From NCBI GenBank assembly GCA_965213675.1, contig OZ243916.1, positions 32,001 to 96,000 on the forward strand: DNA of 64,000 nucleotides, written 5' to 3'. Source of the DNA: an uncultured Candidatus Binatia bacterium (GTDB lineage Bacteria; Desulfobacterota; Binatia; UBA9968; JAJDTQ01). The notes under the pieces were generated by a model, which saw only the letters and a list, made by a program, of their open reading frames with translations, was not told the origin of the DNA and did no database searches. Made by a program: the position numbers and the translations under genes. Positions 1 through 64,000 of this stretch are shown one piece after another; position 1 is the first letter of the stretch, and the number at the start of each line of letters is the position of its first letter.

Positions 1-2
1 AG

Positions 3-167
3 GACTTGGTCCGGAGCCTCTTCGAGTCCCGCGTGAAGCGCATGATCGCGAAGAACCTGTGGCCCAAGGACCAGCCTCTCCCCGACGTGGAGAAGTTCGT
101 CGCCCGCGACCTGCTTTCCGAGACACTTCGGGAACGGGGCTACTACCTTCAGGCGAAACCGCTCTAG
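3..167 (+). CDS. 3' end of a CDS truncated by the window edge (possibly a solute-binding protein)
   Basis: Open frame DLVRSLFESRVKRMIAKNLWPKDQPLPDVEKFVARDLLSETLRERGYYLQAKPL ending TAG at 165-167, with host-like codon usage; the product is a guess. Confidence 0.6.
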   Translation, partial: DLVRSLFESRVKRMIAKNLWPKDQPLPDVEKFVARDLLSETLRERGYYLQAKPL

Positions 168-325
168 GAGTCTGCGCCGCAGGGATTCGCGAAAGCGAAA
201 ATTCGCTATCGCCGTCCCTTCGGCCGGTCGATTGAGGAGAATATCCGGTCATACTTGACGAGATCGAGCGGCCGAAGGGACGGATGAGAGCGGATTTACG
301 GCCTGAAGTCCAGCGGCGCAGGCTC
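168..325. mobile_element. MITE family B, copy 1 (158 bp)
   Basis: Imperfect terminal inverted repeats gagtctgcgccg...cggcgcaggctc, flanks ctag/ctgg, internal hairpin cgtcccttcggccg...cggccgaagggacg; homologous to the reverse complement of 13964-14137. Confidence 0.75.
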
Positions 326-707
326 CTGGTTCCGCCCTTCTGCGCAACCCTCCCCGGGGCACGCGGGGCCTGGAAAGCGCAGTTCTCCCAAGGGGAACTC
401 CAGCGAGCTCTGCAGCGGCGAGTACCACATGGCTGCCCGGGTTGCCCGGTGCAGTTGCAGGTGGATCTTCACCGTCCGCCCATGGGCGGCGATGGGATCC
501 CGTGGGATGCGCGCATCGACGTGTGACGGCGGGGGCCTTTGTCTGCCGCCCATTCAATGAAACGAAAGCGTTCGGTCACGCGGTGATGGAGGGAACGATG
601 GCGCCGAGCGAAGGCCGGTACGACCCGGCAGAACGCGGAGTTGCCATCGTCTTCTTCATCAGGGGCACCCCTTGACCGAACGCTTGCAACGAAACAAGGA
701 GACTGCC

Positions 708-1478
708 GTGAGTGACGACACCAAGATCGTAACCGGGTTGGGCAAGGCCGAGCTGCACCGCGTCCTGGTCCGCAACATCGACCTGACCCAGGACATCCTG
801 GGCAAGCTGAGCTTCGGTCAGATGGCCTTCCTGATGCTCGTGGGGCGCATTCCCAGCGAGGACGAAGGGCGCATGACCGACGCCATGCTGAATGTGCTCG
901 TGGAGCACGGCATGGTGGGCAACGTGGTGGCGGCGCGCCTGACCGTGTCCACCGCGCCGGAGGCCATCCAGGGCGCCGTGGCCGCGGCCCTGCTGGGCGC
1001 CGGCAGCGTGCATCTCGGCTCGTCCGAGTACTGCGCCAGGATGCTGCAGGACGCGCTGCCTCTGGACAGCGGCGACACCGATGTGGCCGCGCTGGCCCAG
1101 TCCGTGGTGGAAGACCACGCCAACCGCAAGCAGCGGCTTGCCGGCATCGGCCACGGCACCCACTCCGAAGGCGACCCTCGGGCCAACAAACTGTACGAGA
1201 TCGCCGCGGAGACCGGTGTGCGCGGGCGCTACTGCGAGCTCCTGGAAGAGATCAAGAAGGCCGCGGAAGCACGCCACAAGCGGGGCCTGCCCATCAACGT
1301 CACCGGCGCCATCGCCGCCATCGCCTCGGACATGGGCCTCCAGTGGCAGATGGCCAAGGCCTTCGCCCTCATCGGCCGCACCTTGGGCGCCATGGCCCAC
1401 ATCGGCGAGGAGCTGCGCAACCCCATGCACCGGCGCATCAGCAATCTGATCCGCTCCAACCTGTCCTACGAGCCGTAG
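708..1478 (+). CDS. citryl-CoA lyase / citrate synthase-like protein
   Basis: Motifs EHG, GSVHLG, GIGH, DPRA, PINVTGAIAA, HIGEE; GTG start at 708 behind AAGGAG. Confidence 0.85.
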   Translation: MSDDTKIVTGLGKAELHRVLVRNIDLTQDILGKLSFGQMAFLMLVGRIPSEDEGRMTDAMLNVLVEHGMVGNVVAARLTVSTAPEAIQGAVAAALLGAGSVHLGSSEYCARMLQDALPLDSGDTDVAALAQSVVEDHANRKQRLAGIGHGTHSEGDPRANKLYEIAAETGVRGRYCELLEEIKKAAEARHKRGLPINVTGAIAAIASDMGLQWQMAKAFALIGRTLGAMAHIGEELRNPMHRRISNLIRSNLSYEP

Positions 1479-1487
1479 TGCCGGCGT

Positions 1488-1521
1488 AAGCAGTACCGTA
1501 TGCTGCCGTACGGTACTGCTT
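1488..1521 (+). terminator. hairpin, probable intrinsic terminator
   Basis: Perfect 13-bp stem aagcagtaccgta/tacggtactgctt 10 nt after the stop; short U tract. Confidence 0.6.
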
Positions 1522-1527
1522 TCCCCT

Positions 1528-1692
1528 CTAGTGTGGTGTCTGGTTAATACGCGACATAATCTGCGGGTCTTTTTCGCCGTCGGCTGCGTTGCTCTTCCTC
1601 GCGTGGTAACCGCCACTGCTCGTCATCGCGCCTTGCCGACGACAAAAAATCCTCCGCAGATTATGACGCGAATTAACCAGACACCACACTAG
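1528..1692. mobile_element. MITE family A, copy 1 (165 bp including flanking CTAG)
   Basis: ctag-tgtggtgtctggttaat...attaaccagacaccaca-ctag; long terminal inverted repeats, near-identical copy at 20260-20424. Confidence 0.9.
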
Positions 1693-1744
1693 CAGTCCCG
1701 CGACAGGCGCTGTGCCCAAACTCGCCATGTGATGACGTAATGAA

Positions 1745-1775
1745 ACCGTCATTCCCGCGAAAGCGGGAATCCAGG
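1745..1775. repeat. REP/dRS3-like palindrome (gtcattcccgcgaaagcgggaatcca)
   Basis: ATTCCC-N8-GGGAAT palindrome; related copy in opposite orientation at ~28010-28036. Confidence 0.65.
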
Positions 1776-1822
1776 GGTGGGGAGAGGCCGCATGGATGGT
1801 GGAATCGGAGTGCGATACCGCG

Positions 1823-4342
1823 TCACTCCAGCGCCCCGTCCTCCCGGAGCTGCCGGATGCGCGCGTCGTCGTAGCCCAGCACGTCGCGCAGAGTGCGGTG
1901 GGTGTCGCGGCCGAGTTCCGGGAAGACCCAGTCCTGGGCCATGTCGCTCCGGGCGAAGCGGATGGGGAGACAGGGGAGGATGAGGCGGCCGAAGCGCGGG
2001 TTGTCGTGGGCGCCCAGAAAACCGCGGGCCTGGAGGTGCGGGTCGTTCTCCACCAGGTCTGCGCCGGTCTGGACCGCGCCGCAGGGGACCGCCTGCGCCT
2101 GCAGCGACCGCATGACCTCATGGCAGTCCCGCGTCCGGGTCCATTCTTCGATGATCGCATCCAACTCGACACGGTGACGCACCCGCGCCGCGGGTTCCTG
2201 GAATCTCGGGTCACCGGCCAGTTCCGGCCGCCCGATGGCCGCGGCCAGCCTGCGCCATTGCGCGTTGTCCTCGGTGGCGATGACGCACCAGCGGTCATCG
2301 CCCGCGCAGGCGTAGATGCCCCAGGGCGCGTGATACGGTGAACGGTTACCCACGGCCACGGGTTCGGTGTCGGTGTTGGCGGCCTGGATCATGGCCGTGC
2401 CGATGAGGAACGCGGCCGCCTCGGCCTGGGCCATGTCCATGGCCATTCCACGGCCGGTGCGCCGGCGGTAGAGGGTGACTGCCACCGACAGAATCGCCGC
2501 CATGACCCCCGATACGTAGTCAGGCAGCACGGTGCCCGCGCCCACCGGTGGGTCCACGTCCGCGGACTCGTTCCACAGCCAGGTAAAGCCCGTGAAGCCG
2601 GTGATGATGGTGCCCAGGGTCAGTGAGTCCTTCTTGGGGCCGGTGGCGCCGAGCCCGGGCATGCGCAAGGTGACGATGTCGGGCTTGTGCTCCACCAGGT
2701 GCTCGTAGTCGAGCCCCAGGCCCGGCATCACCCGCGCCGCGAAGTTGTCCAGCACCAGGTCGCAGTGCTGCGCCAGCTCCCGAATCAGGCCGGGGCCTTC
2801 GGGATGCTTGAGGTTCACGGTGACGGAGCGCTTGTTGCGGTTGAATTCGAGGAAACGGGGCGAGGCGTTGGGATCGTCGCCCGTGCCGAAGAAGCGGAAA
2901 GGGTCGAGCCCGCCCTTGGCGGATTCCACCTTGAGCACCTCCGCGCCCAGATCCGCCAGCAGCATCATGCCGAAGGGACCCGCGAGCACGTGGTCGAAGC
3001 TCAGCACGCGCAGGCCCTCCAGCGGCAGCCCTCGGGCATCGGCGTCCGCAGCGCCGCCGGAGGCGGTCGCCACGGTCCTGCCATCGGCGGCCCCGCCCGC
3101 CGCGTCGTCATCCGCCGCGGTTGCGCTGCCCGCCGCCGGAGCCGCGTCCGCGTTGGCATCGGCCGTGTCCGTACCGCCGGCGTCCATGGCCGCGTTTCCA
3201 GTGCCGGTGGTCGCGCCCCGGCCTGCCGGCGCCGGCGCCTCGACGCGCGGCCGGGCGCCGTTGAACAGGCAGGGCAGCGCCGGCTGGATCAGCGCGTTGC
3301 CGTCCGGATAGGCCACCTCCTGGACGAAGCGGCGCCCTTCCACGTGGGGGTCGCGCAGGAAGCCCAGCGGCCGGTTCACCGGCAGGCACGGGATGCGGTT
3401 GGACTGGAGCAGGCGCGTCAACGCGTCCATGGAATGCCGCCGGGTGAACGCGCTCACCGCGGGATTGATGATGTCCGCCCGCGCCCGCCGGTACAGGTTG
3501 TTGAGGTATTCCGGCGCGTCGAAGTCCTCGGGATGGTCGGTCCAGATGTCGAGGAACCTCTGCCAGTGCTGCCGGCTGACGTAGATGTAGACGTGGCCGT
3601 CGCGGCACGGAAAGATCCGCGCCGGCGCCACGTGCTGGTGCTGGCTGCCGGCCCGGTGATGGATTTCGCCTTCGTTGGCGTAGAGCCGGATCATGTGCTC
3701 CTGCGTGGCCAGCGCTTCCTGCATGGACACGTCGATCCAGTCTCCGGCGCCGGTGCGCTCGCGGCGATGGAGCGCCGCCACGATGCCCAGCGCGGCCATG
3801 AGACTGCCGAAGTAGCAGGCCTGGGTCTCGGGCGGCGCGCACGGCGTACCGTCCGGGTCCCCGGAGATGGACATGAGTCCACACATGGCGAACACCACGA
3901 GATCGTTGCAGGCGAAGCCGCTGTGGGGACCCCACTGGCCGAAGCCGGTGATGGAGGCCATGATGAGCCCCGGGTTCAGGGCGCTTAGACGGTCGTAGTC
4001 CAGCTCCATCCCGGCCATCCATCCGGGTGCGCCGCTCTCGATGAGGATGTCCGTGTCCGCCGCCAGCGCCCGCAGCCGCTCCCGGCCCTCGGGCGTTCCG
4101 AGGTCCAGTTCCAGGGTGCGCTTGTTGGCGTTGAGATGGGCGAAGACGAGGCTGGTGTCGCCGGCAAACGGCGGCAGCCGCCGCACCGGGTCGCCGCCGG
4201 GCGGCTCGATCTTGAGGACCTCCACGCCCAGGTCGGCGAGGAAACGCCCGCACATCTGGCCCTTGCGGTCCGTGAGGTCCAGCGCTTGGTATCCCTCCAG
4301 CAGCCGAGGCGCAGCGCCCTGTTGCGAGTCGTCCTTGGCCAT
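1823..4342 (-). CDS. class III CoA-transferase (CaiB/BaiF), two fused domains
   Basis: Two copies of LADLG(V/A)EVLK(I/V)E and N(A/R)NKR motifs joined by an Ala/Asp/Gly-rich linker; start taken at MAKDD. Confidence 0.92.
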   Translation of the reverse strand: MAKDDSQQGAAPRLLEGYQALDLTDRKGQMCGRFLADLGVEVLKIEPPGGDPVRRLPPFAGDTSLVFAHLNANKRTLELDLGTPEGRERLRALAADTDILIESGAPGWMAGMELDYDRLSALNPGLIMASITGFGQWGPHSGFACNDLVVFAMCGLMSISGDPDGTPCAPPETQACYFGSLMAALGIVAALHRRERTGAGDWIDVSMQEALATQEHMIRLYANEGEIHHRAGSQHQHVAPARIFPCRDGHVYIYVSRQHWQRFLDIWTDHPEDFDAPEYLNNLYRRARADIINPAVSAFTRRHSMDALTRLLQSNRIPCLPVNRPLGFLRDPHVEGRRFVQEVAYPDGNALIQPALPCLFNGARPRVEAPAPAGRGATTGTGNAAMDAGGTDTADANADAAPAAGSATAADDDAAGGAADGRTVATASGGAADADARGLPLEGLRVLSFDHVLAGPFGMMLLADLGAEVLKVESAKGGLDPFRFFGTGDDPNASPRFLEFNRNKRSVTVNLKHPEGPGLIRELAQHCDLVLDNFAARVMPGLGLDYEHLVEHKPDIVTLRMPGLGATGPKKDSLTLGTIITGFTGFTWLWNESADVDPPVGAGTVLPDYVSGVMAAILSVAVTLYRRRTGRGMAMDMAQAEAAAFLIGTAMIQAANTDTEPVAVGNRSPYHAPWGIYACAGDDRWCVIATEDNAQWRRLAAAIGRPELAGDPRFQEPAARVRHRVELDAIIEEWTRTRDCHEVMRSLQAQAVPCGAVQTGADLVENDPHLQARGFLGAHDNPRFGRLILPCLPIRFARSDMAQDWVFPELGRDTHRTLRDVLGYDDARIRQLREDGALE

Positions 4343-4435
4343 GTCCGCTCTCCGTCTCTGCTGTCGTGTCTCGCCTGTTCCCCCGACGAGTTGCGCGGGA
4401 GCCTTCGCCGCCGGCACGACGTTGCCATTACGAAT

Positions 4436-5254
4436 TTACGATTTCTTCGCGTCCGGCTTCTCGTAGGCCACGTTGCCGCCGCCCTTCTGGGACTGCAGGT
4501 AGCCCTCCACGTCGTTCAGCGGGTTGGTGTACACGCGCATGCGGTGGGAGATGATCTCGTCCACCAGCAGGCCGCGGCTGTTGTCGAGGTCCATGGCCGT
4601 GTAGGCGGCGATCTTGGCGTGCTCCAGTGTTGCCGGGTGGCGCGTGGCGATGGTGTCGGCGAACTCCCGCACGAACGGTATCAGCTCCCGCTCGGGCACC
4701 ACCCTGGATACGAGTCCCAGGCGCTCGGCTGCGGCTCCGTCGAGGTTCTCGCCGGTGAGTTGGATGTAGAACGCCTTCTTGAAGGGGATGCCGCTGCGGA
4801 AGAGCGTGGGCGTGGCGGTGGCGCCGTAGCTCCCGCGGATGATCTCGGGCATGCCGAACTGCGCGGTATCCGCGCTGATGGCCAGGTCGTGGCCGTTCAC
4901 CAGCACGAGCCCGCCGCCCAGCGCCCAGCCGTTGACCGCGGCCACGGTGACCTGGGGCGCCTGGCGCAGCAGCGTGACGATCTCCCGCGCCGAGCCGCCT
5001 TCGTAGAGACGGCGCCTGCCCTGCCACGACGACCGCAGGTCGTAAAGGTCCAGTCCGGAGCTGTAGGCGTTGCCCGCCCCGGTGGTGACGATGCAGCGGA
5101 TGTTTTCGTTCATCGCCAGGGTCTTGAGGCTGTCCGCCAGTTCCGCCAGGAGTTTGCGGCTGAGCGCGTTCTTCCGTTCCGGCCGGTTGAGAGTGATCCA
5201 GGCCACGCCTGTTTCCTCATGGATGTCCTCGATGATGGTTTCCCTTTCAGCCAC
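4436..5254 (-). CDS. enoyl-CoA hydratase/isomerase (crotonase) family
   Basis: ITLNRPERKNALS, SSGLDL, AVNGWALGGG, FGMPE. Confidence 0.92.
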   Translation of the reverse strand: MAERETIIEDIHEETGVAWITLNRPERKNALSRKLLAELADSLKTLAMNENIRCIVTTGAGNAYSSGLDLYDLRSSWQGRRRLYEGGSAREIVTLLRQAPQVTVAAVNGWALGGGLVLVNGHDLAISADTAQFGMPEIIRGSYGATATPTLFRSGIPFKKAFYIQLTGENLDGAAAERLGLVSRVVPERELIPFVREFADTIATRHPATLEHAKIAAYTAMDLDNSRGLLVDEIISHRMRVYTNPLNDVEGYLQSQKGGGNVAYEKPDAKKS

Positions 5255-5272
5255 GTGTCTCCTCCCATCTGT

Positions 5273-6298
5273 TCAACGGGCGCCGAAGCGTTCCTTCCAG
5301 GCGTCCACGCACTCCGGGTTCACCACGGTCTCGGGCACTTCCCCCGCCAGCACCGTGAGAATGCTCTCGGCGGCCATGCGTTCGCCGGATACTTGGGACT
5401 GCGGGTTGGTGCCGATGATGTGCGGCGTCATGATCAGCCGTTCGGGGTCCACCTGACGCAGGGGGTCGGACATGGGCAGCGGTTCTTCCTCGAACACGTC
5501 CACCGCCGCGCCGGCGATGACGCCATCGTCCAACGCCAGCGTCAGGTCAGCTTGCTGAACCACGCCGCCGCGGCAGGTGTTCACCAGATAGGCGGTGGGC
5601 TTCATCTTCTTCAATTCGGTCAGGGTGATGAGCCCGCGCGTCTCCTGGGTGAGGGGCGTGTGCAGGGTCACGAGATCGGACTCCCGCAGCACCGTGTCCA
5701 GCGACACCAACTCCACCCCCAGGTGCTGCACCGACTCCTGGGTGATGTAGGGGTCGCAGCCGATAAGCCGCATCTCCCAGGGGCCGAGGCGCTTGGCGAC
5801 CTCCTTGCCCACCCGTCCCACGCCGACGATGCCGACGGTGCGCCCCACCATGAGGTGGCCCCGGTGCTCGTTGCGCTTCCAGCCGCCCTCGCGCAGCAGC
5901 GTCTGGTTGTGCACCAGGCGCTTGAACAGCATGGACATGAGCCCCACCGTGGCCTCGGCCACGCCCGTGAAATTCTCCCGCGCCGGGCTGTTGCATACCA
6001 GGATGCCCAACTCGGTGGCCGCGTCCACGTCGATGGTCTCGTAGCCGATGGCGGCCTTGATGACGGCGCGCAGCTTCGGGCTCCGGGCCAGCACCGTCCC
6101 GCTGATGACATCCCGCTGGGCCGCCCAGATGGCGTCGCAATCGCCGATCAACGCTACCAACTCGTCCTCGCTGTAGCGATGCTTGGGGAACTCGTCCTGG
6201 TCCTTCCCCAGCACCAGTTCGCAGCCGCTCTGCTCCAGCACGTCCCGTCCCACCGAGAGCTTGTGCGGCGCCGGGATGCATACCTTGTTGCCTTGCAT
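5273..6298 (-). CDS. D-2-hydroxyacid dehydrogenase (phosphoglycerate dehydrogenase-like)
   Basis: GIVGVGRVG, LHTPLTQET, NTCRG, DVFEEEP, TPHI; start taken at MQGNK. Confidence 0.92.
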   Translation of the reverse strand: MQGNKVCIPAPHKLSVGRDVLEQSGCELVLGKDQDEFPKHRYSEDELVALIGDCDAIWAAQRDVISGTVLARSPKLRAVIKAAIGYETIDVDAATELGILVCNSPARENFTGVAEATVGLMSMLFKRLVHNQTLLREGGWKRNEHRGHLMVGRTVGIVGVGRVGKEVAKRLGPWEMRLIGCDPYITQESVQHLGVELVSLDTVLRESDLVTLHTPLTQETRGLITLTELKKMKPTAYLVNTCRGGVVQQADLTLALDDGVIAGAAVDVFEEEPLPMSDPLRQVDPERLIMTPHIIGTNPQSQVSGERMAAESILTVLAGEVPETVVNPECVDAWKERFGAR

Positions 6299-6693
6299 GA
6301 TGACTCCTGAATCCTGGGTGTCCTGTGGATGGGCATTCCGGTCAGCCCATGGACGCGTTCCGCCTGGCTGCCGGGCGCCGGATGCTCCGTCGTAAACCAC
6401 CTCGCCGGCAACAGCTTGCCCCTGATCGGGATCAAGGGCAAGCCATCGCGGGTAGTACGTTCACCGCCGGATCGCGTGAACCGTCGCAACTCGCAGCGGC
6501 ACGGACGCCAGCGTTTTTTGAATCTGGGAGCCAAGAACGGCCTGCGGTACAGCCAATATTTATTGACCGAATTAATGTGAACTGTTATTAATGAACTGAT
6601 TACCTTATATGCCAACTCAACTATGGCAACTCAGTTGTCGCAACTCAAAGCGTCGCCGGTAGAAAGGCGCGAAAACAAGGAAATGACCCGACC

Positions 6694-9600
6694 ATGAAAA
6701 AGAGCGACCGCGACAATGATTTCGTTGGCCTGGACGAGCGACGTGCGTCCCTGTGGCGAGGCCTGAGCCGCGGTGGGGGCCCTGCCATCCTCCGGTTGCG
6801 GCGCGCGCTGCTGCGGGTGTGGCTGTGTCTACCGTTGCTCTCCTTCCTGACGGGCCAGGTCATGGCGCAGACCACCCCCGACATTTCCATTTCGAGCGGT
6901 GTGACAGCCATTGCAGAAGGCTCAGGGGGTGTCGAGATCTTGGCGCAGTCCTCCGAGGAACTGAGTGTCGACCTCACGGTGAACTACACGATTGGCGGCA
7001 CGGCCACGCCCGGCACGGACTACACGATCGGCCAATGGACGGATTACTCCGTCAAGACTGGCACCTTCACCATGCCATCGGGGACGGAAGCCCTTGTCGA
7101 GTTTTCCGCTTTTTCCATGGCTCCCCTTTCGGACAATATCGAGGACCCCAGCGAGACCATTGTCGTGACGCTTGCTAGCGGTAGCGGCTATGGCCTCGGG
7201 TCCGCCAACACGCTCACCATCGCGGTGGTTGAAGACACCGGCCATGCGGAATTCGAACTGAGGGGCATCCCCCAGGTGGGCCGGACCCTGACCCTTGAGC
7301 GGACCGTGGACGACCCGGATGGCAATGGCACGATCGTCAATCGTACTTGGCGAAGAAACGAAAAAGGCGAAACTGGCGGGATAACGTCCCGCATCGATAT
7401 CAATGGAGTGCCGCACACGAGCCCACAGTATGTCGTCTCGGAGGACGACCTCGGCCGGGAATTGCACGCGCTGCTTAGCTACATCGACGGCCTGGGTGTG
7501 AAATTAGTCCGTTATACGCCCGCGGTGGGCCCGGTTGTTGCGGCTCCCGCGCATTTCGTATCCGTGAGTGTGGAGGACGATGCTTCGGAGGGTGATACGG
7601 GGACTCAAGACCAGCTGATCACGATGGCGGTTTCGCCGCCGGTGACTGACGGGTTTAGAATTGATCTTTGTCTTTCAGGCGATGCTACCCATTGGGACGA
7701 CTACAGGATTTTTGACGGTTTTGGAGTCTCGGCGGGATTTCACGAGGGCTGCTATACGGGAGGGTTGCTCATCAGCGGCAGCGGCGTGCCTGCTGGCGGT
7801 CAGTTCAGTATCCGGGTGATTGGGGACCGCGAAGTGGAGAGCGACGAGACGGTGACCCTGACGCTGAAGCGCCGCGGCGATACGCCTCTGGAGGTGGACG
7901 TATCGTCCACGAACGGGGCGGCGACCTACACGATCCTGAACGACGACACGGAGGGGGTGGTCATCAGCGAGACGGGGGCATCGACGGCGGTGGTGGAAGG
8001 GGGCTCGGGGGACCGCTATGGCGTGGCGCTGAACGCGGAGCCCACGCACAACGTGACGGTCACGGTGAGCGCGGGCAGCGGGGTGACGGTGAACAGCGGG
8101 GGCGGGACGCAGACGCTCACGTTCACGCCTTCGAACTGGAAGACGGCGCAGACCATCACGGTGGCGGCAGCGGCGGACAGCACGGACGATCCGGGATCGT
8201 CGCGGTCGGCCACGATCACTCACAGTTCGTCGTCGGGCGACAGCCGGTTCAACAACCTGACGATCGAAAGCGTGAGCGTGGACATCCGGGACGACGATGC
8301 GACGACGGTGACGCTTGCCGGGGGCGGCAGGGTAAAGGAGGACGGGTCGGACTCGGCGGAGGTCATGGTGACCTTGTCGCGCAACCTGGTGGCAGGGGAG
8401 ACAGTGACGGCGCCGTTGTCGGTATCGGGCACGGGGATCACGGGGTCGGATTACAGTCTGGCGCTCAAGACGGGAAACAGCCTCAACCGGGGGGTGGCGC
8501 TGAACACGGCCGATCCGTACAGCGCGGAGGCGCCCGCGGTGGTGTTTACGGGTCATGGCACGAACACGGTGAAGGTAGCGACACTGGTGGTGGAAGGGGC
8601 GCAGGATACGAGCAGGGAGGATGCAATTGAGACGCTGACGGTGGGCTTCGGGACTGTGACGAGCACTCTCGACCGGGAGTCGGGCGCCGGGACCGGGGGC
8701 ACCACGACCGCGGGCACGGCGCGGGTGGAGATAGCGGATGACGACGGCGTCACAGTGACCTTGTCGAGCAGCGCCTATGAAGTTCCCGAAGGCGATGCGC
8801 TGACGTTCGAGGTGACGCTGTCCGAAGCGCAGACGTCGGACAAGCAGTTCCATGTCGGGACGACAACGCTTACCGCGGCGGGCAACGGCGTGGATTACGA
8901 CAGCGTCACTCGAACGGTCACGATCGCGGCCAACGAGACCAGCGGGACAGGGACGCTACAAACCACGCAGGACAGCGCGAAGGAAAGCGACGAAACGTTC
9001 CGGATCGACATCGTCGGTTCCGCGTTGCCTGCCGGCATGAACCTGGGCACGCCGGGTACGGCGACCGTGACGATCATCGACGACGATAGAACGCAGATCG
9101 GCGTCGCCGGGGGCGCGGCGGTCACCGAAGGCGGCACCGCGGAATTCACTCTGACTGCGAGCCCGGCGCCGCCGGCGGCGCGGACGGTGAACGTGACCGT
9201 GGCGGACAGCGGGGCCTTTGCGGCCTCGGGGCAGACCGGCAGTCGGACGGTGACGATGGGCGCCGACGGCACGGCCACGCTGAGTGTCGCAACGGAAGAT
9301 GATGAGACCATTGAAGCCGACGGCCAACTGACGGTGACGGTGAAGACCGGCACGGGCTACACGCCATCTTCCAGCCAGGCCACGGCCACGGTCACGGTCC
9401 AGGACGACGACACTCCGCCGACACCCGTGGTCCAGTTCGCGTCAAGTGTGTCGAGCGCAGGCGAGGGCGCGGGTACGCGCAACGTGGTGGTGAGCCTGAG
9501 TCCGGCGCCGCAATCCGCGATCACGCTTCGCTATACGGTGGGCGGCACGGCGATATCGGGCAGCGACTACGGGGCACTGCCCCGGACGGTGTCGGTGCAA

Positions 9601-12600
9601 TCCGGCGCCGGGAGCGCGAACATTCCGGTGTCCATCACCAACGACAGCGCGGACGAACCCAACGAGACGATCATCCTGACGCTCACCGACAGCAGCGCCG
9701 CCTACGACCTCGGCGCGGTGACCGTCCACACCTTGACGATCACGGACAACGACGACCCGGCGCCGCCGCCCCCGCCCGCGACGCCGGTGGCGCAGTTCGT
9801 CTCGGCTTCATCGAGCGCGAGCGAGGACGCAGGCACGCACAACGTGGCGGTGAGCCTGAGTCCAGTGCTGCGGTCGGGGATCACGCTGAGCTACACGGTG
9901 GGCGGCACGGCGACATCGGGCAGCGACTACGAGGCGTTGACCGGGACAGTGCCAGTGGCGTCCGGCGCCGGGAGCGTGAACATTCCTGTGTCGATCACCG
10001 ACGACGGCGAGGACGAAACGAACGAGACGGTGGTGCTGACGCTCACGAGCAGTGGCGCCGACTACGACCTCGGCGCGGCGACCGTCCACACCTTGACGAT
10101 CACGGACAACGACGACTTGGCGCCGCCGCCCCCGCCTGCGACGCCGGTGGCGCAGTTCGTCTCGGCTTCATCGAGCGCGGGCGAGGACGCAGGCACGCAC
10201 AACGTGGCGGTGAGCCTGAGTCCAGTGCCGCAGTCGGGGATCACGCTGAGCTACAGGGTGGGCGGCACGGCGACATCGGGCAGCGACTACGAGGCGTTGA
10301 CCGGGACGGTAACGGTCCCATCCGGCGCGAACAAGGTGAACATCCCGGTGGTGATCACCGACGACGGCGAGGACGAACCGAACGAGACGGTGGTGCTGAC
10401 GCTCACGAGCAGTGGCGATGACTACGACCTCGGCGCCGCGACCGTCCACACCCTGACGATCACGGACGGCGACGACCCTGCGCCCCCTGCGACGCCGGTG
10501 GCGCAGTTCGTCTCGGCTTCATCGAGCGCGGGCGAGGACGCAGGCACACACAACGTGGCGGTGAGCCTGAGTCCAGTGCCGCAGTCGGGGATCACGTTGG
10601 GCTACAGGGTGGGCGGCACGGCGACATCGGGCAGCGACTACGAGGCGTTGACCGGGACGGTAACGGTCCCATCCGGCGCGAACAAGGTGAACATCCCGGT
10701 GGTGATCACCCACGACAGCGAAGACGAACCGAATGAGACGGTGGTGCTGACGCTCACGAGTAGTGACGCCGACTACGATCTTGGCGCTGCGACCGTCCAC
10801 ACCTTGACGATCACGGACAACGACGACCCGGCGCCGCCGCCCCCGCCCGCGACGCCGGTGGCGCAGTTCGTCTCGGCTTCATCGAGCGCGGGCGAGGACG
10901 CAGGCACGCACAACGTGGCGGTGAGCTTCAGTCCGGCGCCGCAATCGGGGATAACGTTGGGTTACCTGGTGGGCGGCACGGCGACATCGGGCAGCGACTA
11001 CGACGCGTTGTCCGGGACATTGTCCGTCGCACCCGGCGCCGGGAGCGTGAACATTCCGGTGTCGATCACCGACGACGGCGAAGACGAACCGAATGAGACA
11101 GTGGTGCTGACGCTCACGGCCAACAGCCCCGACTACGGCCTTGGCGCCAGGGCTGCGCACACCTTGAGGATCATCGACAACGACGAGCCGCCCAACAGGC
11201 GGCCTACGGGCGCGGATTTGACGCTGACGCTTGACGAGGATGGCGCCCACGTGTTCCGGGCGGGGGATTTCGGCTTTGCGGATGCGGACGGGGGCGATGC
11301 GCTGGCGGGCATTCGGCTCGCGACGGTGCCGGAAGCGGGCGCGCTGGAGGTCCACGGCGAGGGGGCGTTGGCGGGCCAGATTGTTTCCCGCGCGGCCCTT
11401 GACGGCGGCGCGCTGGTGTTCGCCCCGGCTGCCAACGAGCACGGCGCGGCATACGCGAGCTTCCGCTTCCATGTGAGCGACGGCGAGGACGAGAGCCTTT
11501 CAGGGAACACCGCGGCGATTGGAGTGCGTTCCGTCAACGATGCCGCCACCGGGGCGCCGGAGATCACCGGCGATCCGGTATCGGGCGGCGTGCTGTTGGC
11601 CAGCGTAGCCGCGGTCTCCGACGTCGATGGCATGGAAGCAGCGGAGTTTTCGTACCAGTGGCTACGTGTGGCTGACGGCAGGGAAGTGGAGATCGAAGGC
11701 GCCAGCGCGAGCAGCTACCGTGTGGCGGGGGTGGACGTGGGGGCGGTGCTGAAGGTGCGGGTGCGCTTCACTGACGATGCGGGCTTCGCGGAGACCGTGA
11801 CCAGCCCGGGCAGCGAAGCGGCGCGGCCCGTCAGGCCATGGGCGCCGGCGGGATTCACGGTCATCGCGGGGGACGGCGAAGCCAGCCTGAGTTGGCAAGC
11901 GCCGGAATCCGACGGCGGCGCGGCAATCACGGCGTACGAATACCGCTTCGCGCAAGGCGGCACGATACCCGAAGGGACGGCGTGGACGGCGGCGGGCAGC
12001 GGACTGGCCGCGACGGTCACCGGCCTGGAGAACGGCCGGAGCCATGTTTTCGAGGTACGCGCGGTGAACAGCGCCGGACCAGGGGCGGCGGCCCGCACCA
12101 CGGTAGAGCTGCCCGCGCTCGAAGCCGTGCCGGGTATGCCGCGGGAGCTGGCTGCCGCGGGCGGCGAGGGAGAGGTACTGTTGACCTGGACCGCGCCCTT
12201 GGACGACGGCAACGCGGCGATCACCGATTACGAATACCGCTTTGCCGAGGGCGCGCATGTGGCGCCGGAGACTCCCTGGTTGCCCGCGGGCACCGACCTG
12301 CGCGAGCGGGTGACCGGGCTGGGCGACAGCCGGCAATACCGATTCGAGGTACGGGCGGTGAACCGGATCGGACCGGGCCCGGCGGCCTTTGCCACGGGCG
12401 AGACGGCCCCGCGCCGGTTGGACAGCACCGCGGTGGCGGGCTGGCTCGGGCGGTTCGGCCGCGCCGCAGCCGCGGACACGGCGGAGGCGATCCGCCGGCG
12501 GCTGGAGGAGAGGCCCCGGCGCGGGCTGATAGTCGGCGGCCGCCACCTGTCGGCTTGGTTCGGGCGGCCTCGGGACGGCGAAGCCGGCGGGCTGGAGGCT

Positions 12601-13947
12601 CGGGGGCGCCTGCCCGAAGCCAGAGAATCGACATTCGACCGGAACGGGAGCGGGGCGGGATTCGCCGCCGGCATGCCAAGGCCCGTGGCGGGGACCGGGG
12701 ACAGCGGGTTTGGCGCGGACGCGGGCTGGCAGCCGCGGCCGGGCGCCCGCCGGCAGCCGAGTCTCGGTGACGTGCTGCGGAACAGTTCGTTCTTCCACGG
12801 CTTGCAGGAAGACGGGGAGAAGAGTGCGGCGGATGGCGGCTGGCATGGCTGGACCGTGTGGGGAGGCGCCGCGCGCAGCCGCTTTGATGCCGGTGTGAGC
12901 AGGCTTTCGCTTGACGCCGAGGTCGACACGGGCACCGCGGGATTCGATGCCCGCCGGGGCCGGTGGCTGGCTGGCCTCGCGATTTCCCACAGCGCGGGGG
13001 AAGGACGTTTCTCCGACGCCGAGGGGAGTCCGGGCGCTGCGGAGAGCAGCCTCACCGGGGTCTACCCGTATGCCCGTTATCAATTCGGTCCGCGCACGGG
13101 CTTGTGGGGCGCGGCCGGCTTCGCGGCCGGCGACCTGCGGTTGATTTCCCACCGGAGCGCATCGCCCGCGGAGACCGACATGGGCAATTTCATGGCGGTC
13201 CTGGGGGGCCGAAGCGTGCTCTCCGCGGGAACCGTCCAGGACAGCCGCTTCGAGTTGGCGGTGCGCTCCGACGCCCTGTTCACCCGCACCTCGGCGGAGG
13301 GCGGAGCGGGGATCGCGGAAGCCGACGCCGCCACCACCCGGCTGCGGCTGCTGCTCGAGGCCACAGGGTCGATTGCCGCCGGCGAAGGCGTGTTGAGCCC
13401 GACCCTCGATGCCGGTATGCGGCACGAGAGCGGCGACGCCGAGACGGGCGCGGGCTTGGAACTCGGCGGCGGCCTTGCCTGGCGCGGCGGTCCTCTGACC
13501 GTGCGGGTGAAGGGCCGCGGACTGCTGGCGCATGCGGACGAGGCCTTCGAGGAGTGGGGCTACAGCGCCGGAGTCCAGTACGAACCCGGCGCCGGCGGCC
13601 GGGGACTGCGGGTTAAGCTCACCTCCGGTCGCGGCGCGACCTTCGGCAGCGCCGAACAGCTCTGGGAACTTCCCGACGCCAGTGGCCTCAGCCAAGGCGG
13701 GGAGCCGATGCCGGGCTGGCGCACCGGACTGGAGTTCGGCTACGGCCTGCAAGGCGACTGGCGCGAAGCCCTGTGGGTGCCCTACGTCGGCGTCGAGACC
13801 CACGCCGCCGGCGACAGGGCGCTGGAGTTGGGCGTCAAGCTTTATGCCGGCGACCGCATGGACGCCAGCCTCGAATACGGCCGGCGCAACTCCGGCTTCG
13901 AACCGCCGCGGAACGCCATCGCAATCAAGGGACAGATCCGCTTCTGA
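6694..13947 (+). CDS. giant surface adhesin: Calx-beta repeats, cadherin-like module, two FN3 domains, C-terminal autotransporter-like beta-barrel
   Basis: 2417 aa; signal-like LPLLSFLTGQVMAQ; repeated GGTATSGSDY...DD.EDEPNETVVLTL...TLTITDND; FN3 W.AP..DGG.AIT.YEYR...FEVRAVN; ends GQIRF. Confidence 0.85.
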   Translation: MKKSDRDNDFVGLDERRASLWRGLSRGGGPAILRLRRALLRVWLCLPLLSFLTGQVMAQTTPDISISSGVTAIAEGSGGVEILAQSSEELSVDLTVNYTIGGTATPGTDYTIGQWTDYSVKTGTFTMPSGTEALVEFSAFSMAPLSDNIEDPSETIVVTLASGSGYGLGSANTLTIAVVEDTGHAEFELRGIPQVGRTLTLERTVDDPDGNGTIVNRTWRRNEKGETGGITSRIDINGVPHTSPQYVVSEDDLGRELHALLSYIDGLGVKLVRYTPAVGPVVAAPAHFVSVSVEDDASEGDTGTQDQLITMAVSPPVTDGFRIDLCLSGDATHWDDYRIFDGFGVSAGFHEGCYTGGLLISGSGVPAGGQFSIRVIGDREVESDETVTLTLKRRGDTPLEVDVSSTNGAATYTILNDDTEGVVISETGASTAVVEGGSGDRYGVALNAEPTHNVTVTVSAGSGVTVNSGGGTQTLTFTPSNWKTAQTITVAAAADSTDDPGSSRSATITHSSSSGDSRFNNLTIESVSVDIRDDDATTVTLAGGGRVKEDGSDSAEVMVTLSRNLVAGETVTAPLSVSGTGITGSDYSLALKTGNSLNRGVALNTADPYSAEAPAVVFTGHGTNTVKVATLVVEGAQDTSREDAIETLTVGFGTVTSTLDRESGAGTGGTTTAGTARVEIADDDGVTVTLSSSAYEVPEGDALTFEVTLSEAQTSDKQFHVGTTTLTAAGNGVDYDSVTRTVTIAANETSGTGTLQTTQDSAKESDETFRIDIVGSALPAGMNLGTPGTATVTIIDDDRTQIGVAGGAAVTEGGTAEFTLTASPAPPAARTVNVTVADSGAFAASGQTGSRTVTMGADGTATLSVATEDDETIEADGQLTVTVKTGTGYTPSSSQATATVTVQDDDTPPTPVVQFASSVSSAGEGAGTRNVVVSLSPAPQSAITLRYTVGGTAISGSDYGALPRTVSVQSGAGSANIPVSITNDSADEPNETIILTLTDSSAAYDLGAVTVHTLTITDNDDPAPPPPPATPVAQFVSASSSASEDAGTHNVAVSLSPVLRSGITLSYTVGGTATSGSDYEALTGTVPVASGAGSVNIPVSITDDGEDETNETVVLTLTSSGADYDLGAATVHTLTITDNDDLAPPPPPATPVAQFVSASSSAGEDAGTHNVAVSLSPVPQSGITLSYRVGGTATSGSDYEALTGTVTVPSGANKVNIPVVITDDGEDEPNETVVLTLTSSGDDYDLGAATVHTLTITDGDDPAPPATPVAQFVSASSSAGEDAGTHNVAVSLSPVPQSGITLGYRVGGTATSGSDYEALTGTVTVPSGANKVNIPVVITHDSEDEPNETVVLTLTSSDADYDLGAATVHTLTITDNDDPAPPPPPATPVAQFVSASSSAGEDAGTHNVAVSFSPAPQSGITLGYLVGGTATSGSDYDALSGTLSVAPGAGSVNIPVSITDDGEDEPNETVVLTLTANSPDYGLGARAAHTLRIIDNDEPPNRRPTGADLTLTLDEDGAHVFRAGDFGFADADGGDALAGIRLATVPEAGALEVHGEGALAGQIVSRAALDGGALVFAPAANEHGAAYASFRFHVSDGEDESLSGNTAAIGVRSVNDAATGAPEITGDPVSGGVLLASVAAVSDVDGMEAAEFSYQWLRVADGREVEIEGASASSYRVAGVDVGAVLKVRVRFTDDAGFAETVTSPGSEAARPVRPWAPAGFTVIAGDGEASLSWQAPESDGGAAITAYEYRFAQGGTIPEGTAWTAAGSGLAATVTGLENGRSHVFEVRAVNSAGPGAAARTTVELPALEAVPGMPRELAAAGGEGEVLLTWTAPLDDGNAAITDYEYRFAEGAHVAPETPWLPAGTDLRERVTGLGDSRQYRFEVRAVNRIGPGPAAFATGETAPRRLDSTAVAGWLGRFGRAAAADTAEAIRRRLEERPRRGLIVGGRHLSAWFGRPRDGEAGGLEARGRLPEARESTFDRNGSGAGFAAGMPRPVAGTGDSGFGADAGWQPRPGARRQPSLGDVLRNSSFFHGLQEDGEKSAADGGWHGWTVWGGAARSRFDAGVSRLSLDAEVDTGTAGFDARRGRWLAGLAISHSAGEGRFSDAEGSPGAAESSLTGVYPYARYQFGPRTGLWGAAGFAAGDLRLISHRSASPAETDMGNFMAVLGGRSVLSAGTVQDSRFELAVRSDALFTRTSAEGGAGIAEADAATTRLRLLLEATGSIAAGEGVLSPTLDAGMRHESGDAETGAGLELGGGLAWRGGPLTVRVKGRGLLAHADEAFEEWGYSAGVQYEPGAGGRGLRVKLTSGRGATFGSAEQLWELPDASGLSQGGEPMPGWRTGLEFGYGLQGDWREALWVPYVGVETHAAGDRALELGVKLYAGDRMDASLEYGRRNSGFEPPRNAIAIKGQIRF
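9421..11187 (+). repeat. five tandem ~351-360 bp coding repeats (Calx-beta units with Pro-rich linkers)
   Basis: Units start near 9421, 9781, 10141, 10492 and 10852; units 2-5 are near-identical at DNA level. Confidence 0.9.
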
Positions 13948-13963
13948 AGGATTCAGGGACCAG

Positions 13964-14137
13964 GAGCTTGCGCCGCAGGAATTCACGGCTGCAAGTCCCA
14001 CGGCTGCAGATCCCCCCTCATCCGCCCCTTCGGCCGCTCGATTTCGTCAAATTTGACATGATATTCTCTTCCATCGAGCGGCCGATGGGACTGCGATAGC
14101 GAATTTTCGCTTTCGCGAATCCCTACGGCGCAAGCTC
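13964..14137. mobile_element. MITE family B, copy 2 (174 bp)
   Basis: TIRs gagcttgcgccg...cggcgcaagctc flanked by ccag on both sides (13960-13963, 14138-14141); inverted relative to 168-325; carries an internal duplication of cacggctgca. Confidence 0.8.
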
Positions 14138-14371
14138 CCAGGCTCCCAGGCCAGCCGCTCCGTCCAAAACGCCGGGTCCTCCCGGCTTTCGGGTCCTCCA
14201 GGAGTCTGTGTCTGCACAAGTCGTCGCGCCTTGCCGAGAAACAGAATTCCGGCGACACTTGTCGCAGTGATTTACGGGACACGACACGGGGGACGGTCAC
14301 CCTCCCGTCACCGTAGCGCGCTGCATACTCGCTGCGCTGCGGTTCGCCTGTGGAAAGGCTCGGCAATCGAA

Positions 14372-15529
14372 ATGAAGATCACGGACGTCAAGACCCTGCG
14401 GCTGCGCGCGCCGCTCGGCGCGCAGGGGCAGGTGGAGAGCCGCACGGGCGTGCGCACCCACCGCTACGGGTTTCTGGTGCAAGTCCACACCGATTCGGGC
14501 GTCACCGGCATGGGGTCGTGTTCCGGCAATGGGATCGTGCTCGAAACCATTGTCACCCACGTGCTCAAGCCGCTCCTCGTGGGCATGGATCCCCTCGATA
14601 TCGACGCCGTATGGGATACGGCCTATTTCCGCGCCGGCGCGCGCGCGTTCGGCTCCCGTGGGGTCGGCGTCGTGGCCCTGAGCGGCGTGGACATCGCGCT
14701 GTGGGACATCGCCGGCAAGGTGAAGGGCGTGCCGGTTTGCGAGTTGCTGGGCGGCAAGCGCCGGGACCTGGTGGAGGTCTACGCCACCGCCCTCTATCCC
14801 GAGGCAACCGCGGCCGCGGTGGAGAAGGCCGAGACGCTTGCGGAACGGGGATTCCACGGCATCAAGATCAAGGTGGGCTTCGACCTGGCCCAGGACGTCG
14901 AGATCGTGAGCGCGGTGCGGTCGGCGTTGGGAGCCGACTTTCCGCTCCTGACCGACGCCAACATGGGCTACGGGCTCGACGTGGCGGTGGCTGCCGCCGC
15001 GGCGTTCGAGAAGCTCGGCGTCGGTTGGCTGGAGGAGCCGCTGTTCATGGAGGACGTGGCCGGCCACGCCGAACTCAAGGCCCGCACCGGCGTCCCCGTG
15101 GCCTTGGGCGAGAACCTCCACACCCGCTTCGCCTTCGAGTCGTTCATGGCCCGGGACGCCGTCGACGTGCTCCAGCCCGACGTGGCCCGCGCCGGCGGCA
15201 TCAGCGAAGTGCGCGCCATTGCCGCAGCGGCGGCGGAACGGCGGTTGCCGGTGTCCCTCCACACCTACGGGGACGGCATCGCCCTGGCGGCGAGCCTCCA
15301 CTTGGCGGCGGCCCTGGAGAACAGCGCGGTCATGGAGTTCGACTACAACGAGAACCCGCTCCGCAGCGAGCTGCTCCACGAGTCCCTGGAGCCCAGGAAT
15401 GGTTTCATGGGTCCGCCCGACGGCCCCGGACTCGGGGTCACCCTCGATCCCGAAGCGCTCAGGCGCTACCGTTTCGAGGGCAGCGGCGACCTTGCGCTGT
15501 GGCGGCCGACCCTGCGTGATTTCGGATAG
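14372..15529 (+). CDS. mandelate racemase/muconate lactonizing enzyme family (enolase superfamily)
   Basis: SGVDIALWDIAGK, KIKVG, DAN, WLEEP, GEN, LQPD; start MKITDVK. Confidence 0.92.
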   Translation: MKITDVKTLRLRAPLGAQGQVESRTGVRTHRYGFLVQVHTDSGVTGMGSCSGNGIVLETIVTHVLKPLLVGMDPLDIDAVWDTAYFRAGARAFGSRGVGVVALSGVDIALWDIAGKVKGVPVCELLGGKRRDLVEVYATALYPEATAAAVEKAETLAERGFHGIKIKVGFDLAQDVEIVSAVRSALGADFPLLTDANMGYGLDVAVAAAAAFEKLGVGWLEEPLFMEDVAGHAELKARTGVPVALGENLHTRFAFESFMARDAVDVLQPDVARAGGISEVRAIAAAAAERRLPVSLHTYGDGIALAASLHLAAALENSAVMEFDYNENPLRSELLHESLEPRNGFMGPPDGPGLGVTLDPEALRRYRFEGSGDLALWRPTLRDFG

Positions 15530-15641
15530 TGCCGCGGGCGGCAAGCACGGCAGCTCCACCCATGTGCCCACGGCAAAACCCAAGGGTGCACCTTCCACAA
15601 GATCGCCGACGAAACTATATGTGCCGACGGGAGAACCTCTG

Positions 15642-16142
15642 ATGCAGGACGCCGCCTATTGGATAGAAAAGCTCGGCCTTGAACCCCATCCCGAAGGCGG
15701 GCACTTCAAGGAAGTCTATCGATCCGCGGCCACGGTTCCCGGCGAGGCGCTGGTCGGGTACGATGGCCCGCGCAATCTCGGGACCTCCATTTATTTCCTT
15801 TTGGAGGCCCACCAGGTGTCGGCCTTCCATCGCATCAAACAGGACGAGTTGTGGCACTTCTACGCGGGCGCGCCTCTTGCCGTGCACGTCATCGATGCCG
15901 CGGGCCGTTACACGCCCATCCGCATGGGCGCGGACCCGGAAGCGGGCCACCGCTTTCAAGTGCTGGTGCCGGGTGGATCCGTGTTCGGCGCGTCCGTGGA
16001 CGACGACCACGGATATGCTTTGGTGGGTTGCACCTGTGTCCCCGGCTTCGACTTCGCCGATTTCGAGATGCCCAGGAGGAAAGATCTGCTCGGCCGCTAT
16101 CCGCAACACGAAGCGATCATCGCGCGCCTGACCCGCGCGTAG
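15642..16142 (+). CDS. cupin_5 (DUF985) family protein
   Basis: LGLEPHPEGGHF, TSIYFLL, FHRI..DELWHFY.G, CTCVPGFDFADF. Confidence 0.9.
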   Translation: MQDAAYWIEKLGLEPHPEGGHFKEVYRSAATVPGEALVGYDGPRNLGTSIYFLLEAHQVSAFHRIKQDELWHFYAGAPLAVHVIDAAGRYTPIRMGADPEAGHRFQVLVPGGSVFGASVDDDHGYALVGCTCVPGFDFADFEMPRRKDLLGRYPQHEAIIARLTRA

Positions 16143-16276
16143 GCAGCGCCACTCCAGGCACGGCGGAACTCTCCGCCATGGCCCTGCCTGTGCGAAGGTC
16201 CCCCACCGCGCAGGCGCGACGCGGGACCCTCGCAACCAGTGGCGCTCGGGCAGGACAGCTCGATCGGAACTCTCGA

Positions 16277-18859
16277 TCAGAACCCGCGGCTGTAGCGCAT
16301 CAGAAAGGCGGCTTCGCGGGCTCCCCGAACATGTCCAGCGTCGCGCGAAGCCACCACGGCCGTGTGCAGTTCGCCGCCGGCCCACGGCCGGGAGTAGGTG
16401 ACTTCGAGATCGAATTGCCGGCCCGAGGGTTTGAGGTCCACCCGGGCGTGCTCGACTGCGACCCTTCCATCGGGCGTGCGGCCGGACACCCACTGAACCT
16501 GCGCCTGCCCGGCTTCGACCCGCAACGGTTGCGAGAGTCTCATCGCCAGCCGACCACCGGCGTGCCCGATATCGTTGCCCACGAGGCCGAGCGCGAAGGA
16601 GCCGCTGCGGAGTCCAGACAGCGCGCGCACCATGCCATGACGCCGGATCGAGGGTTGGCTCCTGCCCGCGTGGGCGCTTGCGAGCGCACTCCAGGCGCCG
16701 GTCAGGCGGCGATGGGCCGATAGCCCTACGATGCCGGTCTCCGCGCCCAGTGCGCCGAAGGCGCCGTCCGCCCGGCTGCCCGCGAAACCGCGTGTTTCCG
16801 CCAGCCATCCCGCCTGCACGGCGAGGCTGGAGGATGCGGAGGCGCCAAGCCGGTATTCGGTCAGGGCGCCGTGGACCAGACCGGACGCGGGCTCCCGTCG
16901 CTCGCCGTATTGTGCGCTCCCGTGGAAGACGGCGATGCGGAACGCCCCCATGCCCAAGGGGCGCGCGTAGCTCGCGTTGGCGCCATTTCGAGCGAAACTC
17001 AGATACGGATTGGCGAAGGCGCCGTCGTCGGTGAAGGTGCCCGGTTCCATCAAGCCGGCGCGGCCCTCGGCGGCCACGTGCGGCCCGAACTGCCACCCTG
17101 GATGGTTGCGGTATCCGAACGTGAGCTGGCCGCGGCCGGTGTCGGGCGCAAAGGACAGCGATCCGAGCGAGTCGGAGGCGCCGGACCTCCCGCCGCGGCT
17201 GGTGTCCGGGAAACGGCGGGCGCCGGCGTTCACGCGCACGCGGAATTCGGCGCCGGCCAGGCGCCATGAGGCGCCGCGGGGGTCGCGGCCCAACGTGCCG
17301 AGGCGTTCCTCCAGCACGGGCGCGGTCCAGGCGCGGATGTGATGGCGCAGCGGGCGGAAAAACGGCGCATCGAGCGTGTCGAAGCTCGCCACTTCCCGGT
17401 GCGCCAGCGCGCGCGTCAGCGAATCGCCGAAGGCCGCGCCCAATTGAAATGTGCTGGCCAGGCTTGGCGCCGAGGGGCCGGAAAGGGACCGGCCGGCAAG
17501 CAGGCGCGTCTGGCCTACGGGCCGCGTTGCCGCGTCCAGATTCAGGAAGCCCTGTCCGTATATGTCCGAGTCCTGGTACACGCCCTCCTTGTCGGCAGTG
17601 GCGAGAATGCGTTGGACAATCTCGTGGTTGCCAAGCTGTTGGCGGTAGTGCTGTTTGAGCAACGCGATGCCGCCGGTGACGAACGGAGCGGCGGAAGATG
17701 TGCCGCCGTCTTCAAACGTGAGGAAGCATTCCGCGGTACCGCTGGGACATTGGAACTGGGGAACGGGGCCGGTTATGTCCATGCCAGGCGCCGCCAGGCA
17801 GAATTCCTGGGCGATGCCGCACCGGTTGGAGAACGGCGCGATTGTGCCATGCGGGTCGGTGGCCACCACGGCCAGAGAATGACCGAGCAACTCCGGGATT
17901 CGCGCCGGAAGACCGGCGACGATCTCCACCGAAGTCGCGGCCCCGACTTCGTCGTCACCCCCGCTGTTGCCGCCGGCCCACACGTAGATGGTCCGATCCC
18001 GGGCTGGCGTGTGCTCCTGTGCGATTGTGTCGATGACTTCAGGGAATCGCTGGCGCAATGCCTCCTCGCCGACGTCCGCGATGTTCCCGGTCAGGCCGAA
18101 GCTGGCGTTGATTGCCGTGACCTTGCCGTTCAATCGGCGGAAGCCAGATACGATCTGTTCCTGGATGCGTGCTTCGGCCCAAGCCTCGGCCTGTTCCGCA
18201 ATGTCCGTGATGACGAGTTGCTCTTCGGGAGTCGGATTCACGGGGAGTTCTCCGAAGCGTTCCTTCAGACGTTCTTCAAGGCGTTCTTCAAAAATCAGGA
18301 ACTGGTCGGGGAAGCCCACCGAGATCACTTGGGCATCGAAGGCGACCCCGTGAACCGCGTTGGTGGCGTCGGGCGCGGCGCGCCGGTTTGCCGCCATGAT
18401 GCCCCCCACGAATGTTCCATGTCCCAGATCGGTAATACAGGAACCGTCCGGAGCGGTTTCGTGTTCGTTGCAAGTAGTGAAGTCGGGTTCGTAGCCGTTG
18501 GCGTTGTCCGTTTCGAGCTTGCCGGCGAACTTGGGATGACCCGGGTCGACGCCCGTGTCCATGATACCGAGGGTGACGCCCTTGCCGGTGGCGCCGCGCG
18601 CGTAGGCAAAGTGCGCCTTGATCTGCGCCAGTGCGGGCTGATTCCGAAACTCCGGGTGGTCGGCAAATTCCTGCCGCAGCACGTCTTCGGACACGGGTTC
18701 GGGCGCGACGAGGGGAGGAGCGGAGTCGTCCCCGCCGCTGCAACCCGTCATGAACAGAGCGAGAAGCGCCGCCGCCCACGGCATCATCCCCCGCCCATCC
18801 GCTCTGTGAAGCGATCCCGGCGCCTTGCATGTCCCAGTGAAACGCGGTTGTTTGCCCAT
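16277..18859 (-). CDS. S8 subtilisin-like serine peptidase, lipoprotein signal, C-terminal beta-barrel
   Basis: Triad motifs DTG, HGTFVGG, GTSSAAPFVTG; lipobox-like FMTGC; exact start uncertain. Confidence 0.88.
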   Translation of the reverse strand: MGKQPRFTGTCKAPGSLHRADGRGMMPWAAALLALFMTGCSGGDDSAPPLVAPEPVSEDVLRQEFADHPEFRNQPALAQIKAHFAYARGATGKGVTLGIMDTGVDPGHPKFAGKLETDNANGYEPDFTTCNEHETAPDGSCITDLGHGTFVGGIMAANRRAAPDATNAVHGVAFDAQVISVGFPDQFLIFEERLEERLKERFGELPVNPTPEEQLVITDIAEQAEAWAEARIQEQIVSGFRRLNGKVTAINASFGLTGNIADVGEEALRQRFPEVIDTIAQEHTPARDRTIYVWAGGNSGGDDEVGAATSVEIVAGLPARIPELLGHSLAVVATDPHGTIAPFSNRCGIAQEFCLAAPGMDITGPVPQFQCPSGTAECFLTFEDGGTSSAAPFVTGGIALLKQHYRQQLGNHEIVQRILATADKEGVYQDSDIYGQGFLNLDAATRPVGQTRLLAGRSLSGPSAPSLASTFQLGAAFGDSLTRALAHREVASFDTLDAPFFRPLRHHIRAWTAPVLEERLGTLGRDPRGASWRLAGAEFRVRVNAGARRFPDTSRGGRSGASDSLGSLSFAPDTGRGQLTFGYRNHPGWQFGPHVAAEGRAGLMEPGTFTDDGAFANPYLSFARNGANASYARPLGMGAFRIAVFHGSAQYGERREPASGLVHGALTEYRLGASASSSLAVQAGWLAETRGFAGSRADGAFGALGAETGIVGLSAHRRLTGAWSALASAHAGRSQPSIRRHGMVRALSGLRSGSFALGLVGNDIGHAGGRLAMRLSQPLRVEAGQAQVQWVSGRTPDGRVAVEHARVDLKPSGRQFDLEVTYSRPWAGGELHTAVVASRDAGHVRGAREAAFLMRYSRGF

Positions 18860-19392
18860 GATGCCTCCTTAACCCAATGTTGCAAAAGGCTATGAGTTGA
18901 TGTCGCTATTGCATTCGCAACATGGCCGATGTACGGCAAGCTCCTAGGGTGCCTTCCGGTTCATTCGATAGTCCGCTTCTTTCGTCGTCCTTCATCGGAA
19001 GATGGATTCATACCCGATACGATGGTTGCAAAGGTAGTGCCGGGGCGGGGAATGACGGACAGAGCGTACCGAACTGCCGAATAGCCGCGACACGTGAGGC
19101 GCGGAGACGACCGAGCGCTTTGCCTTGGGGCTTGGCTCGTTCACGGCGCCGAATCGCGGCCAGGTTGCAAGCGGGCTTGCAGCGCATGGTGACGGAGGCA
19201 TCCGCGGGCTGACAGAGCTGACAGGGAGTGACAGAAACGGGCGCCAGTGCTATTGCGTGTGCGAAGAGACCGGTTTGCTCGCAGCGCATGGCATTGGATT
19301 CCATCCGGCGCAGCCGGAACCTGATCGCCGTTCGGTGGCTTGGTGCGCTGAACCAAGCGCTGGCAGGATCTGACGTCCGAGGGGATACACAC

Positions 19393-19884
19393 TTGGCGAA
19401 AGAATTGATCATCGTGCGGCACGCCAAGTCGAGCTGGAAGGAACCCGGTCTCGACGACCGGGAGCGGCCTCTCAACAAGCGCGGCGAGCGGGACGCGCCC
19501 GAGATGGGCGCGCGCCTGGCGCGGCGCCGGCAAAGGCCCGATCTGATCGTGTCGAGTCCGGCGGTACGGGCACTGACGACGGCGCGAATCATCGCCAGGA
19601 AGCTCGGTTACGCGCGCAAGGACATCCTGGTGAAGGAGCGGCTCTACGGCGCCGGCGTCGCCGACTTGCTCGACGTGATTCGCAACGCGGACGAGTCCGT
19701 GGCCACGCTGATGCTGTTCGGGCACAACCCCGGCTTGAGCGAGCTTGCCAATCACCTGGGGCCGCGGCCGATTCCCAACATGCCCACTTGCGGCGTGCTG
19801 CATCTCAGGTTCAACGCGGACGCCTGGGCCGTCGTGGGTTACGCCCGGGGCGACGAGGTGCTGTTCGACTTTCCCAAGGATTGA
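19393..19884 (+). CDS. SixA-like histidine phosphatase
   Basis: RHAKSSW, D.ERPLNKRG, SSPAVRA, GHNPG; TTG start inferred. Confidence 0.88.
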   Translation: MAKELIIVRHAKSSWKEPGLDDRERPLNKRGERDAPEMGARLARRRQRPDLIVSSPAVRALTTARIIARKLGYARKDILVKERLYGAGVADLLDVIRNADESVATLMLFGHNPGLSELANHLGPRPIPNMPTCGVLHLRFNADAWAVVGYARGDEVLFDFPKD

Positions 19885-19949
19885 TTCCCCACGGGCACTC
19901 CACTTTTCTCAACTCTGCCGTCACGAATTTGTCGAGCGTGCCCGATGTG

Positions 19950-20258
19950 AGGATATCACCGTCAGGTCGCCGATCTTCGCGTGCAGCTCCCGTATCTATC
20001 CCTCGTGCTCCCCTCGTGCCCGCTCCGCTCCCTTTGTGAACACCTCCTTCATCCCCTCCACCGCCCGCTGCTTTCACGTGCTCACCGGTTCGGATGAACC
20101 TTGTGCCGCACAGCGATCTCCTGGATCGTCTTGTCCCCCCGCAGCGCCTCCAGCGCTTGGCCTTGAAGTCCCCGCTGAATCGCGGTCTCGTGCTCATTGC
20201 GTATCCCTGTCGGTGGAATACACCTTGGCAACCTGTCCGTTTTTCCGGGACCACCACA
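19950..20258 (-). mobile_element. IS3-family remnant: left inverted repeat plus frameshifted orfA pseudogene
   Basis: Minus strand begins TGTGGTGGTCCCGGAAAAACGGACAG; from ATG at 20197, stitched frames read MSTRPRFSGDFKAK/ALEALRGDKTIQEIAVRHKVHPN/VST*KQRAVEGMKEVF...ELHAKIGDLTV; no orfB. Confidence 0.8.
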
Positions 20259-20259
20259 C

Positions 20260-20424
20260 CTAGTGTGGTGTCTGGATAATTCGGGTCATAATCTGCGGGT
20301 CTTTTTCGCCGTCGGCTGCGTTGCTCTTCCTCGCGTGGTACACGCCACTGCTCGTCATCGCGCCTTGCCGACGACAAAAAATCCTCCGCAGATTATGACC
20401 CGAATTAACCAGACACCACACTAG
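20260..20424. mobile_element. MITE family A, copy 2
   Basis: Near-identical to 1528-1692; the right CTAG contains the TAG stop of the minus-strand M16 gene. Confidence 0.9.
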
Positions 20425-21740
20425 TGCTTCAGGGCCGCCTTGTGGAGGTTGCCGACCACTGTGAGGATGAGCTTGTCCGGTTGCAGATACTTCAGGGCGA
20501 CCCGCTGGATGTCCTCGGTGGTGACTTGCCGGACCAACTCCGGATAGCGGTCGGCGTAGTCCAGTCCCAGGTCGAGATACTCCACCTGTCCCAGAAATCC
20601 GGCGATGTCGCCGTTGGTCTCCAGACCCAGGGCGAAGTTGCCGGTAAGGTAGCTTTTGGCGTCCGCCAGTTCCTCTTCGGTGACGCTGTCGCGTCGGATG
20701 CGCTCGATTTCGGCCGTGGCGGTGGCGATGGCTTCACCGGCGCTCTCGTTGCGGGTCTGCATGGCCAACTGGAAGCGCCCGGTCTCCTTGCCCGCGAGGA
20801 AGTAGCTGTAGACGGAATAGGCCAGGCCGCGCTGGTTGCGGATGCTGTCCCCGAGCCGCGACGAGAGACTGCCGCCGCCCAGGATATGGTTCATCACGCG
20901 GATGGCGTAGTGGTCGGGGTTGGAACGGAGCGGCCCCTCGTGTCCCATGATGATGGTGGACTGGGTGAGGTTGCGGTCGATCTTGATCACGGTTCGTTTC
21001 GGCGGCTGCAAGGTCACGGGTGCGTCCGGGGCGCCGTCGCTCTTTTTCCAGTCCGCCAGAACCCCGGCGAGCCTTCCCTTCATTTCCTCGTGGGTGACGT
21101 CGCCCACGGCTACGAGAATGGCGCGGTCGGGACGATAGTAACGCCGGTGGAAGTCCACCACCGCGTCGCGGTCCAGGCCCTGGACCGAGTCCGAAGAGCC
21201 CTCCACCGGGCGGCCGTAGAAACTGCCCGGGTAGAGGGCGGCGCGAAACGCCTCCCGGGCGATGGCCCCGGGGCGGTCGCGCTTGGCCCGGATGGTGGCC
21301 CGGAGGGACTGTTTCGTGCGCTCCAGTTCCTTCTCGGGGAACGACGGCTCGGTCAGCGCCTCGCCCACGAGCGCCAGTCCGGTGTCCAGATCCCTCTTCA
21401 GGATGCTCAGGGTCACCGTGGCCAGTTCGCGGCCGGCATCGGTGCTCAGGTGGGCGCCCATGCCCTCCACAAGGCCGCTGATGGCCATGGAGTCGCGCGT
21501 GGGCGTACCCCGGGTCAGAAGCCGCGAGGTGAGGTTGGCCAAGCCGTGCCCGCCCGCGGGGTCGTAGCGCGATCCGGCGCGGATCAGCAGTTGCACGGAG
21601 ACGATGGGCAGCGCGGGCTGCTCCGAAGTCACCAGCACCATCCCGTTGGGGAGGCTCTCGCGTTGGGCGTTCATGGCGGCGAAGGCGGCGGCCTGCGGCG
21701 CCAGAATCAGGCACAGCAGAAGCGGCAGCCAGCGTTTCAT
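20421..21740 (-). CDS. M16 family peptidase, non-catalytic subunit
   Basis: AGSRYDP..GLANLT (no HxxEH), SSRL...R..RGLAYSV; signal peptide MKRWLPLLLCL. Confidence 0.9.
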   Translation of the reverse strand: MKRWLPLLLCLILAPQAAAFAAMNAQRESLPNGMVLVTSEQPALPIVSVQLLIRAGSRYDPAGGHGLANLTSRLLTRGTPTRDSMAISGLVEGMGAHLSTDAGRELATVTLSILKRDLDTGLALVGEALTEPSFPEKELERTKQSLRATIRAKRDRPGAIAREAFRAALYPGSFYGRPVEGSSDSVQGLDRDAVVDFHRRYYRPDRAILVAVGDVTHEEMKGRLAGVLADWKKSDGAPDAPVTLQPPKRTVIKIDRNLTQSTIIMGHEGPLRSNPDHYAIRVMNHILGGGSLSSRLGDSIRNQRGLAYSVYSYFLAGKETGRFQLAMQTRNESAGEAIATATAEIERIRRDSVTEEELADAKSYLTGNFALGLETNGDIAGFLGQVEYLDLGLDYADRYPELVRQVTTEDIQRVALKYLQPDKLILTVVGNLHKAALKH

Positions 21741-23074
21741 GAGCGTTGCCTCGGCTGCGGAACCAGGACTCCCACGGTACGGCGGTCTGGATCCAGGTAC
21801 TTTCGCGCCACCCGCTGGACGTCCTCGGTGGTGACCCCCTGAATGCCTCCAAGGTACTCGTTCATCCGGCGCCACCCGCCGGTCAGCTCATGGAAGCCGA
21901 CGCGCATGGCCTGGCCCCGGTTGGATTCCTGGGCGAAGATGAAGCTCGCCGCCACCTGGTTCCTGGCCTTGTCGAGTTCCGCCTGGGTGACGCCCTCGTC
22001 CCGCACCCCACCGGTCACCTCATCGATGGCCCTTTCCACCTCGGCAATGTCCTGGCCCGGCATGGCCTGGGCGCCGAAGGTGAAGGTGGTGGGATCGATG
22101 GAAACCCGGTGATAGCCTGCGTAGGCGTAGCGCGCGATGCGCCGATCGTACACCAGTTCCCGGTGGAGACGCGACGTGCGCCCGCGTGACAGGATCATTT
22201 CCAGCACGTCCAGGGCATAGCTGTCCGGGTGGCCCACCTCGGGCACATGGTATTGCATCATCACCGCGGGCAACTCCGCTTCCTTTTTGAACCGTACGCG
22301 CCGTTCGCCGCGTTGCGGCGGCTCGGTGAGCCCCACCTCGGGTGGCTCCGGCCCCGCTGGGATGCTGCCGAAATGCTTGCGGATCCGTGCCAGGATCTCC
22401 TCGCTGTCGAAGCCCCCGGCCACCACGATGAAGGCGTTGTTGGGTATGTACCAGGTTCGATAGAAGTCCCTGAGATCCTCCACGGTCATGCGCTCGATGT
22501 CCTCCGGCCAGCCGATGATGGGGCGGCGGTAGGGATGCACGGCGTAGGTTACGGCGTTGGTGATTTCCGCCAGGGCGGCGCGCGGGCGGTCGTCGGTGCG
22601 CTGCCGCCGTTCTTCCTGCACCACCTTCTTTTCGGGCTTGAAGTGGACCTCTTCCAGGCGCGCGTTGGCCATGCGGTCGCCCTCGAGTTCGATGGCGACG
22701 CCGATGGATTCCCGGCTCATGGTGGCGTGGTACACGGTGGCGTCGCGGGAGGTGAAGGCGTTGGAGCGGCCGCCGTTTTTCTGGATGATGCGGGCGTATT
22801 CCTCGGGCGCCACCTTGTCGGTGCCCTTGAACATCATGTGCTCGAGAAAGTGGGCGATGCCGCTTTTGCCGTCCACCTCGTTACGCGAGCCCACGCGGTA
22901 CCACACCTGGAAGGTAACCGCGGGGCTCCGGTGGTTCTCCAGCAGCAGCACCTTGAGGCCGTTGTCGAGGACTTCCTCACGGATGTCCACCATTCCCTTG
23001 GGTGCCGTCGCCCCGGCCACGGCCGGGAGCAGGGTGAGCAGGGTGATGCCAGCGAGGCGATGTGTCCATACCAT
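21737..23074 (-). CDS. M16 family zinc peptidase, catalytic subunit
   Basis: GIAHFLEHMMFKGT (HxxEH), NAFTS, VVQEERR; 4-nt overlap with the next gene. Confidence 0.92.
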   Translation of the reverse strand: MVWTHRLAGITLLTLLPAVAGATAPKGMVDIREEVLDNGLKVLLLENHRSPAVTFQVWYRVGSRNEVDGKSGIAHFLEHMMFKGTDKVAPEEYARIIQKNGGRSNAFTSRDATVYHATMSRESIGVAIELEGDRMANARLEEVHFKPEKKVVQEERRQRTDDRPRAALAEITNAVTYAVHPYRRPIIGWPEDIERMTVEDLRDFYRTWYIPNNAFIVVAGGFDSEEILARIRKHFGSIPAGPEPPEVGLTEPPQRGERRVRFKKEAELPAVMMQYHVPEVGHPDSYALDVLEMILSRGRTSRLHRELVYDRRIARYAYAGYHRVSIDPTTFTFGAQAMPGQDIAEVERAIDEVTGGVRDEGVTQAELDKARNQVAASFIFAQESNRGQAMRVGFHELTGGWRRMNEYLGGIQGVTTEDVQRVARKYLDPDRRTVGVLVPQPRQRS

Positions 23075-23161
23075 GACTTTGAGAATATCGGGCACGCGAG
23101 GCGGGCGCAACAGCGCTCCCGGCGCCGGCATCGCCCCGGCTTCCCGCCCTCCGCGCCGGCT

Positions 23162-24202
23162 TCAACGCCCGTTGGCTGCGGCCGCGCGGCGCGGTATCAG
23201 CGCACCGAGTCCGTGGCGCCGCATCCGTTCGATAAAGGTGGTGCGGTTCAGACCCAACAGGTTTGCGGCGGCTGTCTTGTTGCCGTCGACACGCTCCAGT
23301 GCCTGAAGCATCATTTCGTGTTGGAACCGGCCAATGCATTGATCGATGTCGATGCCGTCGCCGGGCAGGATGAACTCGGGCAGCAACGTGGCGTCCCCGG
23401 ACGACTTCAGGTATCCCGAGAGTTCGGGCACATCCTGGGCGCGGATCTCCGAATGGTCCGTGAGGGTGACCAGCCGCTCGATGAGGTTCTCCATTTCCCG
23501 CACGTTGCCCGGCCAGTCATAGGCCTGCAGGCGCGTCACCGCGGCCTCCTCGATGGTCCGTGGAGGGTTGCCGCTGTAACGTTTCAAGAAATGTTGAATC
23601 AAGGGAGGGATGTCCTCCCGACGCGCCCGCAAGGGAGGGAGTTCCAGGGCAAGGATGGCCAGCCGATAATACAGGTCCTCGCGGAACAGTCCTGCCGGGA
23701 TGGCTTCCCGCAGGTCACGATTGGTGGCGGCGACGAAACGCGCGTTGGTGCGTGTGGCGACGTCGCTACCCAACGGATTGAATTCGCGCTCTTGAAGGAC
23801 GCGCAACAGCTTGGCCTGAAGCCTGGGAGTGATCTCGCCGATCTCGTCCAGGAAAATGGTTCCTTCCTTGGCGGTCATGAAACGTCCCGACCGGGATTGC
23901 TGTGCGCCGGTAAAGGCGCCTCGGACATGGCCGAACAGCTCGTTCTCCAACAGATCCTCGGGTATGGCGCCGCAGTTGACGGCTATGAACGGCTCGTCCG
24001 CGCGCTTGCTGCGGTCGTGAATGGTCCTGGCAATGAGCTCCTTGCCGGTACCGCTCTCGCCGGTGATGAGGACCGTCGAATCGCTCGCGGCGATCCTCAG
24101 GGTGAGATCGAAGACGCGCTGCATGGCGTCACTCTGCCCGATCATGGAACCGAACGTGTCACAGAGAGGTTCGCCCATTGGCTGATGGTTCGTTTGCTCC
24201 AT
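23162..24202 (-). CDS. sigma54-dependent activator (AAA+ and Fis HTH), no N-terminal sensor domain
   Basis: [48 protein letters not shown]. Confidence 0.93.
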
Positions 24203-24247
24203 TCTTGTCTCCCAAGTTTAATACTATCTGTACAATATTGATATGGA

Positions 24248-24265
24248 ATGCAAACGGCGGGCCAA
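24248..24265 (-). promoter_or_regulatory. sigma54 -24/-12 promoter
   Basis: Minus strand TTGGCCCGCCGTTTGCAT (GG-N10-GC), 46 nt upstream of the activator ATG. Confidence 0.65.
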
Positions 24266-24569
24266 GGCGGTTCGTTGTGCCCTTGCTGAAATTTTGCTCC
24301 ATGCATGAAGAAAGGAGGGTTCGCCGCGTTTTCTCGGAGGAGGGTTGTCAATACTATGACAATCCCTTTCCTTTGAAACTTGAGGTATGCTGGCTAACGG
24401 TTGGGACTAGCGTATCCTCCGGGTGTCATGATGCTGACAAGTGATCGTCGAATTTGCGCCGAGACAAGGCGCCATCCGTGTAAATCGGGGCCGTTGGGCG
24501 GCGGCCGGCGCTTGCTTGAAATGGCGGAACGGGGCAGTAAACTGAAAACCTTGCCGTGAGGAGCGTGGC

Positions 24570-25460
24570 TTGATGAGTGAACCAGACCGCAAGTCGGCGA
24601 CTGCTGCCGGCGCGAAGAGCGTACCCCCTGTCCCCCTCACTTTGGAGGGCTGGAGCATTCTCCACCAGATGTTCCGCATCCGCTGGCCGGAGTGGAACGC
24701 CGTGGCCCCGGCGCCCCATCAGCGAGCCGTGGACGAGGCCGTCACGGTGCTCAAGGCGATGGAGCAAACCGCGGACGGCCGCACGGGGCTGGTGTCGCTC
24801 CTGGGCCACAAGGGCGACTTGATGCTGATCCACTTCCGGGACTCGATGGACGCCCTGAACGAGGCCGAGCTGGCGCTGGCCCAACTCAAGCTGGCGCCCT
24901 TCCTGGAGCCAACCACCTCGTATCTCTCGGTGGTGGAGTTGGGCCTCTACAGCGCCTCGGGCCAGCTCTACCGCTCACTGCAAGAGAAAGGCGTTGCAAA
25001 CGATACGCCGGAGTGGAAGGAGCAGGTGGACGCCTATCTGGCCCAGGCGCGCATGACCATGAAGGATCGCCTGCGGCCCGACATCCCCCCACGCCGCTAC
25101 GTCTGTTTCTACCCCATGGACAAGAAGCGTGGGGAGGCCAGGAACTGGTATGACGCGCCCTTCGCCGAGCGTCAGAGGATGATGGCGGACCACGGCTTCA
25201 TCGGCCGGCGTTACGCCGGCCGGGTGATCCAGGTCATCTCCGGTTCCATCGGTTTTGACGACTGGGAGTGGGGCGTGGACCTATTCGCGGACGATCCGGT
25301 GGTGTTCAAGAAGCTGATCTACGAGATGCGCTTCGACGAGGCCAGCGCGCTCTACGGCCTGTTCGGGCCGTTCTACCTGGGGCTGCAGTTCCGGGCGGAG
25401 GCGCTGGGGGCGTTGCTGGAGGGGCGGACGCCGGGGTTCGGGACGGATCCCGCTGCGTGA
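24570..25460 (+). CDS. hemQ: chlorite dismutase family heme protein, likely coproheme decarboxylase (ChdC/HemQ)
   Basis: TLEGWSILHQMF, GHKGDLM, SYLSVVEL, FYPMDKKR, NWY, HG.IGR.YAG, DDWEWGVDLF, YEMRFDE.SA.Y. Confidence 0.8.
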   Translation: MMSEPDRKSATAAGAKSVPPVPLTLEGWSILHQMFRIRWPEWNAVAPAPHQRAVDEAVTVLKAMEQTADGRTGLVSLLGHKGDLMLIHFRDSMDALNEAELALAQLKLAPFLEPTTSYLSVVELGLYSASGQLYRSLQEKGVANDTPEWKEQVDAYLAQARMTMKDRLRPDIPPRRYVCFYPMDKKRGEARNWYDAPFAERQRMMADHGFIGRRYAGRVIQVISGSIGFDDWEWGVDLFADDPVVFKKLIYEMRFDEASALYGLFGPFYLGLQFRAEALGALLEGRTPGFGTDPAA

Positions 25461-25505
25461 CAAGCTTCCGTTACATGGTTGGCGGCGCTCTCAGGCCCAA
25501 CCGCA

Positions 25506-26549
25506 TCAGAACTCGATCCCGATCTCCCTTGCACTCGCCAGGTTGAAGATTCGGCTGGCGATGGCGATGTCGGCGACGCCCTGTCCCGCGTTGTTCTTGA
25601 ACAGGGTAATCTGGTCCGGTGAGGTGCGCCCGGGGATCCGGCCCGTCAACAGATCGCTCAGATTGCCGACCTGGTCCCACTGGAGGATGCCTTTCTCCAC
25701 GGGCTCGTAGAAGTCTCCCTGCTGGTCCTGGATGGCCTGCTCGCGGGAGTTGGCGACGATGACGTCGGCGCGCTGCACGGTGGTGTCGTCGATCTCGCGG
25801 CGCCTTTGCTTGATGAGGCCGGCGTTCATGAGGCCGACGTTGCCGCCCACGATGGAAGTGACGTGCATGCCGGGCTCGAGCCACACGCCGTCGAACACCG
25901 GCACGTTGGAGTTGGTGGCGGTGAGTACCACGTCGGCGCCCTGGACGGCTTCCCGGGGGCTGTCCGCCGGGACGATCTCGCACGGCACCAGCGGCTGCAT
26001 CTCCTCGCAGAAAGCGGCGCGGCTCTCGGGGGTGCGGCAGAAGAGCTGCACCCGCTTGAAGGAACGGATGGCGGCGAAGGCCAGCAGGTGGTACTTGGCT
26101 TCGGCGCCGGCGCCGAGGAGGGCGAGCACCGCAGCGTCTTCACGTGCCATGTGGCGGGTGCCCACAGCGCTCGTGGCGGATGTGCGCAGTTGCGTGGCGC
26201 GGGTGGCGGGCACGCTCGCCACGCCGAAGCGGCCCACCAGCACCCCTTTCAGGGAAGAGTCTTTGGTGTCGAACAGCACCACGCACGGGCGCCCCGCGTG
26301 GTCGTAGGTCTGGTTCTCCGTGGACGCGGCCACGAACTCCGAGTGGGCCAGCACGCCGATGCCGCCCAGGCTGGGCACGCCGCCGGGATGCACGCTCACC
26401 CGCGCGCCTTCCCGGGTCATGACCCTGCGCCGTGGCGCGTTGAGTTCCGCGTTGTCCCCCAACTCCTGGAAGCCCGCCTCCACGGCGTCGATGGCTTCCT
26501 CCATGGTGATGACTTCGGCCGCGTCCTCGGCCCGGATCAGTAGCGCCAC
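25506..26549 (-). CDS. ornithine cyclodeaminase / mu-crystallin family
   Basis: LRTSATSAV, GAGAEA, ADVVLTATNS, PGMHV, ITLFKN..G.G..D. Confidence 0.9.
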   Translation of the reverse strand: MALLIRAEDAAEVITMEEAIDAVEAGFQELGDNAELNAPRRRVMTREGARVSVHPGGVPSLGGIGVLAHSEFVAASTENQTYDHAGRPCVVLFDTKDSSLKGVLVGRFGVASVPATRATQLRTSATSAVGTRHMAREDAAVLALLGAGAEAKYHLLAFAAIRSFKRVQLFCRTPESRAAFCEEMQPLVPCEIVPADSPREAVQGADVVLTATNSNVPVFDGVWLEPGMHVTSIVGGNVGLMNAGLIKQRRREIDDTTVQRADVIVANSREQAIQDQQGDFYEPVEKGILQWDQVGNLSDLLTGRIPGRTSPDQITLFKNNAGQGVADIAIASRIFNLASAREIGIEF

Positions 26550-26728
26550 TTCGTTTCAGTCCTTTCAGGGGTTGCGCGCGCGGCGACCGGTTCGACCATG
26601 ACGTTGATGGATGAATCAACACGCAGTGCTTCGCGCGCGCGGCGACGGCCGGTCGCGCCTACAGGTCATCGCGCATTGCCGGCAAGGACAATCCTCCGCA
26701 CATTTGCGCGAGTTGGCCGAACATCACA

Positions 26729-27949
26729 CTACGGGGCGGAAGCCCCGTCCGCCGTGGCCGGAACCGTCCGGGCAATGGCCCTTTCGTCGATGGGCCAGTG
26801 GATGATGGCGGCCGCGACGCCCAGGCCCACGGCGGTCCACCAGACGATGTCGTAGGAGCCGGTGTAGTCGAACAGCACGCCGCCGAGCCAGATGCCGATG
26901 AAGCTGCCGATCTGGTGGTCCAGGAACACGATGCCGTAGAGCATGGCCATGTAACGGGTGCCGAAGACCTGGGCGACGATGCCGCTGGTAAGGGGGATGG
27001 TGCTCAGGAAGAGCAGCCCCATGACCGATGAGAACACGATCACGCTGGTGTCCGTCATCGGCACCAGGAAGAACCCGGTCATGACCACCGCGCGCATGAA
27101 GTAGATGAAGCTCAGCAGGTTCTTCTTGCTGTAGCGGTTACCCAAGGCGCCGGCGGCCAGGCAGCCGAAGACGTTGAAGAACCCCAGGAGCGAGATGGCG
27201 GTGGCGCCGAGCCCCGGGGACAACCCGTTGTCCACCAGGAGCGCGGGCAGGTGCTGGGCGATGAACAGCGTCTGGAACCCGCACACGAAGAAGCCCGCGG
27301 TCAACAGCAGGTAGCCCGAGTGGCGCCGGGCCTCGCCCAGGGCCTGCCACAGGGTCTGCTCGCGCTGCACCGCGGCGGGTGTGTTCTCGACCAGCGCCGA
27401 CGACAGCGGGACGATGAGGCCGGCCACCAGCGCCAGCAGCACCAGGGTCTCGACCCAGCCGTAGGACGACAGGAACACCTGCGTGAACGGCACCACCAGG
27501 AACTGCCCGGAGGAGCCGCCGGCGCTGCCGATGCCCAGGTAGATTCCGCGCCACTTGGCGGGGGCGCTGCGGCCGATGACGGCGAGCACGAGCGAGAAGC
27601 TGGTGCCGCTCATGGCCACGCCCGTGAGCAGGGCGGTGCTCAGGGTCATGCTCAGCGGATCCGTGGACACGGACATGAGGTAGAGTCCGGCCATATAGGC
27701 GACGGCGCTCAGGGCCACCACCTTGGCCGAGCCGTAGCGGTCGGCGAGGCCCCCGAGGAACGGCTGCGCCAGGCCCCAGATCAGGCTCTGGAGCGCCACG
27801 GCCAGGGAGAAGACGCCGCGCGGCCACCCGAACGAGTCGCTGATGGGAGTGAGGAACAGGCCGTAGGTCTGGCGGATGCCGAAGGCCAGCATCATCACCA
27901 GAGTGCCACAGACGAGTACGACCACCGGGGTGCGCCAGGAACGTTGCAT
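26729..27949 (-). CDS. MFS transporter
   Basis: About 12 hydrophobic segments, GGLADRYG, GFFVCGF, HQIGSF.G.WLGG. Confidence 0.92.
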   Translation of the reverse strand: MQRSWRTPVVVLVCGTLVMMLAFGIRQTYGLFLTPISDSFGWPRGVFSLAVALQSLIWGLAQPFLGGLADRYGSAKVVALSAVAYMAGLYLMSVSTDPLSMTLSTALLTGVAMSGTSFSLVLAVIGRSAPAKWRGIYLGIGSAGGSSGQFLVVPFTQVFLSSYGWVETLVLLALVAGLIVPLSSALVENTPAAVQREQTLWQALGEARRHSGYLLLTAGFFVCGFQTLFIAQHLPALLVDNGLSPGLGATAISLLGFFNVFGCLAAGALGNRYSKKNLLSFIYFMRAVVMTGFFLVPMTDTSVIVFSSVMGLLFLSTIPLTSGIVAQVFGTRYMAMLYGIVFLDHQIGSFIGIWLGGVLFDYTGSYDIVWWTAVGLGVAAAIIHWPIDERAIARTVPATADGASAP

Positions 27950-28009
27950 GGGTGTGATGAGTCATAGAGGGTGCGGGGGTTCCGGGTCAAGCCCGGCTTC
28001 CCGCACCCG

Positions 28010-28036
28010 CTGGATTCCCGCTTGCAGGGGAATGAG
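28010..28036. repeat. REP/dRS3-like palindrome, second copy
   Basis: ctggattcccgcttgcaggggaatgag resembles the reverse complement of 1745-1775. Confidence 0.55.
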
Positions 28037-28166
28037 GAAGAGTAGGGCGGAAAGACGGAGAGGCGGGCTAAAGGAAGAGGAGGGTGGAGTTGAGGCGAGG
28101 CGGGGGTGACAAGGCGACCGGCATTCGTGCATAAAGGTCGACAGTTTATCATGCGGAGGTGTTGCG

Positions 28167-29063
28167 ATGGCTTTCAGGATCGGCACGGCGGATGCGGGCG
28201 GCACGTTCGACACCCAAGGCGCGGCGGTGGCACAGGTGTTCAACGAATCCCGCCCGCCCGAGGCACACTGCGAGCTCACGCGCAGCTTCGCGAGCATCGA
28301 CAACGCCAACCGGCTCCATCGGGGCGAGATCGAGTTCGGCTTCATGGCCTCCAACTGGACGCCGCGGGCGGCGCGGGGGACGGCGCCCTTCGACCACCCC
28401 ATCGGACTGCGCATGGTGTCGCCGGCCAACGCCGGCCCGATCTTCTTCGTCACCCTCGCGGACTCGCCCGTGGGGAACATCGCCGATCTCGCCGGCAAGC
28501 GGGTGGCGGTGGGGGCCAGGGACAGCGGCATGACCCAGCACGTCCACACCCTCTGCGATGCGCTGGGCGTTCCCTTCTCGGACTTCGACCCGGTCTACAT
28601 GACCTTCCCGGAGGGAGCGGACGCCCTGGTGGCGGGGGAGGTGGACGTCCAGTTCCAGTGCCCGATCCCCAATGCGGTGATGACCGACCTGAGCGAGCGG
28701 GCCCGGGTCAAGGTGGTCCCGTACCGCGAGGACCAGATCGAGGACGTGCTCTCCAAGGTCCCGTTCTACCGGCGGGTCGTGATGCGCCGGGGCGCCTTCC
28801 GCGGAGTGGACGAAGATATCCCCCAGCTTGCGGTGCTCAACGTCCTGGTGAGCCACGAGCGGGTGGACGAGGAGCTCGTCTACGAGTTCGCCTCGACGCT
28901 GGTGCGGAACGCCGAAGCGCTGGCCCGGATCAATCCCCTGTTCGACACATTGGCCGAGCTTTACGAACCGCTACGGACCCAGGGCGCCGCGGCGCTGGAG
29001 CTGGACGGGGTGCCGCTGCATCCCGGAGCGGTGAGGGCCTACCGGGACGCGGGTTATCTTTGA
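28167..29063 (+). CDS. TAXI-family TRAP solute-binding-type protein, no signal peptide
   Basis: IGTA..GGTF, S.DN...L..GE, DLAGKRVAVG..SG, PLHPGA.R.YR; GGAGG RBS before the ATG. Confidence 0.82.
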   Translation: MAFRIGTADAGGTFDTQGAAVAQVFNESRPPEAHCELTRSFASIDNANRLHRGEIEFGFMASNWTPRAARGTAPFDHPIGLRMVSPANAGPIFFVTLADSPVGNIADLAGKRVAVGARDSGMTQHVHTLCDALGVPFSDFDPVYMTFPEGADALVAGEVDVQFQCPIPNAVMTDLSERARVKVVPYREDQIEDVLSKVPFYRRVVMRRGAFRGVDEDIPQLAVLNVLVSHERVDEELVYEFASTLVRNAEALARINPLFDTLAELYEPLRTQGAAALELDGVPLHPGAVRAYRDAGYL

Positions 29064-29090
29064 CACCGGCCCCGGATCCGGAGAGGTGCC

Positions 29091-30392
29091 ATGAAGAATC
29101 CCATCGACGCGGCCGGCCGCCTCGCATCACGAGCCGAGGAAGACGGCGACTTCCGCGAACGTCTTCTCGCGCAACCCCGAGAGACCATCGAGAAGGAACT
29201 CGGCGTGACGCTGGCCGAGGACCATGAGATCCACGTGCACGAGGAAACCTACGGCGCCACGCACGTGGTGCTTCCGCCGCGCGGTAAATTCAGCGCGGCC
29301 GAACGGAAGGAGGCGAAAGCCGGCGCGACATCATTGGAGTTTCTTCGCAAGACGATGCACGATCCCGCGCCGCCCGCTCGTCCCCCGGCCGCTGGAGGGC
29401 CGAGCACCCGGGTGGACGCCGCGACCCCCGAGGCACTGGCAGGGGCGGGCAGGGAAAGCATCCGCCGCGGTCTCGCCTTCCTGGAATCCACCCTCGACGA
29501 ACAGGGGGCCTGGCATTGCATCCGGTTCAACACGGCCGACCCGAACATTCCGCGGCATTTCGAAAGACCTCCCTTCGTATCGGCCCTCTGCGTGCTCGCC
29601 CTGGAAAGCAGCGATGAAGCTCGCGCCAGGGCCATGTGCGCCGCCACCAGGGCGTACCTTGTCAGGACCATCGAGTATCCCGGGTTGTGGCGCTACTACC
29701 GCCACCTGCCCCAGGATCTGGATAGCACCTCGCTCTGCTCGCTTGTCCTCGGGACTCACCCATGGATTGCGCTGGGAAGAAACGTTCCGGCGATATTGGC
29801 GAACCGCGACGAGGAAGGCCGGTTCATGACCTGGGTGCTGGAGGAAGACGAACCCAACGTCGTGGCGACCTTTCGCATCGAGGCGGATCCGGTGGTCAAC
29901 GCCAACGTCATTGCGTATCTGGGCGACCACGCCGAGACCAAGGCTGCCCAACGATGGTTGGAATCGTTGATTGCCGAGGGCCGCCTCGAGGGCTCGTCCA
30001 AGTGGTATCCCGACACGGTGGCCATCTACTATGCCGCCACGCGCGCCATGGTCCGGGCGCGGCCCGCCCTCGATGGACTGCGCCCGATACTCGCCGACCG
30101 TATCCTGGGACTGCGCGACGACAACGGACAATTCGGCGACGTCCTCCGGACCGCGCAGGCCGTGTCGGCGCTCTACAACATTGGATGTCTTGGACGCATC
30201 GACGCCAAACGCCAGGTGGAGAGGTTCGTCGGTTGGCAACGTGAGAACGGGAGCTGGCCGGAGCTGCTCGCGTTCGGCGATCAGTCGTTGAAGTGGGGCG
30301 CGTTCGGACAGATAGGGCATGGCTCCGAAGCCGTGACCTCGGCGTTTTGTATCGAAGCGCTGGAGCGGCTGGTCGAAGTCCTGCGCGCCTGA
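29091..30392 (+). CDS. NHLP leader domain fused to a class II terpene cyclase / prenyltransferase-repeat alpha-alpha barrel domain
   Basis: aa 1-78 align without gaps to the precursor leader; C-terminal part has RRGLAFL, PQDLDSTS, DPVVNANV, SKWYP, QRENGSW, GSEAVTSA. Confidence 0.75.
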   Translation: MKNPIDAAGRLASRAEEDGDFRERLLAQPRETIEKELGVTLAEDHEIHVHEETYGATHVVLPPRGKFSAAERKEAKAGATSLEFLRKTMHDPAPPARPPAAGGPSTRVDAATPEALAGAGRESIRRGLAFLESTLDEQGAWHCIRFNTADPNIPRHFERPPFVSALCVLALESSDEARARAMCAATRAYLVRTIEYPGLWRYYRHLPQDLDSTSLCSLVLGTHPWIALGRNVPAILANRDEEGRFMTWVLEEDEPNVVATFRIEADPVVNANVIAYLGDHAETKAAQRWLESLIAEGRLEGSSKWYPDTVAIYYAATRAMVRARPALDGLRPILADRILGLRDDNGQFGDVLRTAQAVSALYNIGCLGRIDAKRQVERFVGWQRENGSWPELLAFGDQSLKWGAFGQIGHGSEAVTSAFCIEALERLVEVLRA

Positions 30393-30455
30393 CAGGTTTG
30401 TTGGCACCCGTATCGAGTGATAAAATTACACCGGTGCCGGGGAGGCTGGTCCTTT

Positions 30456-32852
30456 ATGCCGCAAGATTCAGCCCTGGGAGGGGGCGTGAGCTCGGACAAG
30501 GCTGACATCACGCAGCAGATCGAGCCGTCGGTCCGTAACGCGCTACCGCATTACCTGCCACTGGGCATTTTCCCGCTGCTTCTCGCCGCCGCGATGTACG
30601 GCGGCTGGTGGCTGTTGCCGCCATTTCTCTTCATGAGCGTCGTGGGGCCGCTGGATCGGGCGCTCGGTCCCGACGGCCGCAACATGGACCCGGAGAAAAC
30701 GCCGGAACGCCGGCTGCTCTGGCACAATCTGCCGGTCTGGATCTGGGCGTTTCTGTGGCCGCCGGCGCTCATTTTCGGCATGTGGCAAATCCTGGTCGCG
30801 AATCAGTTCGCGATCTGGGAAGCCGTGATCCTGGTGATTCTTCTGACCATGGAGGCGCAGGCTGTATTCGTGGTGGGTCACGAACTGGTCCACCGGCGCC
30901 TTGCCTGGGAACGGCGTCTCGGAGAATTCCTGCTGGCCTCCGCCTCGTATCCGCAATATTCCACGGAGCATGTCTACATCCACCACGCCAAGGTCGGCAC
31001 TCCGCTCGATGTGGGCTCGGCTCCGAAGGGGGAAAGTTTCTGGAGATATTTCCCCAAGGAAATCGTCAGCAACATCACCAACTCCTGGGAATTCGCCGGC
31101 GAGCGGCTGGCGCGGCGCGGTCTGCCGCGGTGGCACTACAGCAATCAGTTCTGGCGCTACGGCATCGCCGTCCTGTTCTGGTATGGACTGGTGTGGTGGA
31201 TGAGCGGGATCCTCGCCGTGCTGGTCTTTGTCTTTCTCGGCCTGAGCTGCGTCTTCTCGATGAAGATCAGCAACTACTTCCAGCACTACGGTCTGCGCCG
31301 GGTGCGTCAGCCCAACGGCCGTTGGGAAAAGGTGATGCCGCGCCATTCCTGGAACGCGGACTGGAAGTACAGCAACTGGATGTTTTTCAACATGCAGCGC
31401 CATGCGGATCATCATGCGGCGGCGGCACGCCACTACCCGTTGCTCCAGGTCCGCGGCGCCGATGAAGCGCCGGTATTGCCGGGCACCTACGCCGACATGA
31501 TGAACATCGTGCTGCGGCCCAGGCGCTGGTTCGAGAAGATGGACCCGCTGGTGGATCAATGGCGCGCGCATTTCTATCCGGAGATCGATGACTGGAGCGC
31601 CTACGACAGCCCGATTGCGGCGGCGCGGCCGGAAGCCTTCGAGGCCATCGTCGAAATCTTCGGCGCCGCCCCGCGGCTCGCCAGGTGGATCGAACGCAAT
31701 CCGGAGCTTCTGGACAGCCTGCGGGACCGGGAATTCACCGATCTCGACCTGCCGACGGGATTCGGGCCGGATCGGCAGACCGAGGCGATTGCGCGGCGCG
31801 GGCTTGCGCGACTCTATTGGACGGTGGAAATGGGCGTCCAGGACATGAAGGAACTGATCGCCGAAATACCCACGGCGGATGCCAGGGAAACCGCCGAGAT
31901 CGTACGAAACTGGTCCAACGACAAGGCGTTTCAGATCGCTATGCACGTGGTTCGCGGGAACCTGTCGCCGGCCGAGGCAAAGACCGCGCTGTCCAATCTC
32001 GCTGAAGCGTCGATTTCGACCTTGCTTGCCGCCGTGGTGGCGGATGGAGTCGAGCGGTCCGGACCGCTGGGGGCGGGCGGGGTCGCCGCGATATTCCTGG
32101 GCGATCTCGCCAGCCGGGAAGTTTATCCCGGCGTTGCCATCGACATGATGTTCGTTCATGACGGCGGCGAGTCCGGCGAGGAAGAGCGCCTGTGCCGGGG
32201 TTTCCGGGATGCCTTGACCGACCTGGCGCACGACAGCCTGTTGTTCTCCTCGATTCCGCCCGGCTCGAATTCGCTGTCGGCGTTGCCGCTTGCCGGACTG
32301 GCCGAGCATCGCGGCAAGCGTGCTTCCGGGGGAATTCCCGTGCTCACCCGGGCACGGTGCGTGTTCGAGTGCGGCGACTCCGGCATCGGCGGCCGCTTCG
32401 ATGAGGCACGGCGCGAAGCCTTGGCCGGATGCGGGGCGAACGAGCCCCTGATCGGCAAGCTGCGCGAGCCGCTGGAAGGCGCCGCCGAAATCAGCGTGTC
32501 CACATACGCCCGTATGCGCGGAGGGTTGGAGGCTGTCGAGAGGGCCGCGCGCTTCCTGCAGTTGACCAATGGCGGCGCGGGCTCCGACGATCCGGCTCCG
32601 CCCGCCGCGGCGCTGCTTCATGGCGCTGGCGCGGAGCCGCTGGCGCGGGCCGCGTCCCTGTGGCGGGACTTGCAGGGCATCACGCGCCTCATCGGCGGGG
32701 ATGGGTTCGACGCGGCCGCGGCAAGGCCGCGGGTCCAGTCGTTGGTCGCGAGCGCTTGCGGGCACGAGGACTTCGATGCGCTGAAGGCGGCGGTCGCCGA
32801 GACCGCGTCCCGCGCCGCCGCTGAGATCGATGCGCTTCTTTCCCGCGCATGA
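30456..32852 (+). CDS. AlkB-type membrane di-iron monooxygenase/desaturase fused to a degenerate GlnE-like nucleotidyltransferase domain
   Basis: His boxes HELVH, EHVYIHH, NYFQHYG, QRHADHH; C-terminal LSNLAEA, LGDLASRE...IDMMFV, LTRAR, RGGL...FLQL; start uncertain (30417/30456/30486). Confidence 0.8.
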   Translation: MPQDSALGGGVSSDKADITQQIEPSVRNALPHYLPLGIFPLLLAAAMYGGWWLLPPFLFMSVVGPLDRALGPDGRNMDPEKTPERRLLWHNLPVWIWAFLWPPALIFGMWQILVANQFAIWEAVILVILLTMEAQAVFVVGHELVHRRLAWERRLGEFLLASASYPQYSTEHVYIHHAKVGTPLDVGSAPKGESFWRYFPKEIVSNITNSWEFAGERLARRGLPRWHYSNQFWRYGIAVLFWYGLVWWMSGILAVLVFVFLGLSCVFSMKISNYFQHYGLRRVRQPNGRWEKVMPRHSWNADWKYSNWMFFNMQRHADHHAAAARHYPLLQVRGADEAPVLPGTYADMMNIVLRPRRWFEKMDPLVDQWRAHFYPEIDDWSAYDSPIAAARPEAFEAIVEIFGAAPRLARWIERNPELLDSLRDREFTDLDLPTGFGPDRQTEAIARRGLARLYWTVEMGVQDMKELIAEIPTADARETAEIVRNWSNDKAFQIAMHVVRGNLSPAEAKTALSNLAEASISTLLAAVVADGVERSGPLGAGGVAAIFLGDLASREVYPGVAIDMMFVHDGGESGEEERLCRGFRDALTDLAHDSLLFSSIPPGSNSLSALPLAGLAEHRGKRASGGIPVLTRARCVFECGDSGIGGRFDEARREALAGCGANEPLIGKLREPLEGAAEISVSTYARMRGGLEAVERAARFLQLTNGGAGSDDPAPPAAALLHGAGAEPLARAASLWRDLQGITRLIGGDGFDAAAARPRVQSLVASACGHEDFDALKAAVAETASRAAAEIDALLSRA

Positions 32853-35209
32853 AGGCGCCGGAGGTGCCGGCTGATCCGGCGCGGAAGACCCCGATGCAAG
32901 CGCAGACGGACGCGAATCCCCGGCGCGGAATCCTGATCAGGACGACTCCCGCGGACGAGGGTCTCGTCAAGCTTCCCGCGCTTGCTCCGCACCTGCAATT
33001 CCACGATATCGGCGAACAGCAGACCCTGCTGGTCTCCGAGTCGTTCAATACCCTGCTGCACGGCCAGCTGTATGGCGATCTGCTGCCGCTGCTGGACGGC
33101 CGGAACCCGCCGGACGAGATTGCCGGCGCCCTCGAGGGTGCCCATGCCGCCGCCGATGTTCTCGCGGCGATCGTCGCGCTCTCCGCCAAGGGCTATGTGG
33201 TTTCCGCCGATCATGGCCTGGACCGGGGCCGGGCGGCTTACTGGACGTCACTCGGCGCGTCGCCACGCTGGGTCGAACAACGGCTGGCGGAATCGCGCAT
33301 CGCGGTCGAAGGCGGCGACGGCGGGTTCATCCGGCATCTGGAAGAGAGCGGCGCCCGTTTGGGGACTGGCGCCCCCGGGCTCACCGTTGTTGTCTGCGAC
33401 GACTATCTCGGAGCACGCCTTGCGGAAGTGAATCGGCGCCAGCTCGAGGTGAGAGCGCCGTGGACGCTGGTGCGGCCGCGCGGCATGCAGGCGCTCTTCG
33501 GCCCTGTCTTTCCCGCGGACAAACAGGGACCCTGCTGGGAGTGTCTGGCGTACCGCTTGCGCAACCATCAGGAAGTCCACGGTTTCCTGCGCAACATTGC
33601 CGGCGAGGAGGGCGCCTTCAAGCCGTTCGCGGCCCAGCCCGCGGTGCTGGAGGCCCTGTACGGGCTGATGGCGGCGGAGATCGTCAAATGGCTGGTGCTG
33701 GATGAGGCCGCCCCGATTCACGAACGGGCGATGGCGATGAATGTCGGCGCCTTCGCAAGTTCGCAGCATCGGGTCATGCGCCGGCCGCAGTGCCTGGCCT
33801 GTGGCGACGAAGCGTTGCACCGGTCGGATCGATCGCCGGTTCCGCTGCGTCTGAACCCGAGCCCCAAGTGCCATTGCAACAGCGGCGGTGCGCGCTCCGT
33901 GGCGCCGGAGGTCACCCTGGCGAAGTACCGCCACTTGGTGAGCCCGATCAGTGGCGTCGTGACCTGGCTTTCGCGCACCACCGACGAGGCTGATGCCTGG
34001 CTGCATGTCTATTGGGCCGGGAGCAATCTCGGCATGCGAAGCCGGAGCTTGAGCTCGCTCAGACGCAGCCTGCGCAGCAAGAGCGCTGGCAAGGGCAGCA
34101 CACGGGAGCAATCCGAGGTCAGCGCGCTGTGCGAGGCGGTCGAGCGCTATTCGGGCGCCTTTCACGGTGACGAGATCCGCGTCCGCAAGCGATTCAACGA
34201 GTTCGCCGAGGGAGAGGCAATCCATCCCAACGATGCGCAGCTCTTCAGCGACCATCAGCTCGACAACGCGGAGAGCATCAACGCGAAGGGCCATCCCTAC
34301 AACATCGTGCCGCCGCGTCTCGAACCCGACGCCGAGATCGACTGGACGCCGGTGTGGTCGCTTACGCGGCGGCGGCATCGCCATCTGCCGGCGTCCATGC
34401 TTTACAGCATGCCGGCCGAACAGCGCGGCCCCTCGGACCTGATCGCCGATTCCAACGGCTGCGCGGCGGGCAACACGTTGGAAGAGGCCATCCTGCAGGG
34501 TTTCTATGAACTGGCCGAGCGCGATGCGTTCGCCATCTGGTGGTACAACCGCCTGCGAGTGCCCGCGGTCGATCTGGCGAGCTTCGGCGACGAGTATCTG
34601 GCATCGGCCACGGACCATTACGCCCGCTACGAGCGGGACATGTGGATGCTCGACGTCACCTCGGATATCGGCGTTCCCACGTTCGTCGCGCTTTCAAACC
34701 GGCCGGACGCCAAGACCGAGGACATCATCTACGGCGCCGGCGCCCACGCCGACCCGCGCATAGCGGCCCTGCGTGCGGTGTGCGAGTTGAACCAGTGCCT
34801 TACCTGGCTGCCACGTCCCGGAAGCGGCGATGGCCGGCCCATGATCGACGATCCGCTGGCGCTTTGGTGGTGGAAGACGGGGCGACTCGCCGACTGCTCC
34901 TGGCTGGTCCCCGCGGGGGACGTTCCCTTGCGTAGCGCCGCGAGCTATCCGGTGATCGAATCGACCGACACACGCGAGGACGTGGAGTATTGCCGCGGGC
35001 TTGTGGAAGTCAAGGGGATGGAGTTTCTGGTGCTGGACCAGACCCGGCCCGACATCGGTATGCCTGTGGTGCGGGTCATCGTGCCGGGCATGCGCCACTT
35101 TTGGGCAAGATTTGCGCCTGGCCGCCTTTACGAAGTGCCGGTCAGCATGGGCTGCCGGGAACGCCCCCTCGCTGAAGACGAACTGAATCCCGTACCAGTC
35201 ATCGCGTGA
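32849..35209 (+). CDS. srpC: fused RRE/E1-like-YcaO cyclodehydratase (azoline-forming)
   Basis: GPCWECL, RRPQCLACG, VSPISGVV, GKG, SALCEAVER, SNGCAAGNTLEEA, ELAERDA, Pro-rich C-terminus NPVPVIA; symbol recalled from sponge srp clusters. Confidence 0.92.
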   Translation: MKAPEVPADPARKTPMQAQTDANPRRGILIRTTPADEGLVKLPALAPHLQFHDIGEQQTLLVSESFNTLLHGQLYGDLLPLLDGRNPPDEIAGALEGAHAAADVLAAIVALSAKGYVVSADHGLDRGRAAYWTSLGASPRWVEQRLAESRIAVEGGDGGFIRHLEESGARLGTGAPGLTVVVCDDYLGARLAEVNRRQLEVRAPWTLVRPRGMQALFGPVFPADKQGPCWECLAYRLRNHQEVHGFLRNIAGEEGAFKPFAAQPAVLEALYGLMAAEIVKWLVLDEAAPIHERAMAMNVGAFASSQHRVMRRPQCLACGDEALHRSDRSPVPLRLNPSPKCHCNSGGARSVAPEVTLAKYRHLVSPISGVVTWLSRTTDEADAWLHVYWAGSNLGMRSRSLSSLRRSLRSKSAGKGSTREQSEVSALCEAVERYSGAFHGDEIRVRKRFNEFAEGEAIHPNDAQLFSDHQLDNAESINAKGHPYNIVPPRLEPDAEIDWTPVWSLTRRRHRHLPASMLYSMPAEQRGPSDLIADSNGCAAGNTLEEAILQGFYELAERDAFAIWWYNRLRVPAVDLASFGDEYLASATDHYARYERDMWMLDVTSDIGVPTFVALSNRPDAKTEDIIYGAGAHADPRIAALRAVCELNQCLTWLPRPGSGDGRPMIDDPLALWWWKTGRLADCSWLVPAGDVPLRSAASYPVIESTDTREDVEYCRGLVEVKGMEFLVLDQTRPDIGMPVVRVIVPGMRHFWARFAPGRLYEVPVSMGCRERPLAEDELNPVPVIA

Positions 35210-35217
35210 GGAGACAT

Positions 35218-36336
35218 ATGGATATTGACCAGGCCGTTACGCTGACCCAGGACCGTCTCGCCCAGGAGGGGGAGACCATGGGCGACCTGCTCGGGCACTT
35301 CCGAAACAGGGTTTCGCCGGTCCTGGTCGGCGGCCCGCAATGGGAGCGCATACTCGACTGCGCCGGGCAACTCCCCATCACCATGGGCGCCCTGCCGTTC
35401 GGCTTCGAGTTGCCGCTGCACGAGCCCGGGCCCGAGGCCGATTTCGGCGCTTCGCTGGCGAGCGGAACCCGGACGGCGGCGTTCTTCCAGAAGCGCGCCT
35501 GGGCCGATGAGACGGATGAGTCTGCCAGGGCCATCACGCGATTGTTCGGACAAATGGATGCCGGAGATTCACGCCTGCAGGAAATTGTCGGCCGCAAGTT
35601 GATGCTGGAATACGACATCGGCTCGGCGGGAGACGGTGAACGTTCGCATCCGGGCATGTTCCTGCGGCCCGGTGAACGCCCGATTGTCGGAGCCCGCGGC
35701 CAGGTGGATGATGTCCGTACGGTGGTGGATGCGCTCGTTTCCTGCGTCGGTTGGGAGGGGAATGACGCCGAGGGGGAGAACGTCGAACGAGCTTACCTGG
35801 CGCAGCCGGGGGACACGCGCCTGGACTCGTTCGGTGTATTCCCGTCGCGTTCACGGTCCATCCGCTTGGCGATCATGGGCTTCAAGGGGCAGGAGGAACT
35901 ACGTGCCTATCTTGAGGAGGCGGGTTGGCCCGGTCGGCTACCGGCCGTCGACGCCGTGATTTCGCGCTTCAAGGAACGCGCGAATATTGTCAGGACCGGG
36001 GTGAATGTCGACGTACGGGAAGAGGGTCTCGGTCCGACGCTCGGCCTGACGCTCATCGTCAAGCAGAGATATACAAAAGATTCACGTTACTGGCTCGACG
36101 GCCTGACCGACTGGGATCCGTTCCTGGAAGCCCTGGGCCGTGAGGAACTCGTCGTTCCGGAAAAGCTTGCGGAGCTCGCCGGCTGGGTGTCGAAAGCGAC
36201 GCCGCTATTCGGGAAGTCCGGGCGTTTCGTGCTGATGCGCGGCATTCACCACATAAAGCTGGTCATATCCGGCGATCAGCTTCGAGAAGCCAAAGCCTAT
36301 GTGTTCATGGTGCTCTCGGCAGCGGTGCCCTTTTGA
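35218..36336 (+). CDS. hypothetical RiPP-cluster protein, possible ABBA-fold prenyltransferase
   Basis: Coupled to YcaO with GAGGAG RBS; motifs FGFELPL...ADF, LEYD, HHIKLV...EAKAY; the fold call is inference. Confidence 0.55.
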   Translation: MDIDQAVTLTQDRLAQEGETMGDLLGHFRNRVSPVLVGGPQWERILDCAGQLPITMGALPFGFELPLHEPGPEADFGASLASGTRTAAFFQKRAWADETDESARAITRLFGQMDAGDSRLQEIVGRKLMLEYDIGSAGDGERSHPGMFLRPGERPIVGARGQVDDVRTVVDALVSCVGWEGNDAEGENVERAYLAQPGDTRLDSFGVFPSRSRSIRLAIMGFKGQEELRAYLEEAGWPGRLPAVDAVISRFKERANIVRTGVNVDVREEGLGPTLGLTLIVKQRYTKDSRYWLDGLTDWDPFLEALGREELVVPEKLAELAGWVSKATPLFGKSGRFVLMRGIHHIKLVISGDQLREAKAYVFMVLSAAVPF

Positions 36337-36354
36337 CATCCGTCTAAACTCGGC

Positions 36355-36402
36355 AAAAAGTTAGACCCTGTCACCCCCGCAATCGCGGGTGACGGGGTCT
36401 AT
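36355..36402 (-). terminator. intrinsic terminator between convergent genes
   Basis: Stem tagaccctgtcaccc/gggtgacggggtcta with U-run on the minus strand (aaaaa at 36355-36359). Confidence 0.75.
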
Positions 36403-36473
36403 TTCAAGCTGTGCACGGATGCGGGGATCCGGATGGTTCCGCATCCTCACCGGCTACACGCCGGCTGTTGGTT

Positions 36474-36725
36474 TTACCAGCAGCAGCAAAGGCCCGCCGA
36501 GATCGCTTCGAGCTGTTCCTCTGTGATGTTCGGATCTGGCGGCAACGCGAGATGCACCGTCTGCATGTCGCTCTCGTGGACCTTGATGGTCATCGAGTCG
36601 GGAATCGTAATGCCCAATTCCCCGCTGATGGTAGCCTTCGGATCCGAGAGAAGTTTCTGCCTGAAATCGGTGTCCAGGGAAGACTTCTCGACAATTTGCT
36701 GCAGCATTTCATCACCACTTCTCAT
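36474..36725 (-). CDS. srpE: NHLP (proteusin) precursor peptide: 78-aa leader, AG cleavage site, core LCCCW
   Basis: DFRQKLLSDPKATI.ELG, VHE, HLALPP, ITEEQLEAISAG|LCCCW; AAGGAGG RBS. Confidence 0.95.
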   Translation of the reverse strand: MRSGDEMLQQIVEKSSLDTDFRQKLLSDPKATISGELGITIPDSMTIKVHESDMQTVHLALPPDPNITEEQLEAISAGLCCCW

Positions 36726-36770
36726 GGCAAACCCTCCTTCTCTCGGAACTACTATTACAATTCCAGCTGT

Positions 36771-36800
36771 ATATTAGCATGACAATATTCCCAGGGTCAA
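36771..36800 (-). promoter_or_regulatory. sigma70 promoter of the precursor gene
   Basis: Minus strand TTGACC-N18-TAATAT with extended -10 TGn, in an AT-rich tract. Confidence 0.7.
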
Positions 36801-36907
36801 GACCTTCAAGTACCATATCTGGTATGTATCGTTCACTCAACGTCGACTCTTAAACTCTCACGACGATGTTGCAAGGTCCTGTCGCCAAGTGCCTCATGGT
36901 CGATGAA

Positions 36908-39241
36908 CTAGGGCGCAACCGCGGCCGTCTGCCCGGACTTCCGGTCCACCGTCGTCAACAGCGCCGGCAGGAGCGTCAGGTCGGCGACGAGCGCGGAACC
37001 GATGATCATCGCGGTCAGGACCCCCACCTGTGCGGTGGGAACGAACGGCGAGAATACCAGTATGAGGAAGCCGGCCACCAGCACGACCGTCGTTGTGAAC
37101 ATGGCCTGGCCGGCGGTGTCAAAGGCGTGACGCACCGCTTCTTCGGCGCCCAGGCCGTCCTGAGACCGCGCACGGCGGTACTTGCTGAGAAAATGCACGG
37201 TATCGTCCACGACGATGCCTACGGTCATGGCCACCACCACGGACAGCGAGAGTCCCACCTGTCCGACCGTCAAACCCCAGACGCCGAAGCCCAGCACCGC
37301 GGGGACCAGATTGGGAGCGATGCTTATCAGACCCAGCCGCAGCGACTGCAAGGCGAAGAGGAGAATGGCGGAAATGGCCAGCAGCACGACCATGGTCCCG
37401 ACCACCATGGCGCGGATGTTGCGCTGTCCGATGTAGGCGAACAGCGCCGCGGGGCCGGTACTGTTGACGCCGCCGACATGCGGCGCGTTCTCCCTGAGCC
37501 AGGCCTCGGCACGCGCGTTCAGCTCAAGCAGCTCGCGCGAAGAAAGCGTCTCCGCCGATATCGTCACCCGCGTGGCGGACCTGGATCTGTCGAGCTGATT
37601 GTTCAGGTTCAGACCCTGCGGTAGCGAGAGCTCGTAGAGCACCAGGTATTGTGCCGCCAGTTCCTTGCTTTGCGGGATCCGGTAGGCGGCCGGATCGTCG
37701 CCGTGCATGCTCTTGTTGAGTTGCCGAAAGGTGTCGGTGATGACCGCCACGTGGCGTACAGGGGACTGCTGACGGTACCAGTCGGCGAAGTTGGCCACGT
37801 CAGCGAGGAAACGGGGGGCGGTGACACCGCCCTCGACGGATGCCTCCAGTGAGTATTCGATCAGGGTATTGCCGCTCAGGCGTTCGTCCATGAAATCGGT
37901 ATCCTGACGGAACTCGACGCTCTCATCGAAGAAATGGACCAGGACGTCATTGAGCTCGTTTCGCGGAATGGCCAGAATCATCGCGGTCACGACCACCAGC
38001 CATCCCCAGATGATCACCTTTCTGTAGCGCAGCACGGCATCCGCAACGAGCTTCATGACGGGCGCCCGGAGCCGGCGGTCCTTTGCCGCACGAATGGGAA
38101 GAAGCGAAAGCACGGCCGGCAGAAAGGTTACGGACAGAAGGAAGGAGGCGCCGACACCGAAAGCGACGAAGTTGCCCAGGTGACGGTAGGGAGGCACCTC
38201 GGAGAAGTTCATGCTCAGGAAGCCAAGCGTCGTCGTGAGGCTCGCGAGAAACACCGGATGCAGGTTGAGACGGATGGATTCGACGATGGCGTCGTGCCTG
38301 GATTCCCCGGCGCGCAGATGCCGCTGCAAAGCCACCAGCAGGTGCACGCAGTTGGCCACGACGATCATCAGGACGATGGTCGGCGCCGGGGAGATGGGCG
38401 GGGAAAAGGGTAAGCCGGCCCACACTCCCAGGCCCACCGACGCGAGAATGGAAAAGATCATGACCGTTCCGGTGGCTGCCACCCCCGCCCATCCGCGGGT
38501 GAGGATGCCGAGGATCAAGCCCATGAGCAGAAGGCTTGCGGGCAGAAAGATCATCTGGCTGCGGATGGAGGCTTCCACGAAGGTTTGGTTGACCATGACC
38601 GTGCCGACGACGCGGAGGTCCAGGCCGGGAAATCGTTCTTCCGCCTGCGCAGCCACCGATCTGGCGTATTCGGCCACTTCGGTCACGGCCTCCAGCAGGC
38701 CCTCCTCCGGCAGTTCAATGGTGACGCTGACAACGCTGACGTCACCGTTGCGGGCCAGAATACTCCCTGCGATGCGCGGGTCGGACAAGGCGATGGCGCG
38801 GACTCGGGACCGTGTTTCGGCCTGGGTCAGCTTTTGCGGGTCCACCAGGTCCCGCACGTACAAGTCGTCGCCGTCGGCGGTCGTGTATTGAAAGTTGGCG
38901 AGGGAGTCGACGCGCCTCGTGTAGGGTGTCCGCCAAGCGGCTTCCGTGAGCCAGACGGCGGCCGCGAGCGCGTCTGGCGACGTGGCGTCGCCATCGTCGG
39001 GAACGATCAGGAACGCGACGTTTTCGTTCTTCCCGTAAGTGTCCTCCAGCGCTTCCAGTGCCAGAAGCTGCGGATTGTCCTCGTCGAAGAAGATGCGGTA
39101 GTTGGCGGAGAATTCGAGCCGGGCAATGCCGCCGGCCGCCGCCGCGACCCACAACAGCGTGGCCAGGATGACCAGCCAGCGGCGGGCGAGCACCCACCTG
39201 GCGAATCGGGTCGCAAGTGGCTCTGTGGCTCCGGACGGCAT
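36908..39241 (-). CDS. MMPL/RND family transporter
   Basis: Two-repeat architecture, LASLTTTLGF.S, GIVVDDTVHFLSKY. Confidence 0.9.
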   Translation of the reverse strand: MPSGATEPLATRFARWVLARRWLVILATLLWVAAAAGGIARLEFSANYRIFFDEDNPQLLALEALEDTYGKNENVAFLIVPDDGDATSPDALAAAVWLTEAAWRTPYTRRVDSLANFQYTTADGDDLYVRDLVDPQKLTQAETRSRVRAIALSDPRIAGSILARNGDVSVVSVTIELPEEGLLEAVTEVAEYARSVAAQAEERFPGLDLRVVGTVMVNQTFVEASIRSQMIFLPASLLLMGLILGILTRGWAGVAATGTVMIFSILASVGLGVWAGLPFSPPISPAPTIVLMIVVANCVHLLVALQRHLRAGESRHDAIVESIRLNLHPVFLASLTTTLGFLSMNFSEVPPYRHLGNFVAFGVGASFLLSVTFLPAVLSLLPIRAAKDRRLRAPVMKLVADAVLRYRKVIIWGWLVVVTAMILAIPRNELNDVLVHFFDESVEFRQDTDFMDERLSGNTLIEYSLEASVEGGVTAPRFLADVANFADWYRQQSPVRHVAVITDTFRQLNKSMHGDDPAAYRIPQSKELAAQYLVLYELSLPQGLNLNNQLDRSRSATRVTISAETLSSRELLELNARAEAWLRENAPHVGGVNSTGPAALFAYIGQRNIRAMVVGTMVVLLAISAILLFALQSLRLGLISIAPNLVPAVLGFGVWGLTVGQVGLSLSVVVAMTVGIVVDDTVHFLSKYRRARSQDGLGAEEAVRHAFDTAGQAMFTTTVVLVAGFLILVFSPFVPTAQVGVLTAMIIGSALVADLTLLPALLTTVDRKSGQTAAVAP

Positions 39242-39304
39242 CCTTACGAGTCCATCCCATCACGAACATGGAACGAATATTTCCGGCCGGTCCGCATGTT
39301 CGAA

Positions 39305-42238
39305 TCAGGCGATCTGCCTTCGGACCAGTTCCCTGAACACCCCGTCGACCTCCAGGAGTTCCTCGAAGGAGCCGCTCTGCACGACTTTTCCGGCCTGCAG
39401 CACGTAGATGCGGTCCGCCTGTTCCAGCGTGGACAGGCGGTGGGCGATGACGATGCGGGTCGACGTCAGCAAGGCCAGGTTCTGCATGACCTCGGCCTGG
39501 CCTTCGTTGTCGAGCCAGTTGGTTGCCTCGTCCAGCAGCATGATCCGCGGGTCGCCGAGCAGCGAGCGGGCGATGGTGACGCGCTGACTCTCGCCTCCCG
39601 ACAGCACGCCCCCGATGGCCCCGACCATGGTCATCATGCCCATGGGCATGGCCTTGATCTCGCTTTCGATCCCGGCGGCCCGGGACGCTTGCCATACCTC
39701 CTCGGTGGTCGTTCCCTCGTGGTGCGAGACGATGTTGTCCCAGAGGTCCTGGGGATGGAGCCTCACGGCCTGGGGAACCGCGCCAATCTTCCGGCGCACC
39801 TGTTTCAAATTCAGGTATCTCAGATCGCGGCCGTCGTAGTACACCGCGCCGGCGGTCGGCCGGTCGATGCCGAGGGCGAGCCGGAACAGGGTGCTCTTGC
39901 CGGCACCGGACTCGCCGGCAATCGCGATGAATTCACCGGGACGGGCGCGGATCGTGACATCGTCGAGAATCAACGGACCGTCGGAGTCGTAGCGGAAGGA
40001 GATACGGTCGAACAGGACGTCGCCCCCCAGGCGTTCCACCGGCTCTCCCTCGACGTCGGACTCGGGAACCGTGGCGAGCAGCGGGCGCATCTGGTCGAAC
40101 GCGGGCAGCATTGCGGCAACGGCGCCGAAGGACTCGCCGAGCCGTGCGATGGCGGACTGGAAAGCGATGAAGACGGTGTAAACGACGAGAAAATCGCCCA
40201 CTGGGACGTTGCGCTCGCTCGCCGTGACCACCGAGAAAAGCAGCACCCCGGCGGCAAGGTAGGGAAGCGCTGCGCCGAGTGCCCGCGAGTGTCCCTCGAG
40301 CGCCCCCAGTTCGAGTTCCGCGCGTTTCTGCTCGCGATAATCCCGCGCCCAGATGGCGAAGGCCGACCCTTCCGCATTTTCCACGCGCAGCTTGGCGATA
40401 CCGCCCACGATCTGGAACAGCCGCCCGGCGACGCGGCGCACCGCGCTGATCATCCGCCCATAAGGTGCAATCTGGCGCAACCCAAGGGCCACCGTGACCA
40501 GCAGCGAAGCCGCGCTGAAGACGAGGGCGATGACTCCGAGGGTGGTGTCGTAGAAGAAGATGACGCCAAAGACCGGGAGCAGGAAAACGATCGACAGCAG
40601 GCCGTCGGCGACGACTCCCTGAAAGCCGTCGCGAAGATTCTGGAACGTCATTCCCGCCATGGCCAGATCGCCCGCCGGATGGCGGTGCAGAATGCTTGGC
40701 GGAAGGCGCATGAGGCGGTCCCAGAAGGCGGCTTCGACGCGGGATGCCGAGCGTCCTTCGAGCCGCATCATCGCCGAGCTTTGAAACAGGTGCAGCAGTG
40801 CGCCGAGCAGGCCGAAGCCGGCGAGCGTCGCGGCCACCGCATAGAGCGCGCTGGCACTTCCCCCGGCCACGACGTGGTTCGCGACGAATCCAAGCGCGAG
40901 TGCCGGCAGCAGCTTGATCAGGCCGCCCGGGAGCCCGGCAATCACCAGCCGCGCCAGATCCGCGGCCGATCCATGCAGGGCGATTCTCATCAGGTCCGCC
41001 GGTTTCACGTCCTCTGGCGGCAACGGCTGATAGAATACCCAGGCTTCGTCCTGCAGCGCGCCGGCGCGCTCCTCCGTGAGCCGGACACGGCGTTTGCTGA
41101 CGGGGTCCACTTCCTGGTAGCGCCCGAAGATTCCCGGCAAGAGCGCAACGGGCCGGCCGTCCTCGGCGCGGAATGCCAGCATCGCGTTGCTGTCGCCGCG
41201 CCACCAGTTGCCCTCGCCCTTGAAGCGCACGCGCCGGGCGCGTACGCCCGACGCATCGAGTACGTCCACGAGGCCGACCGGAGCACCGGCGGGTCCCGAG
41301 CGCGCCGGGATCCTGAAGTCGATTCCCTGATGGCGGCCGACGATTTGCAGGGCATCCGCGGTAGCCGTGTCCTCGGCCCTGGCTTCCCGGTCCATCGGCA
41401 GGTCGTAGATGTTGAAAAGCCGCTGTCGGGCGGCTCTTTCGGCGGTGCGGCGGCTGGCTGTCCGCTCGCGTTCGAGATTCGCATCATCGACTACGGCCAA
41501 CCGGCGGTTCAGGCGTTCCACGGCGAAGGCCAACCCGTGAAACGACGCGAGCGCCGGCAGCAGCGTGCCTTGCCGCGCCAGCGTTTCGGTTGATTCGCCC
41601 GACAGTGTCGCTTCACCAAACAACGTGAGCCAAGCCGTCCGCGTCAGCGGTATCGCGGCTTCGGGTGCGCCGCTTGCTTCAGCGAGTTCCGTCGGCCCGA
41701 TCATATCCATGAAAAGGCTTACGCCGCGAGGCGGTGTGGACACCCACACGACACCGCGCCGCACGGACAGCGTACAAGCGGCCAGCGTCTGCGTCACCCC
41801 GGGTCCGGCCAGCGCGGTGGCGCGCGGGATGTGACTTACGAGCCGTGAAAGCGTATCGGTCACGGCGGTAAGCCAGGTGTCGGTCTGTTCGGCCAGCTCT
41901 GCCGGATGAACGCCGGACAGCAAGGATGCCGGCAGGCGTTTCAGCAGGGTACCCGGCAATCCCTTGGCGATCACCCTGAGCGTGGTGTCGCCGCCATTGT
42001 CGTCTTGTTCGTCCGGCGCGACGCCCCACAGCAATCTGCCCGATCCGCAACGCAGCAGATGCTGCGGCGCCGCCTGCTGCACGCCGTCCCTGAATTCGAC
42101 CAGGAAGAGATCGGCGACGCCCTGATCGATGAACCAGACGCTATCCGGATCGTCGAGGTTCACCGGCAGGTTGCCGGCGCAGGGCTCGGATGTGCCCGAG
42201 CGGGCGGCGAGTTGGGCTATGGTTGCGTGTTCCGGCAT
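39305..42238 (-). CDS. NHLP system ABC transporter, permease/ATP-binding subunit without peptidase
   Basis: WWRGD..AMLAF, WDRLMRLP, GESGAGKST, LSGGE.QR, LLDEAT, IAHRLST. Confidence 0.9.
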   Translation of the reverse strand: MPEHATIAQLAARSGTSEPCAGNLPVNLDDPDSVWFIDQGVADLFLVEFRDGVQQAAPQHLLRCGSGRLLWGVAPDEQDDNGGDTTLRVIAKGLPGTLLKRLPASLLSGVHPAELAEQTDTWLTAVTDTLSRLVSHIPRATALAGPGVTQTLAACTLSVRRGVVWVSTPPRGVSLFMDMIGPTELAEASGAPEAAIPLTRTAWLTLFGEATLSGESTETLARQGTLLPALASFHGLAFAVERLNRRLAVVDDANLERERTASRRTAERAARQRLFNIYDLPMDREARAEDTATADALQIVGRHQGIDFRIPARSGPAGAPVGLVDVLDASGVRARRVRFKGEGNWWRGDSNAMLAFRAEDGRPVALLPGIFGRYQEVDPVSKRRVRLTEERAGALQDEAWVFYQPLPPEDVKPADLMRIALHGSAADLARLVIAGLPGGLIKLLPALALGFVANHVVAGGSASALYAVAATLAGFGLLGALLHLFQSSAMMRLEGRSASRVEAAFWDRLMRLPPSILHRHPAGDLAMAGMTFQNLRDGFQGVVADGLLSIVFLLPVFGVIFFYDTTLGVIALVFSAASLLVTVALGLRQIAPYGRMISAVRRVAGRLFQIVGGIAKLRVENAEGSAFAIWARDYREQKRAELELGALEGHSRALGAALPYLAAGVLLFSVVTASERNVPVGDFLVVYTVFIAFQSAIARLGESFGAVAAMLPAFDQMRPLLATVPESDVEGEPVERLGGDVLFDRISFRYDSDGPLILDDVTIRARPGEFIAIAGESGAGKSTLFRLALGIDRPTAGAVYYDGRDLRYLNLKQVRRKIGAVPQAVRLHPQDLWDNIVSHHEGTTTEEVWQASRAAGIESEIKAMPMGMMTMVGAIGGVLSGGESQRVTIARSLLGDPRIMLLDEATNWLDNEGQAEVMQNLALLTSTRIVIAHRLSTLEQADRIYVLQAGKVVQSGSFEELLEVDGVFRELVRRQIA

Positions 42239-42248
42239 GGGGCCTGCA

Positions 42249-44459
42249 TCAGCCTGACTTGACCAGCTTGAAGTACGTGCCGTCCCGGTCCGCCATCAAC
42301 TCGTCGTGGGTGCCGCGCTGCACTTCCACGCCCTTGTCGAGAACGATGATCTGGTCGCAGTCCCTCACGGTGCTCAGCCGGTGCGCCACGATCAGGCAGG
42401 TGACGCCGCGGCGCCGCAAGGCATCATCGACGTATTCCTCCGTCGCGGCATCGAGCGCGCTGGTCGCTTCGTCCAGAACGAGCACCGTCGGATTGCCCAC
42501 CAGCGCCCGGGCGATTTCCAGCCTTTGCCGCTGGCCGCCGCTGAAATTCACCCCGCCTTCCTCGACCAGGGTCGCATATCCGTGGGGCCGGAGCAGGATT
42601 TCTTCGTGGATGCAGGCGTCCCGCGTTGCGGCCACGATGACTTCATCCGGAACGGCCGGGTTCCACAAGGTGATGTTGTCGCGCAGGGAGGCGGAAAACA
42701 GCACTGCCTCCTGATCCACCATGGAAATGGACCGCCGCAGCACTTCCACGGGAATCTCATCCCGCGGATGGCCGTCGAACAGGATCTCGCCCGACCAGGG
42801 TTGAGAGATGCCCGAGACCAGACGCGCCAGGGTCGACTTTCCCGAGCCGCTGGGACCCACCACGGCAACCCGCTGCCCAGGCCTGATCACGAGGTTGAAG
42901 TCCTTGATCAAGGGCGGCCGGCTCTTGTTGTAACCGAAGTTGACGTCGCGCAGTTCGAGGCGGCCTGCAAGCTGAAGCCGGCCGTTGAACGTGGGGATGG
43001 ACTCCGATTCGGGACTTCGACGGCTGAAAACGGGGTCCTCGGCGGTCCTGGAGACGTCTTCCAGTCGTTGCAGATCGGTTTCGAGGGCGTGGCGTTTGTC
43101 GGCGAACTCCAGAAAGCGTCCGACAGGCGCCAGGAACATCTCGGCCAGGATATAGAACCCGACCAGCGTCCCCAGGGTCATTTGTCCGGTCATGACCAGG
43201 CTTCCTCCGATGCCCAGGATCGCCGCGGCGCGAAGCGCGGTGACCAGGCCCGGAAGCGCGGTACTGACGGAGGCCAGCTCGGAATAGAGCTGGCGCGCGC
43301 GCAGTTCGCGCGCCTGCTGACCGCTCCAGCGCGAGAAGAACCGATCATCCGACCCCGTCATGCGCAGGTTGTCCGCGTGACTCAACATCTGCATTCCGAA
43401 GCCGATCAGCAGTCCCTGTTCGCGCCTCATCGCGTGGCTTCGGACGTCCCGGAGCGCGTTGAGAAAGTGGGCCAGCAGTCCGTGCAGGAGGGCCAGCAGC
43501 ACGATGATCAGGGTGAGCAGGACGTCGTAGGCCAGCATGGCGAAGAGCAACACCGCGCTCATCGCCATGTCGATGAGAAGCACGAGAAACTGCTCCGTCA
43601 GGTTCTTCGCGATCCTGTCGATGGACGAGACCCGGTCGGTCAAATCGCCCACCAGCCTGTGTTCGAAAAACTCCACCGGCAACCGCAGCAGCCGGGACAG
43701 GCCCCGGTTGTAGCCGACAACGGAAATCCGCACCGCGAGCCGTTTGAGGAATCGGTGCTTGAGCAGAGACAGCACGTACACCAGCACGCCGCCGCCGAGC
43801 AACGCTGCCACCAAACCGCCCCAAGGCCCATGGTTTTCCAGAACGTTGTCCACGAAAACACCGAGGGACACGGGGACCAGCAGCGCCAGCAAGGTCAACA
43901 TGAGCACGCAGGCAAGCACCCCGGTAAGCACGTTCCATGATCCGGCCAGCAAGGTGCGCAATTGGCTGAACAGGCCGGGCCGTTCGCCGCCCGCCGTGAA
44001 ATCGGCGCCGCGCTTGAACTGTAGCGCGATGCCACTGTAGCTCTTGGTGAACTCTTCCGCGGAAAGCGTGCGCCGCCCCGTGGCCGGGTCATTGAGGTGG
44101 AAATTGCGGCTGTCGAACCCTTCGAGGACGACGAAATGGCTGAACTGCCAGAACAGGATCAGGGGCAACGGGAGCTTCTTCAGTGAGTCGGCGCGTAGGC
44201 TGAGCCCCCTGCATTCGAGGCCGTAGTGCCTGGAGGCGCGCGAGATGCTCGCCGCGCTGCTGCCGTCCCGGCTGACCTCGCACTTCTCGCGCAACTCGGC
44301 AAGCGGCACCCAGCGCCCGAAGTAGCCCAGAATGCTGCCGAGGCAGGCGGCGCCACATTCCGTCGCGTGCATCTGCAACAGAATCGGCGTGGTCACCCTT
44401 CGTTTCGACGGATCCGCGCCGGCCCTGTTGTCTGCCCCCCTGGACGCGCGCGGCTGCAT
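42249..44459 (-). CDS. NHLP system peptidase-containing ABC transporter (C39/permease/ATPase)
   Basis: LQMHATECGAACL, HFVV.EG, NDPA.GRR, GPSGSGKST, FSGGQRQR. Confidence 0.93.
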   Translation of the reverse strand: MQPRASRGADNRAGADPSKRRVTTPILLQMHATECGAACLGSILGYFGRWVPLAELREKCEVSRDGSSAASISRASRHYGLECRGLSLRADSLKKLPLPLILFWQFSHFVVLEGFDSRNFHLNDPATGRRTLSAEEFTKSYSGIALQFKRGADFTAGGERPGLFSQLRTLLAGSWNVLTGVLACVLMLTLLALLVPVSLGVFVDNVLENHGPWGGLVAALLGGGVLVYVLSLLKHRFLKRLAVRISVVGYNRGLSRLLRLPVEFFEHRLVGDLTDRVSSIDRIAKNLTEQFLVLLIDMAMSAVLLFAMLAYDVLLTLIIVLLALLHGLLAHFLNALRDVRSHAMRREQGLLIGFGMQMLSHADNLRMTGSDDRFFSRWSGQQARELRARQLYSELASVSTALPGLVTALRAAAILGIGGSLVMTGQMTLGTLVGFYILAEMFLAPVGRFLEFADKRHALETDLQRLEDVSRTAEDPVFSRRSPESESIPTFNGRLQLAGRLELRDVNFGYNKSRPPLIKDFNLVIRPGQRVAVVGPSGSGKSTLARLVSGISQPWSGEILFDGHPRDEIPVEVLRRSISMVDQEAVLFSASLRDNITLWNPAVPDEVIVAATRDACIHEEILLRPHGYATLVEEGGVNFSGGQRQRLEIARALVGNPTVLVLDEATSALDAATEEYVDDALRRRGVTCLIVAHRLSTVRDCDQIIVLDKGVEVQRGTHDELMADRDGTYFKLVKSG

Positions 44460-44460
44460 C

Positions 44461-45012
44461 TTATGATGGCCTCATTCCGAAAAGCGCGAGCGGGGACTGT
44501 CTGCCGAGTTCGATGACGATCCGGCATTCCCGACCCGCAACGGAATCGGCGTCAAGCCCCTTGTCGAGGGCGATACCGAGGCGGTACACGGACACCGGCG
44601 CCGCGGACTTCAACGCCGCCAACTCCCCGGACAAGGGCAAAGCGGAAACTGTCGTGACCTTTCCGTCAAGTGTGTCCGCTTTTTCGTCCGCCACACACTG
44701 CTCTATCGCCGCCGGCATCCCCGCCTTGATACGCCTTGCGACGTCGTTCGCGACCCAGAAGAGCGTTTGCACGGACCGTTTGCCCTCGGCCTGGCTTTCG
44801 CCATGCTCTACCAGTGCGCCCTCTACCGCAATGCTGCGAGGTACTTCGCCGAAGAAGAGCCATCCCGCGAGGATGCACAACAGCAAGGCGATGACGGCGA
44901 CAAGCGTACGCTCCCGCGGCGTGGAAATGGTCAGCAGCCGGTCGAGTTGTTCACGTTCTTCCTTTCCTTCGGCAACCGTGTTGTGAAATGAGTCGAATGG
45001 ATTATTGAACAC
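44461..45012 (-). CDS. short NHLP secretion (HlyD-like) accessory protein
   Basis: EQLDRLLTI..P, one TM helix, C-terminal QSPLALF; only ~183 aa; start uncertain (45012 or 45033). Confidence 0.7.
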   Translation of the reverse strand: MFNNPFDSFHNTVAEGKEEREQLDRLLTISTPRERTLVAVIALLLCILAGWLFFGEVPRSIAVEGALVEHGESQAEGKRSVQTLFWVANDVARRIKAGMPAAIEQCVADEKADTLDGKVTTVSALPLSGELAALKSAAPVSVYRLGIALDKGLDADSVAGRECRIVIELGRQSPLALFGMRPS

Positions 45013-45167
45013 GACCGTCCGTAACCTCCTCACAGAAATGGAGCAAGGACAAGGAACATCTCATGCGGCATGATTGAAAGGTTTGGAAGATTATATGCAA
45101 CCCCGACTGAAAATTCCAGCAAGTCCAGGAGCTTAACCTTTAAGGGGAATCAAGGTAGAATGCGGAC

Positions 45168-46064
45168 ATGTCCATGACGGGACCCGCGCGGATGCTCCTT
45201 GACAGTGAAACCGTCGGAAAATGGCTCATCAACCCGGGTTGGGCCAAGGGTATCCGGCGTCTCCGGGGTGCTTGGTTCGGTGTCCGGGTCCTGGCGCTGG
45301 CGTGTTTCTGCTTGCCGAATGCACATGCCCTTGCCCAGGAAGAAACGCCCGAGGACAAAGGTCTCAGGATCGCGCGTGAAGCGAGCGTCCGCGACGACGG
45401 CTTCGGGGATTTCATCGCCGGAATGACCATGGTGTTGCGCGACCGGCACGGCCGGGAAAGCGTCCGCCGGATGCGCTTCAAGGTGCTGGAGGTGCCGCGG
45501 GATGGCGACAAGAGCCTGTTCGTTTTCGATCAGCCGCGGGACGTGCGGGGAACCGCCCTGCTGACCCACGCTCACACCAACGCCCCGGACGACCAATGGC
45601 TCTATCTGCCTGCCCTGAAGAGGGTAAAGCGCATCAACGCCGCGAGGCGTTCGGGGTCGTTCATGGGAAGCGAGTTTTCCTACGAAGACATGAGTTCCCA
45701 GGACGTGGAGGAATACACCCACAAGTATCTTCGCGACGAGTCCTGTGGCGGACTCACTTGCACGGTGACCGAGCAGGTTCCCCTGGACAAGAAGTCCGGG
45801 TACAGCCGCAAGGTCGTCTGGCAGGATACCGGCGAGCTTCGAGTCTGGAAAATGGAGCTTTACGACCGTCGGGGCTCGCACCTGAAGACGCTTACCTTCG
45901 CCAACTATCAGCAATATCTGGATCGGTACTGGCGGGCGGGAGAACAGACGATGGTGAATCACCTGACCGGAGCGAGCACGGTGCTCCAATGGACCGATTT
46001 CCGCTTCCGCACCAATCTTCAGGACAGCGAATTCAACCACTTGTCGCTTCGACGCGTGCGCTGA
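45168..46064 (+). CDS. outer membrane lipoprotein-sorting (LolA-like) protein
   Basis: P.DV.GTALL, DDQWLYLPALKRVKRI, SFMGSEFSYED, YDRRG..LKTL; start uncertain. Confidence 0.88.
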   Translation: MSMTGPARMLLDSETVGKWLINPGWAKGIRRLRGAWFGVRVLALACFCLPNAHALAQEETPEDKGLRIAREASVRDDGFGDFIAGMTMVLRDRHGRESVRRMRFKVLEVPRDGDKSLFVFDQPRDVRGTALLTHAHTNAPDDQWLYLPALKRVKRINAARRSGSFMGSEFSYEDMSSQDVEEYTHKYLRDESCGGLTCTVTEQVPLDKKSGYSRKVVWQDTGELRVWKMELYDRRGSHLKTLTFANYQQYLDRYWRAGEQTMVNHLTGASTVLQWTDFRFRTNLQDSEFNHLSLRRVR

Positions 46065-47293
46065 TGCGATTCCGCCGCGCAATGGCGGCCCTCGTGCTCT
46101 TGGTTGCCGCGGGTGCCGAGGCGCAGTCTCTGGAGTTTTCGGGCGACCTCAGCCTCCAGGGGCGATGGTATCCGGAATCGCCGGCCTTCGCGGATCAGCG
46201 TTCAAGCACCGCCGGGCTGGTCGTCGAGCCGACGCTTCACGGCGAGGTCGCGCCGAGGACCAGCTTCACCCTCGCCGCGCTTTATCGGTACGACAGCGCC
46301 GACTCCCGGCGCACCCATGCGGACCTGCGCGAGGCCTACCTGCTGGTGTACGGAGACTCGGGCGAGAATTCCTGGGAGCTCCGCCTGGGAATTGACCAGG
46401 CTTTCTGGGGGGTGGCCGAGGCGCACAACCTCGTGGATATCGTCAACCAGGTGGACCTCGTCGAGCACCCGCGCAATCGACCCAAGCTGGGCCAGCCCAT
46501 GGCGCGTCTGACGATCTCCGGCGACTGGGGCCTCGCCGAGTCGTTTCTGCTGCCTTATCATCGCAAGCGCATATTCCCGGGGCGTCGCGGACGCCACCGA
46601 TCGGGCCGCCCGATCCACGACGACGCGTTGTACGAGAGCGGCGCCGAAGAGCGCCATGTGGACTTCGCGTTCCGCTACGGCAAGTCCCTGGGTTCCCTTG
46701 ACTTTGGGCTCAGTACCTTTGTTGGAACAAGCCGCGAGCCCTCGTTTCTTTTCGCCCGTCCATCCGGCCCGGTGCCGGCAATCGACACGCCTTTGATCCC
46801 ATACTACGAACAGATCCGGCAGTTCGGCGTCGACGCGCAACTCACCACCGAGCCCTGGCTCTACAAGATGGAAGCCATTCGGCGCAACGGAGCGCGCAAC
46901 CTCCGGGGCCAGGAGGAGGATTACAGCGCCTTCGTCGTCGGCCTGGAACGCACTCTCTACGCGCTGCTCGAGTCCCGGGCGGACTTGACCGTCCTCGCCG
47001 AGTGGCTCTACGATGGCCGCGGCCGCCGTGCTACAAGCGTCTGGGAGAACGACCTGTATATCGCGGGCTTCCTTGCTTTCAACGACGTGCAGGGCACCGA
47101 GTTCGTGGCAGGCATCCGAGTCGACCTCCGCCATGATTCTCGTGCGTTGAACCTGGAATTGAAACGCCGTCTGTCGGATGGTTGGTCGATGCGCCTGGAA
47201 GGGATCGTGAACCTGAGCGCGGACCCGCGGGATTTGACCTACGACGGGAGACGCGACAGCTTCCTGGGCGTGGACTTCACGTTCAGCTTCTGA
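46064..47293 (+). CDS. outer-membrane beta-barrel protein
   Basis: Signal peptide, DLREAY, WGVAE..NLVDIVNQ.D, KLGQPM, C-terminal FSF; ATG overlaps the upstream TGA. Confidence 0.8.
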   Translation: MRFRRAMAALVLLVAAGAEAQSLEFSGDLSLQGRWYPESPAFADQRSSTAGLVVEPTLHGEVAPRTSFTLAALYRYDSADSRRTHADLREAYLLVYGDSGENSWELRLGIDQAFWGVAEAHNLVDIVNQVDLVEHPRNRPKLGQPMARLTISGDWGLAESFLLPYHRKRIFPGRRGRHRSGRPIHDDALYESGAEERHVDFAFRYGKSLGSLDFGLSTFVGTSREPSFLFARPSGPVPAIDTPLIPYYEQIRQFGVDAQLTTEPWLYKMEAIRRNGARNLRGQEEDYSAFVVGLERTLYALLESRADLTVLAEWLYDGRGRRATSVWENDLYIAGFLAFNDVQGTEFVAGIRVDLRHDSRALNLELKRRLSDGWSMRLEGIVNLSADPRDLTYDGRRDSFLGVDFTFSF

Positions 47294-47323
47294 TGGCCCC
47301 GACACCTGTGGAGTTCCAGTAGC

Positions 47324-48595
47324 GTGATACAGCCGGGCGGCAAATCCTTACGGAAGATCGCGGTTGTCGGGCGAGGAACCGCAGGGTCCCTGGCGGCCGC
47401 CAGCGTAACGCGCCTGCACCCCGACAGCGACCATGAGCTGCACCACATCTATGACTCGCGCATCCCGGCCATCGGAGTGGGTGAGGGCAGTTGGCCGAGC
47501 CTGGTCCAGGAATTGCACCGGCTGACGAAGCTGCCCCACGAAACCGTCCAGCAACGCTTGAACGGAACTCGAAAATACGGTGTTGCGTTCGAGGGATGGG
47601 GCCGGCGGAATCGAGACTTCACCCACTACTTCACGCCGCAACAGGTGTCCTACGCCTACCACTTGTCCGCCGACTTGATGGCGGATGTGCTGGAAGAAGG
47701 CACACGCGCGCGCCACATCGACGCGAAAGTGCTCGATATCACCAGGGTGGAGGACGGCGCGCAGGTGGAGTTCGAGGGTTTGCCGCCGGAACGTTATGAC
47801 CTGGTCTTCGACGCCCGCGGGTTTCCCAGAGGACTCGATCCCGACCGGCACATCGACATTTCTTTCATCCCAACGAATACAGCCGTGATCCGTCGCTGCC
47901 CGGCCATCATCAAAGGGGGGGATGGGCCGGTTCTGCAACATACCTATACCCGTGCGGTAGCGCGTCCGCACGGTTGGATATTCGTTATTCCGCTTACGGT
48001 GCACACATCATACGGGTACATCTTCAACCGCGATGTAAGCAGCCTTGCCGAAGTCGAAGCGGACTTCAACGCGTTCCTTGAAACCGATGGCGTATCCGAA
48101 TTCGAGCAACGCGCCGTCATTCCGTTTCCCAATTTCGTCCACCGTCAACTGTACGATGGCGCCGTGGCCCGCATCGGCAACGCGGCGGCCTTCATGGAGC
48201 CCCTTGAAGCCACGGCCATCGTGTCCGCCCAGTTGCAGGTCGGGATGGTCCTCCAAATGCGCCTCAACCGTCCACCCGAGAATCTTGAGCGCGACGCGCC
48301 GGTGGTCAATCGTTTCCTCGTCAACAACATGCTCTGCTACGGCCTGTTCGTCGGTTGGCACTATTCCTGTGGCTCGAGGTACGACAGCGAATTCTGGCGC
48401 TACGCTCGTGGCCGCGCCTGGCCACGGCACCGTCAGGCCGCGGACCCCGAGGTGGTGGGTTGCGCCGCGCTCCGCAAATTCGACGAAATGATCGAACTGT
48501 TGAATCAGGTGGTCATCGATAAGGCGGACTGGGATCGGATGTGCGCGGTCCCTCTCACCAGCTATGTACAGATGTCCCAGGGTCTTGGCTGTTAG
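47324..48595 (+). CDS. srpI: flavin-dependent tryptophan halogenase family (peptidyl brominase-like)
   Basis: GRGTAG, IGVGEGS, catalytic-Lys region GTRKYG, GWIFVIP, GNAAAFMEPLEAT; symbol recalled from srp clusters. Confidence 0.88.
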   Translation: MIQPGGKSLRKIAVVGRGTAGSLAAASVTRLHPDSDHELHHIYDSRIPAIGVGEGSWPSLVQELHRLTKLPHETVQQRLNGTRKYGVAFEGWGRRNRDFTHYFTPQQVSYAYHLSADLMADVLEEGTRARHIDAKVLDITRVEDGAQVEFEGLPPERYDLVFDARGFPRGLDPDRHIDISFIPTNTAVIRRCPAIIKGGDGPVLQHTYTRAVARPHGWIFVIPLTVHTSYGYIFNRDVSSLAEVEADFNAFLETDGVSEFEQRAVIPFPNFVHRQLYDGAVARIGNAAAFMEPLEATAIVSAQLQVGMVLQMRLNRPPENLERDAPVVNRFLVNNMLCYGLFVGWHYSCGSRYDSEFWRYARGRAWPRHRQAADPEVVGCAALRKFDEMIELLNQVVIDKADWDRMCAVPLTSYVQMSQGLGC

Positions 48596-48658
48596 ACCCC
48601 GTCCTGGAACATTCCCGGGAGAGGTTCCCGGGCAGCGCGTCTCCGCCGAACCCAGCGG

Positions 48659-50020
48659 CTAGCCGGCAACGCTGGCCTGTTCCTGGCCCCGCCGCTCGAA
48701 GTAGTTCTTGGCGACTTCAGGGAACAGCGTGTAGGAGAGCACATCTTCCTCGCTGGCGGCAAGGTCGCCGATCTCCTTGCGCGCCTCCTCCATGCGGGGC
48801 TTCAGCAGGTCGGCGGGGCGGCAGGTGATGGGATCCTTCTTGCCCAGGACCATGGCCTTCATCTCGTCGCTCACCGTGCCCGGCGGCTCGCCGTAGTGCC
48901 CCATGACGTAGTTGCGCACCTCCATGGTCACCACGCCGTAGCGTTTGCCCATGAGGACGTTCAGCGTGGCTTGGGAACCCACGATCTGGCTGGTGGGGGT
49001 CACCAGCGGCGGGTAGCCCAAGTCCCTGCGCACCGCCTGAACCTCCTCGAGCACCTCGTCCAGGCGGTTCTCGGCGTTCTGCTGCCGTAGTTGGGACACC
49101 AGGTTCGAGAGCATACCGCCGGGAATCTGCGATTCGACGATGTCGGCGTTGACCCGGTTGCTGATGGCGCTCTCGAACTCGCCGTATCTGCCGCGCACCT
49201 CGGTGAAGTACTCGGCGATGCGGCCCAGTTGCTGGAGGTCGAGCCCGGTATCGTAGGGCGTTCCCTTGAGTGCCACCACCACGGCCTCGGTGGCCGGTTG
49301 CGAGGTGCCGTCGGAGAGCGTGGAAATGGCGGTGTCGATGATGTCCACGCCGGCCTCCACGGCCATGATATAGGCCATCTGGGCCATGCCCGTGGTGCAG
49401 TGGGAGTGAAGGTGCACGGGAATGTCGAAGCGGTCCTTCAGTGCCGCGATGAGATCGGCGGCCACGTACGGAGACAGCAGGCCGGCCATGTCCTTCACCG
49501 CCAGCACGTCGGTCCCGGCATCCACCAGCTTTTGGGCAAAGTCCACGAAATATTGCGTGGAGTGCACCGGACTGATGGTGTAGGACACGGCGGCCTCCAG
49601 GGTCTTGCCGGTGCGCTTCACCGCGTCCATGGATGTCTTCATGTTGCGGATGTCGTTCATGGCGTCGAACACGCGGAACACATCGATGCCGTTTTCCGCG
49701 GACTTCTCGATGAAGGATTCGACGGCGTCATCCGGGTAGTTGCGGTATCCGACGATGTTCTGGCCCCGCAACAGCATCTGCAGCCGGGAATGGGGCATGG
49801 CCTTGCGGATCAGCCGGAGGCGTTCCCATGGACACTCGTTCAGGTAGCGCAGGCAGGCGTCGAACGTGGCGCCGCCCCACATCTCCACCGACCAGAAGCC
49901 GACCTTGTCGATGGCCGCGGCGATGGGCAGCATGTCCTCGGTGCGCATACGCGTGGCCAGCAGGGACTGATGCGCGTCCCTGAGCACGGTTTCCATGATC
50001 CCGACTTTCTTCCCTTCCAT
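48659..50020 (-). CDS. pyruvate/oxaloacetate carboxyltransferase subunit (PycB/OadA-like), no biotin carrier domain
   Basis: LRDAHQSLLATR, WGGATFD, KDMAG, HSHCT, PGGMLSN, PPLVTPTSQIVG. Confidence 0.9.
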   Translation of the reverse strand: MEGKKVGIMETVLRDAHQSLLATRMRTEDMLPIAAAIDKVGFWSVEMWGGATFDACLRYLNECPWERLRLIRKAMPHSRLQMLLRGQNIVGYRNYPDDAVESFIEKSAENGIDVFRVFDAMNDIRNMKTSMDAVKRTGKTLEAAVSYTISPVHSTQYFVDFAQKLVDAGTDVLAVKDMAGLLSPYVAADLIAALKDRFDIPVHLHSHCTTGMAQMAYIMAVEAGVDIIDTAISTLSDGTSQPATEAVVVALKGTPYDTGLDLQQLGRIAEYFTEVRGRYGEFESAISNRVNADIVESQIPGGMLSNLVSQLRQQNAENRLDEVLEEVQAVRRDLGYPPLVTPTSQIVGSQATLNVLMGKRYGVVTMEVRNYVMGHYGEPPGTVSDEMKAMVLGKKDPITCRPADLLKPRMEEARKEIGDLAASEEDVLSYTLFPEVAKNYFERRGQEQASVAG

Positions 50021-50093
50021 CAGTTTCTCCTGGTCTTGCGAGGGTCTTGTGAGGGGGTAACAACGTGGCGCTGGCTCACCGAAACGGCGCCCG

Positions 50094-50263
50094 CCAGTGT
50101 CGAGTCCCGTAAATTCCTGCGACAAGAAGCGCAGGAATTTTCTTTGTCGGCAAGGCGTGATCACAAGCAGTGGCGGTTACCACGCCAGGAAGAGCAACAC
50201 AGCCGGCGGCGAAAAAGACCAGCAAATTATCGCAGAAATTTACAGGACACCGCACCACACTAC
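50094..50263. mobile_element. MITE family A, diverged copy 3 in opposite orientation
   Basis: tgtcggcaaggcg...gcagtggcggttaccacgc...ggaagagcaac...ggcgaaaaagacc matches the reverse complement of the 1528-1692 core; degenerate ends. Confidence 0.8.
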
Positions 50264-50318
50264 GGCATCCCGCACACGTTTGCAAATAAAACCGCGCTTG
50301 TGCGCAGGCGGAGATGGT

Positions 50319-51812
50319 TCAGGCCATGATGGACTTGACCGGGGGGTCGGTCGCGGGGAGCATCGGGGGATCGAAGGCTCGATGCAGGTAGACGGAGACC
50401 TGGGTGCCCTTGCCCAGGCGGCTCTCGATCTTCAGCGCTCCATCGTGGGCCTGGGCGATGTGCTTCACGATGGCGAGCCCGAGTCCCGTGCCTCCCAATT
50501 CCCGTGAACGCGCCTTGTCGACCCGGTAGAAGCGTTCCGTGAGTCGAGGGAGGTCCTTGTCCGGGATGCCGCAACCGGTATCGGATACGGTCAGAACGAC
50601 CCTGGGTGGGCCGGCGCCGCTCATGACGGGTTCCATGTCGGCCTCGACCCTTACATCGCCGCGGTCGGGCGTGTACTTGAGGGCGTTGTCGACGAGGTTG
50701 ATGAGCAATTGCTGGAGGCGGTCCTCGTCTCCCAGGACGTTCGGAGTGTCCGTGCCGACGCGGGCGCGCAGCCGGATGTCCTTCTTCCGGGCCTGCTCGC
50801 GGAACAGTTCCAGCACCCGGTCCAGCAGTGGCTGGACGGCCACCGCCTTCATGCGCACGTTCACGTTGCCCATTTCCAGATCGGACAGCGCCAACAGATC
50901 GTCGATCAGACGGCCGAGGCGCTCGGAGTGGCGCGTGACGATGTTGAGAAACTGCCGCGCCATGTGGGGGTCGCTGGGCGGGTTGTGCAGCAGCGTCTCC
51001 GCGTAGCCCTGGATGGCAGTCAGCGGCGTGCGCATTTCGTGGGAGACATTGGCCACGAAATCGGCGCGGATCCGCTCCAGGCGCTTCAACTCGCTGACTT
51101 CGTGGAAGACCAGCACGTAGCCCAGGAGTTCCTGCGGCGCATGCTCCAGACGCGCGGCATTGGCCGCGAACCAGCGGTCGTCACCGAGGGACAACTCCCG
51201 GTAAGCGGCATCGCAGTCGGTGTGCAGCACTTCCTGGATCAGCGCCTGCATTTCGGGATGGCGGGAGATTTCAACCGTCGACATGCCCAGGACGCTGTTG
51301 TCGGACGGCAGCTTGAAGATCCTCTGTGCCGTCTGGTTCACGAGGATGACCTTGCCCCGGGTGTCCAGCACGATGACGCCTTCCATCATGCAACTCAGAA
51401 TGGACTGGAGCCGTTCCCTTTCCGCCGTCATGTCCTCAAGGCGGGCGGTGAATGTTCCAACCAGCTCGTTGAGGCCTTGCTCCAACTTTCCGAGGTCGTC
51501 TTGACGACGGACCGTCAGTCCCTTGCCGGGCGGTGTGGCCACGCCGGTATTACGGCAGAATGCCACCATGTCCGCGACACGGCGGCGTGAGCGCCGCAGC
51601 CACAGGACGGACCCTGCGATGCCAAGGACGAACAGCAGCCAGAACAGCATCGCAAGCCATGAATCGACGGCGGGCGCTGCCGTTCCGCTTGAGGGAATGA
51701 TCGGGAAATGCGAATGGGCGAGGGTGGGAAGCAGGATCGCGAAGCAGGCGAGAAACGCCGAATAGCCGCGCCGCCGCGCGGGAGCCGGATTATTTTCCCA
51801 GAGTTTTTTCAT
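50319..51812 (-). CDS. phoR: phosphate regulon sensor histidine kinase
   Basis: HAMP/PAS, FVANVSHEMRTPLT, NLVDNALKY, ERFYRVDKARSR..GGTGLGL. Confidence 0.9.
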   Translation of the reverse strand: MKKLWENNPAPARRRGYSAFLACFAILLPTLAHSHFPIIPSSGTAAPAVDSWLAMLFWLLFVLGIAGSVLWLRRSRRRVADMVAFCRNTGVATPPGKGLTVRRQDDLGKLEQGLNELVGTFTARLEDMTAERERLQSILSCMMEGVIVLDTRGKVILVNQTAQRIFKLPSDNSVLGMSTVEISRHPEMQALIQEVLHTDCDAAYRELSLGDDRWFAANAARLEHAPQELLGYVLVFHEVSELKRLERIRADFVANVSHEMRTPLTAIQGYAETLLHNPPSDPHMARQFLNIVTRHSERLGRLIDDLLALSDLEMGNVNVRMKAVAVQPLLDRVLELFREQARKKDIRLRARVGTDTPNVLGDEDRLQQLLINLVDNALKYTPDRGDVRVEADMEPVMSGAGPPRVVLTVSDTGCGIPDKDLPRLTERFYRVDKARSRELGGTGLGLAIVKHIAQAHDGALKIESRLGKGTQVSVYLHRAFDPPMLPATDPPVKSIMA

Positions 51813-52503
51813 CCAGTTTGTAGCCGACGCCGCGTATGGTCACGATCCATTCAGGATTGTGGTCGTCGTATTCGAGGGCTTCCCGGATGCGCCGGATATG
51901 CACATCCACCGTGCGCGGATTCACGTAGACGTCGGATTGCCAAACGCCGTCCAGGATCTGATCCCGGCTCAATACCCGATTCCGGTTCTGGATCAGAAAT
52001 CGCAGGACCTCAAACCCTTTGAGCGTGAGATGCTTCACCGGCTTTCCGGCGACACGCACCTCGTACGTCGTGAAGTTTACCTGAAGGGGTCCCTTTTCGT
52101 AAATTTCGGAGACATCCGGCGCCGCCTGCGGCGTGGTGCGCCGGAGCACGGCCTTGACCCGCGCCACCATTTCCCTGGGGCTGAAGGGTTTTGTGATGTA
52201 GTCGTCGGCGCCCAGTTCCAGGCCCACCACGCGGTCGGCCTCGCCGGCCTTGGCCGTGAGCATCAGGATCGGCGTATGGGCGGTCTCGGGGTTTTGCCGG
52301 ATGATCTTGCAGAAATCCAGCCCGGAGAGGCTCGGCAACATCAGGTCCAGGACGATCAGCCGGGGTGTTTCCTGCTGGACGAGATCCAGTGCGTCTTCGC
52401 CGTTCTCCGCCTCGATCACGCGAAAACGCTCCTGAGTCAGATGGTAGGCGATCAGCTTTCGAATGTCCGCTTCGTCGTCTACGACGAGAATCCTGTCCGT
52501 CAT
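51790..52503 (-). CDS. phoB: phosphate regulon response regulator
   Basis: REC (VDDE, LDLMLP, GADDYITKPFS) plus winged helix RTVDVHIRRIR; lies between phoU and phoR. Confidence 0.88.
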   Translation of the reverse strand: MTDRILVVDDEADIRKLIAYHLTQERFRVIEAENGEDALDLVQQETPRLIVLDLMLPSLSGLDFCKIIRQNPETAHTPILMLTAKAGEADRVVGLELGADDYITKPFSPREMVARVKAVLRRTTPQAAPDVSEIYEKGPLQVNFTTYEVRVAGKPVKHLTLKGFEVLRFLIQNRNRVLSRDQILDGVWQSDVYVNPRTVDVHIRRIREALEYDDHNPEWIVTIRGVGYKLDEKTLGK

Positions 52504-52525
52504 GGGACTCCTCGGCGCCCGGTGG

Positions 52526-53212
52526 TCAGATGGTGCGGGGTACTTCTTTCACGTGGCGTATGCTTTTCCCCTTGACCAGAAAGATGACCATTTCCGCGAT
52601 GTTGGTGGCGTGGTCCGCGATCCGCTCCAGGTACTTTGAAACGAAGGTGATCTTCATGGCGCGGTTGATGGTCCTGGGCTCGGTGATCATGTACGAAACC
52701 GTCTCGCGGAAGATCTGTTCGTTCAGGTCGTCGATCTCCTGATCGTCCTGACACACTTTCAACGCCAGCATCGTGTCTTCCTGGACGAAGGCGTTGAGGC
52801 TCTCCGAGATCATTCTTCGGCTGATCTCGGCCATGCGCGGCAGGTCGATGTAGGGTTTGAGGGGGGCCTCCCGGAGCAGTTCCAGGGACCGCTCGGAGAC
52901 GTTCACGGCGATGTCTCCGATCCTCTCCAGGTCGGTGGTGATCTTGAGGGCCGTGGTCACGAAGCGGAGGTCCTTCGCCGCGGGTTGATGCAGCGCGATC
53001 AGGCGTACGCACAGTTCGTCGATTTCAGCGTCCATCTGGTTGACCTCGGCATCCCGCTGGATCACGCCCTCCGCGAGTGATGCCTCGCGGTCCACCAAGG
53101 CTCGGATGGCGCGGGCGATCTGATCCTCCACCAGACCGCCCATCTTGATGATTCTTTCACGCAGGGATTTGAGATCTTCCTCGTATTTTCGATCCGTGTG
53201 CTCCGGGCGCAT
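52526..53212 (-). CDS. phoU: phosphate signalling protein PhoU
   Basis: HQPAAKDLR, DLERIGD, YLERIADHATNIAE. Confidence 0.95.
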   Translation of the reverse strand: MRPEHTDRKYEEDLKSLRERIIKMGGLVEDQIARAIRALVDREASLAEGVIQRDAEVNQMDAEIDELCVRLIALHQPAAKDLRFVTTALKITTDLERIGDIAVNVSERSLELLREAPLKPYIDLPRMAEISRRMISESLNAFVQEDTMLALKVCQDDQEIDDLNEQIFRETVSYMITEPRTINRAMKITFVSKYLERIADHATNIAEMVIFLVKGKSIRHVKEVPRTI

Positions 53213-53445
53213 GGCCAACCTCGTCGATCTGGCATCCACGGAGAACCATGACACTGGATGCCGTCCGTCGAACTAGCTTCGCGAAGTCTCTCCCGAGCCT
53301 GGCGTGTGGCTCAGGACCCACAGGCACAGTATCGGCGGAACCGTGGGCTTGACATCGTTCGTCCTGAGCCAAGCGAAGTCGAAAGACACCAAACCGAATC
53401 CGGCGGACACCCGGTGAATGATGTCATTTCACGCTGGTCATTCGG

Positions 53446-53472
53446 GTTACGGTGAGGTGACGATCCCGTTAA
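53446..53472 (-). promoter_or_regulatory. Pho box (three half-sites)
   Basis: Minus strand TTAAC-N6-GTCAC-N6-GTAAC, exact 11-bp period, upstream of phoU-phoB-phoR. Confidence 0.7.
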
Positions 53473-53503
53473 ATCAATGGAACTCCGAACCGTTCCAGCG
53501 CTC

Positions 53504-55048
53504 TCAACGGTGTCCGCCGGACACGTCGCCATGTGCCGGACCGCTGCCACCGGCCTCGATCCGGAATGCTTCCGGATGCAGTTCCGGATTCGCCTTGATG
53601 ACGACCGGGTGATCGATCTCACGCTCGAGCGCCTCCAGCCCCTCGCTGGCCTGGTCGTAGAGGAAGTTCGCGATGCCCGGGTGGACGTGCACGGTAATGC
53701 GCCCGCCATTGGCGAGTTGGGCGCTCTCGCGCTTGATGTCGCGCAGGATCTCGTAGGCGATGGTGGGCTGGGATCGGACCCGGCCGCGGCCGGCGCATTG
53801 GGGACACGGAACCATCAGCAGGTTGCCGAGGTTCTCCCGGGTGCGCTGTCGGGTCATTTCTACGAGCCCGAGCCTGGAAATGGGCAGCACCCGGGTCCTG
53901 GCCTTGTCCTGCTTCACCGCTTCTTTCAGAGCCTCGTAGACCTTTTTCCGGTTGGCGGCCTGGGCCATGTCGATGAAGTCGATGATGATGATGCCGCCCA
54001 CGTTGCGCAACCGGAGTTGATGAACGACCTCGCGGGTCGCCTCCAGATTGATTTTCAGCACCGTGGCTTCGAGGTCCTTCTTGCCCACGTAGCGGCCGGT
54101 GTTCACGTCCACCGCGGTGAGCGCCTCGGTTTGCTCGATGTTGATGTATCCTCCGGAATTCAGCCAGATCTTGGACTCCAGCGCCTTGCGGATCTTGCGC
54201 TCGATCTCGTAGCGGTCGAGTAGCGGCTCGGGGCCGTCGCACAGCACCACGCGGCTCTTCAGGCGCGGCATGAAGTGCTGCACGAACTCGACCACGCGCC
54301 GGTACTCCCTCGGTTGGTCGAGCACCACCTCCTCGGTGTTGGCGTTGAAGAAGTCGCGGATGGTGCGCGGGACCAGGTCCAGGTCCTGATGGATCTGCTC
54401 CGGCGTCGCTGCAGCGTCCAGCCGTTTGCGGATACGGTCCCAGAGCTTCGTGAGAAACCGGACATCGCTCTGGATGTCCTTCTTGATGCGCCCCTCGCAC
54501 GCCGTGCGGATGATGAATCCCTCGTCTTCCCCCGCCAGTTCCTGGACGATTTCCTTCAGCCGTTTCCGTTCCTTGTCGTCGTCGATCTTGCGGGAGACCG
54601 CGACGTGGTGGGTGCCGGGCATGAAAACCAGGAACCGGCCGGGCAGGGAAATGTGGGTGGTGACGCGGGCCCCTTTCATTCCCAGAGGATCCTTGGCCAC
54701 CTGCACCAGGATCTCCTGGTCCGGGCTCAGTTGCTGCTCGATCCGTTGCGGGCTCGGGTCGGGTGGAGGCTCCAGCAGCGCCTCGTCACCGTTCTCCGAC
54801 AGGCTTGCGGGCAGGTCGGCGGGTGGGGGGCCGACATCGGACGCATGGAGGAACGCGGCCTTCTCAAGGCCAATGTCCACGAACGCGGCCTGCATGCCGG
54901 GCAGGACGCGCCCGACGCGGCCCTTGTAGATGTTGCCGACACAGCCTCGTTCCTGATTACGCTCGATCAGGAACTCCGCCAGGGCATTGTCCTCCATCAC
55001 GGCGATGCGGGTTTCTTCGGGGGTGGTGTTGATGAGAATGCGTCTCAT
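53504..55048 (-). CDS. rng: ribonuclease G (Rne/Rng family)
   Basis: GNIYKGRV..VLPGMQAAFVDIG, DVNTG, GGIIIIDFIDM, CPQC.G.G. Confidence 0.93.
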   Translation of the reverse strand: MRRILINTTPEETRIAVMEDNALAEFLIERNQERGCVGNIYKGRVGRVLPGMQAAFVDIGLEKAAFLHASDVGPPPADLPASLSENGDEALLEPPPDPSPQRIEQQLSPDQEILVQVAKDPLGMKGARVTTHISLPGRFLVFMPGTHHVAVSRKIDDDKERKRLKEIVQELAGEDEGFIIRTACEGRIKKDIQSDVRFLTKLWDRIRKRLDAAATPEQIHQDLDLVPRTIRDFFNANTEEVVLDQPREYRRVVEFVQHFMPRLKSRVVLCDGPEPLLDRYEIERKIRKALESKIWLNSGGYINIEQTEALTAVDVNTGRYVGKKDLEATVLKINLEATREVVHQLRLRNVGGIIIIDFIDMAQAANRKKVYEALKEAVKQDKARTRVLPISRLGLVEMTRQRTRENLGNLLMVPCPQCAGRGRVRSQPTIAYEILRDIKRESAQLANGGRITVHVHPGIANFLYDQASEGLEALEREIDHPVVIKANPELHPEAFRIEAGGSGPAHGDVSGGHR

Positions 55049-55473
55049 GTGCCACGCGAATTCGAGAGTAGGGCGGCTTGCGGACTCCAGGAGCCTGTCG
55101 GGTGTATCGGGAGTCTGCGGCGAGGCAGGGAAAGGGGTTTCCGGGGTCCATTTCCGGGTGGATCTTCGTCGAATAGTACCCAATCAATTGCCAATATTCT
55201 TTTCTCCTCGGATCCTTCGTTTCTCCTCGGTTCCGCCGGAAACGGGCCTATGAAACGGGCCTTTGTCTCTCGCTACGATTCGATAAACCCGGCAGACTCC
55301 TGATCCAGGATAGGCGAGTCGCCGGTGAATGGCAAACCGCGACCGGGCGTGCGTGTGTTTGACAAGGCAGGCCACGGAGGTTAGTTAAGTTCCGGTAGAC
55401 TCAACACGAGAACTCTGTGGACACGGTGACAGGACAGGAAGCGAACAGGGTCGTAGCCTCGGGCCGTTCCGTG

Positions 55474-56079
55474 ATGCACACAAGGGTGCTGATGTTGAAT
55501 CGTTCGTACCTGCCGATTCACGTCACTTCAGTACGACGGGCTTTTTCACTTCTGTATCTCGGCATCGCCAGGGTCGTCAACGAGCAGTACCAGACCTTCG
55601 ACTTCGAACGCTGGAGTGCGCTGAGGGTCCCGTTGGACGGGGATTCGGTGGGCATGGTCGGTCACGCCATCCGCGTTCCCCGGGTCATACTGCTGGTGCG
55701 GTACGACCGTGTGCCCAGGCGGCAGGTGCGTTTCAGCCGCGTCAACATCTATGCGCGCGACAAGTCCACTTGCCAGTACTGCGGGGAAAGGCTTCCGCGC
55801 CACCAACTCAATCTGGATCACGTGATTCCCCGTTCCCGTGGCGGCGCATCCAGGTGGGACAACGTGGTTTGTTCCTGCGTCCCGTGCAACCGGAGAAAGG
55901 GAGGCCGTACGCCCCAGGAAGCACGGATGCAGCTCTTGCAGAAGCCGTGCAAGCCCACATGGACGCCTTTCATTCAGGACGCAGGGGGCGGTGTGCGCCA
56001 TCGCGAATGGCTGCCCTTCCTGCCCGCCATGGAGGCCGCCGGCCGGGGCGCCGTTGTGCCGGAAGATGGCGCGCCCTGA
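55474..56079 (+). CDS. HNH endonuclease (McrA/HNH_5-like)
   Basis: VLMLNRSY.P, RD..CQYCG, DHVIPRSRGG..W.NVV.SC..CN.RKG. Confidence 0.9.
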   Translation: MHTRVLMLNRSYLPIHVTSVRRAFSLLYLGIARVVNEQYQTFDFERWSALRVPLDGDSVGMVGHAIRVPRVILLVRYDRVPRRQVRFSRVNIYARDKSTCQYCGERLPRHQLNLDHVIPRSRGGASRWDNVVCSCVPCNRRKGGRTPQEARMQLLQKPCKPTWTPFIQDAGGGVRHREWLPFLPAMEAAGRGAVVPEDGAP

Positions 56080-56216
56080 ACCCACATGTTGTGGTGACTT
56101 GCCGCAACCATCACTTCATATTGTGAGTCTTCCTTGACACCCGGCCTTGGCGCGTGGAATAAGGAATGATGGAGGGACCGCACCGCCATGCTTGCCGGCG
56201 GCGCGGGATTCATCGC

Positions 56217-59200
56217 ATGCGTCTGAAGGCTCTGGAAATTTCCGGTTTCAAGTCGTTCGCCGAGAAGACTGTCCTGAACTTCACCTCGGATGTCACCGCC
56301 ATCGTGGGGCCCAACGGGTGCGGCAAGTCCAACATTGTCGACGCCCTTCGATGGGCCATGGGCGAGCAGAGCGCCCGGCATCTTCGCGGCCAGTCCATGG
56401 AGGACGTCATCTTCGGCGGCAGCGAGCGACTGGCGGCCATCGGCATGGCGGAGGTCACCGTCCTGCTCGACAACGCCGATCACAGCGCACCCTCCGACTA
56501 CGCCGCCTTCGCCGAGATCGCGATCACGCGGCGCCTGTTCCGCTCGGGTGAATCGGAATACTTCATCAACCGGGTTCCCTGCCGGCTGCGCGACATCGTG
56601 GACCTGTTCCTGGGCACCGGTATCGGCAACAAGTCCTATTCGATCATCGGACAGGGACGGGTGGAGGAGCTCGTCAACGCAAGGCCCGAGGATCGGCGCC
56701 GTGTCATCGAGGAGGCGGCCGGCACGAGCCGTTTCAAGAGCCGCAGGCAGGCGGCCGAACGGAGGATGGAGCGCACGCGCCAGAACCTGTTGCGCGTCAA
56801 CGACATCGTGCGCGAAGTGGATGGCCAGCTTCGCAAGATCGAGTTGCAGGCGAGGAAGGCGGAACGCTACCGGAACCTCAAGGAGCAGTTGAAGGAACAA
56901 GAACTGCGTTGGGCGGGCTTCCGCAAGGGCCAATTGGAAGGGGAGATTGCGGAACGCGGAGCGGCGATCCGTGCGGTCGAGGAACGCATCGCCTCGCTGA
57001 TGGCGACGATGCGGGGCCAGGAGGCGGAAGGCGAGCGGCTTCGCGCCGCGTTGCAGGAGGCGGAGGAGGCTGTCGGTGCGGTGCAGGAGCGGCTTTACCA
57101 GGCCAGATCCGCCCGCCAGGCCGAGGAGCAGCGGATCGGGTTCTTCGAACGCGCCCAGGAGGAGTCGCGCGAGTTCGCCGGCGCCGCGCGGGAGGAGGCG
57201 GTGCGGACCGCCGCGCGTCTTGAGGCCATTGCGAGCGAGGTCGAGGATCTGGGTCAGGCCGTCGATGAGTTCTCACGGGTTTGGCGACGGGAAGCCGAAC
57301 GGGTGGAGCGCACCGAGTCGGAGACGGAAGTCCTGCGCGCTCGGATCGGCGAGATCGAGGCCGCTGTTGAGCAGGAACGCGAGCGCCGGTCGGATCGAAT
57401 GTTCGAGCATTCCCGTCTTATCAACTCGCGCCAGAGCCATCAGGAACGGCTGGAGCGGCTGAGAACTGAGTCAGCGGAGAAGGAGAGCCAGCAGCGGTCC
57501 ATGGAACAGGCGCTGGAAGCGATGCGCCAGCAGCGCGCGCGCGAGGCCCGGGAGCTCGACGGTTGCATGACCCGTGCCGCCGCGCGGGAGGAGGCGCTGC
57601 GGCGCGCGGACACGGATCTGGAACGAAGCCGGCGCGAACTGGCCGAGGATGAGGCCGGCCTCGGCCGGTTGAAGGATGAGTTGCAGGCGGCGCGCTCCGC
57701 GCTGAGTTCTCTGGAGGTCCTGCAAAAGAACTTCGAGGGCTATCAGGAAGGCGTACGCGCCGTCATGGTCAACCATCAGAGCAACGGCGGCTCCGACGGG
57801 GTGTGCGGCGTGGTGGCGGATTTCATCGAAGCCCCTGAAGAGGTGGAACGGGCACTGACGGCTGTGTTGGGAGAGCGGCTTCAGTACGTGGTGGTGGAGG
57901 GACATCGAGAAGGGGTGGAGGCGATCGAGTATCTCAAGCGCGAATCAGCGGGGCGGGGTGGTTTCATCCCGCGCCGTTTCGAGCGCGGCAACTGTGCCGC
58001 GCCGGCCGCCCCGGCGGATGCCGATGTCGTCGCGCCGTTGCTGCGCCTCGTGCGGGTCAAGGAAGGGTACCGGGACGTGGCCGACTACCTGCTGGGTGAC
58101 GTGTCGGTTGTCAGGGACCTGGAATCGGGGTTGGGGCTGTGGCGCACCAACGGTTTCAGCCATTCGCTGGTGACTCTGGACGGCGAGGTCATCGACCCCA
58201 TGGGGGTGGTCACCGGCGGTAGCGTTGAGAGTCTGCAAGGGGGGCCGATCTCCCGTCGCCGCAGGATCAAGGAATTGCAGGGACAGGTTGTTTCCGGGGA
58301 AGAGCGGGCGCGGCGCGCGCGTGAAGGCGTAGCCGCGCGGTGCGCGAGCGTCGAAGCCATGGAGATGGAACGCCGGCGGCTGGGCGAGGAAGTCCAGGAG
58401 CTGGCGGTCACGAAGGTGCAGCGCGAGCAGGAACTGCTGCGCACGGACCAGACCGTGGCCCGCTCCGTGCGCGATCTGGAGACCTTGGCCCAGGAACTGC
58501 GTCACGTGGCGGACGAGATGGCCAGCCTGCACGACGCCGCTGCCGCATGCGATGCGGCCATTGCCGATGGTACCCGCGAGGAAGAGGTGTCGCGGTCGAG
58601 ATTGGACGTGATGCAGGGCGGCTTGCAGGAATCCGTCGAGGAGCTGCGCGCGGCCGACGGTTGTCTGACCGCATGCCGCGTGAGCGCGGCGGAGGCGAAG
58701 GAGAGGGCGGAGAATGCCAAGGCCAACCTCGCCAATCGGGTCAGCCAGCGCGAAGAACTTGCGGCGCAACTCCGGGAGCGCGAAAGGCGCACGGCCGAAA
58801 TGAGCCGGAAGGTTCAGGAGATGAGCGAGTCGCGCCAGCAGGCGGCGTTGCGGGTCGAAGCGCTGCGGGCGGAAGTCGATGGTCTCGAGGCCGAGGTGGC
58901 CTCGCGGCAGCGGCATCAACGGGAACTCTCCGGTCGCGCGCGCGCGGCGCAGGAGGCGGCTCATCGGATGCGCCCCGACGTGGACGCGTTGCAGGAGAAC
59001 CGCAACCAGCTTCACTTGCGCGAGCGCGAGCTATCCATGGAATTGGGCCATTTGGGCGACGACATCCGGGACAAATACGGCGTGGAGCTCCCGGATCCTC
59101 CCGCCGGACCGGACGATGGGCCGAGCGCCGGTGATCTGGCCGAACAGGTGGCGGAGTTGCGCGCGCGGCTGCAGCGCATGGGAGAGGTCAACCTCGCGGC

Positions 59201-59771
59201 CATCGGCGAATTCGAGGAGCTTGCGGAACGAAGCCGATTCCTCACCACGCAGCGGGAGGATCTCGAACGCTCCATGGCCGATCTGCAACAGACCCTCACG
59301 AAGCTCAACCGCATCTGCCGGCAACGGTTCAAGGAGAGCTTCGAGGAGATCAACCGGGAGTTCCAGGCGATCTTTCCCAAGTTGTTCGAAGGCGGCAATG
59401 CGTCGCTGGTGTTGACCGACGAGAACGACTATCTCGAGACCGGGGTGGACATCGTGGCGCAGCCACCGGGCAAGAAGCTTCAGTCGGTGGGCCTGCTGTC
59501 TGGCGGGGAGAAGGCCCTCACTGCCGTCAGCCTGCTCTTCGCCATCTTCCTGACCAAGCCCAGCCCTTTCTGCTTTCTCGACGAGGTCGACGCCCCGCTT
59601 GACGACGTGAACCTGGAGCGCTTTATCGACATGGTGAAAGAGATGACGCGTTTGTCGCAGTTCATGGTCGTCACCCACAACAAGCAAACCATGATGGCGG
59701 CGGACGTGCTCTACGGCATTACCATGGCAGATCCCGGGGTTTCGAAGGTCGTATCCGTTGAAATGGTTTAG
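56217..59771 (+). CDS. smc: chromosome segregation protein SMC
   Basis: GFKSFA, GPNGCGKSN, hinge, LSGGEKAL, LDEVDAPLD. Confidence 0.97.
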   Translation: MRLKALEISGFKSFAEKTVLNFTSDVTAIVGPNGCGKSNIVDALRWAMGEQSARHLRGQSMEDVIFGGSERLAAIGMAEVTVLLDNADHSAPSDYAAFAEIAITRRLFRSGESEYFINRVPCRLRDIVDLFLGTGIGNKSYSIIGQGRVEELVNARPEDRRRVIEEAAGTSRFKSRRQAAERRMERTRQNLLRVNDIVREVDGQLRKIELQARKAERYRNLKEQLKEQELRWAGFRKGQLEGEIAERGAAIRAVEERIASLMATMRGQEAEGERLRAALQEAEEAVGAVQERLYQARSARQAEEQRIGFFERAQEESREFAGAAREEAVRTAARLEAIASEVEDLGQAVDEFSRVWRREAERVERTESETEVLRARIGEIEAAVEQERERRSDRMFEHSRLINSRQSHQERLERLRTESAEKESQQRSMEQALEAMRQQRAREARELDGCMTRAAAREEALRRADTDLERSRRELAEDEAGLGRLKDELQAARSALSSLEVLQKNFEGYQEGVRAVMVNHQSNGGSDGVCGVVADFIEAPEEVERALTAVLGERLQYVVVEGHREGVEAIEYLKRESAGRGGFIPRRFERGNCAAPAAPADADVVAPLLRLVRVKEGYRDVADYLLGDVSVVRDLESGLGLWRTNGFSHSLVTLDGEVIDPMGVVTGGSVESLQGGPISRRRRIKELQGQVVSGEERARRAREGVAARCASVEAMEMERRRLGEEVQELAVTKVQREQELLRTDQTVARSVRDLETLAQELRHVADEMASLHDAAAACDAAIADGTREEEVSRSRLDVMQGGLQESVEELRAADGCLTACRVSAAEAKERAENAKANLANRVSQREELAAQLRERERRTAEMSRKVQEMSESRQQAALRVEALRAEVDGLEAEVASRQRHQRELSGRARAAQEAAHRMRPDVDALQENRNQLHLRERELSMELGHLGDDIRDKYGVELPDPPAGPDDGPSAGDLAEQVAELRARLQRMGEVNLAAIGEFEELAERSRFLTTQREDLERSMADLQQTLTKLNRICRQRFKESFEEINREFQAIFPKLFEGGNASLVLTDENDYLETGVDIVAQPPGKKLQSVGLLSGGEKALTAVSLLFAIFLTKPSPFCFLDEVDAPLDDVNLERFIDMVKEMTRLSQFMVVTHNKQTMMAADVLYGITMADPGVSKVVSVEMV

Positions 59772-59928
59772 CTGGCGTTTTTGATGTCGCCTGGCCAGGT
59801 CCGTTCCGGGCCTTCGCCGAGATCAGGACGGGCGTAGCGAAGTCGGACGCCGCCCGACCGCATCCGACGGACGGGTGGTGTTGCGTATTGCGCTGCTGTC
59901 TTGTCGGGCATTGCTGAGGTTCGTGTTC

Positions 59929-60837
59929 ATGGCTTGGAAGGAAGGGTTGTTTTCGCGTCTCAGCCAGGGTCTGTCGCGGACGCGGGAGGTGCTGGCCGGA
60001 CGCTTGGGGCATGTCCTGAACAGGACGAAGCCAACGGAGGAGGACTGGGAGGCCCTGGAAGAGGTCCTGCTGGGGGCCGACTTCGGCGTGCAGGCGACCC
60101 AGAGGTTGCTCGACTCGGTGCGAGCGTCTTCACGCGCGCGCAGCGGCGCCGAGCTGTTGCAAGAGGAGATCACCTCCCTGTTGAAGGAACGTCCGGGCAT
60201 CGGTTCCGGGCGTTACGCGGGGAAGCCTTGGGTGGTCATGGTGGTCGGCGTCAACGGCGTCGGCAAGACCACCACCATCGGGAAGCTCGCCCACCAGCTA
60301 AATCGCGACGGCAAGAAGGTGTTACTGGCCGCCGCTGATACGTTTCGCGCCGGAGCCATCGAGCAGATCGAGATCTGGGGCGAGCGGGCTGGATCGGAGG
60401 TCATCAAGCATGGCCCCGGACAGGATCCCTCCGGGGTGGTGTTCGATGCCGCGCACGCGGCTCAGAAACGCGCCGCGGACGTTCTGCTCATCGATACCGC
60501 GGGCCGCCTGCACAACAAGGTGAACCTGGTGGAGGAGTTGAAGAAGATGCGCCGCGTTCTCCGCCGGGTGCAGGAGGGGGCGCCGCACGAGACGTTGTTG
60601 GTGGTGGATGCGAGCACGGGGCAGAACGCGGTCATGCAGGCGAGGATCTTTCAGGAGGCGGTGGCCGTCAGCGGGATCGTGCTCACCAAGCTCGACGGCA
60701 CGGCCAAGGGCGGCGTGGTGTTGCGTATTCAGCAGGAGCTGGCCATTCCCATGGAATATGTCGGTGTGGGCGAAGGGATCGACGATTTGCAGGAATTCGA
60801 CGCGGACGCGTTTGCGCGGGCGTTTTTCGCCTCGTGA
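59929..60837 (+). CDS. ftsY: signal recognition particle receptor FtsY
   Basis: [35 protein letters not shown]. Confidence 0.97.
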
Positions 60838-60896
60838 GGGAAGGCGGCGCGGAAAGGGTTCATGACACCCGGCAGAATCGCGGTATCGCACGCTGC

Positions 60897-60926
60897 TTGA
60901 CATCGGCTTCCGGCAAATCCTAATCT
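60897..60926 (+). promoter_or_regulatory. sigma70 promoter upstream of zapB-zapA
   Basis: TTGACA-N18-TAATCT. Confidence 0.6.
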
Positions 60927-60954
60927 ATCAATTGAAGATTTGCTCGGTAGCCTC

Positions 60955-61182
60955 ATGGATCTCGAAAAACTGGAACAACTGGAACAGTGGGTGGATCGCC
61001 TGGTCGAGCAGCATCGACGGATGAAGCAGGCCAGGGTTGAAGCGGAAGTGTCCCTCCAGGAGCGGGACACGGATTTCAAGGGGCTGCACGAACGGATGCG
61101 ACGGTATGAGCGTGAACGCGCCGCGCTGAAGGAGCGCTTGACGAAGATCATCGGCCGGTTCGAGCACCTCGACCTTCCCTGA
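60955..61182 (+). CDS. ZapB-like coiled-coil cell division protein
   Basis: Short heptad coiled coil directly upstream of zapA. Confidence 0.7.
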   Translation: MDLEKLEQLEQWVDRLVEQHRRMKQARVEAEVSLQERDTDFKGLHERMRRYERERAALKERLTKIIGRFEHLDLP

Positions 61183-61197
61183 AGACATGGGGGCTTC

Positions 61198-61476
61198 ATG
61201 CCAAGGGCAGTCGACGTCCACATCCTGGGGCAAAAGATCACTCTCCGGAGTGACGATGAGGAAGAGTACATACGCCGGGTGGCGCAGTATGTGGATGGCA
61301 AGATGCGCGAGGTGGGCGAGTCCATGGCGTCCATGAACAAATACAGCGTCGCCATTTTCGTGGCGCTCAACATCGCGGACGAATACCACCGGCTGAAGGA
61401 GGATTGCGAAGCGGCTTCGACGCGGATGGACCGGTTGCTGGAGAGGTTGACGGCGGCGTTGTCCGAAGACGTCTGA
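61198..61476 (+). CDS. zapA: cell division protein ZapA
   Basis: V.ILGQ, VAQYVD.KM, AIFVALNIADE. Confidence 0.92.
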   Translation: MPRAVDVHILGQKITLRSDDEEEYIRRVAQYVDGKMREVGESMASMNKYSVAIFVALNIADEYHRLKEDCEAASTRMDRLLERLTAALSEDV

Positions 61477-61558
61477 CAGACTCCTTCCGCGGACGCCCGC
61501 GCGGAACGTCGCGCCAGGCATGGCAACGCGTTGCTTGGGAATCGCCGCGGGACTTGAC

Positions 61559-62170
61559 GTGAGTTCCCTGGAGAAGAACATGAAGCGGGTGCTCAGGGGC
61601 GCGATGCTGGCGAAAAGAAGGGTTCTGTCGCCCGTGCTGGCGCGCACCTGGGGACAGGGGATTCAGCGGCGCGCGGTAGCTTTGGCCGCATATACGGCCG
61701 CTCGGACGGTCGTTCTGTACAACCCGTTGGGCAACGAAGTCGAGACATCGGAGATCTTTCGGGACGCGCTGGCAGCCCGCAAGCGGCTGTACTACCCCAA
61801 GGTAACCGGCTGTGTCCCCGCCGTATGCCGCGTTCGGTCCAGGAGGGACCTTGTTCCCGGCAGGTACGGGCTACTTGAGCCGGAAGGAGATGAGGGGTTG
61901 CCCCGGGGCGCCGGTGCGCTCGCCGTGTTCGTCCCGGGGGTCGCTTTCGATACCCGCGGAAATCGCATCGGTCGCGGCGGCGGTTGGTACGACCGCTGGA
62001 TGCAGGGGCTGGGTGTGTGCGTGCCAAGAATCGCCTTGGCCTACGAATTTCAACTGCTTGAGGAAGTGCCTGTGGAGCGGGGAGATCTGCCGGTCCACAC
62101 CATCGTGACGGAGAACAGAGTCATTGTCTGTGATGGGTCGGAGCATCGCCAGGCGGAGCCCGACGTATAG
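61559..62170 (+). CDS. 5-formyltetrahydrofolate cyclo-ligase
   Basis: NEVET, YGLLEP, VPGVAFD..G.RIGRGGGWYDR; start uncertain (61520/61559/61580). Confidence 0.9.
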   Translation: MSSLEKNMKRVLRGAMLAKRRVLSPVLARTWGQGIQRRAVALAAYTAARTVVLYNPLGNEVETSEIFRDALAARKRLYYPKVTGCVPAVCRVRSRRDLVPGRYGLLEPEGDEGLPRGAGALAVFVPGVAFDTRGNRIGRGGGWYDRWMQGLGVCVPRIALAYEFQLLEEVPVERGDLPVHTIVTENRVIVCDGSEHRQAEPDV

Positions 62171-62210
62171 ATCTTCCCTACGTTCCCGGGTTTCCGGGAG
62201 GTAGCTTGTC

Positions 62211-64000
<1,790 letters not shown>

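Follow-up and report, generated by a model that had tools for sequence, protein, structure and literature searches.

A leader-like N-terminal domain on a predicted class II terpene cyclase of the sponge-symbiont srp proteusin cluster

Why would a peptide-tailoring enzyme begin with a domain that resembles the leader of the precursor peptide encoded in its own gene cluster? The question is raised by SrpA, a predicted terpene cyclase encoded in a 64,000-nucleotide stretch of DNA from an uncultured Candidatus Binatia bacterium (contig OZ243916.1; hereafter the window). By its gene content, the locus is the srp proteusin cluster known from sponge symbionts, as the window encodes an NHLP precursor with the core LCCCW, a YcaO cyclodehydratase, a tryptophan halogenase akin to the Trp brominase SrpI and NHLP-type transporters (Table 1), matching the descriptions in PMC10858898 and bioRxiv preprint 2023.06.09.544420. 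The name SrpC follows PMC10858898, in which the LCCCW core of SrpE is also confirmed. For comparison, 80 related loci were taken from a single-protein scan, and these represent close orthologues only. Among them, SrpB was present in 68 and the SrpI-like halogenase in 48, while LCCCW ended 57 of the 59 precursors found. The transporter lacking a peptidase domain (ABC2) carries an extra N-terminal region of approximately 290 residues of unexplained kind; when its residues 1–300 were considered as a candidate docking domain, no family and no solved relative was matched. Four sequencing runs of one sample contained the stretch almost whole, and one RNA run contained 0.04 of its words.

Table 1 Features of the srp locus and of SrpA, with positions in the window.
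Feature	Position	Strand	Description
SrpA (named by gene order)	29091-30392	+	433 aa; leader-like N-terminus, tail, tether and toroid
NHLP-family nucleus	29091..29324	+	SrpA aa 1-78; predicted alpha1-alpha3, beta-hairpin, alpha4; ends in invariant G78
Conserved SrpA-specific tail	29301..29390	+	SrpA aa 71-100; overlaps the leader-like end and replaces the L(X)4L/cleavage region
Ala/Pro/Arg-rich tether	29391..29444	+	SrpA aa 101-118; sequence variable, length nearly fixed
Alpha/alpha-toroid, class II terpene-cyclase-like	29445..30392	+	SrpA aa 119-433 and stop; single domain
Catalytic-type motif D209-L-D211-S-T	29715-29729	+	aligns on DDLDTT of drimenol synthase
SrpB (by gene order)	30417..32852	+	811 aa; fatty-acid-desaturase-type membrane domain (PF00487, E 3.6e-25) fused to GlnE-like nucleotidyltransferase region (PF03710, E 7e-8)
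SrpC	32849..35209	+	winged-helix/RRE, E1-like and YcaO cyclodehydratase; YcaO E 2e-94, TIGR03882 E 1e-36, TIGR03604 E 2e-81
SrpD (by gene order)	35206..36336	+	376-aa ORF (372 aa on record); ABBA-fold aromatic-prenyltransferase-like
SrpE	36474..36725	-	83-aa NHLP precursor: 78-aa leader and core LCCCW; TIGR03793 E 7e-20, 70.6 bits, above cut-off
SrpF (by gene order)	36908..39241	-	MMPL/HAE3 RND transporter, HpnN-like; TIGR00921 E 2e-40, HpnN model E 5e-31, both under cut-offs
NHLP-system ABC transporter without peptidase domain (ABC2)	39305..42238	-	TIGR03797 E 6e-200 over aa 291-976
NHLP-system ABC transporter with C39 peptidase domain	42249..44459	-	TIGR03796 E 1e-249; Peptidase_C39 E 3e-35
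Flavin-dependent tryptophan halogenase, SrpI-like	47324..48595	+	PF04820 E 4e-43

When SrpA residues 1–110 were searched against the window with tblastn, one significant match was returned besides the query itself, at 36725–36492 on the reverse strand (E = 1.1e-11; next match E = 0.02), within the precursor gene, whose reading frame ends in ...ISAG|LCCCW. This bears out the gapless alignment given in the initial annotation, in which SrpA residues 1–78 and the SrpE leader share 24 of 78 residues (30.8%), and all of the shared elements listed there (DFR..LL..P, TI..ELG.T, VHE, H..LPP and the terminal AG) are present. The two sequences have in common D18, F21, R22, L25, L26, P29, I33, E36, G38, T40, V49, H50, E51, H58, L61, P62, P63 and G78, and the salt bridges are kept. 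Calling the domain the enzyme's own copy of the leader was, however, an overstatement, as the cognate precursor (24/78, score 123) is no closer to it than two unrelated NHLP precursors encoded elsewhere in the same genome (27/78, score 126, and 30/67, score 142); the shared residues are therefore features of the NHLP-family fold. Homology to this family is clear, with residues 8–64 matching TIGR03793 at E = 3.8e-11, yet the score of 42.7 bits falls below the curated cut-off of 50.9 and the SrpA module is thus outside the family as curated. Further matches were obtained to Pfam NHase_alpha (E = 1.3e-4) and, among solved structures, to nitrile hydratase alpha chains (E = 3e-5) and the NHLP leader 8TB1 (E = 0.0085). 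A search of the ESM Atlas with residues 1–100 returned only small NHLP-like hypothetical proteins (best score 0.82), which is a lead at most. The start of SrpA at 29091 is plausible, as GGAGAGG lies 5 nt upstream of the ATG.

In the AlphaFold2 model, the nucleus comprises helices at residues 7–17, 19–27, 29–37 and 69–76 and strands at 48–53 and 56–60, with pLDDT values of 87–90 for residues 11–40 and low confidence for residues 51–90. The pairs R/K14–E36 and K/R30–E/D43 are conserved across 75 orthologues and are the equivalents of the salt bridges K15/E37 and K31/D43 of the solved NHLP (PMC10858898). The structured NHLP nucleus, with its three-helix bundle, beta-hairpin and salt bridges, is therefore predicted to be kept in SrpA. 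Residues H45, H48, H50 and H58 were weighed as a possible metal site, but the idea was abandoned because three of them (H48, H50 and H58) are shared with an ordinary NHLP precursor encoded in this genome. Beyond the helical bundle, the tail residues E71, R72, A75, G78, S81, L82, F84, L85, T88, D91, P92, A93, P94, P95 and R97 each occur at a frequency of 0.92–1.00 in the 75 orthologues, and the tail is kept in a homologue of 55% identity (P0123). In the tether that follows (composition A 0.28, P 0.14, R 0.11), 23 residues separate R97 from R121 in 55 of 60 sequences.

To be cut by a C39 peptidase, a double-glycine leader presents hydrophobic residues at positions −4, −7 and −12 and G, A or S at −2 before the scissile bond. 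The precursor reads I(−12), L(−7) and I(−4) and the enzyme F, R and A, as the initial annotation had noted and as both sequences confirm. All 75 SrpA orthologues have Ala at position −4 and 99% have Arg at −7, while −2 is occupied by Thr in 69% and by Ala in 16%, with F, L or Y at −12, so that SrpA is not a predicted C39 substrate and the earlier suspicion that the module is probably non-cleavable can be put more strongly: processing like a leader is very unlikely. The same substitutions remove the L(X)4L motif, which is used by SrpI and by C39 domains (PMC10858898): in SrpA position 67 is F (0.56), L (0.29) or Y (0.09) and position 72 is R (0.99), while SrpE has I (0.88) and then L (0.88) or M (0.12) at the same positions. 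In helix alpha1, positions 7, 8, 10 and 12 are variable in SrpA, while SrpE keeps M7, L8, Q10 and V12. Furthermore, G78 of SrpA is followed by no short core but by 355 residues of tether and enzyme, and the total length of 433 aa is conserved. With the elements that a leader uses either lost or unconstrained, the sequences indicate a module rewired away from leader functions. An export tag or cleavable leader, recognised by the C39 ABC transporter and secreted or cleaved together with the peptide, is accordingly a highly improbable role, even though the cluster encodes an NHLP-type C39 transporter pair and the invariant G78 is followed by a small residue: the hydrophobic residues read by C39 domains are gone, and at 315 aa the toroid would greatly exceed the 5-aa core as a cargo.

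The same losses bear on whether the module might still imitate a leader towards its partner enzymes. By occupying the leader-binding site on SrpC (its RRE) or on SrpD, the module could bring several enzymes together in one complex, or it could switch its partner on in trans in the way that free leaders stimulate some cyclodehydratases; we regard this as possible but doubtful. A missing partner would explain why SrpC alone is poorly active, hard to purify and leaves SrpE only partly modified (PMC10286304), and SrpC has a winged-helix/RRE-type region. Within the conserved tail, F84(X)4L/M89 has an L(X)4L-like spacing, and a Leu-to-Phe change is tolerated in MprE7 (PMC12455567). The genes also travel together: in four genomes (L047, L057, L063 and L068) SrpC and SrpE are not within 10 kb of SrpA, but both are encoded elsewhere in the genome in all four, and no natural case of SrpA without SrpC was found among them. 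However, NHLP–YcaO binding needs both alpha1 and L(X)4L, with alpha1 as the specificity determinant (PMC12455567), and in SrpA alpha1 is the least conserved part of the nucleus, while it is conserved in SrpE. The canonical L(X)4L is destroyed by the near-invariant R72, and occupying the leader site would put the module in competition with the substrate. Among the four functions proposed in the initial annotation, namely docking on the YcaO RRE or exporter, pairing with the precursor leader, activation in cis and export for co-secretion, canonical docking on the RRE is thus weakened by the variable alpha1 and lost L(X)4L, and the export and cleavage options are the least likely.

Retention of the leader-like module, as claimed initially, is upheld by its presence in all 80 related loci, which derive from GTDB genomes labelled as about ten phyla. 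In 79 of these the match starts at residue 11 or earlier, and the other (L044) is cut by a contig end. Of 1062 database homologues, the best 120 measure 429–466 aa and align over 99–100% of the query. Estimates of dN/dS (48 coding sequences, 1057 pairs) were 0.25 for the nucleus and 0.16 both for tail residues 79–100 and for the toroid, with the tether at 0.68, indicating from sequence comparison that the module is under purifying selection and functional. The concern that it might be a one-off fusion or an assembly artefact can be dismissed, since 80 of 80 related loci carry the fusion. Stand-alone toroid homologues at 37–46% identity lack the module. A search for other enzymes with an SrpE-like leader, using the SrpE profile against proteins of 147–2000 aa, gave 12 matches, none of which carried a terpene-cyclase or prenyltransferase family. 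At least eight of the 12 resemble SrpE-type precursors whose genes were called too long (seven at 83–92% identity over 98–100% of the query and one at 39%, which also matches the NHLP-Burk family), and a 243-aa protein (P0402) covers 48% of the SrpE query at 78% identity and carries PF01970, which turned up nowhere else in the analysis. These data also bear on the fate of the module after fusion. An NHLP precursor gene may have been read through into the cyclase gene, leaving a domain whose sole remaining task is to keep the enzyme stable or soluble; NHLP folds are small and stable and express well (PMC10858898), and the module is equidistant from all NHLPs, so the fusion is old. Such a relic is nevertheless quite improbable: a passive solubility tag would have little reason to preserve an invariant tail motif of 27 residues where model confidence is low, or to show over about ten phyla a dN/dS as low as the catalytic domain has.

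The enzyme itself had been called a terpene cyclase, an assignment that structure-based comparisons support and sharpen. The toroid profile matched drimenol synthase in the PDB (E = 7e-28), with D211 aligned to the position occupied by N in the D333N entry, and Foldseek matches to PDB structures were to AsDMS (E = 9e-12, TMq 0.56–0.58), MstE (E = 3e-9) and squalene-hopene cyclases. Residues D209, L210, D211 and S212 are invariant in 60 of 60 fused homologues, while among 16 homologues including stand-alone forms D211 is invariant and D209 occurs in at least 90%. The predicted structure therefore combines the alpha/alpha-toroid fold with a DxDD/DxDTT-type general-acid motif, and polyprenyl cyclisation is the predicted activity. 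Other class II cyclases rely on a second domain to complete their active site, as with the HAD domain of drimenol synthase that is named in PDB entry titles. By comparison, the SrpA module might act in cis, either by folding onto the toroid to which it is attached and serving there as lid, pseudo-substrate or autoinhibitor, or by sheltering the prenyl chain in its helical bundle. The NHLP nucleus has been likened to acyl carrier proteins (PMC10858898), and model confidence rises to 81 at residues 91–100 (DPAPP.RPP) against 52–63 for their neighbours, which may reflect packing on the toroid. We nonetheless consider a cis-acting element unlikely, because both stand-alone homologues and those fused to a prenyltransferase keep the catalytic motif without the module, and because the near-neutral tether speaks against a rigid interface.

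A further clue to the role of the module comes from SrpD. No sequence family was matched by this protein among Pfam/TIGR-type models, but its AlphaFold2 model (pLDDT 89.4) shows five helix-pair/strand-pair repeats, as in an ABBA barrel, and Foldseek returned 60 matches at E <= 1e-3, those among the matches listed (ranks 1–49) all being ABBA or DMATS enzymes (TM 0.39–0.50). On this structural resemblance, SrpD is ABBA-fold aromatic-prenyltransferase-like and a likely partner of the cyclase. It is homologous to the N-terminal half of proteins of 670–691 aa (P0217, P0218), whose C-terminal half is an SrpA-type toroid. SrpD and SrpA are separate reading frames in the window and in all 68 of the 80 loci in which SrpD was found; in at least nine of the 80 the order is rearranged, with SrpA directly followed by SrpD and SrpE. 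Substrates of NctPC/ChrPC-type enzymes reportedly include a proteusin (Hubrich et al. 2024). The fused prenyltransferase–cyclase maturases NctPC and ChrPC act on Trp residues of RiPPs, according to a review (PMC13290415). The srp pair resembles these in that a peptide prenyltransferase and a monodomain class II cyclase of the MstE kind would act together on a RiPP that contains Trp, but differs in that SrpA and SrpD are separate genes and that the N-terminus of the cyclase carries an NHLP-like module in place of a prenyltransferase. In another genome (G171), a split cyclase without an NHLP-like domain adjoins a cyanobactin-type peptide prenyltransferase; together with the 37–46% homologues lacking the module, this shows that such an adaptor is no general requirement of split cyclases.

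We tentatively favour the reading, without rating it as probable, that the N-terminal 100 residues are a tethered, non-cleavable NHLP-family adaptor that recruits the split cyclase to the precursor. The folded nucleus of a leader would have been retained, while the parts used for binding, bromination, cleavage and export would have been exchanged for a new invariant tail, and a flexible tether of about 20 residues would hang the module on the class II terpene cyclase. The adaptor would thereby replace the covalent prenyltransferase–cyclase link that is lost in the two-gene srp arrangement. By binding, most likely, either the nucleus of the SrpE leader or its near-invariant C-terminal half, it would keep the cyclase at the precursor-bound intermediate and give the prenylated C-terminal Trp of LCCCW access to the toroid active site ahead of leader removal by the C39 transporter. 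Here we infer both the prenylation and cyclisation of SrpE and the binding partner of the adaptor; neither modification of SrpE, nor any isoprenoid-bearing srp product, is reported in the literature found. The tether, near-neutral in sequence yet fixed in length, fits an outreaching module better than a rigid lid. In addition, there are cases elsewhere of NHLP-type units working in pairs: nitrile hydratase alpha holds two tandem NHLP-like repeats, and NHLP-Burk precursors come in tandem pairs, with the two members fused in some genomes (PMC2887384). Against this, a solved NHLP leader was monomeric in solution at three concentrations (PMC10858898), so NHLP units have no general tendency to pair.

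A more specific and, in our estimate, unlikely version of the adaptor is homotypic leader recognition, in which the enzyme-borne NHLP unit would pair with the NHLP nucleus or tail of the substrate leader and so rebuild, between two molecules, the two-repeat arrangement of nitrile hydratase alpha. Complex prediction for SrpE with SrpA residues 1–118 gave scores of 0.29 and 0.28 against a mark of 0.32, in a run made without controls, and so weighs on neither side of the binding question. In mirror-tree comparisons over the 80 loci, distances of the N-terminal module correlated with those of every cluster protein; partial correlations after controlling for the toroid were 0.33 for ABC2, 0.31 for the C39 ABC transporter, 0.29 for SrpB, 0.25 for the SrpC N-terminus, 0.01 for SrpD and −0.03 for SrpE, values to be read in light of the fact that long proteins have the best-estimated distances and SrpE hardly varies. 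Mutual information between column pairs of the module and SrpE, SrpC or SrpD gave no signal, with 95th percentiles of 0.17–0.22 against 0.16–0.20 for toroid-column controls. As SrpE is almost invariant, co-variation is unable to support its pairing with SrpA.

Comparison with known systems places the SrpA module between several precedents. NHLP or proteusin leaders (TIGR03793; SrpE, MprE7 with structure 8TB1, OspA and PoyA) belong to the same fold family and have the same length, but unlike them the module scores below the family cut-off, has no L(X)4L, C39-type site or short core, precedes a tether and enzyme, leaves alpha1 unconstrained and has its own invariant tail. Engineered fusions in which a cognate, intact leader switches the enzyme on in cis have reportedly been made with LctM and LynD. 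They share the topology of SrpA, with an N-terminal leader, a flexible linker and an enzyme, but the SrpA module has lost the known recognition motifs. Borosins are self-methylating fusions of precursor and enzyme, in which the core, as substrate, is fused to the enzyme. These proteins, which are mentioned in PMC10858898, are like SrpA a natural covalent union of a RiPP enzyme and a precursor-type element, but SrpA fuses a leader-type domain without a core. Finally, the tandem units of nitrile hydratase alpha and the tandem or fused NHLP-Burk pairs are homologous to the module and show two NHLP-like units acting in one protein or as a pair, but SrpA has neither the CxxCSC metal-binding motif nor a second repeat, and its proposed pairing with SrpE would involve two molecules.

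According to bioRxiv preprint 2023.06.09.544420 and PMC9426513, few RiPP clusters in sponge microbiomes are as widespread or as highly transcribed as the srp clusters, and in the literature found only SrpC and SrpI have been characterised. Genes for an ABBA prenyltransferase-like protein, a class II cyclase-like protein and an HpnN-like lipid transporter together predict a peptide–isoprenoid hybrid, which may explain why reconstitution with SrpC and SrpI alone has stalled (PMC10286304). If homotypic leader recognition is correct, the cryptic product would be a thiazoline- and bromo-Trp-containing peptide with a cyclised isoprenoid, and a tailoring enzyme would recognise its RiPP substrate via a leader-descended domain rather than an RRE, so that leaders would be recognised on a new principle. 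The way in which NHLP leaders, unusually large and folded as they are, are read is a current research topic (PMC10858898, PMC12455567, PMC12537861); reagents for SrpE, SrpC and SrpI exist, and a leader-type domain on a tailoring enzyme offers a ready-made test case. If portable, the adaptor could serve to direct cyclases and other enzymes to peptides bearing an NHLP tag. The presence on SrpA of a domain that is normally found only on the modified peptide suggests an unexplored way for peptide-tailoring enzymes to join their pathway.

The N-terminus of SrpA aligns without gaps to the 78-residue leader of an 83-aa ORF, SrpE (24/78 identical; E = 1.1e-11 in a search within the window, where the second-best match gave E = 0.02), bearing out the resemblance that the initial annotation had drawn for aa 1-78. 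SrpE is a true NHLP precursor, scoring over the TIGR03793 cut-off and ending in ...ISAG followed by LCCCW. The SrpA N-terminus matches the same model (E = 3.8e-11; 42.7 bits, under the curated 50.9), as well as nitrile hydratase alpha chains (E = 3e-5) and the solved NHLP leader 8TB1 (E = 0.0085), and a Shine-Dalgarno-like GGAGAGG lies 5 nt 5' of its ATG.

The SrpA locus is an 'srp' (sponge-derived RiPP proteusin) cluster, a type for which Nguyen 2021 is reportedly the founding paper; the letters SrpA, B, D and F are presumptive and follow gene order. The SrpE core is LCCCW, in which three thiazolines are made by the YcaO protein SrpC and the C-terminal Trp is brominated by SrpI (excerpts of PMC10858898 and PMC10286304).

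Positions of the srp genes, the parts of SrpA and related features (window coordinates unless a locus or genome is named).
Feature	Position	Strand	Remarks
Large ORF	6694-13947	+	2417 aa; within strongly positive GC skew
TAXI-type TRAP solute-binding gene	28167-29063	+	directly 5' of SrpA
SrpA	29091-30392	+	433 aa
NHLP nucleus	SrpA aa 1-78		AF2: H7-17, H19-27, H29-37, hairpin E48-53/E56-60, H69-76
Conserved tail	SrpA aa 71-100		model confidence low, conservation extreme
Tether	SrpA aa 101-118		Ala/Pro/Arg-rich; variable sequence, near-fixed length
Toroid	SrpA aa 119-433		single alpha/alpha toroid
Desaturase/GlnE-like fusion (SrpB)	30417-32852	+	811 aa; membrane fatty-acid-desaturase-type domain aa 134-344, GlnE-like nucleotidyltransferase region aa 405-590
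SrpC	32849-35209	+	fused RRE-E1-YcaO protein
SrpD	35206-36336	+	376 aa; no Pfam or NCBIfam match
SrpE gene region	36380-36760	-	strong ribosome-binding site GAGAAGGAGGG; inverted repeats 3', possible terminator
SrpE precursor	36474-36725	-	TIGR03793 70.6 bits
MMPL/RND transporter (SrpF)	36908-39241	-	hopanoid transporter HpnN-like, E 5e-31, under cut-off
NHLP-type ABC transporter (ABC2)	39305-42238	-	no peptidase domain
ABC2 aa 1-300	41339-42238	-	~290 additional N-terminal residues ahead of TIGR03797-matching part
NHLP-type ABC transporter	42249-44459	-	with C39 peptidase
Trp halogenase (SrpI-like)	47324-48595	+	domain match
Second NHLP precursor, same genome	L081:1477-1737	-	Trp-ending core, 7 residues after AGG
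Third NHLP precursor, same genome	L083:1480-1869	-	Trp-ending core, 6 residues after AGG
ORF with two tandem NHLP-model matches, same genome	G000:C1:836437-836838	+	
ORF with two tandem NHLP-model matches, same genome	G000:C1:1291308-1291706	-	
RiPP-like cluster L092 (G171:C129)	3055-13949		also encodes ABC transporter and NTP_transf_5 protein
L092 prenyltransferase	8487-9356		
L092 toroid homologue	9416-10453		without NHLP module

The strong ribosome-binding site and putative terminator of SrpE fit the very high transcription reported for 252-bp srp precursor genes (excerpt of bioRxiv preprint 2023.06.09.544420). The N-terminal extension of ABC2 looks real because 11 nt separate the stop codon of the C39 transporter from the start of the ORF; for these residues, no family and no solved relative was found. 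The TRAP solute-binding gene, common to only 8/80 related loci, delimits the cluster and identifies its nearest lineages (SrpA 81-90% identical), whose records are labelled Vicinamibacteria, Syntrophobacterales, Binatia, Deltaproteobacteria and Thermodesulfobacteriota.

The fusion is widespread. Among 1062 database homologues, the top 120 have lengths of 429-466 aa, query coverage of 99-100% and identities of 76-100%. Scanning genomes at one per species gave 94 relatives, of which the best 80 loci were analysed. All 80 encode the N-terminal module, starting at residue 11 or earlier in 79, with one cut by a contig end. They come from MAGs labelled Acidobacteriota, Binatia, Thermodesulfobacteriota/'Deltaproteobacteria', Nitrospirota, Nitrospinota, Gemmatimonadota, Alpha- and Gammaproteobacteria, Latescibacterota and others. 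The 10-kb surroundings of SrpA include SrpC (70 loci), SrpD (68), SrpB (68; in some lineages only 41-59% identical and on the opposite strand), the ABC genes (68 and 69), the halogenase (48) and, in only 21, SrpF; a true precursor was found in 59, ending in LCCCW in 57 of these. A toroid homologue occurs in only 2/400 other sampled genomes of the window's own phylum, in line with accounts of srp clusters spreading horizontally. The initial annotation had reasoned that homologues routinely lacking or splitting off the domain would speak against a meaningful fusion; such proteins exist only outside the srp clade, as stand-alone proteins of 300-340 aa (37-46% identity) whose alignment is confined to SrpA aa 110-430.

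The division of SrpA into four parts follows from an AF2 model (85-row alignment, pLDDT 86.4) and conservation analyses, the fold assignments being those of predicted models. In the tail, residues E71, R72, A75, G78, S81, L82, F84, L85, T88, D91, P92, A93, P94, P95 and R97 are each conserved at 0.92-1.00 among 75 orthologues, and the tail is retained even in the most distant fused homologue (55% identical). Across 48 full-length CDS (1057 pairs with dS 0.2-1.5), pairwise dN/dS was 0.16 in both the tail and the toroid and 0.25 in the nucleus, but 0.68 in the tether. Selection on the leader-like module is therefore of similar strength to that on the catalytic domain; the linker joining them is nearly neutral. 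That the module is a relic retained for solubility is improbable. A role in cis, as lid, pseudo-substrate or prenyl shelter, is also unlikely, as homologues do without the module and the floppy linker suits it poorly.

The proposal that SrpA carries its own copy of the leader did not hold, since the second and third NHLP precursors of this genome, whose genes lie >1 Mb away from the window, resemble the module at least as well (27/78, score 126, and 30/67, score 142) as SrpE does (score 123). Between themselves, the leaders of those two precursors share 44/78 identical residues, and they are as near to the SrpA module as SrpE is. The tandem matches in two further ORFs of this genome show the same internal duplication as the solved nitrile hydratase alpha chains aligned to the module. 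The residues common to the module and SrpE (D18, F21, R22, L25, L26, P29, I33, E36, G38, T40, V49, H50, E51, H58, L61, P62, P63 and G78) are features of the NHLP-family fold, and include equivalents of the solved NHLP's two conserved salt bridges.

In contrast, the features used by real leaders are lost or freed from constraint in the module. An L(X)4L motif is required by SrpI and C39 domains (excerpt of PMC10858898) and by YcaO RREs (PMC12455567); its SrpA counterpart is F/L/Y67...R72, with R at 99%. At positions -12, -7 and -4, SrpE has I, L and I against F, R and A in SrpA, as claimed earlier, and across orthologues Ala is invariant at -4 and Thr occupies -2 in 69%, upholding the view of a leader-like part that is kept yet probably not cleavable. 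Similarly, helix alpha1, which sets YcaO specificity (PMC12455567), is conserved in SrpE (M7, L8, Q10, V12, K14 and S15) but variable in SrpA, where positions 7, 8, 10 and 12 fall below 0.7. Together, these changes make it very unlikely that the module is brominated, cleaved, exported or RRE-bound in the canonical way, and a function as an export or cleavage tag is highly improbable. A leader mimic docked on SrpC or SrpD would account for the poor performance of SrpC alone (excerpt of PMC10286304), but is at odds with the free alpha1 and lost L(X)4L and is doubtful.

The data are best fitted by a module that would act as a tethered adaptor: its leader-type nucleus is folded, its invariant linear motif is new and lies in a region predicted to be flexible, its tether is neutral, and it is confined to the lineage in which the cyclase is separate from its prenyltransferase. 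Such a putative adaptor might, as a tentative proposal, hold the SrpA cyclase at the precursor-bound intermediate, probably by contacting the SrpE leader in its almost invariant C-terminal half. Elsewhere, NHLP-type units work in pairs: NHLP-Burk precursors occur as pairs and are fused in some genomes (excerpt of PMC2887384), and alignment of the module to solved chains shows that nitrile hydratase alpha contains two tandem NHLP-like repeats.

The toroid resembles terpene cyclases. Its family profile matched drimenol synthase best among solved structures (E = 7e-28), then squalene-hopene cyclases, AstC and MstE, while AsDMS, MstE and squalene-hopene cyclases ranked highest for SrpA in Foldseek. 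The motif D209-L-D211-S-T, invariant in 60/60 fused homologues, aligns onto DDLDTT of drimenol synthase, with D211 falling on the position that is mutated in its D333N entry. SrpD is predicted to form five alpha-alpha-beta-beta repeats (pLDDT 89.4), and all Foldseek matches listed are ABBA or DMATS prenyltransferases, one fold class, at moderate TM-scores (0.39-0.50). SrpD and SrpE come directly after SrpA in at least nine loci with a rearranged gene order, and two 670-691-aa proteins (P0218 and P0217) join an N-terminal half homologous to SrpD to a C-terminal SrpA toroid. A remote toroid homologue lacking the NHLP module lies in G171 immediately downstream of a cyanobactin-type peptide prenyltransferase (matching PirF and PagF at E = 1e-19), in a group with three rSAM-SPASM genes. 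The maturases NctPC and ChrPC likewise fuse prenyltransferase and cyclase, placing C10-C20 prenyl groups onto RiPP Trp before cyclisation (excerpt of PMC13290415, a 2026 review citing Hubrich et al. 2024). By analogy with these and the SrpD/toroid fusions, the srp cluster resembles such a system divided in two, with SrpD and SrpA encoded by separate genes rather than as one protein.

Prior work covers the srp cluster, NHLP leaders and RiPP prenyltransferase-cyclase chemistry, and public pipelines already call an NHase_alpha domain on SrpA-type proteins, sometimes misnamed 'nitrile hydratase subunit alpha'. A full-text literature search, with supplements, Nguyen 2021 and Hubrich et al. 2024 outside its scope and a prior description therefore possible, found no natural NHLP-enzyme fusion and no function for SrpA or SrpD; the same holds for the main text of PMC12455567 and for excerpts of PMC10858898, PMC12537861, PMC10286304, bioRxiv 2023.06.09.544420, PMC9426513, PMC11832590, PMC12715784, PMC2887384 and PMC4603692. 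Srp clusters are credited with just 'several genes of unknown function' (excerpt of PMC11832590). The likeness of SrpF to HpnN, under cut-off, would suit a lipid-like, cyclised-terpenoid product, and the modelled ABBA barrel of SrpD, with its fusion to the toroid in other bacteria, predicts that the cryptic srp product may carry an isoprenoid.

Follow-up and report, generated by a model that had tools for sequence, protein, structure and literature searches.

The srp clusters, which Nguyen et al. are said to have described in J Am Chem Soc in 2021, reportedly encode sponge-derived RiPP proteusins. In the parts of the srp literature covered here, an NHLP precursor with an LCCCW core is given as a feature of these clusters and only SrpC, SrpE and SrpI are characterised (10.1101/2023.06.09.544420; PMC10286304), the YcaO enzyme being described as poorly active and not purifiable alone (PMC10286304). 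The covered passages also describe srp as one of the natural-product clusters that sponge microbiomes share most widely and transcribe most highly, and call its final product and ecological role unknown (10.1101/2023.06.09.544420; PMC12426817). Within those parts of the srp literature no desaturase or AlkB gene is mentioned, and a narrower portion holds no mention of 'GlnE' or 'adenylyl'. Literature searches on srpA, srpB and srpD, and on prenyltransferases or terpene cyclases in proteusin or sponge NHLP pathways, returned nothing relevant, and a search for an AlkB-family enzyme in ribosomal peptide maturation found none.

Enzymes of the AlkB family introduce hydroxyl groups at terminal methyls and convert terminal alkenes to epoxides. 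In the AlkB–rubredoxin (AlkG) fusion of Fontimonas thermophila (8f6t, 8sbb), a six-helix fold with a nine-His di-iron site and an HYG motif carries an electron carrier on its cytoplasmic C-terminus. GlnE comprises two tandem nucleotidyltransferase domains, a removase and a transferase, over approximately 950 aa, and we know of no membrane protein that carries a GlnE-derived pseudoenzyme as an accessory domain. Meroterpenoid and (oxido)squalene pathways follow a logic in which a prenyltransferase is followed by an epoxidase or oxygenase and then by a class II cyclase. Here we analyse a gene that joins an AlkB-type half to a GlnE-like half inside an srp-type cluster.

The fusion gene and its cluster

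The gene lies in a 64,000-nucleotide stretch of DNA from an uncultured Candidatus Binatia bacterium, which we call the window (Table 1). Its ATG is preceded by a GGAGG 11 bases upstream and specifies a start Met that is shared with homologues in the alignment, and its TGA overlaps the ATG of the YcaO gene (ATGA). The operon runs from the NHLP-cyclase gene through the fusion, the YcaO gene and the gene for a 372-aa protein to the precursor, so that the fusion is the second gene; because the published letters C for YcaO and E for the precursor match this order, the fusion gene probably corresponds to 'srpB' in the published cluster. As in the srp clusters, an NHLP precursor ending ...ITEEQLEAISAG-LCCCW is accompanied by a fused E1-like/YcaO cyclodehydratase, a Trp halogenase and NHLP-type ABC exporters, and as with those clusters the relatives, at 61–90% identity, occur in MAGs of many phyla. 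At the level of the cluster we found no difference, and we regard the present cluster as a member.

The original prediction split the protein into an AlkB-type oxygenase and a GlnE adenylyltransferase-type domain, and this division was borne out by Pfam matches (FA_desaturase and GlnE) and by fold matches to 8f6t and 1v4a. The AF2 model of the fusion reached a pLDDT of 88.1 and a pTM of 0.85, and fold searches with it listed solely AlkB and nucleotidyltransferase relatives. No Pfam or NCBIfam match to an RRE, the winged-helix leader-binding domain, was found in the fusion; the adjoining YcaO protein has one.

Table 1 Features of the fusion gene and its cluster (positions in the window)
Feature	Position	Strand	Details or basis
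NHLP-leader-like N-terminal domain + class II terpene-cyclase-like alpha/alpha domain	29091..30392	+	433 aa; upstream gene
AlkB/GlnE-like fusion gene	30456..32852	+	798 aa; ATG 30456, TGA 32850–32852
AlkB-type six-helix di-iron oxygenase domain	30456..31616	+	aa ~1–387; fold + phmmer
His box 1, GHELVHRR	30876..30899	+	aa 141–148 (HELVHR 142–147); H142, H146 in 55/56 aligned
His box 2, EHVYIHH	30966..30986	+	aa 171–177; H172, H176, H177 in 56/56
HYG motif, NYFQHYGL, AlkB-specific	31272..31295	+	aa 273–280; Y274, H277, Y278, G279, L280 in 56/56
His box 3, MQRHADHHA	31392..31418	+	aa 313–321; R315, H316, H319, H320 in 56/56
GlnE adenylyltransferase-type domain	31581..32849	+	aa ~376–798; fold + profile + phmmer
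Degenerate nucleotide/metal motif FLGDLASRE...GVAIDMMFVHD	32094..32162	+	aa 547–569; alignment
YcaO cyclodehydratase, SrpC type, leader-binding/E1-like N-terminus	32849..35209	+	homology
372-aa protein, predicted ABBA aromatic-prenyltransferase fold	35218..36336	+	fold prediction
Precursor peptide, NHLP leader, ...ITEEQLEAISAG / LCCCW core, SrpE type	36474..36725	-	83 aa
MMPL / HAE3 / HpnN-like RND transporter	36908..39241	-	
NHLP bacteriocin export ABC transporter, permease/ATPase subunit	39305..42238	-	
NHLP-family C39 peptidase / ABC exporter	42249..44459	-	
LolA-like lipoprotein-sorting-type protein	45168..46064	+	
Flavin-dependent Trp-halogenase family protein, SrpI-type candidate	47324..48595	+	start codon uncertain

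Linkage across phyla

In a context survey that leaves out the most diverged fusions (P0133, P0136, P0140, P0142, P0144, P0163, P0176, P0177 and P0184, with 30–43% identity in the C-terminal domain), the fusion lay inside an srp-type cluster in 80 of 80 related loci. The YcaO gene followed directly 3′ of it in 79 of them, the exception (L038) being a contig end; the 372-aa protein was found in 74, with all six misses at contig ends, and the NHLP-cyclase protein likewise in 74. A precursor was found in 68 loci, with the core LCCCW in 66 and LCCSW in 2. In one locus (L056), an apparent single frame of 1,571 aa spanning the fusion and YcaO proved to be an artefact, in which the two genes are joined across a scaffold gap filled with N. 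The position of the fusion between the NHLP-cyclase gene and YcaO was constant across phyla, and synonymous divergence between phyla was low (median dS approximately 0.8), which indicates that the fusion moves with the cluster. On this sequence evidence, the fusion is a fixed member of the srp RiPP cluster, with its LCCCW core and NHLP leader.

Two diverged clusters extend this picture: L087, with a fusion 46% identical and the core RCCCCW, and L180, with a fusion 49% identical and the core LCCCL. In both, the fusion is retained together with the ABBA-fold protein and an NHLP precursor rich in Cys, and no cyclase-like gene was seen in either. In L180 the fusion is accompanied by the ABBA-fold gene, 15 nt 3′ of the tblastn match to the fusion, and not by YcaO. 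The original prediction had asked whether the fusion is confined to LCCCW clusters: this held for every locus examined, with RCCCCW, LCCCL and LCCSW as variant cores. A metagenome scan with AlkB-motif patterns, in which 80 loci were kept, yielded 78 that match the AlkB half only, and as fusions only L087 and the partial L088. A search of 30 gammaproteobacterial genomes for the P0144-type fusion recovered nothing beyond RND fusions and srp-type copies, the best of which was 45% identical. In genomes of the same kind, the dead GlnE-like domain has also become fused to RND pumps.

An AlkB-type oxygenase half

The N-terminal half matched the Pfam family FA_desaturase at aa 121–331 (E 3.2e-25), and phmmer against PDB sequences returned AlkB 8f6t (E 3e-45) and 8sbb (E 1.6e-37), with 26–28% identity to the solved AlkBs. 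Residues 22–387 of the predicted structure superposed on 8f6t with a VIA Z of 38.7 (353 residues aligned, rmsd 2.6 Å), compared with a Z of only 5.0 for stearoyl-CoA desaturase SCD1. The AlkB His-box patterns HE..H[KR], EH...HH and QRH.DHH matched at aa 142–147, 171–177 and 314–320. The full set of His boxes that the original prediction noted, together with the HYG motif, was found and is conserved in 56 aligned fusions, with seven of the nine His invariant and H142/H146 absent in one gapped row only. The family features of AlkB are thus present in the fusion, namely three His boxes, the HYG motif and, as predicted, the six-helix fold, and the N-terminal half is predicted to be a functional membrane di-iron oxygenase of this family.

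As in the Fontimonas AlkB–AlkG protein, an extra domain sits on the cytoplasmic C-terminus; here, however, it is a dead nucleotidyltransferase, in place of an electron carrier. The early reading that no rubredoxin or reductase lies nearby was upheld and extended: no PF00301 match was found in the whole genome (97.7% complete, 8% contamination), and no Pyr_redox_2 or Fer2 match within positions 24000–50000 of the window. The lack of a rubredoxin in the genome and of a reductase or ferredoxin in the cluster counts against the oxygenase role proposed below; electrons would have to come from an unlinked donor, and one other than rubredoxin may serve.

The fusion is the sole AlkB-like gene of the genome, as would suit an ordinary alkane hydroxylase, or a housekeeping lipid desaturase, that merely adjoins RiPP genes. 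We consider this scarcely credible, given the constant place of the gene between the NHLP-cyclase gene and YcaO in many phyla, its overlap with the YcaO start, the low dS with which it travels with the cluster, the genome without rubredoxin and the low identity to solved AlkBs. The surroundings are those of a RiPP operon, unlike the alk operon of known AlkB systems.

Many desaturases occur among membrane His-box enzymes, and the original prediction had allowed that the di-iron domain oxidises the thiazolines. As a desaturase on the peptide, it would convert thiazolines to thiazoles and replace the FMN-dependent azoline dehydrogenase of other NHLP/YcaO clusters. No SagB-type dehydrogenase is present in the cluster, the sole genomic match lying approximately 1.37 Mb away; the cluster YcaO is the only one of the genome, and the fusion stop overlaps its start. 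The covered parts of the literature have the related mpr pathway rely on the FMN oxidase MprD (PMC12455567) and call srp products azol(in)e-containing (10.1101/2023.06.09.544420). Against these points, the protein belongs to the hydroxylase branch by its HYG motif and by its Z-scores against AlkB and SCD1, the L180 fusion is paired with an ABBA-fold gene without YcaO, a SagB-like gene does exist elsewhere in the genome, and an alkane channel buried in the membrane would sit oddly with a polar, leader-bound peptide as substrate. Thiazoline desaturation therefore appears unlikely to us.

A degenerate GlnE-like half

The C-terminal half shares with E. coli GlnE (3k7d, 1v4a) the fold of the whole domain and the family motifs RG.L.P.EA and GG..D.E. 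In the AF2 model a helical N-subdomain, a pol-beta-type nucleotidyltransferase core and a helical C-subdomain follow one another, and residues 376–796 superposed on 1v4a with a VIA Z of 29.0 (379 aligned, rmsd 3.7), on 3k7d with 27.1 and on DrrA (6yx5) with 18.5; Foldseek matched the fusion to 3k7d with an E value of 7.2e-10. PF03710 (GlnE) matched aa 461–573 above its cut-off (E 6.8e-8; 32.6 bits against 24), and the NCBIfam GlnE equivalog (PRK14108) scored 63 bits, well under its 724-bit cut-off. In a phmmer search of 1.84 billion representatives, true GlnE proteins of 1,013 aa matched along the entire domain, with E values of 9.4e-46 and 2.5e-23; they are the nearest non-fusion relatives (E 9.4e-46). 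GlnE-likeness by profile search, on which the original prediction depended, therefore stood, and the strings RNPELLDSL, LSNLAEA, LTRAR and RGGL..FLQL that it had named were all found in the translation. No second PF03710 match occurs in the genome.

The fusion differs from E. coli GlnE in having one nucleotidyltransferase domain and not two, in its lost catalytic motifs and in its union with a membrane enzyme. The loss of the nucleotide/metal motif, already noticed from the sequence, was confirmed: where E. coli GlnE has GKLGG.E...SDLDL, the aligned stretch of the fusion reads GDLASRE...VAIDM, and a deletion has removed the third carboxylate motif (VDMRLRPSG in true GlnE proteins). All AlkB fusions aligned lack the glycine and lysine of G-K-L-G as well as the first Asp and the entire third-carboxylate motif. 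Among 45 srp-type sequences, the four commonest residues are A27/G6/S4/E4 at position 561 and D22/E11/N6/R4 at position 563. As judged from these motifs, the GlnE-like domain is catalytically dead, with its complete fold retained.

Purifying selection acts throughout, with omega values (from 1,235 of 1,431 pairs among 54 sequences) of 0.12 for the AlkB half and, for the GlnE-like half, 0.12 at aa 361–510, 0.30 at aa 511–660 and 0.32 at aa 661–798. The most conserved stretch of the GlnE-like domain is its helical part, aa 361–510, rather than the core sheet. In six loci (L071–L074, L076 and L077) the last subdomain is shortened by approximately 120–140 residues, so the deleted part is at least dispensable. 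At the sequence level, this selection together with drifting catalytic positions fits a non-catalytic role, which may be the peptide or protein binding for which the original prediction supposed the domain to have been repurposed. A complex prediction of the full-length fusion with the precursor scored 0.00; it gave no answer and carries no weight for or against.

The domain might still be an enzyme that, with its active site rearranged, transfers nucleotidyl or phosphoryl groups to the peptide, to a partner protein or to a lipid. This would accord with its completeness under purifying selection and with the acidic residue at position 563 in 33 of the 45 srp-type sequences and, as D or E, in 11 of 11 diverged fusions. 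The motifs missing from every aligned fusion, the N or R at position 563 in 10 of the 45 close homologues and the conservation peak outside the core sheet make such an activity very improbable.

Neighbouring proteins and proposed role

The 372-aa protein, whose ATG at 35218 we set by the homologue consensus MDI... in place of the GTG at 35206 chosen further upstream by the ORF caller, falls into no family of Pfam or NCBIfam, and searching PDB sequences with its profile gave no match. Its model (pLDDT 90.6) had 65 Foldseek matches at E ≤ 1e-3, and all 33 of those listed were ABBA prenyltransferases, including EpzP, 6-DMATS, CloQ, FamD1 and PatF, at modest TM-scores of 0.39–0.53. The protein is accordingly modelled, and predicted, to adopt the ABBA aromatic-prenyltransferase fold. 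The upstream 433-aa protein resembles class II cyclases of the drimenol synthase type (E 8e-6); SQHop_cyclase_C matches in 32 of 33 members, and D-L-D-S-[TS] (aa 209–213) is invariant in 33 of 33. The transporters are of lipid type, and the cluster includes a LolA-like protein as well as an RND pump of the MMPL/HpnN-like kind.

Guided by these neighbours, we propose that the fusion carries out oxidative tailoring in the srp RiPP pathway by acting on an isoprenoid appendage of the peptide, with the dead GlnE domain as a non-catalytic docking or scaffold module, a reading that we hold to be evenly balanced between right and wrong. The YcaO enzyme would form thiazolines in the LCCCW core, as reported for SrpC, and the halogenase would brominate the C-terminal Trp, as reported for SrpI, both by homology here. 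The ABBA-fold protein, from its fold, may add an isoprenoid, and AlkB-family chemistry together with gene linkage suggests that the AlkB domain would hydroxylate or epoxidise this aliphatic appendage. Cyclisation of the appendage may follow in the main cluster type, catalysed by the class II cyclase-like protein with its NHLP tag, and export of the lipidic product could involve both the C39/ABC exporters and the MMPL/LolA-like proteins. The GlnE copy would have been kept as a dock or scaffold on the cytoplasmic side of the membrane. A lipophilic appendage as the substrate, which the original prediction had offered among other options, thereby gains indirect backing from the ABBA-fold and class II cyclase-like neighbours, the MMPL/HpnN-like pump and the LolA-like protein. 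Against the isoprenoid, no sequence profile ties the 372-aa protein to prenyltransferases, the LCCCL variant lacks Trp, the obvious indole acceptor, and the covered parts of the srp literature report no prenylated product.

The AlkB domain might instead hydroxylate an aliphatic C–H of the core peptide, for example the terminal methyl of the N-terminal Leu, with no isoprenoid involved. Leu opens the cores LCCCW, LCCSW and LCCCL, and hydroxylation of terminal methyl groups is the chemistry of AlkB; yet the fusion is still kept with the RCCCCW variant, in which Arg replaces Leu, and the co-conserved ABBA-fold and cyclase-like genes would be left unexplained. Hydroxylation of the core therefore seems to us quite unlikely.

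Discussion

The proposed oxidation of an isoprenoid appendage recalls, as a functional analogy only, the logic of meroterpenoid and (oxido)squalene pathways: an ABBA-fold protein, an aliphatic-chain oxygenase and a D-x-D-type class II cyclase-like protein adjoin one another. It departs from that logic in that a ribosomal thiazoline peptide is presumed to be the acceptor, an AlkB-type oxygenase takes the place of a flavin or P450 enzyme, and the cyclase-like protein bears an NHLP-like tag.

The analysis assigns the three remaining core genes of srp: a dead GlnE domain joined to an intact AlkB-type oxygenase, an ABBA-fold protein and an NHLP-tagged class II cyclase-like protein. They may supply the missing srp chemistry, with the testable prediction of prenylation mass shifts followed by +16 Da. 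The fuller reading, in which lipidation, AlkB oxidation, cyclisation and a GlnE scaffold act jointly and the mature srp product is a peptide–terpenoid hybrid rather than the brominated thiazoline pentapeptide alone, is tentative and, in our estimate, unlikely. If it is true, the ABBA prenyltransferase would lipidate the leader-bound core, the AlkB domain would epoxidise or hydroxylate the terminal isoprene unit, and the NHLP-tagged class II cyclase would then cyclise it. In that case the dead GlnE domain would act as a recognition or scaffold module of a new kind, one that holds structured NHLP domains (those of the precursor and the cyclase) or YcaO at the membrane.

The AlkB-type half is intact and the GlnE-type half is dead

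The target gene forms one uninterrupted reading frame, for which the ATG at 30456 was preferred over a GTG at 30417 that would lengthen it, because the homologues begin at this Met and M1 is nearly invariant among 56 sequences. Residues 121–331 matched Pfam FA_desaturase (E = 3.2e-25), and the first 370 residues matched the PDB sequences of two AlkB alkane monooxygenases, 8f6t (E = 3e-45) and 8sbb (E = 1.6e-37). The His boxes and HYG motif that the original prediction had placed in this half were all found, as HELVHR (box 1), EHVYIHH (box 2), QRHADHH (box 3) and the AlkB-specific NYFQHYGL, and their His residues are conserved across an alignment of 56 fusion proteins with overall identities as low as 32%. 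In an AF2 model built from this 56-row alignment (mean pLDDT 88.1, pTM 0.85), residues 22–387 superposed on 8f6t with Z 38.7 and an rmsd of 2.6 Å over 353 residues. By sequence and predicted fold, the N-terminal half is an intact AlkB-type domain.

Residues 461–573 matched Pfam GlnE (32.6 bits, cut-off 24), with a weak match to the NCBIfam GlnE equivalogs (63 bits against a 724-bit cut-off). A HMMER search with residues 371–798 against 1.84 billion representatives returned 456 matches at E ≤ 1e-3, 59 of them at E ≤ 1e-30, and true GlnE proteins of 1,013 aa were matched over the entire domain (P0160, E = 9.4e-46, 35% identity; P0193, E = 2.5e-23). The model resembled the E. coli GlnE domains 1v4a (Z 29.0, model residues 376–796) and 3k7d (Z 27.1) and the GlnE-like AMPylase DrrA (Z 18.5); Foldseek E values for structural matches of this domain were 7.2e-10 and 2.6e-8. 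The catalytic motifs GKLGG.E and SDLDL of E. coli GlnE aligned with GDLASRE and VAIDM of the target. In an alignment of 11 true-GlnE, 13 AlkB-fusion and five RND-fusion rows, no fusion of either type kept the G-K-L-G/D-x-D pair, and the third carboxylate motif, VD.RLRPSG, was absent from every one. Both metal positions vary across 45 srp-type sequences, with A27/G6/S4/E4 (the four commonest residues) at the first and D22/E11/N6/R4 at the second. Only C768 is a nearly invariant Cys in the domain, and no conserved Cys cluster was present in the 56-sequence alignment. A GlnE-like domain that still acts as a nucleotidyltransferase is unlikely, given the motifs missing across the fusions and the variable metal positions. 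The GlnE-like fold is kept and the catalytic motifs are lost, and the earlier description of a GlnE adenylyltransferase-like half with a degenerate nucleotide/metal motif is therefore accurate; the C-terminal half, as judged from alignment and model, is a complete but dead GlnE-type domain, best named a pseudo-nucleotidyltransferase. The target is the sole PF03710 (GlnE) match in its genome, which suggests that a canonical GlnE is missing from the organism.

The fusion is linked to srp clusters across phyla

The cluster in the window is the already known srp cluster. The srp literature names as its hallmarks a core reading LCCCW, a brominated terminal Trp and an ITEEQL leader motif (10.1101/2023.06.09.544420), and describes SrpC as the YcaO enzyme, with three thiazolines, SrpE as the precursor and SrpI as the brominase (PMC10286304). 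Its place in the gene order would make the target ‘srpB’. The part of the srp literature that was covered mentions no desaturase or AlkB gene in srp, nor, in the part also checked for these terms, ‘GlnE’ or ‘adenylyl’. The cluster's YcaO is the only one in the genome, which also holds two more Trp-halogenase-family genes (C1:1160231-1161310 and C1:1227533-1228885).

Genes in and around the srp cluster, in window coordinates
Feature	Position	Strand	Remarks
M16 peptidase gene pair	20421–23131	−	upstream of cluster
Chlorite-dismutase-family gene	24570–25460	+	upstream of cluster
Ornithine cyclodeaminase-family gene	25506–26549	−	upstream of cluster
MFS transporter gene	26729–27949	−	upstream of cluster
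NMT1/TAXI-type binding protein gene	28167–29063	+	next to cluster in just 6 of 80 loci
433-aa protein	29091–30392	+	first gene in order, upstream of target
Target (AlkB/GlnE-like fusion)	30456–32852	+	798 codons; ATG after GGAGG, TGA at 32850–32852
Fused leader-binding/YcaO cyclodehydratase	32849–35209	+	ATG overlaps target TGA
372-aa protein	35218–36336	+	3′ of YcaO gene
NHLP precursor, 83 aa, ending ...ITEEQLEAISAGLCCCW	36474–36725	−	
MMPL/HpnN-like RND pump, two NHLP-type ABC exporters		−	beyond precursor
LolA-like gene, Trp-halogenase gene			after the exporters
Two overlapping candidate frames	45596–47305	+ (565 aa), − (367 aa)	LolA-like gene to halogenase; no Pfam match for either

A protein search gave at least 120 clusters of 784–813 aa at 75–100% identity; PF00487 was found in all 120 clusters listed, together with PF03710 in 99. 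Scanning a single genome for each species turned up 167 relatives; the best 80 loci (61–90% identity), which lie in MAGs titled Binatia/Deltaproteobacteria, Acidobacteriota, Alpha- and Gammaproteobacteria, Nitrospirota, Nitrospinota and unclassified bacteria, were analysed. YcaO lies 3′ of the fusion in 79 of these 80 loci, the exception (L038) being a contig end. The 372-aa protein was found in 74, the other six loci being cut off by contig ends, and the 433-aa protein likewise in 74, four of the remaining loci having no upstream sequence and two (L005 and L035) lacking the gene. A precursor (≥78% identity) was found in 68 loci; nine of the remaining 12 are contig ends and three (L007, L024 and L035) have full flanks. 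The predicted link to LCCCW clusters held in the loci analysed, with LCCCW cores in 66 of the 68 precursors and LCCSW in two; a halogenase lies within the flanks of 50 loci. One apparent fusion–YcaO frame of 1,571 aa (L056) was rejected as an artefact of a scaffold gap, a run of N at L056:5598-5697 that bridges the genes.

Two diverged cluster types both keep the fusion. In a metagenome variant (L087, 5767-14079; fusion 46%, YcaO 60% and 372-aa protein 43% identity), the core is RCCCCW and the genes for the YcaO and the 372-aa protein point away from the fusion gene. This core weakens the alternative that the AlkB domain directly hydroxylates the core Leu. The second type (L180:5115-10303, contig C180 of genome G004) is a sub-cluster 16 kb from that genome's main srp cluster, where a 372-aa homologue (38%) begins 15 nt past the end of the tblastn match of the fusion (49%). 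Its precursor ends in AAGLCCCL, with an LCCCL core devoid of Trp, and it has a C39-ABC exporter and an ABC exporter; neither a YcaO gene nor a cyclase-like one was found within the sub-cluster itself.

The absence of a rubredoxin or reductase near the target, noted earlier, was borne out: the genome (97.7% complete, 8% contamination) yielded no rubredoxin, and its nearest Pyr_redox_2 and Fer2 matches lie far outside the cluster. That the target is an ordinary alkane hydroxylase is unlikely, given its fixed linkage to srp genes in 80 loci and a genome that yielded no rubredoxin.

Nei–Gojobori estimates for 54 fusion genes (the window and 53 loci; 1,235 of 1,431 pairs, dS 0.05–1.2) gave omega values of 0.12 for the AlkB part, 0.12 for residues 361–510 (the helical start of the GlnE-like domain), 0.30 for its core (511–660) and 0.32 for residues 661–798; the fusion protein is kept by selection. 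Within the C-terminal half, every invariant residue falls in the stretch 369–500. Six gammaproteobacterial loci (L071–L074, L076 and L077) carry an in-frame internal deletion of roughly residues 650–780; their fusion ORFs, of 680 and 658 aa, retain the last ~15 residues. Between copies of these 54 genes from MAGs labelled as different phyla, the median dS is as low as about 0.8, consistent with a recent horizontal spread of the cluster as a whole; horizontal transfer is stated in the srp literature (10.1101/2023.06.09.544420).

The dead domain as a possible portable module

The C-terminus of AlkB is cytoplasmic, and the dead GlnE-like domain of the target occupies the place at which the natural AlkB–rubredoxin fusion has its electron donor. 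A degenerate domain of this type also forms the C-terminal end of AcrB-type RND pump fusions of ~1,520 aa (P0175, P0185 and P0156), at 24–30% identity to the C-terminal half of the AlkB fusion P0144. Such RND fusions were present in 15 of the 30 searched gammaproteobacterial genomes that also have srp; one, at L167:1498-6075 (−) in genome G001, is 100% identical to P0175. This recurrence on RND pumps would suit a portable module for interactions close to the membrane. The precursor's structured NHLP, the NHLP-like domain in the 433-aa protein and the YcaO enzyme are candidate partners; the YcaO is hinted at by the overlapping stop and start codons and by the poor behaviour reported for SrpC alone (PMC10286304).

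The neighbours suggest an isoprenoid substrate

The 372-aa protein, whose ORF call starts at GTG 35206, probably starts at ATG 35218 behind GGAG, as in the homologues' consensus MDI.... It had no match in Pfam, NCBIfam or PDB sequences. Its AF2 model (pLDDT 90.6, pTM 0.90) gave 65 Foldseek matches at E ≤ 1e-3, and all 33 of those listed are ABBA aromatic prenyltransferases (TM-scores 0.39–0.53), among them EpzP (1.4e-5), 6-DMATS, CloQ, DMATS1, NphB-type enzymes, FamD1, AmbP3 and TleC; the cyanobactin enzyme PatF is also among the matches. A language-model look-up pointed with high confidence in the same direction, as a lead only. The protein is thus confidently predicted to have an ABBA aromatic-prenyltransferase fold outside any sequence family.

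In the 433-aa protein, an NHLP-leader-like domain (TIGR03793, E = 3.8e-11, below the cut-off; PDB 8tb1 NHLP, E = 4.8e-6) is followed by a Pro/Ala-rich linker and a domain like class II terpene cyclases, with matches to bacterial drimenol synthases (9mhs, E = 8e-6; 9m7d, E = 5e-5). SQHop_cyclase_C matched 32 of 33 family members, and D-L-D-S-[TS], which we take to resemble the class II D-x-D-D-T-A acid motif, is invariant in all 33. Judged by this domain layout, the protein is a ‘leader-tagged’ enzyme and not a precursor. The MMPL/HpnN-like pump and LolA-like protein add a lipid flavour to the cluster.

The original observation is confirmed, and its reading, a repurposed binding domain beside an oxygenase acting on a lipophilic appendage or on thiazolines, is partly supported. 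The main rival is that the AlkB domain desaturates the thiazolines to thiazoles, which would suit a cluster without a SagB-type dehydrogenase, although a SagB-type gene exists about 1.37 Mb away. AlkB enzymes hydroxylate terminal methyl groups and epoxidize terminal alkenes. The literature examined does not describe the target's architecture or the isoprenoid-handling look of the three core genes. Given AlkB chemistry and the folds and linkage of the neighbours, the AlkB domain would, on the most economical reading, oxidize an isoprenoid attached to the peptide.
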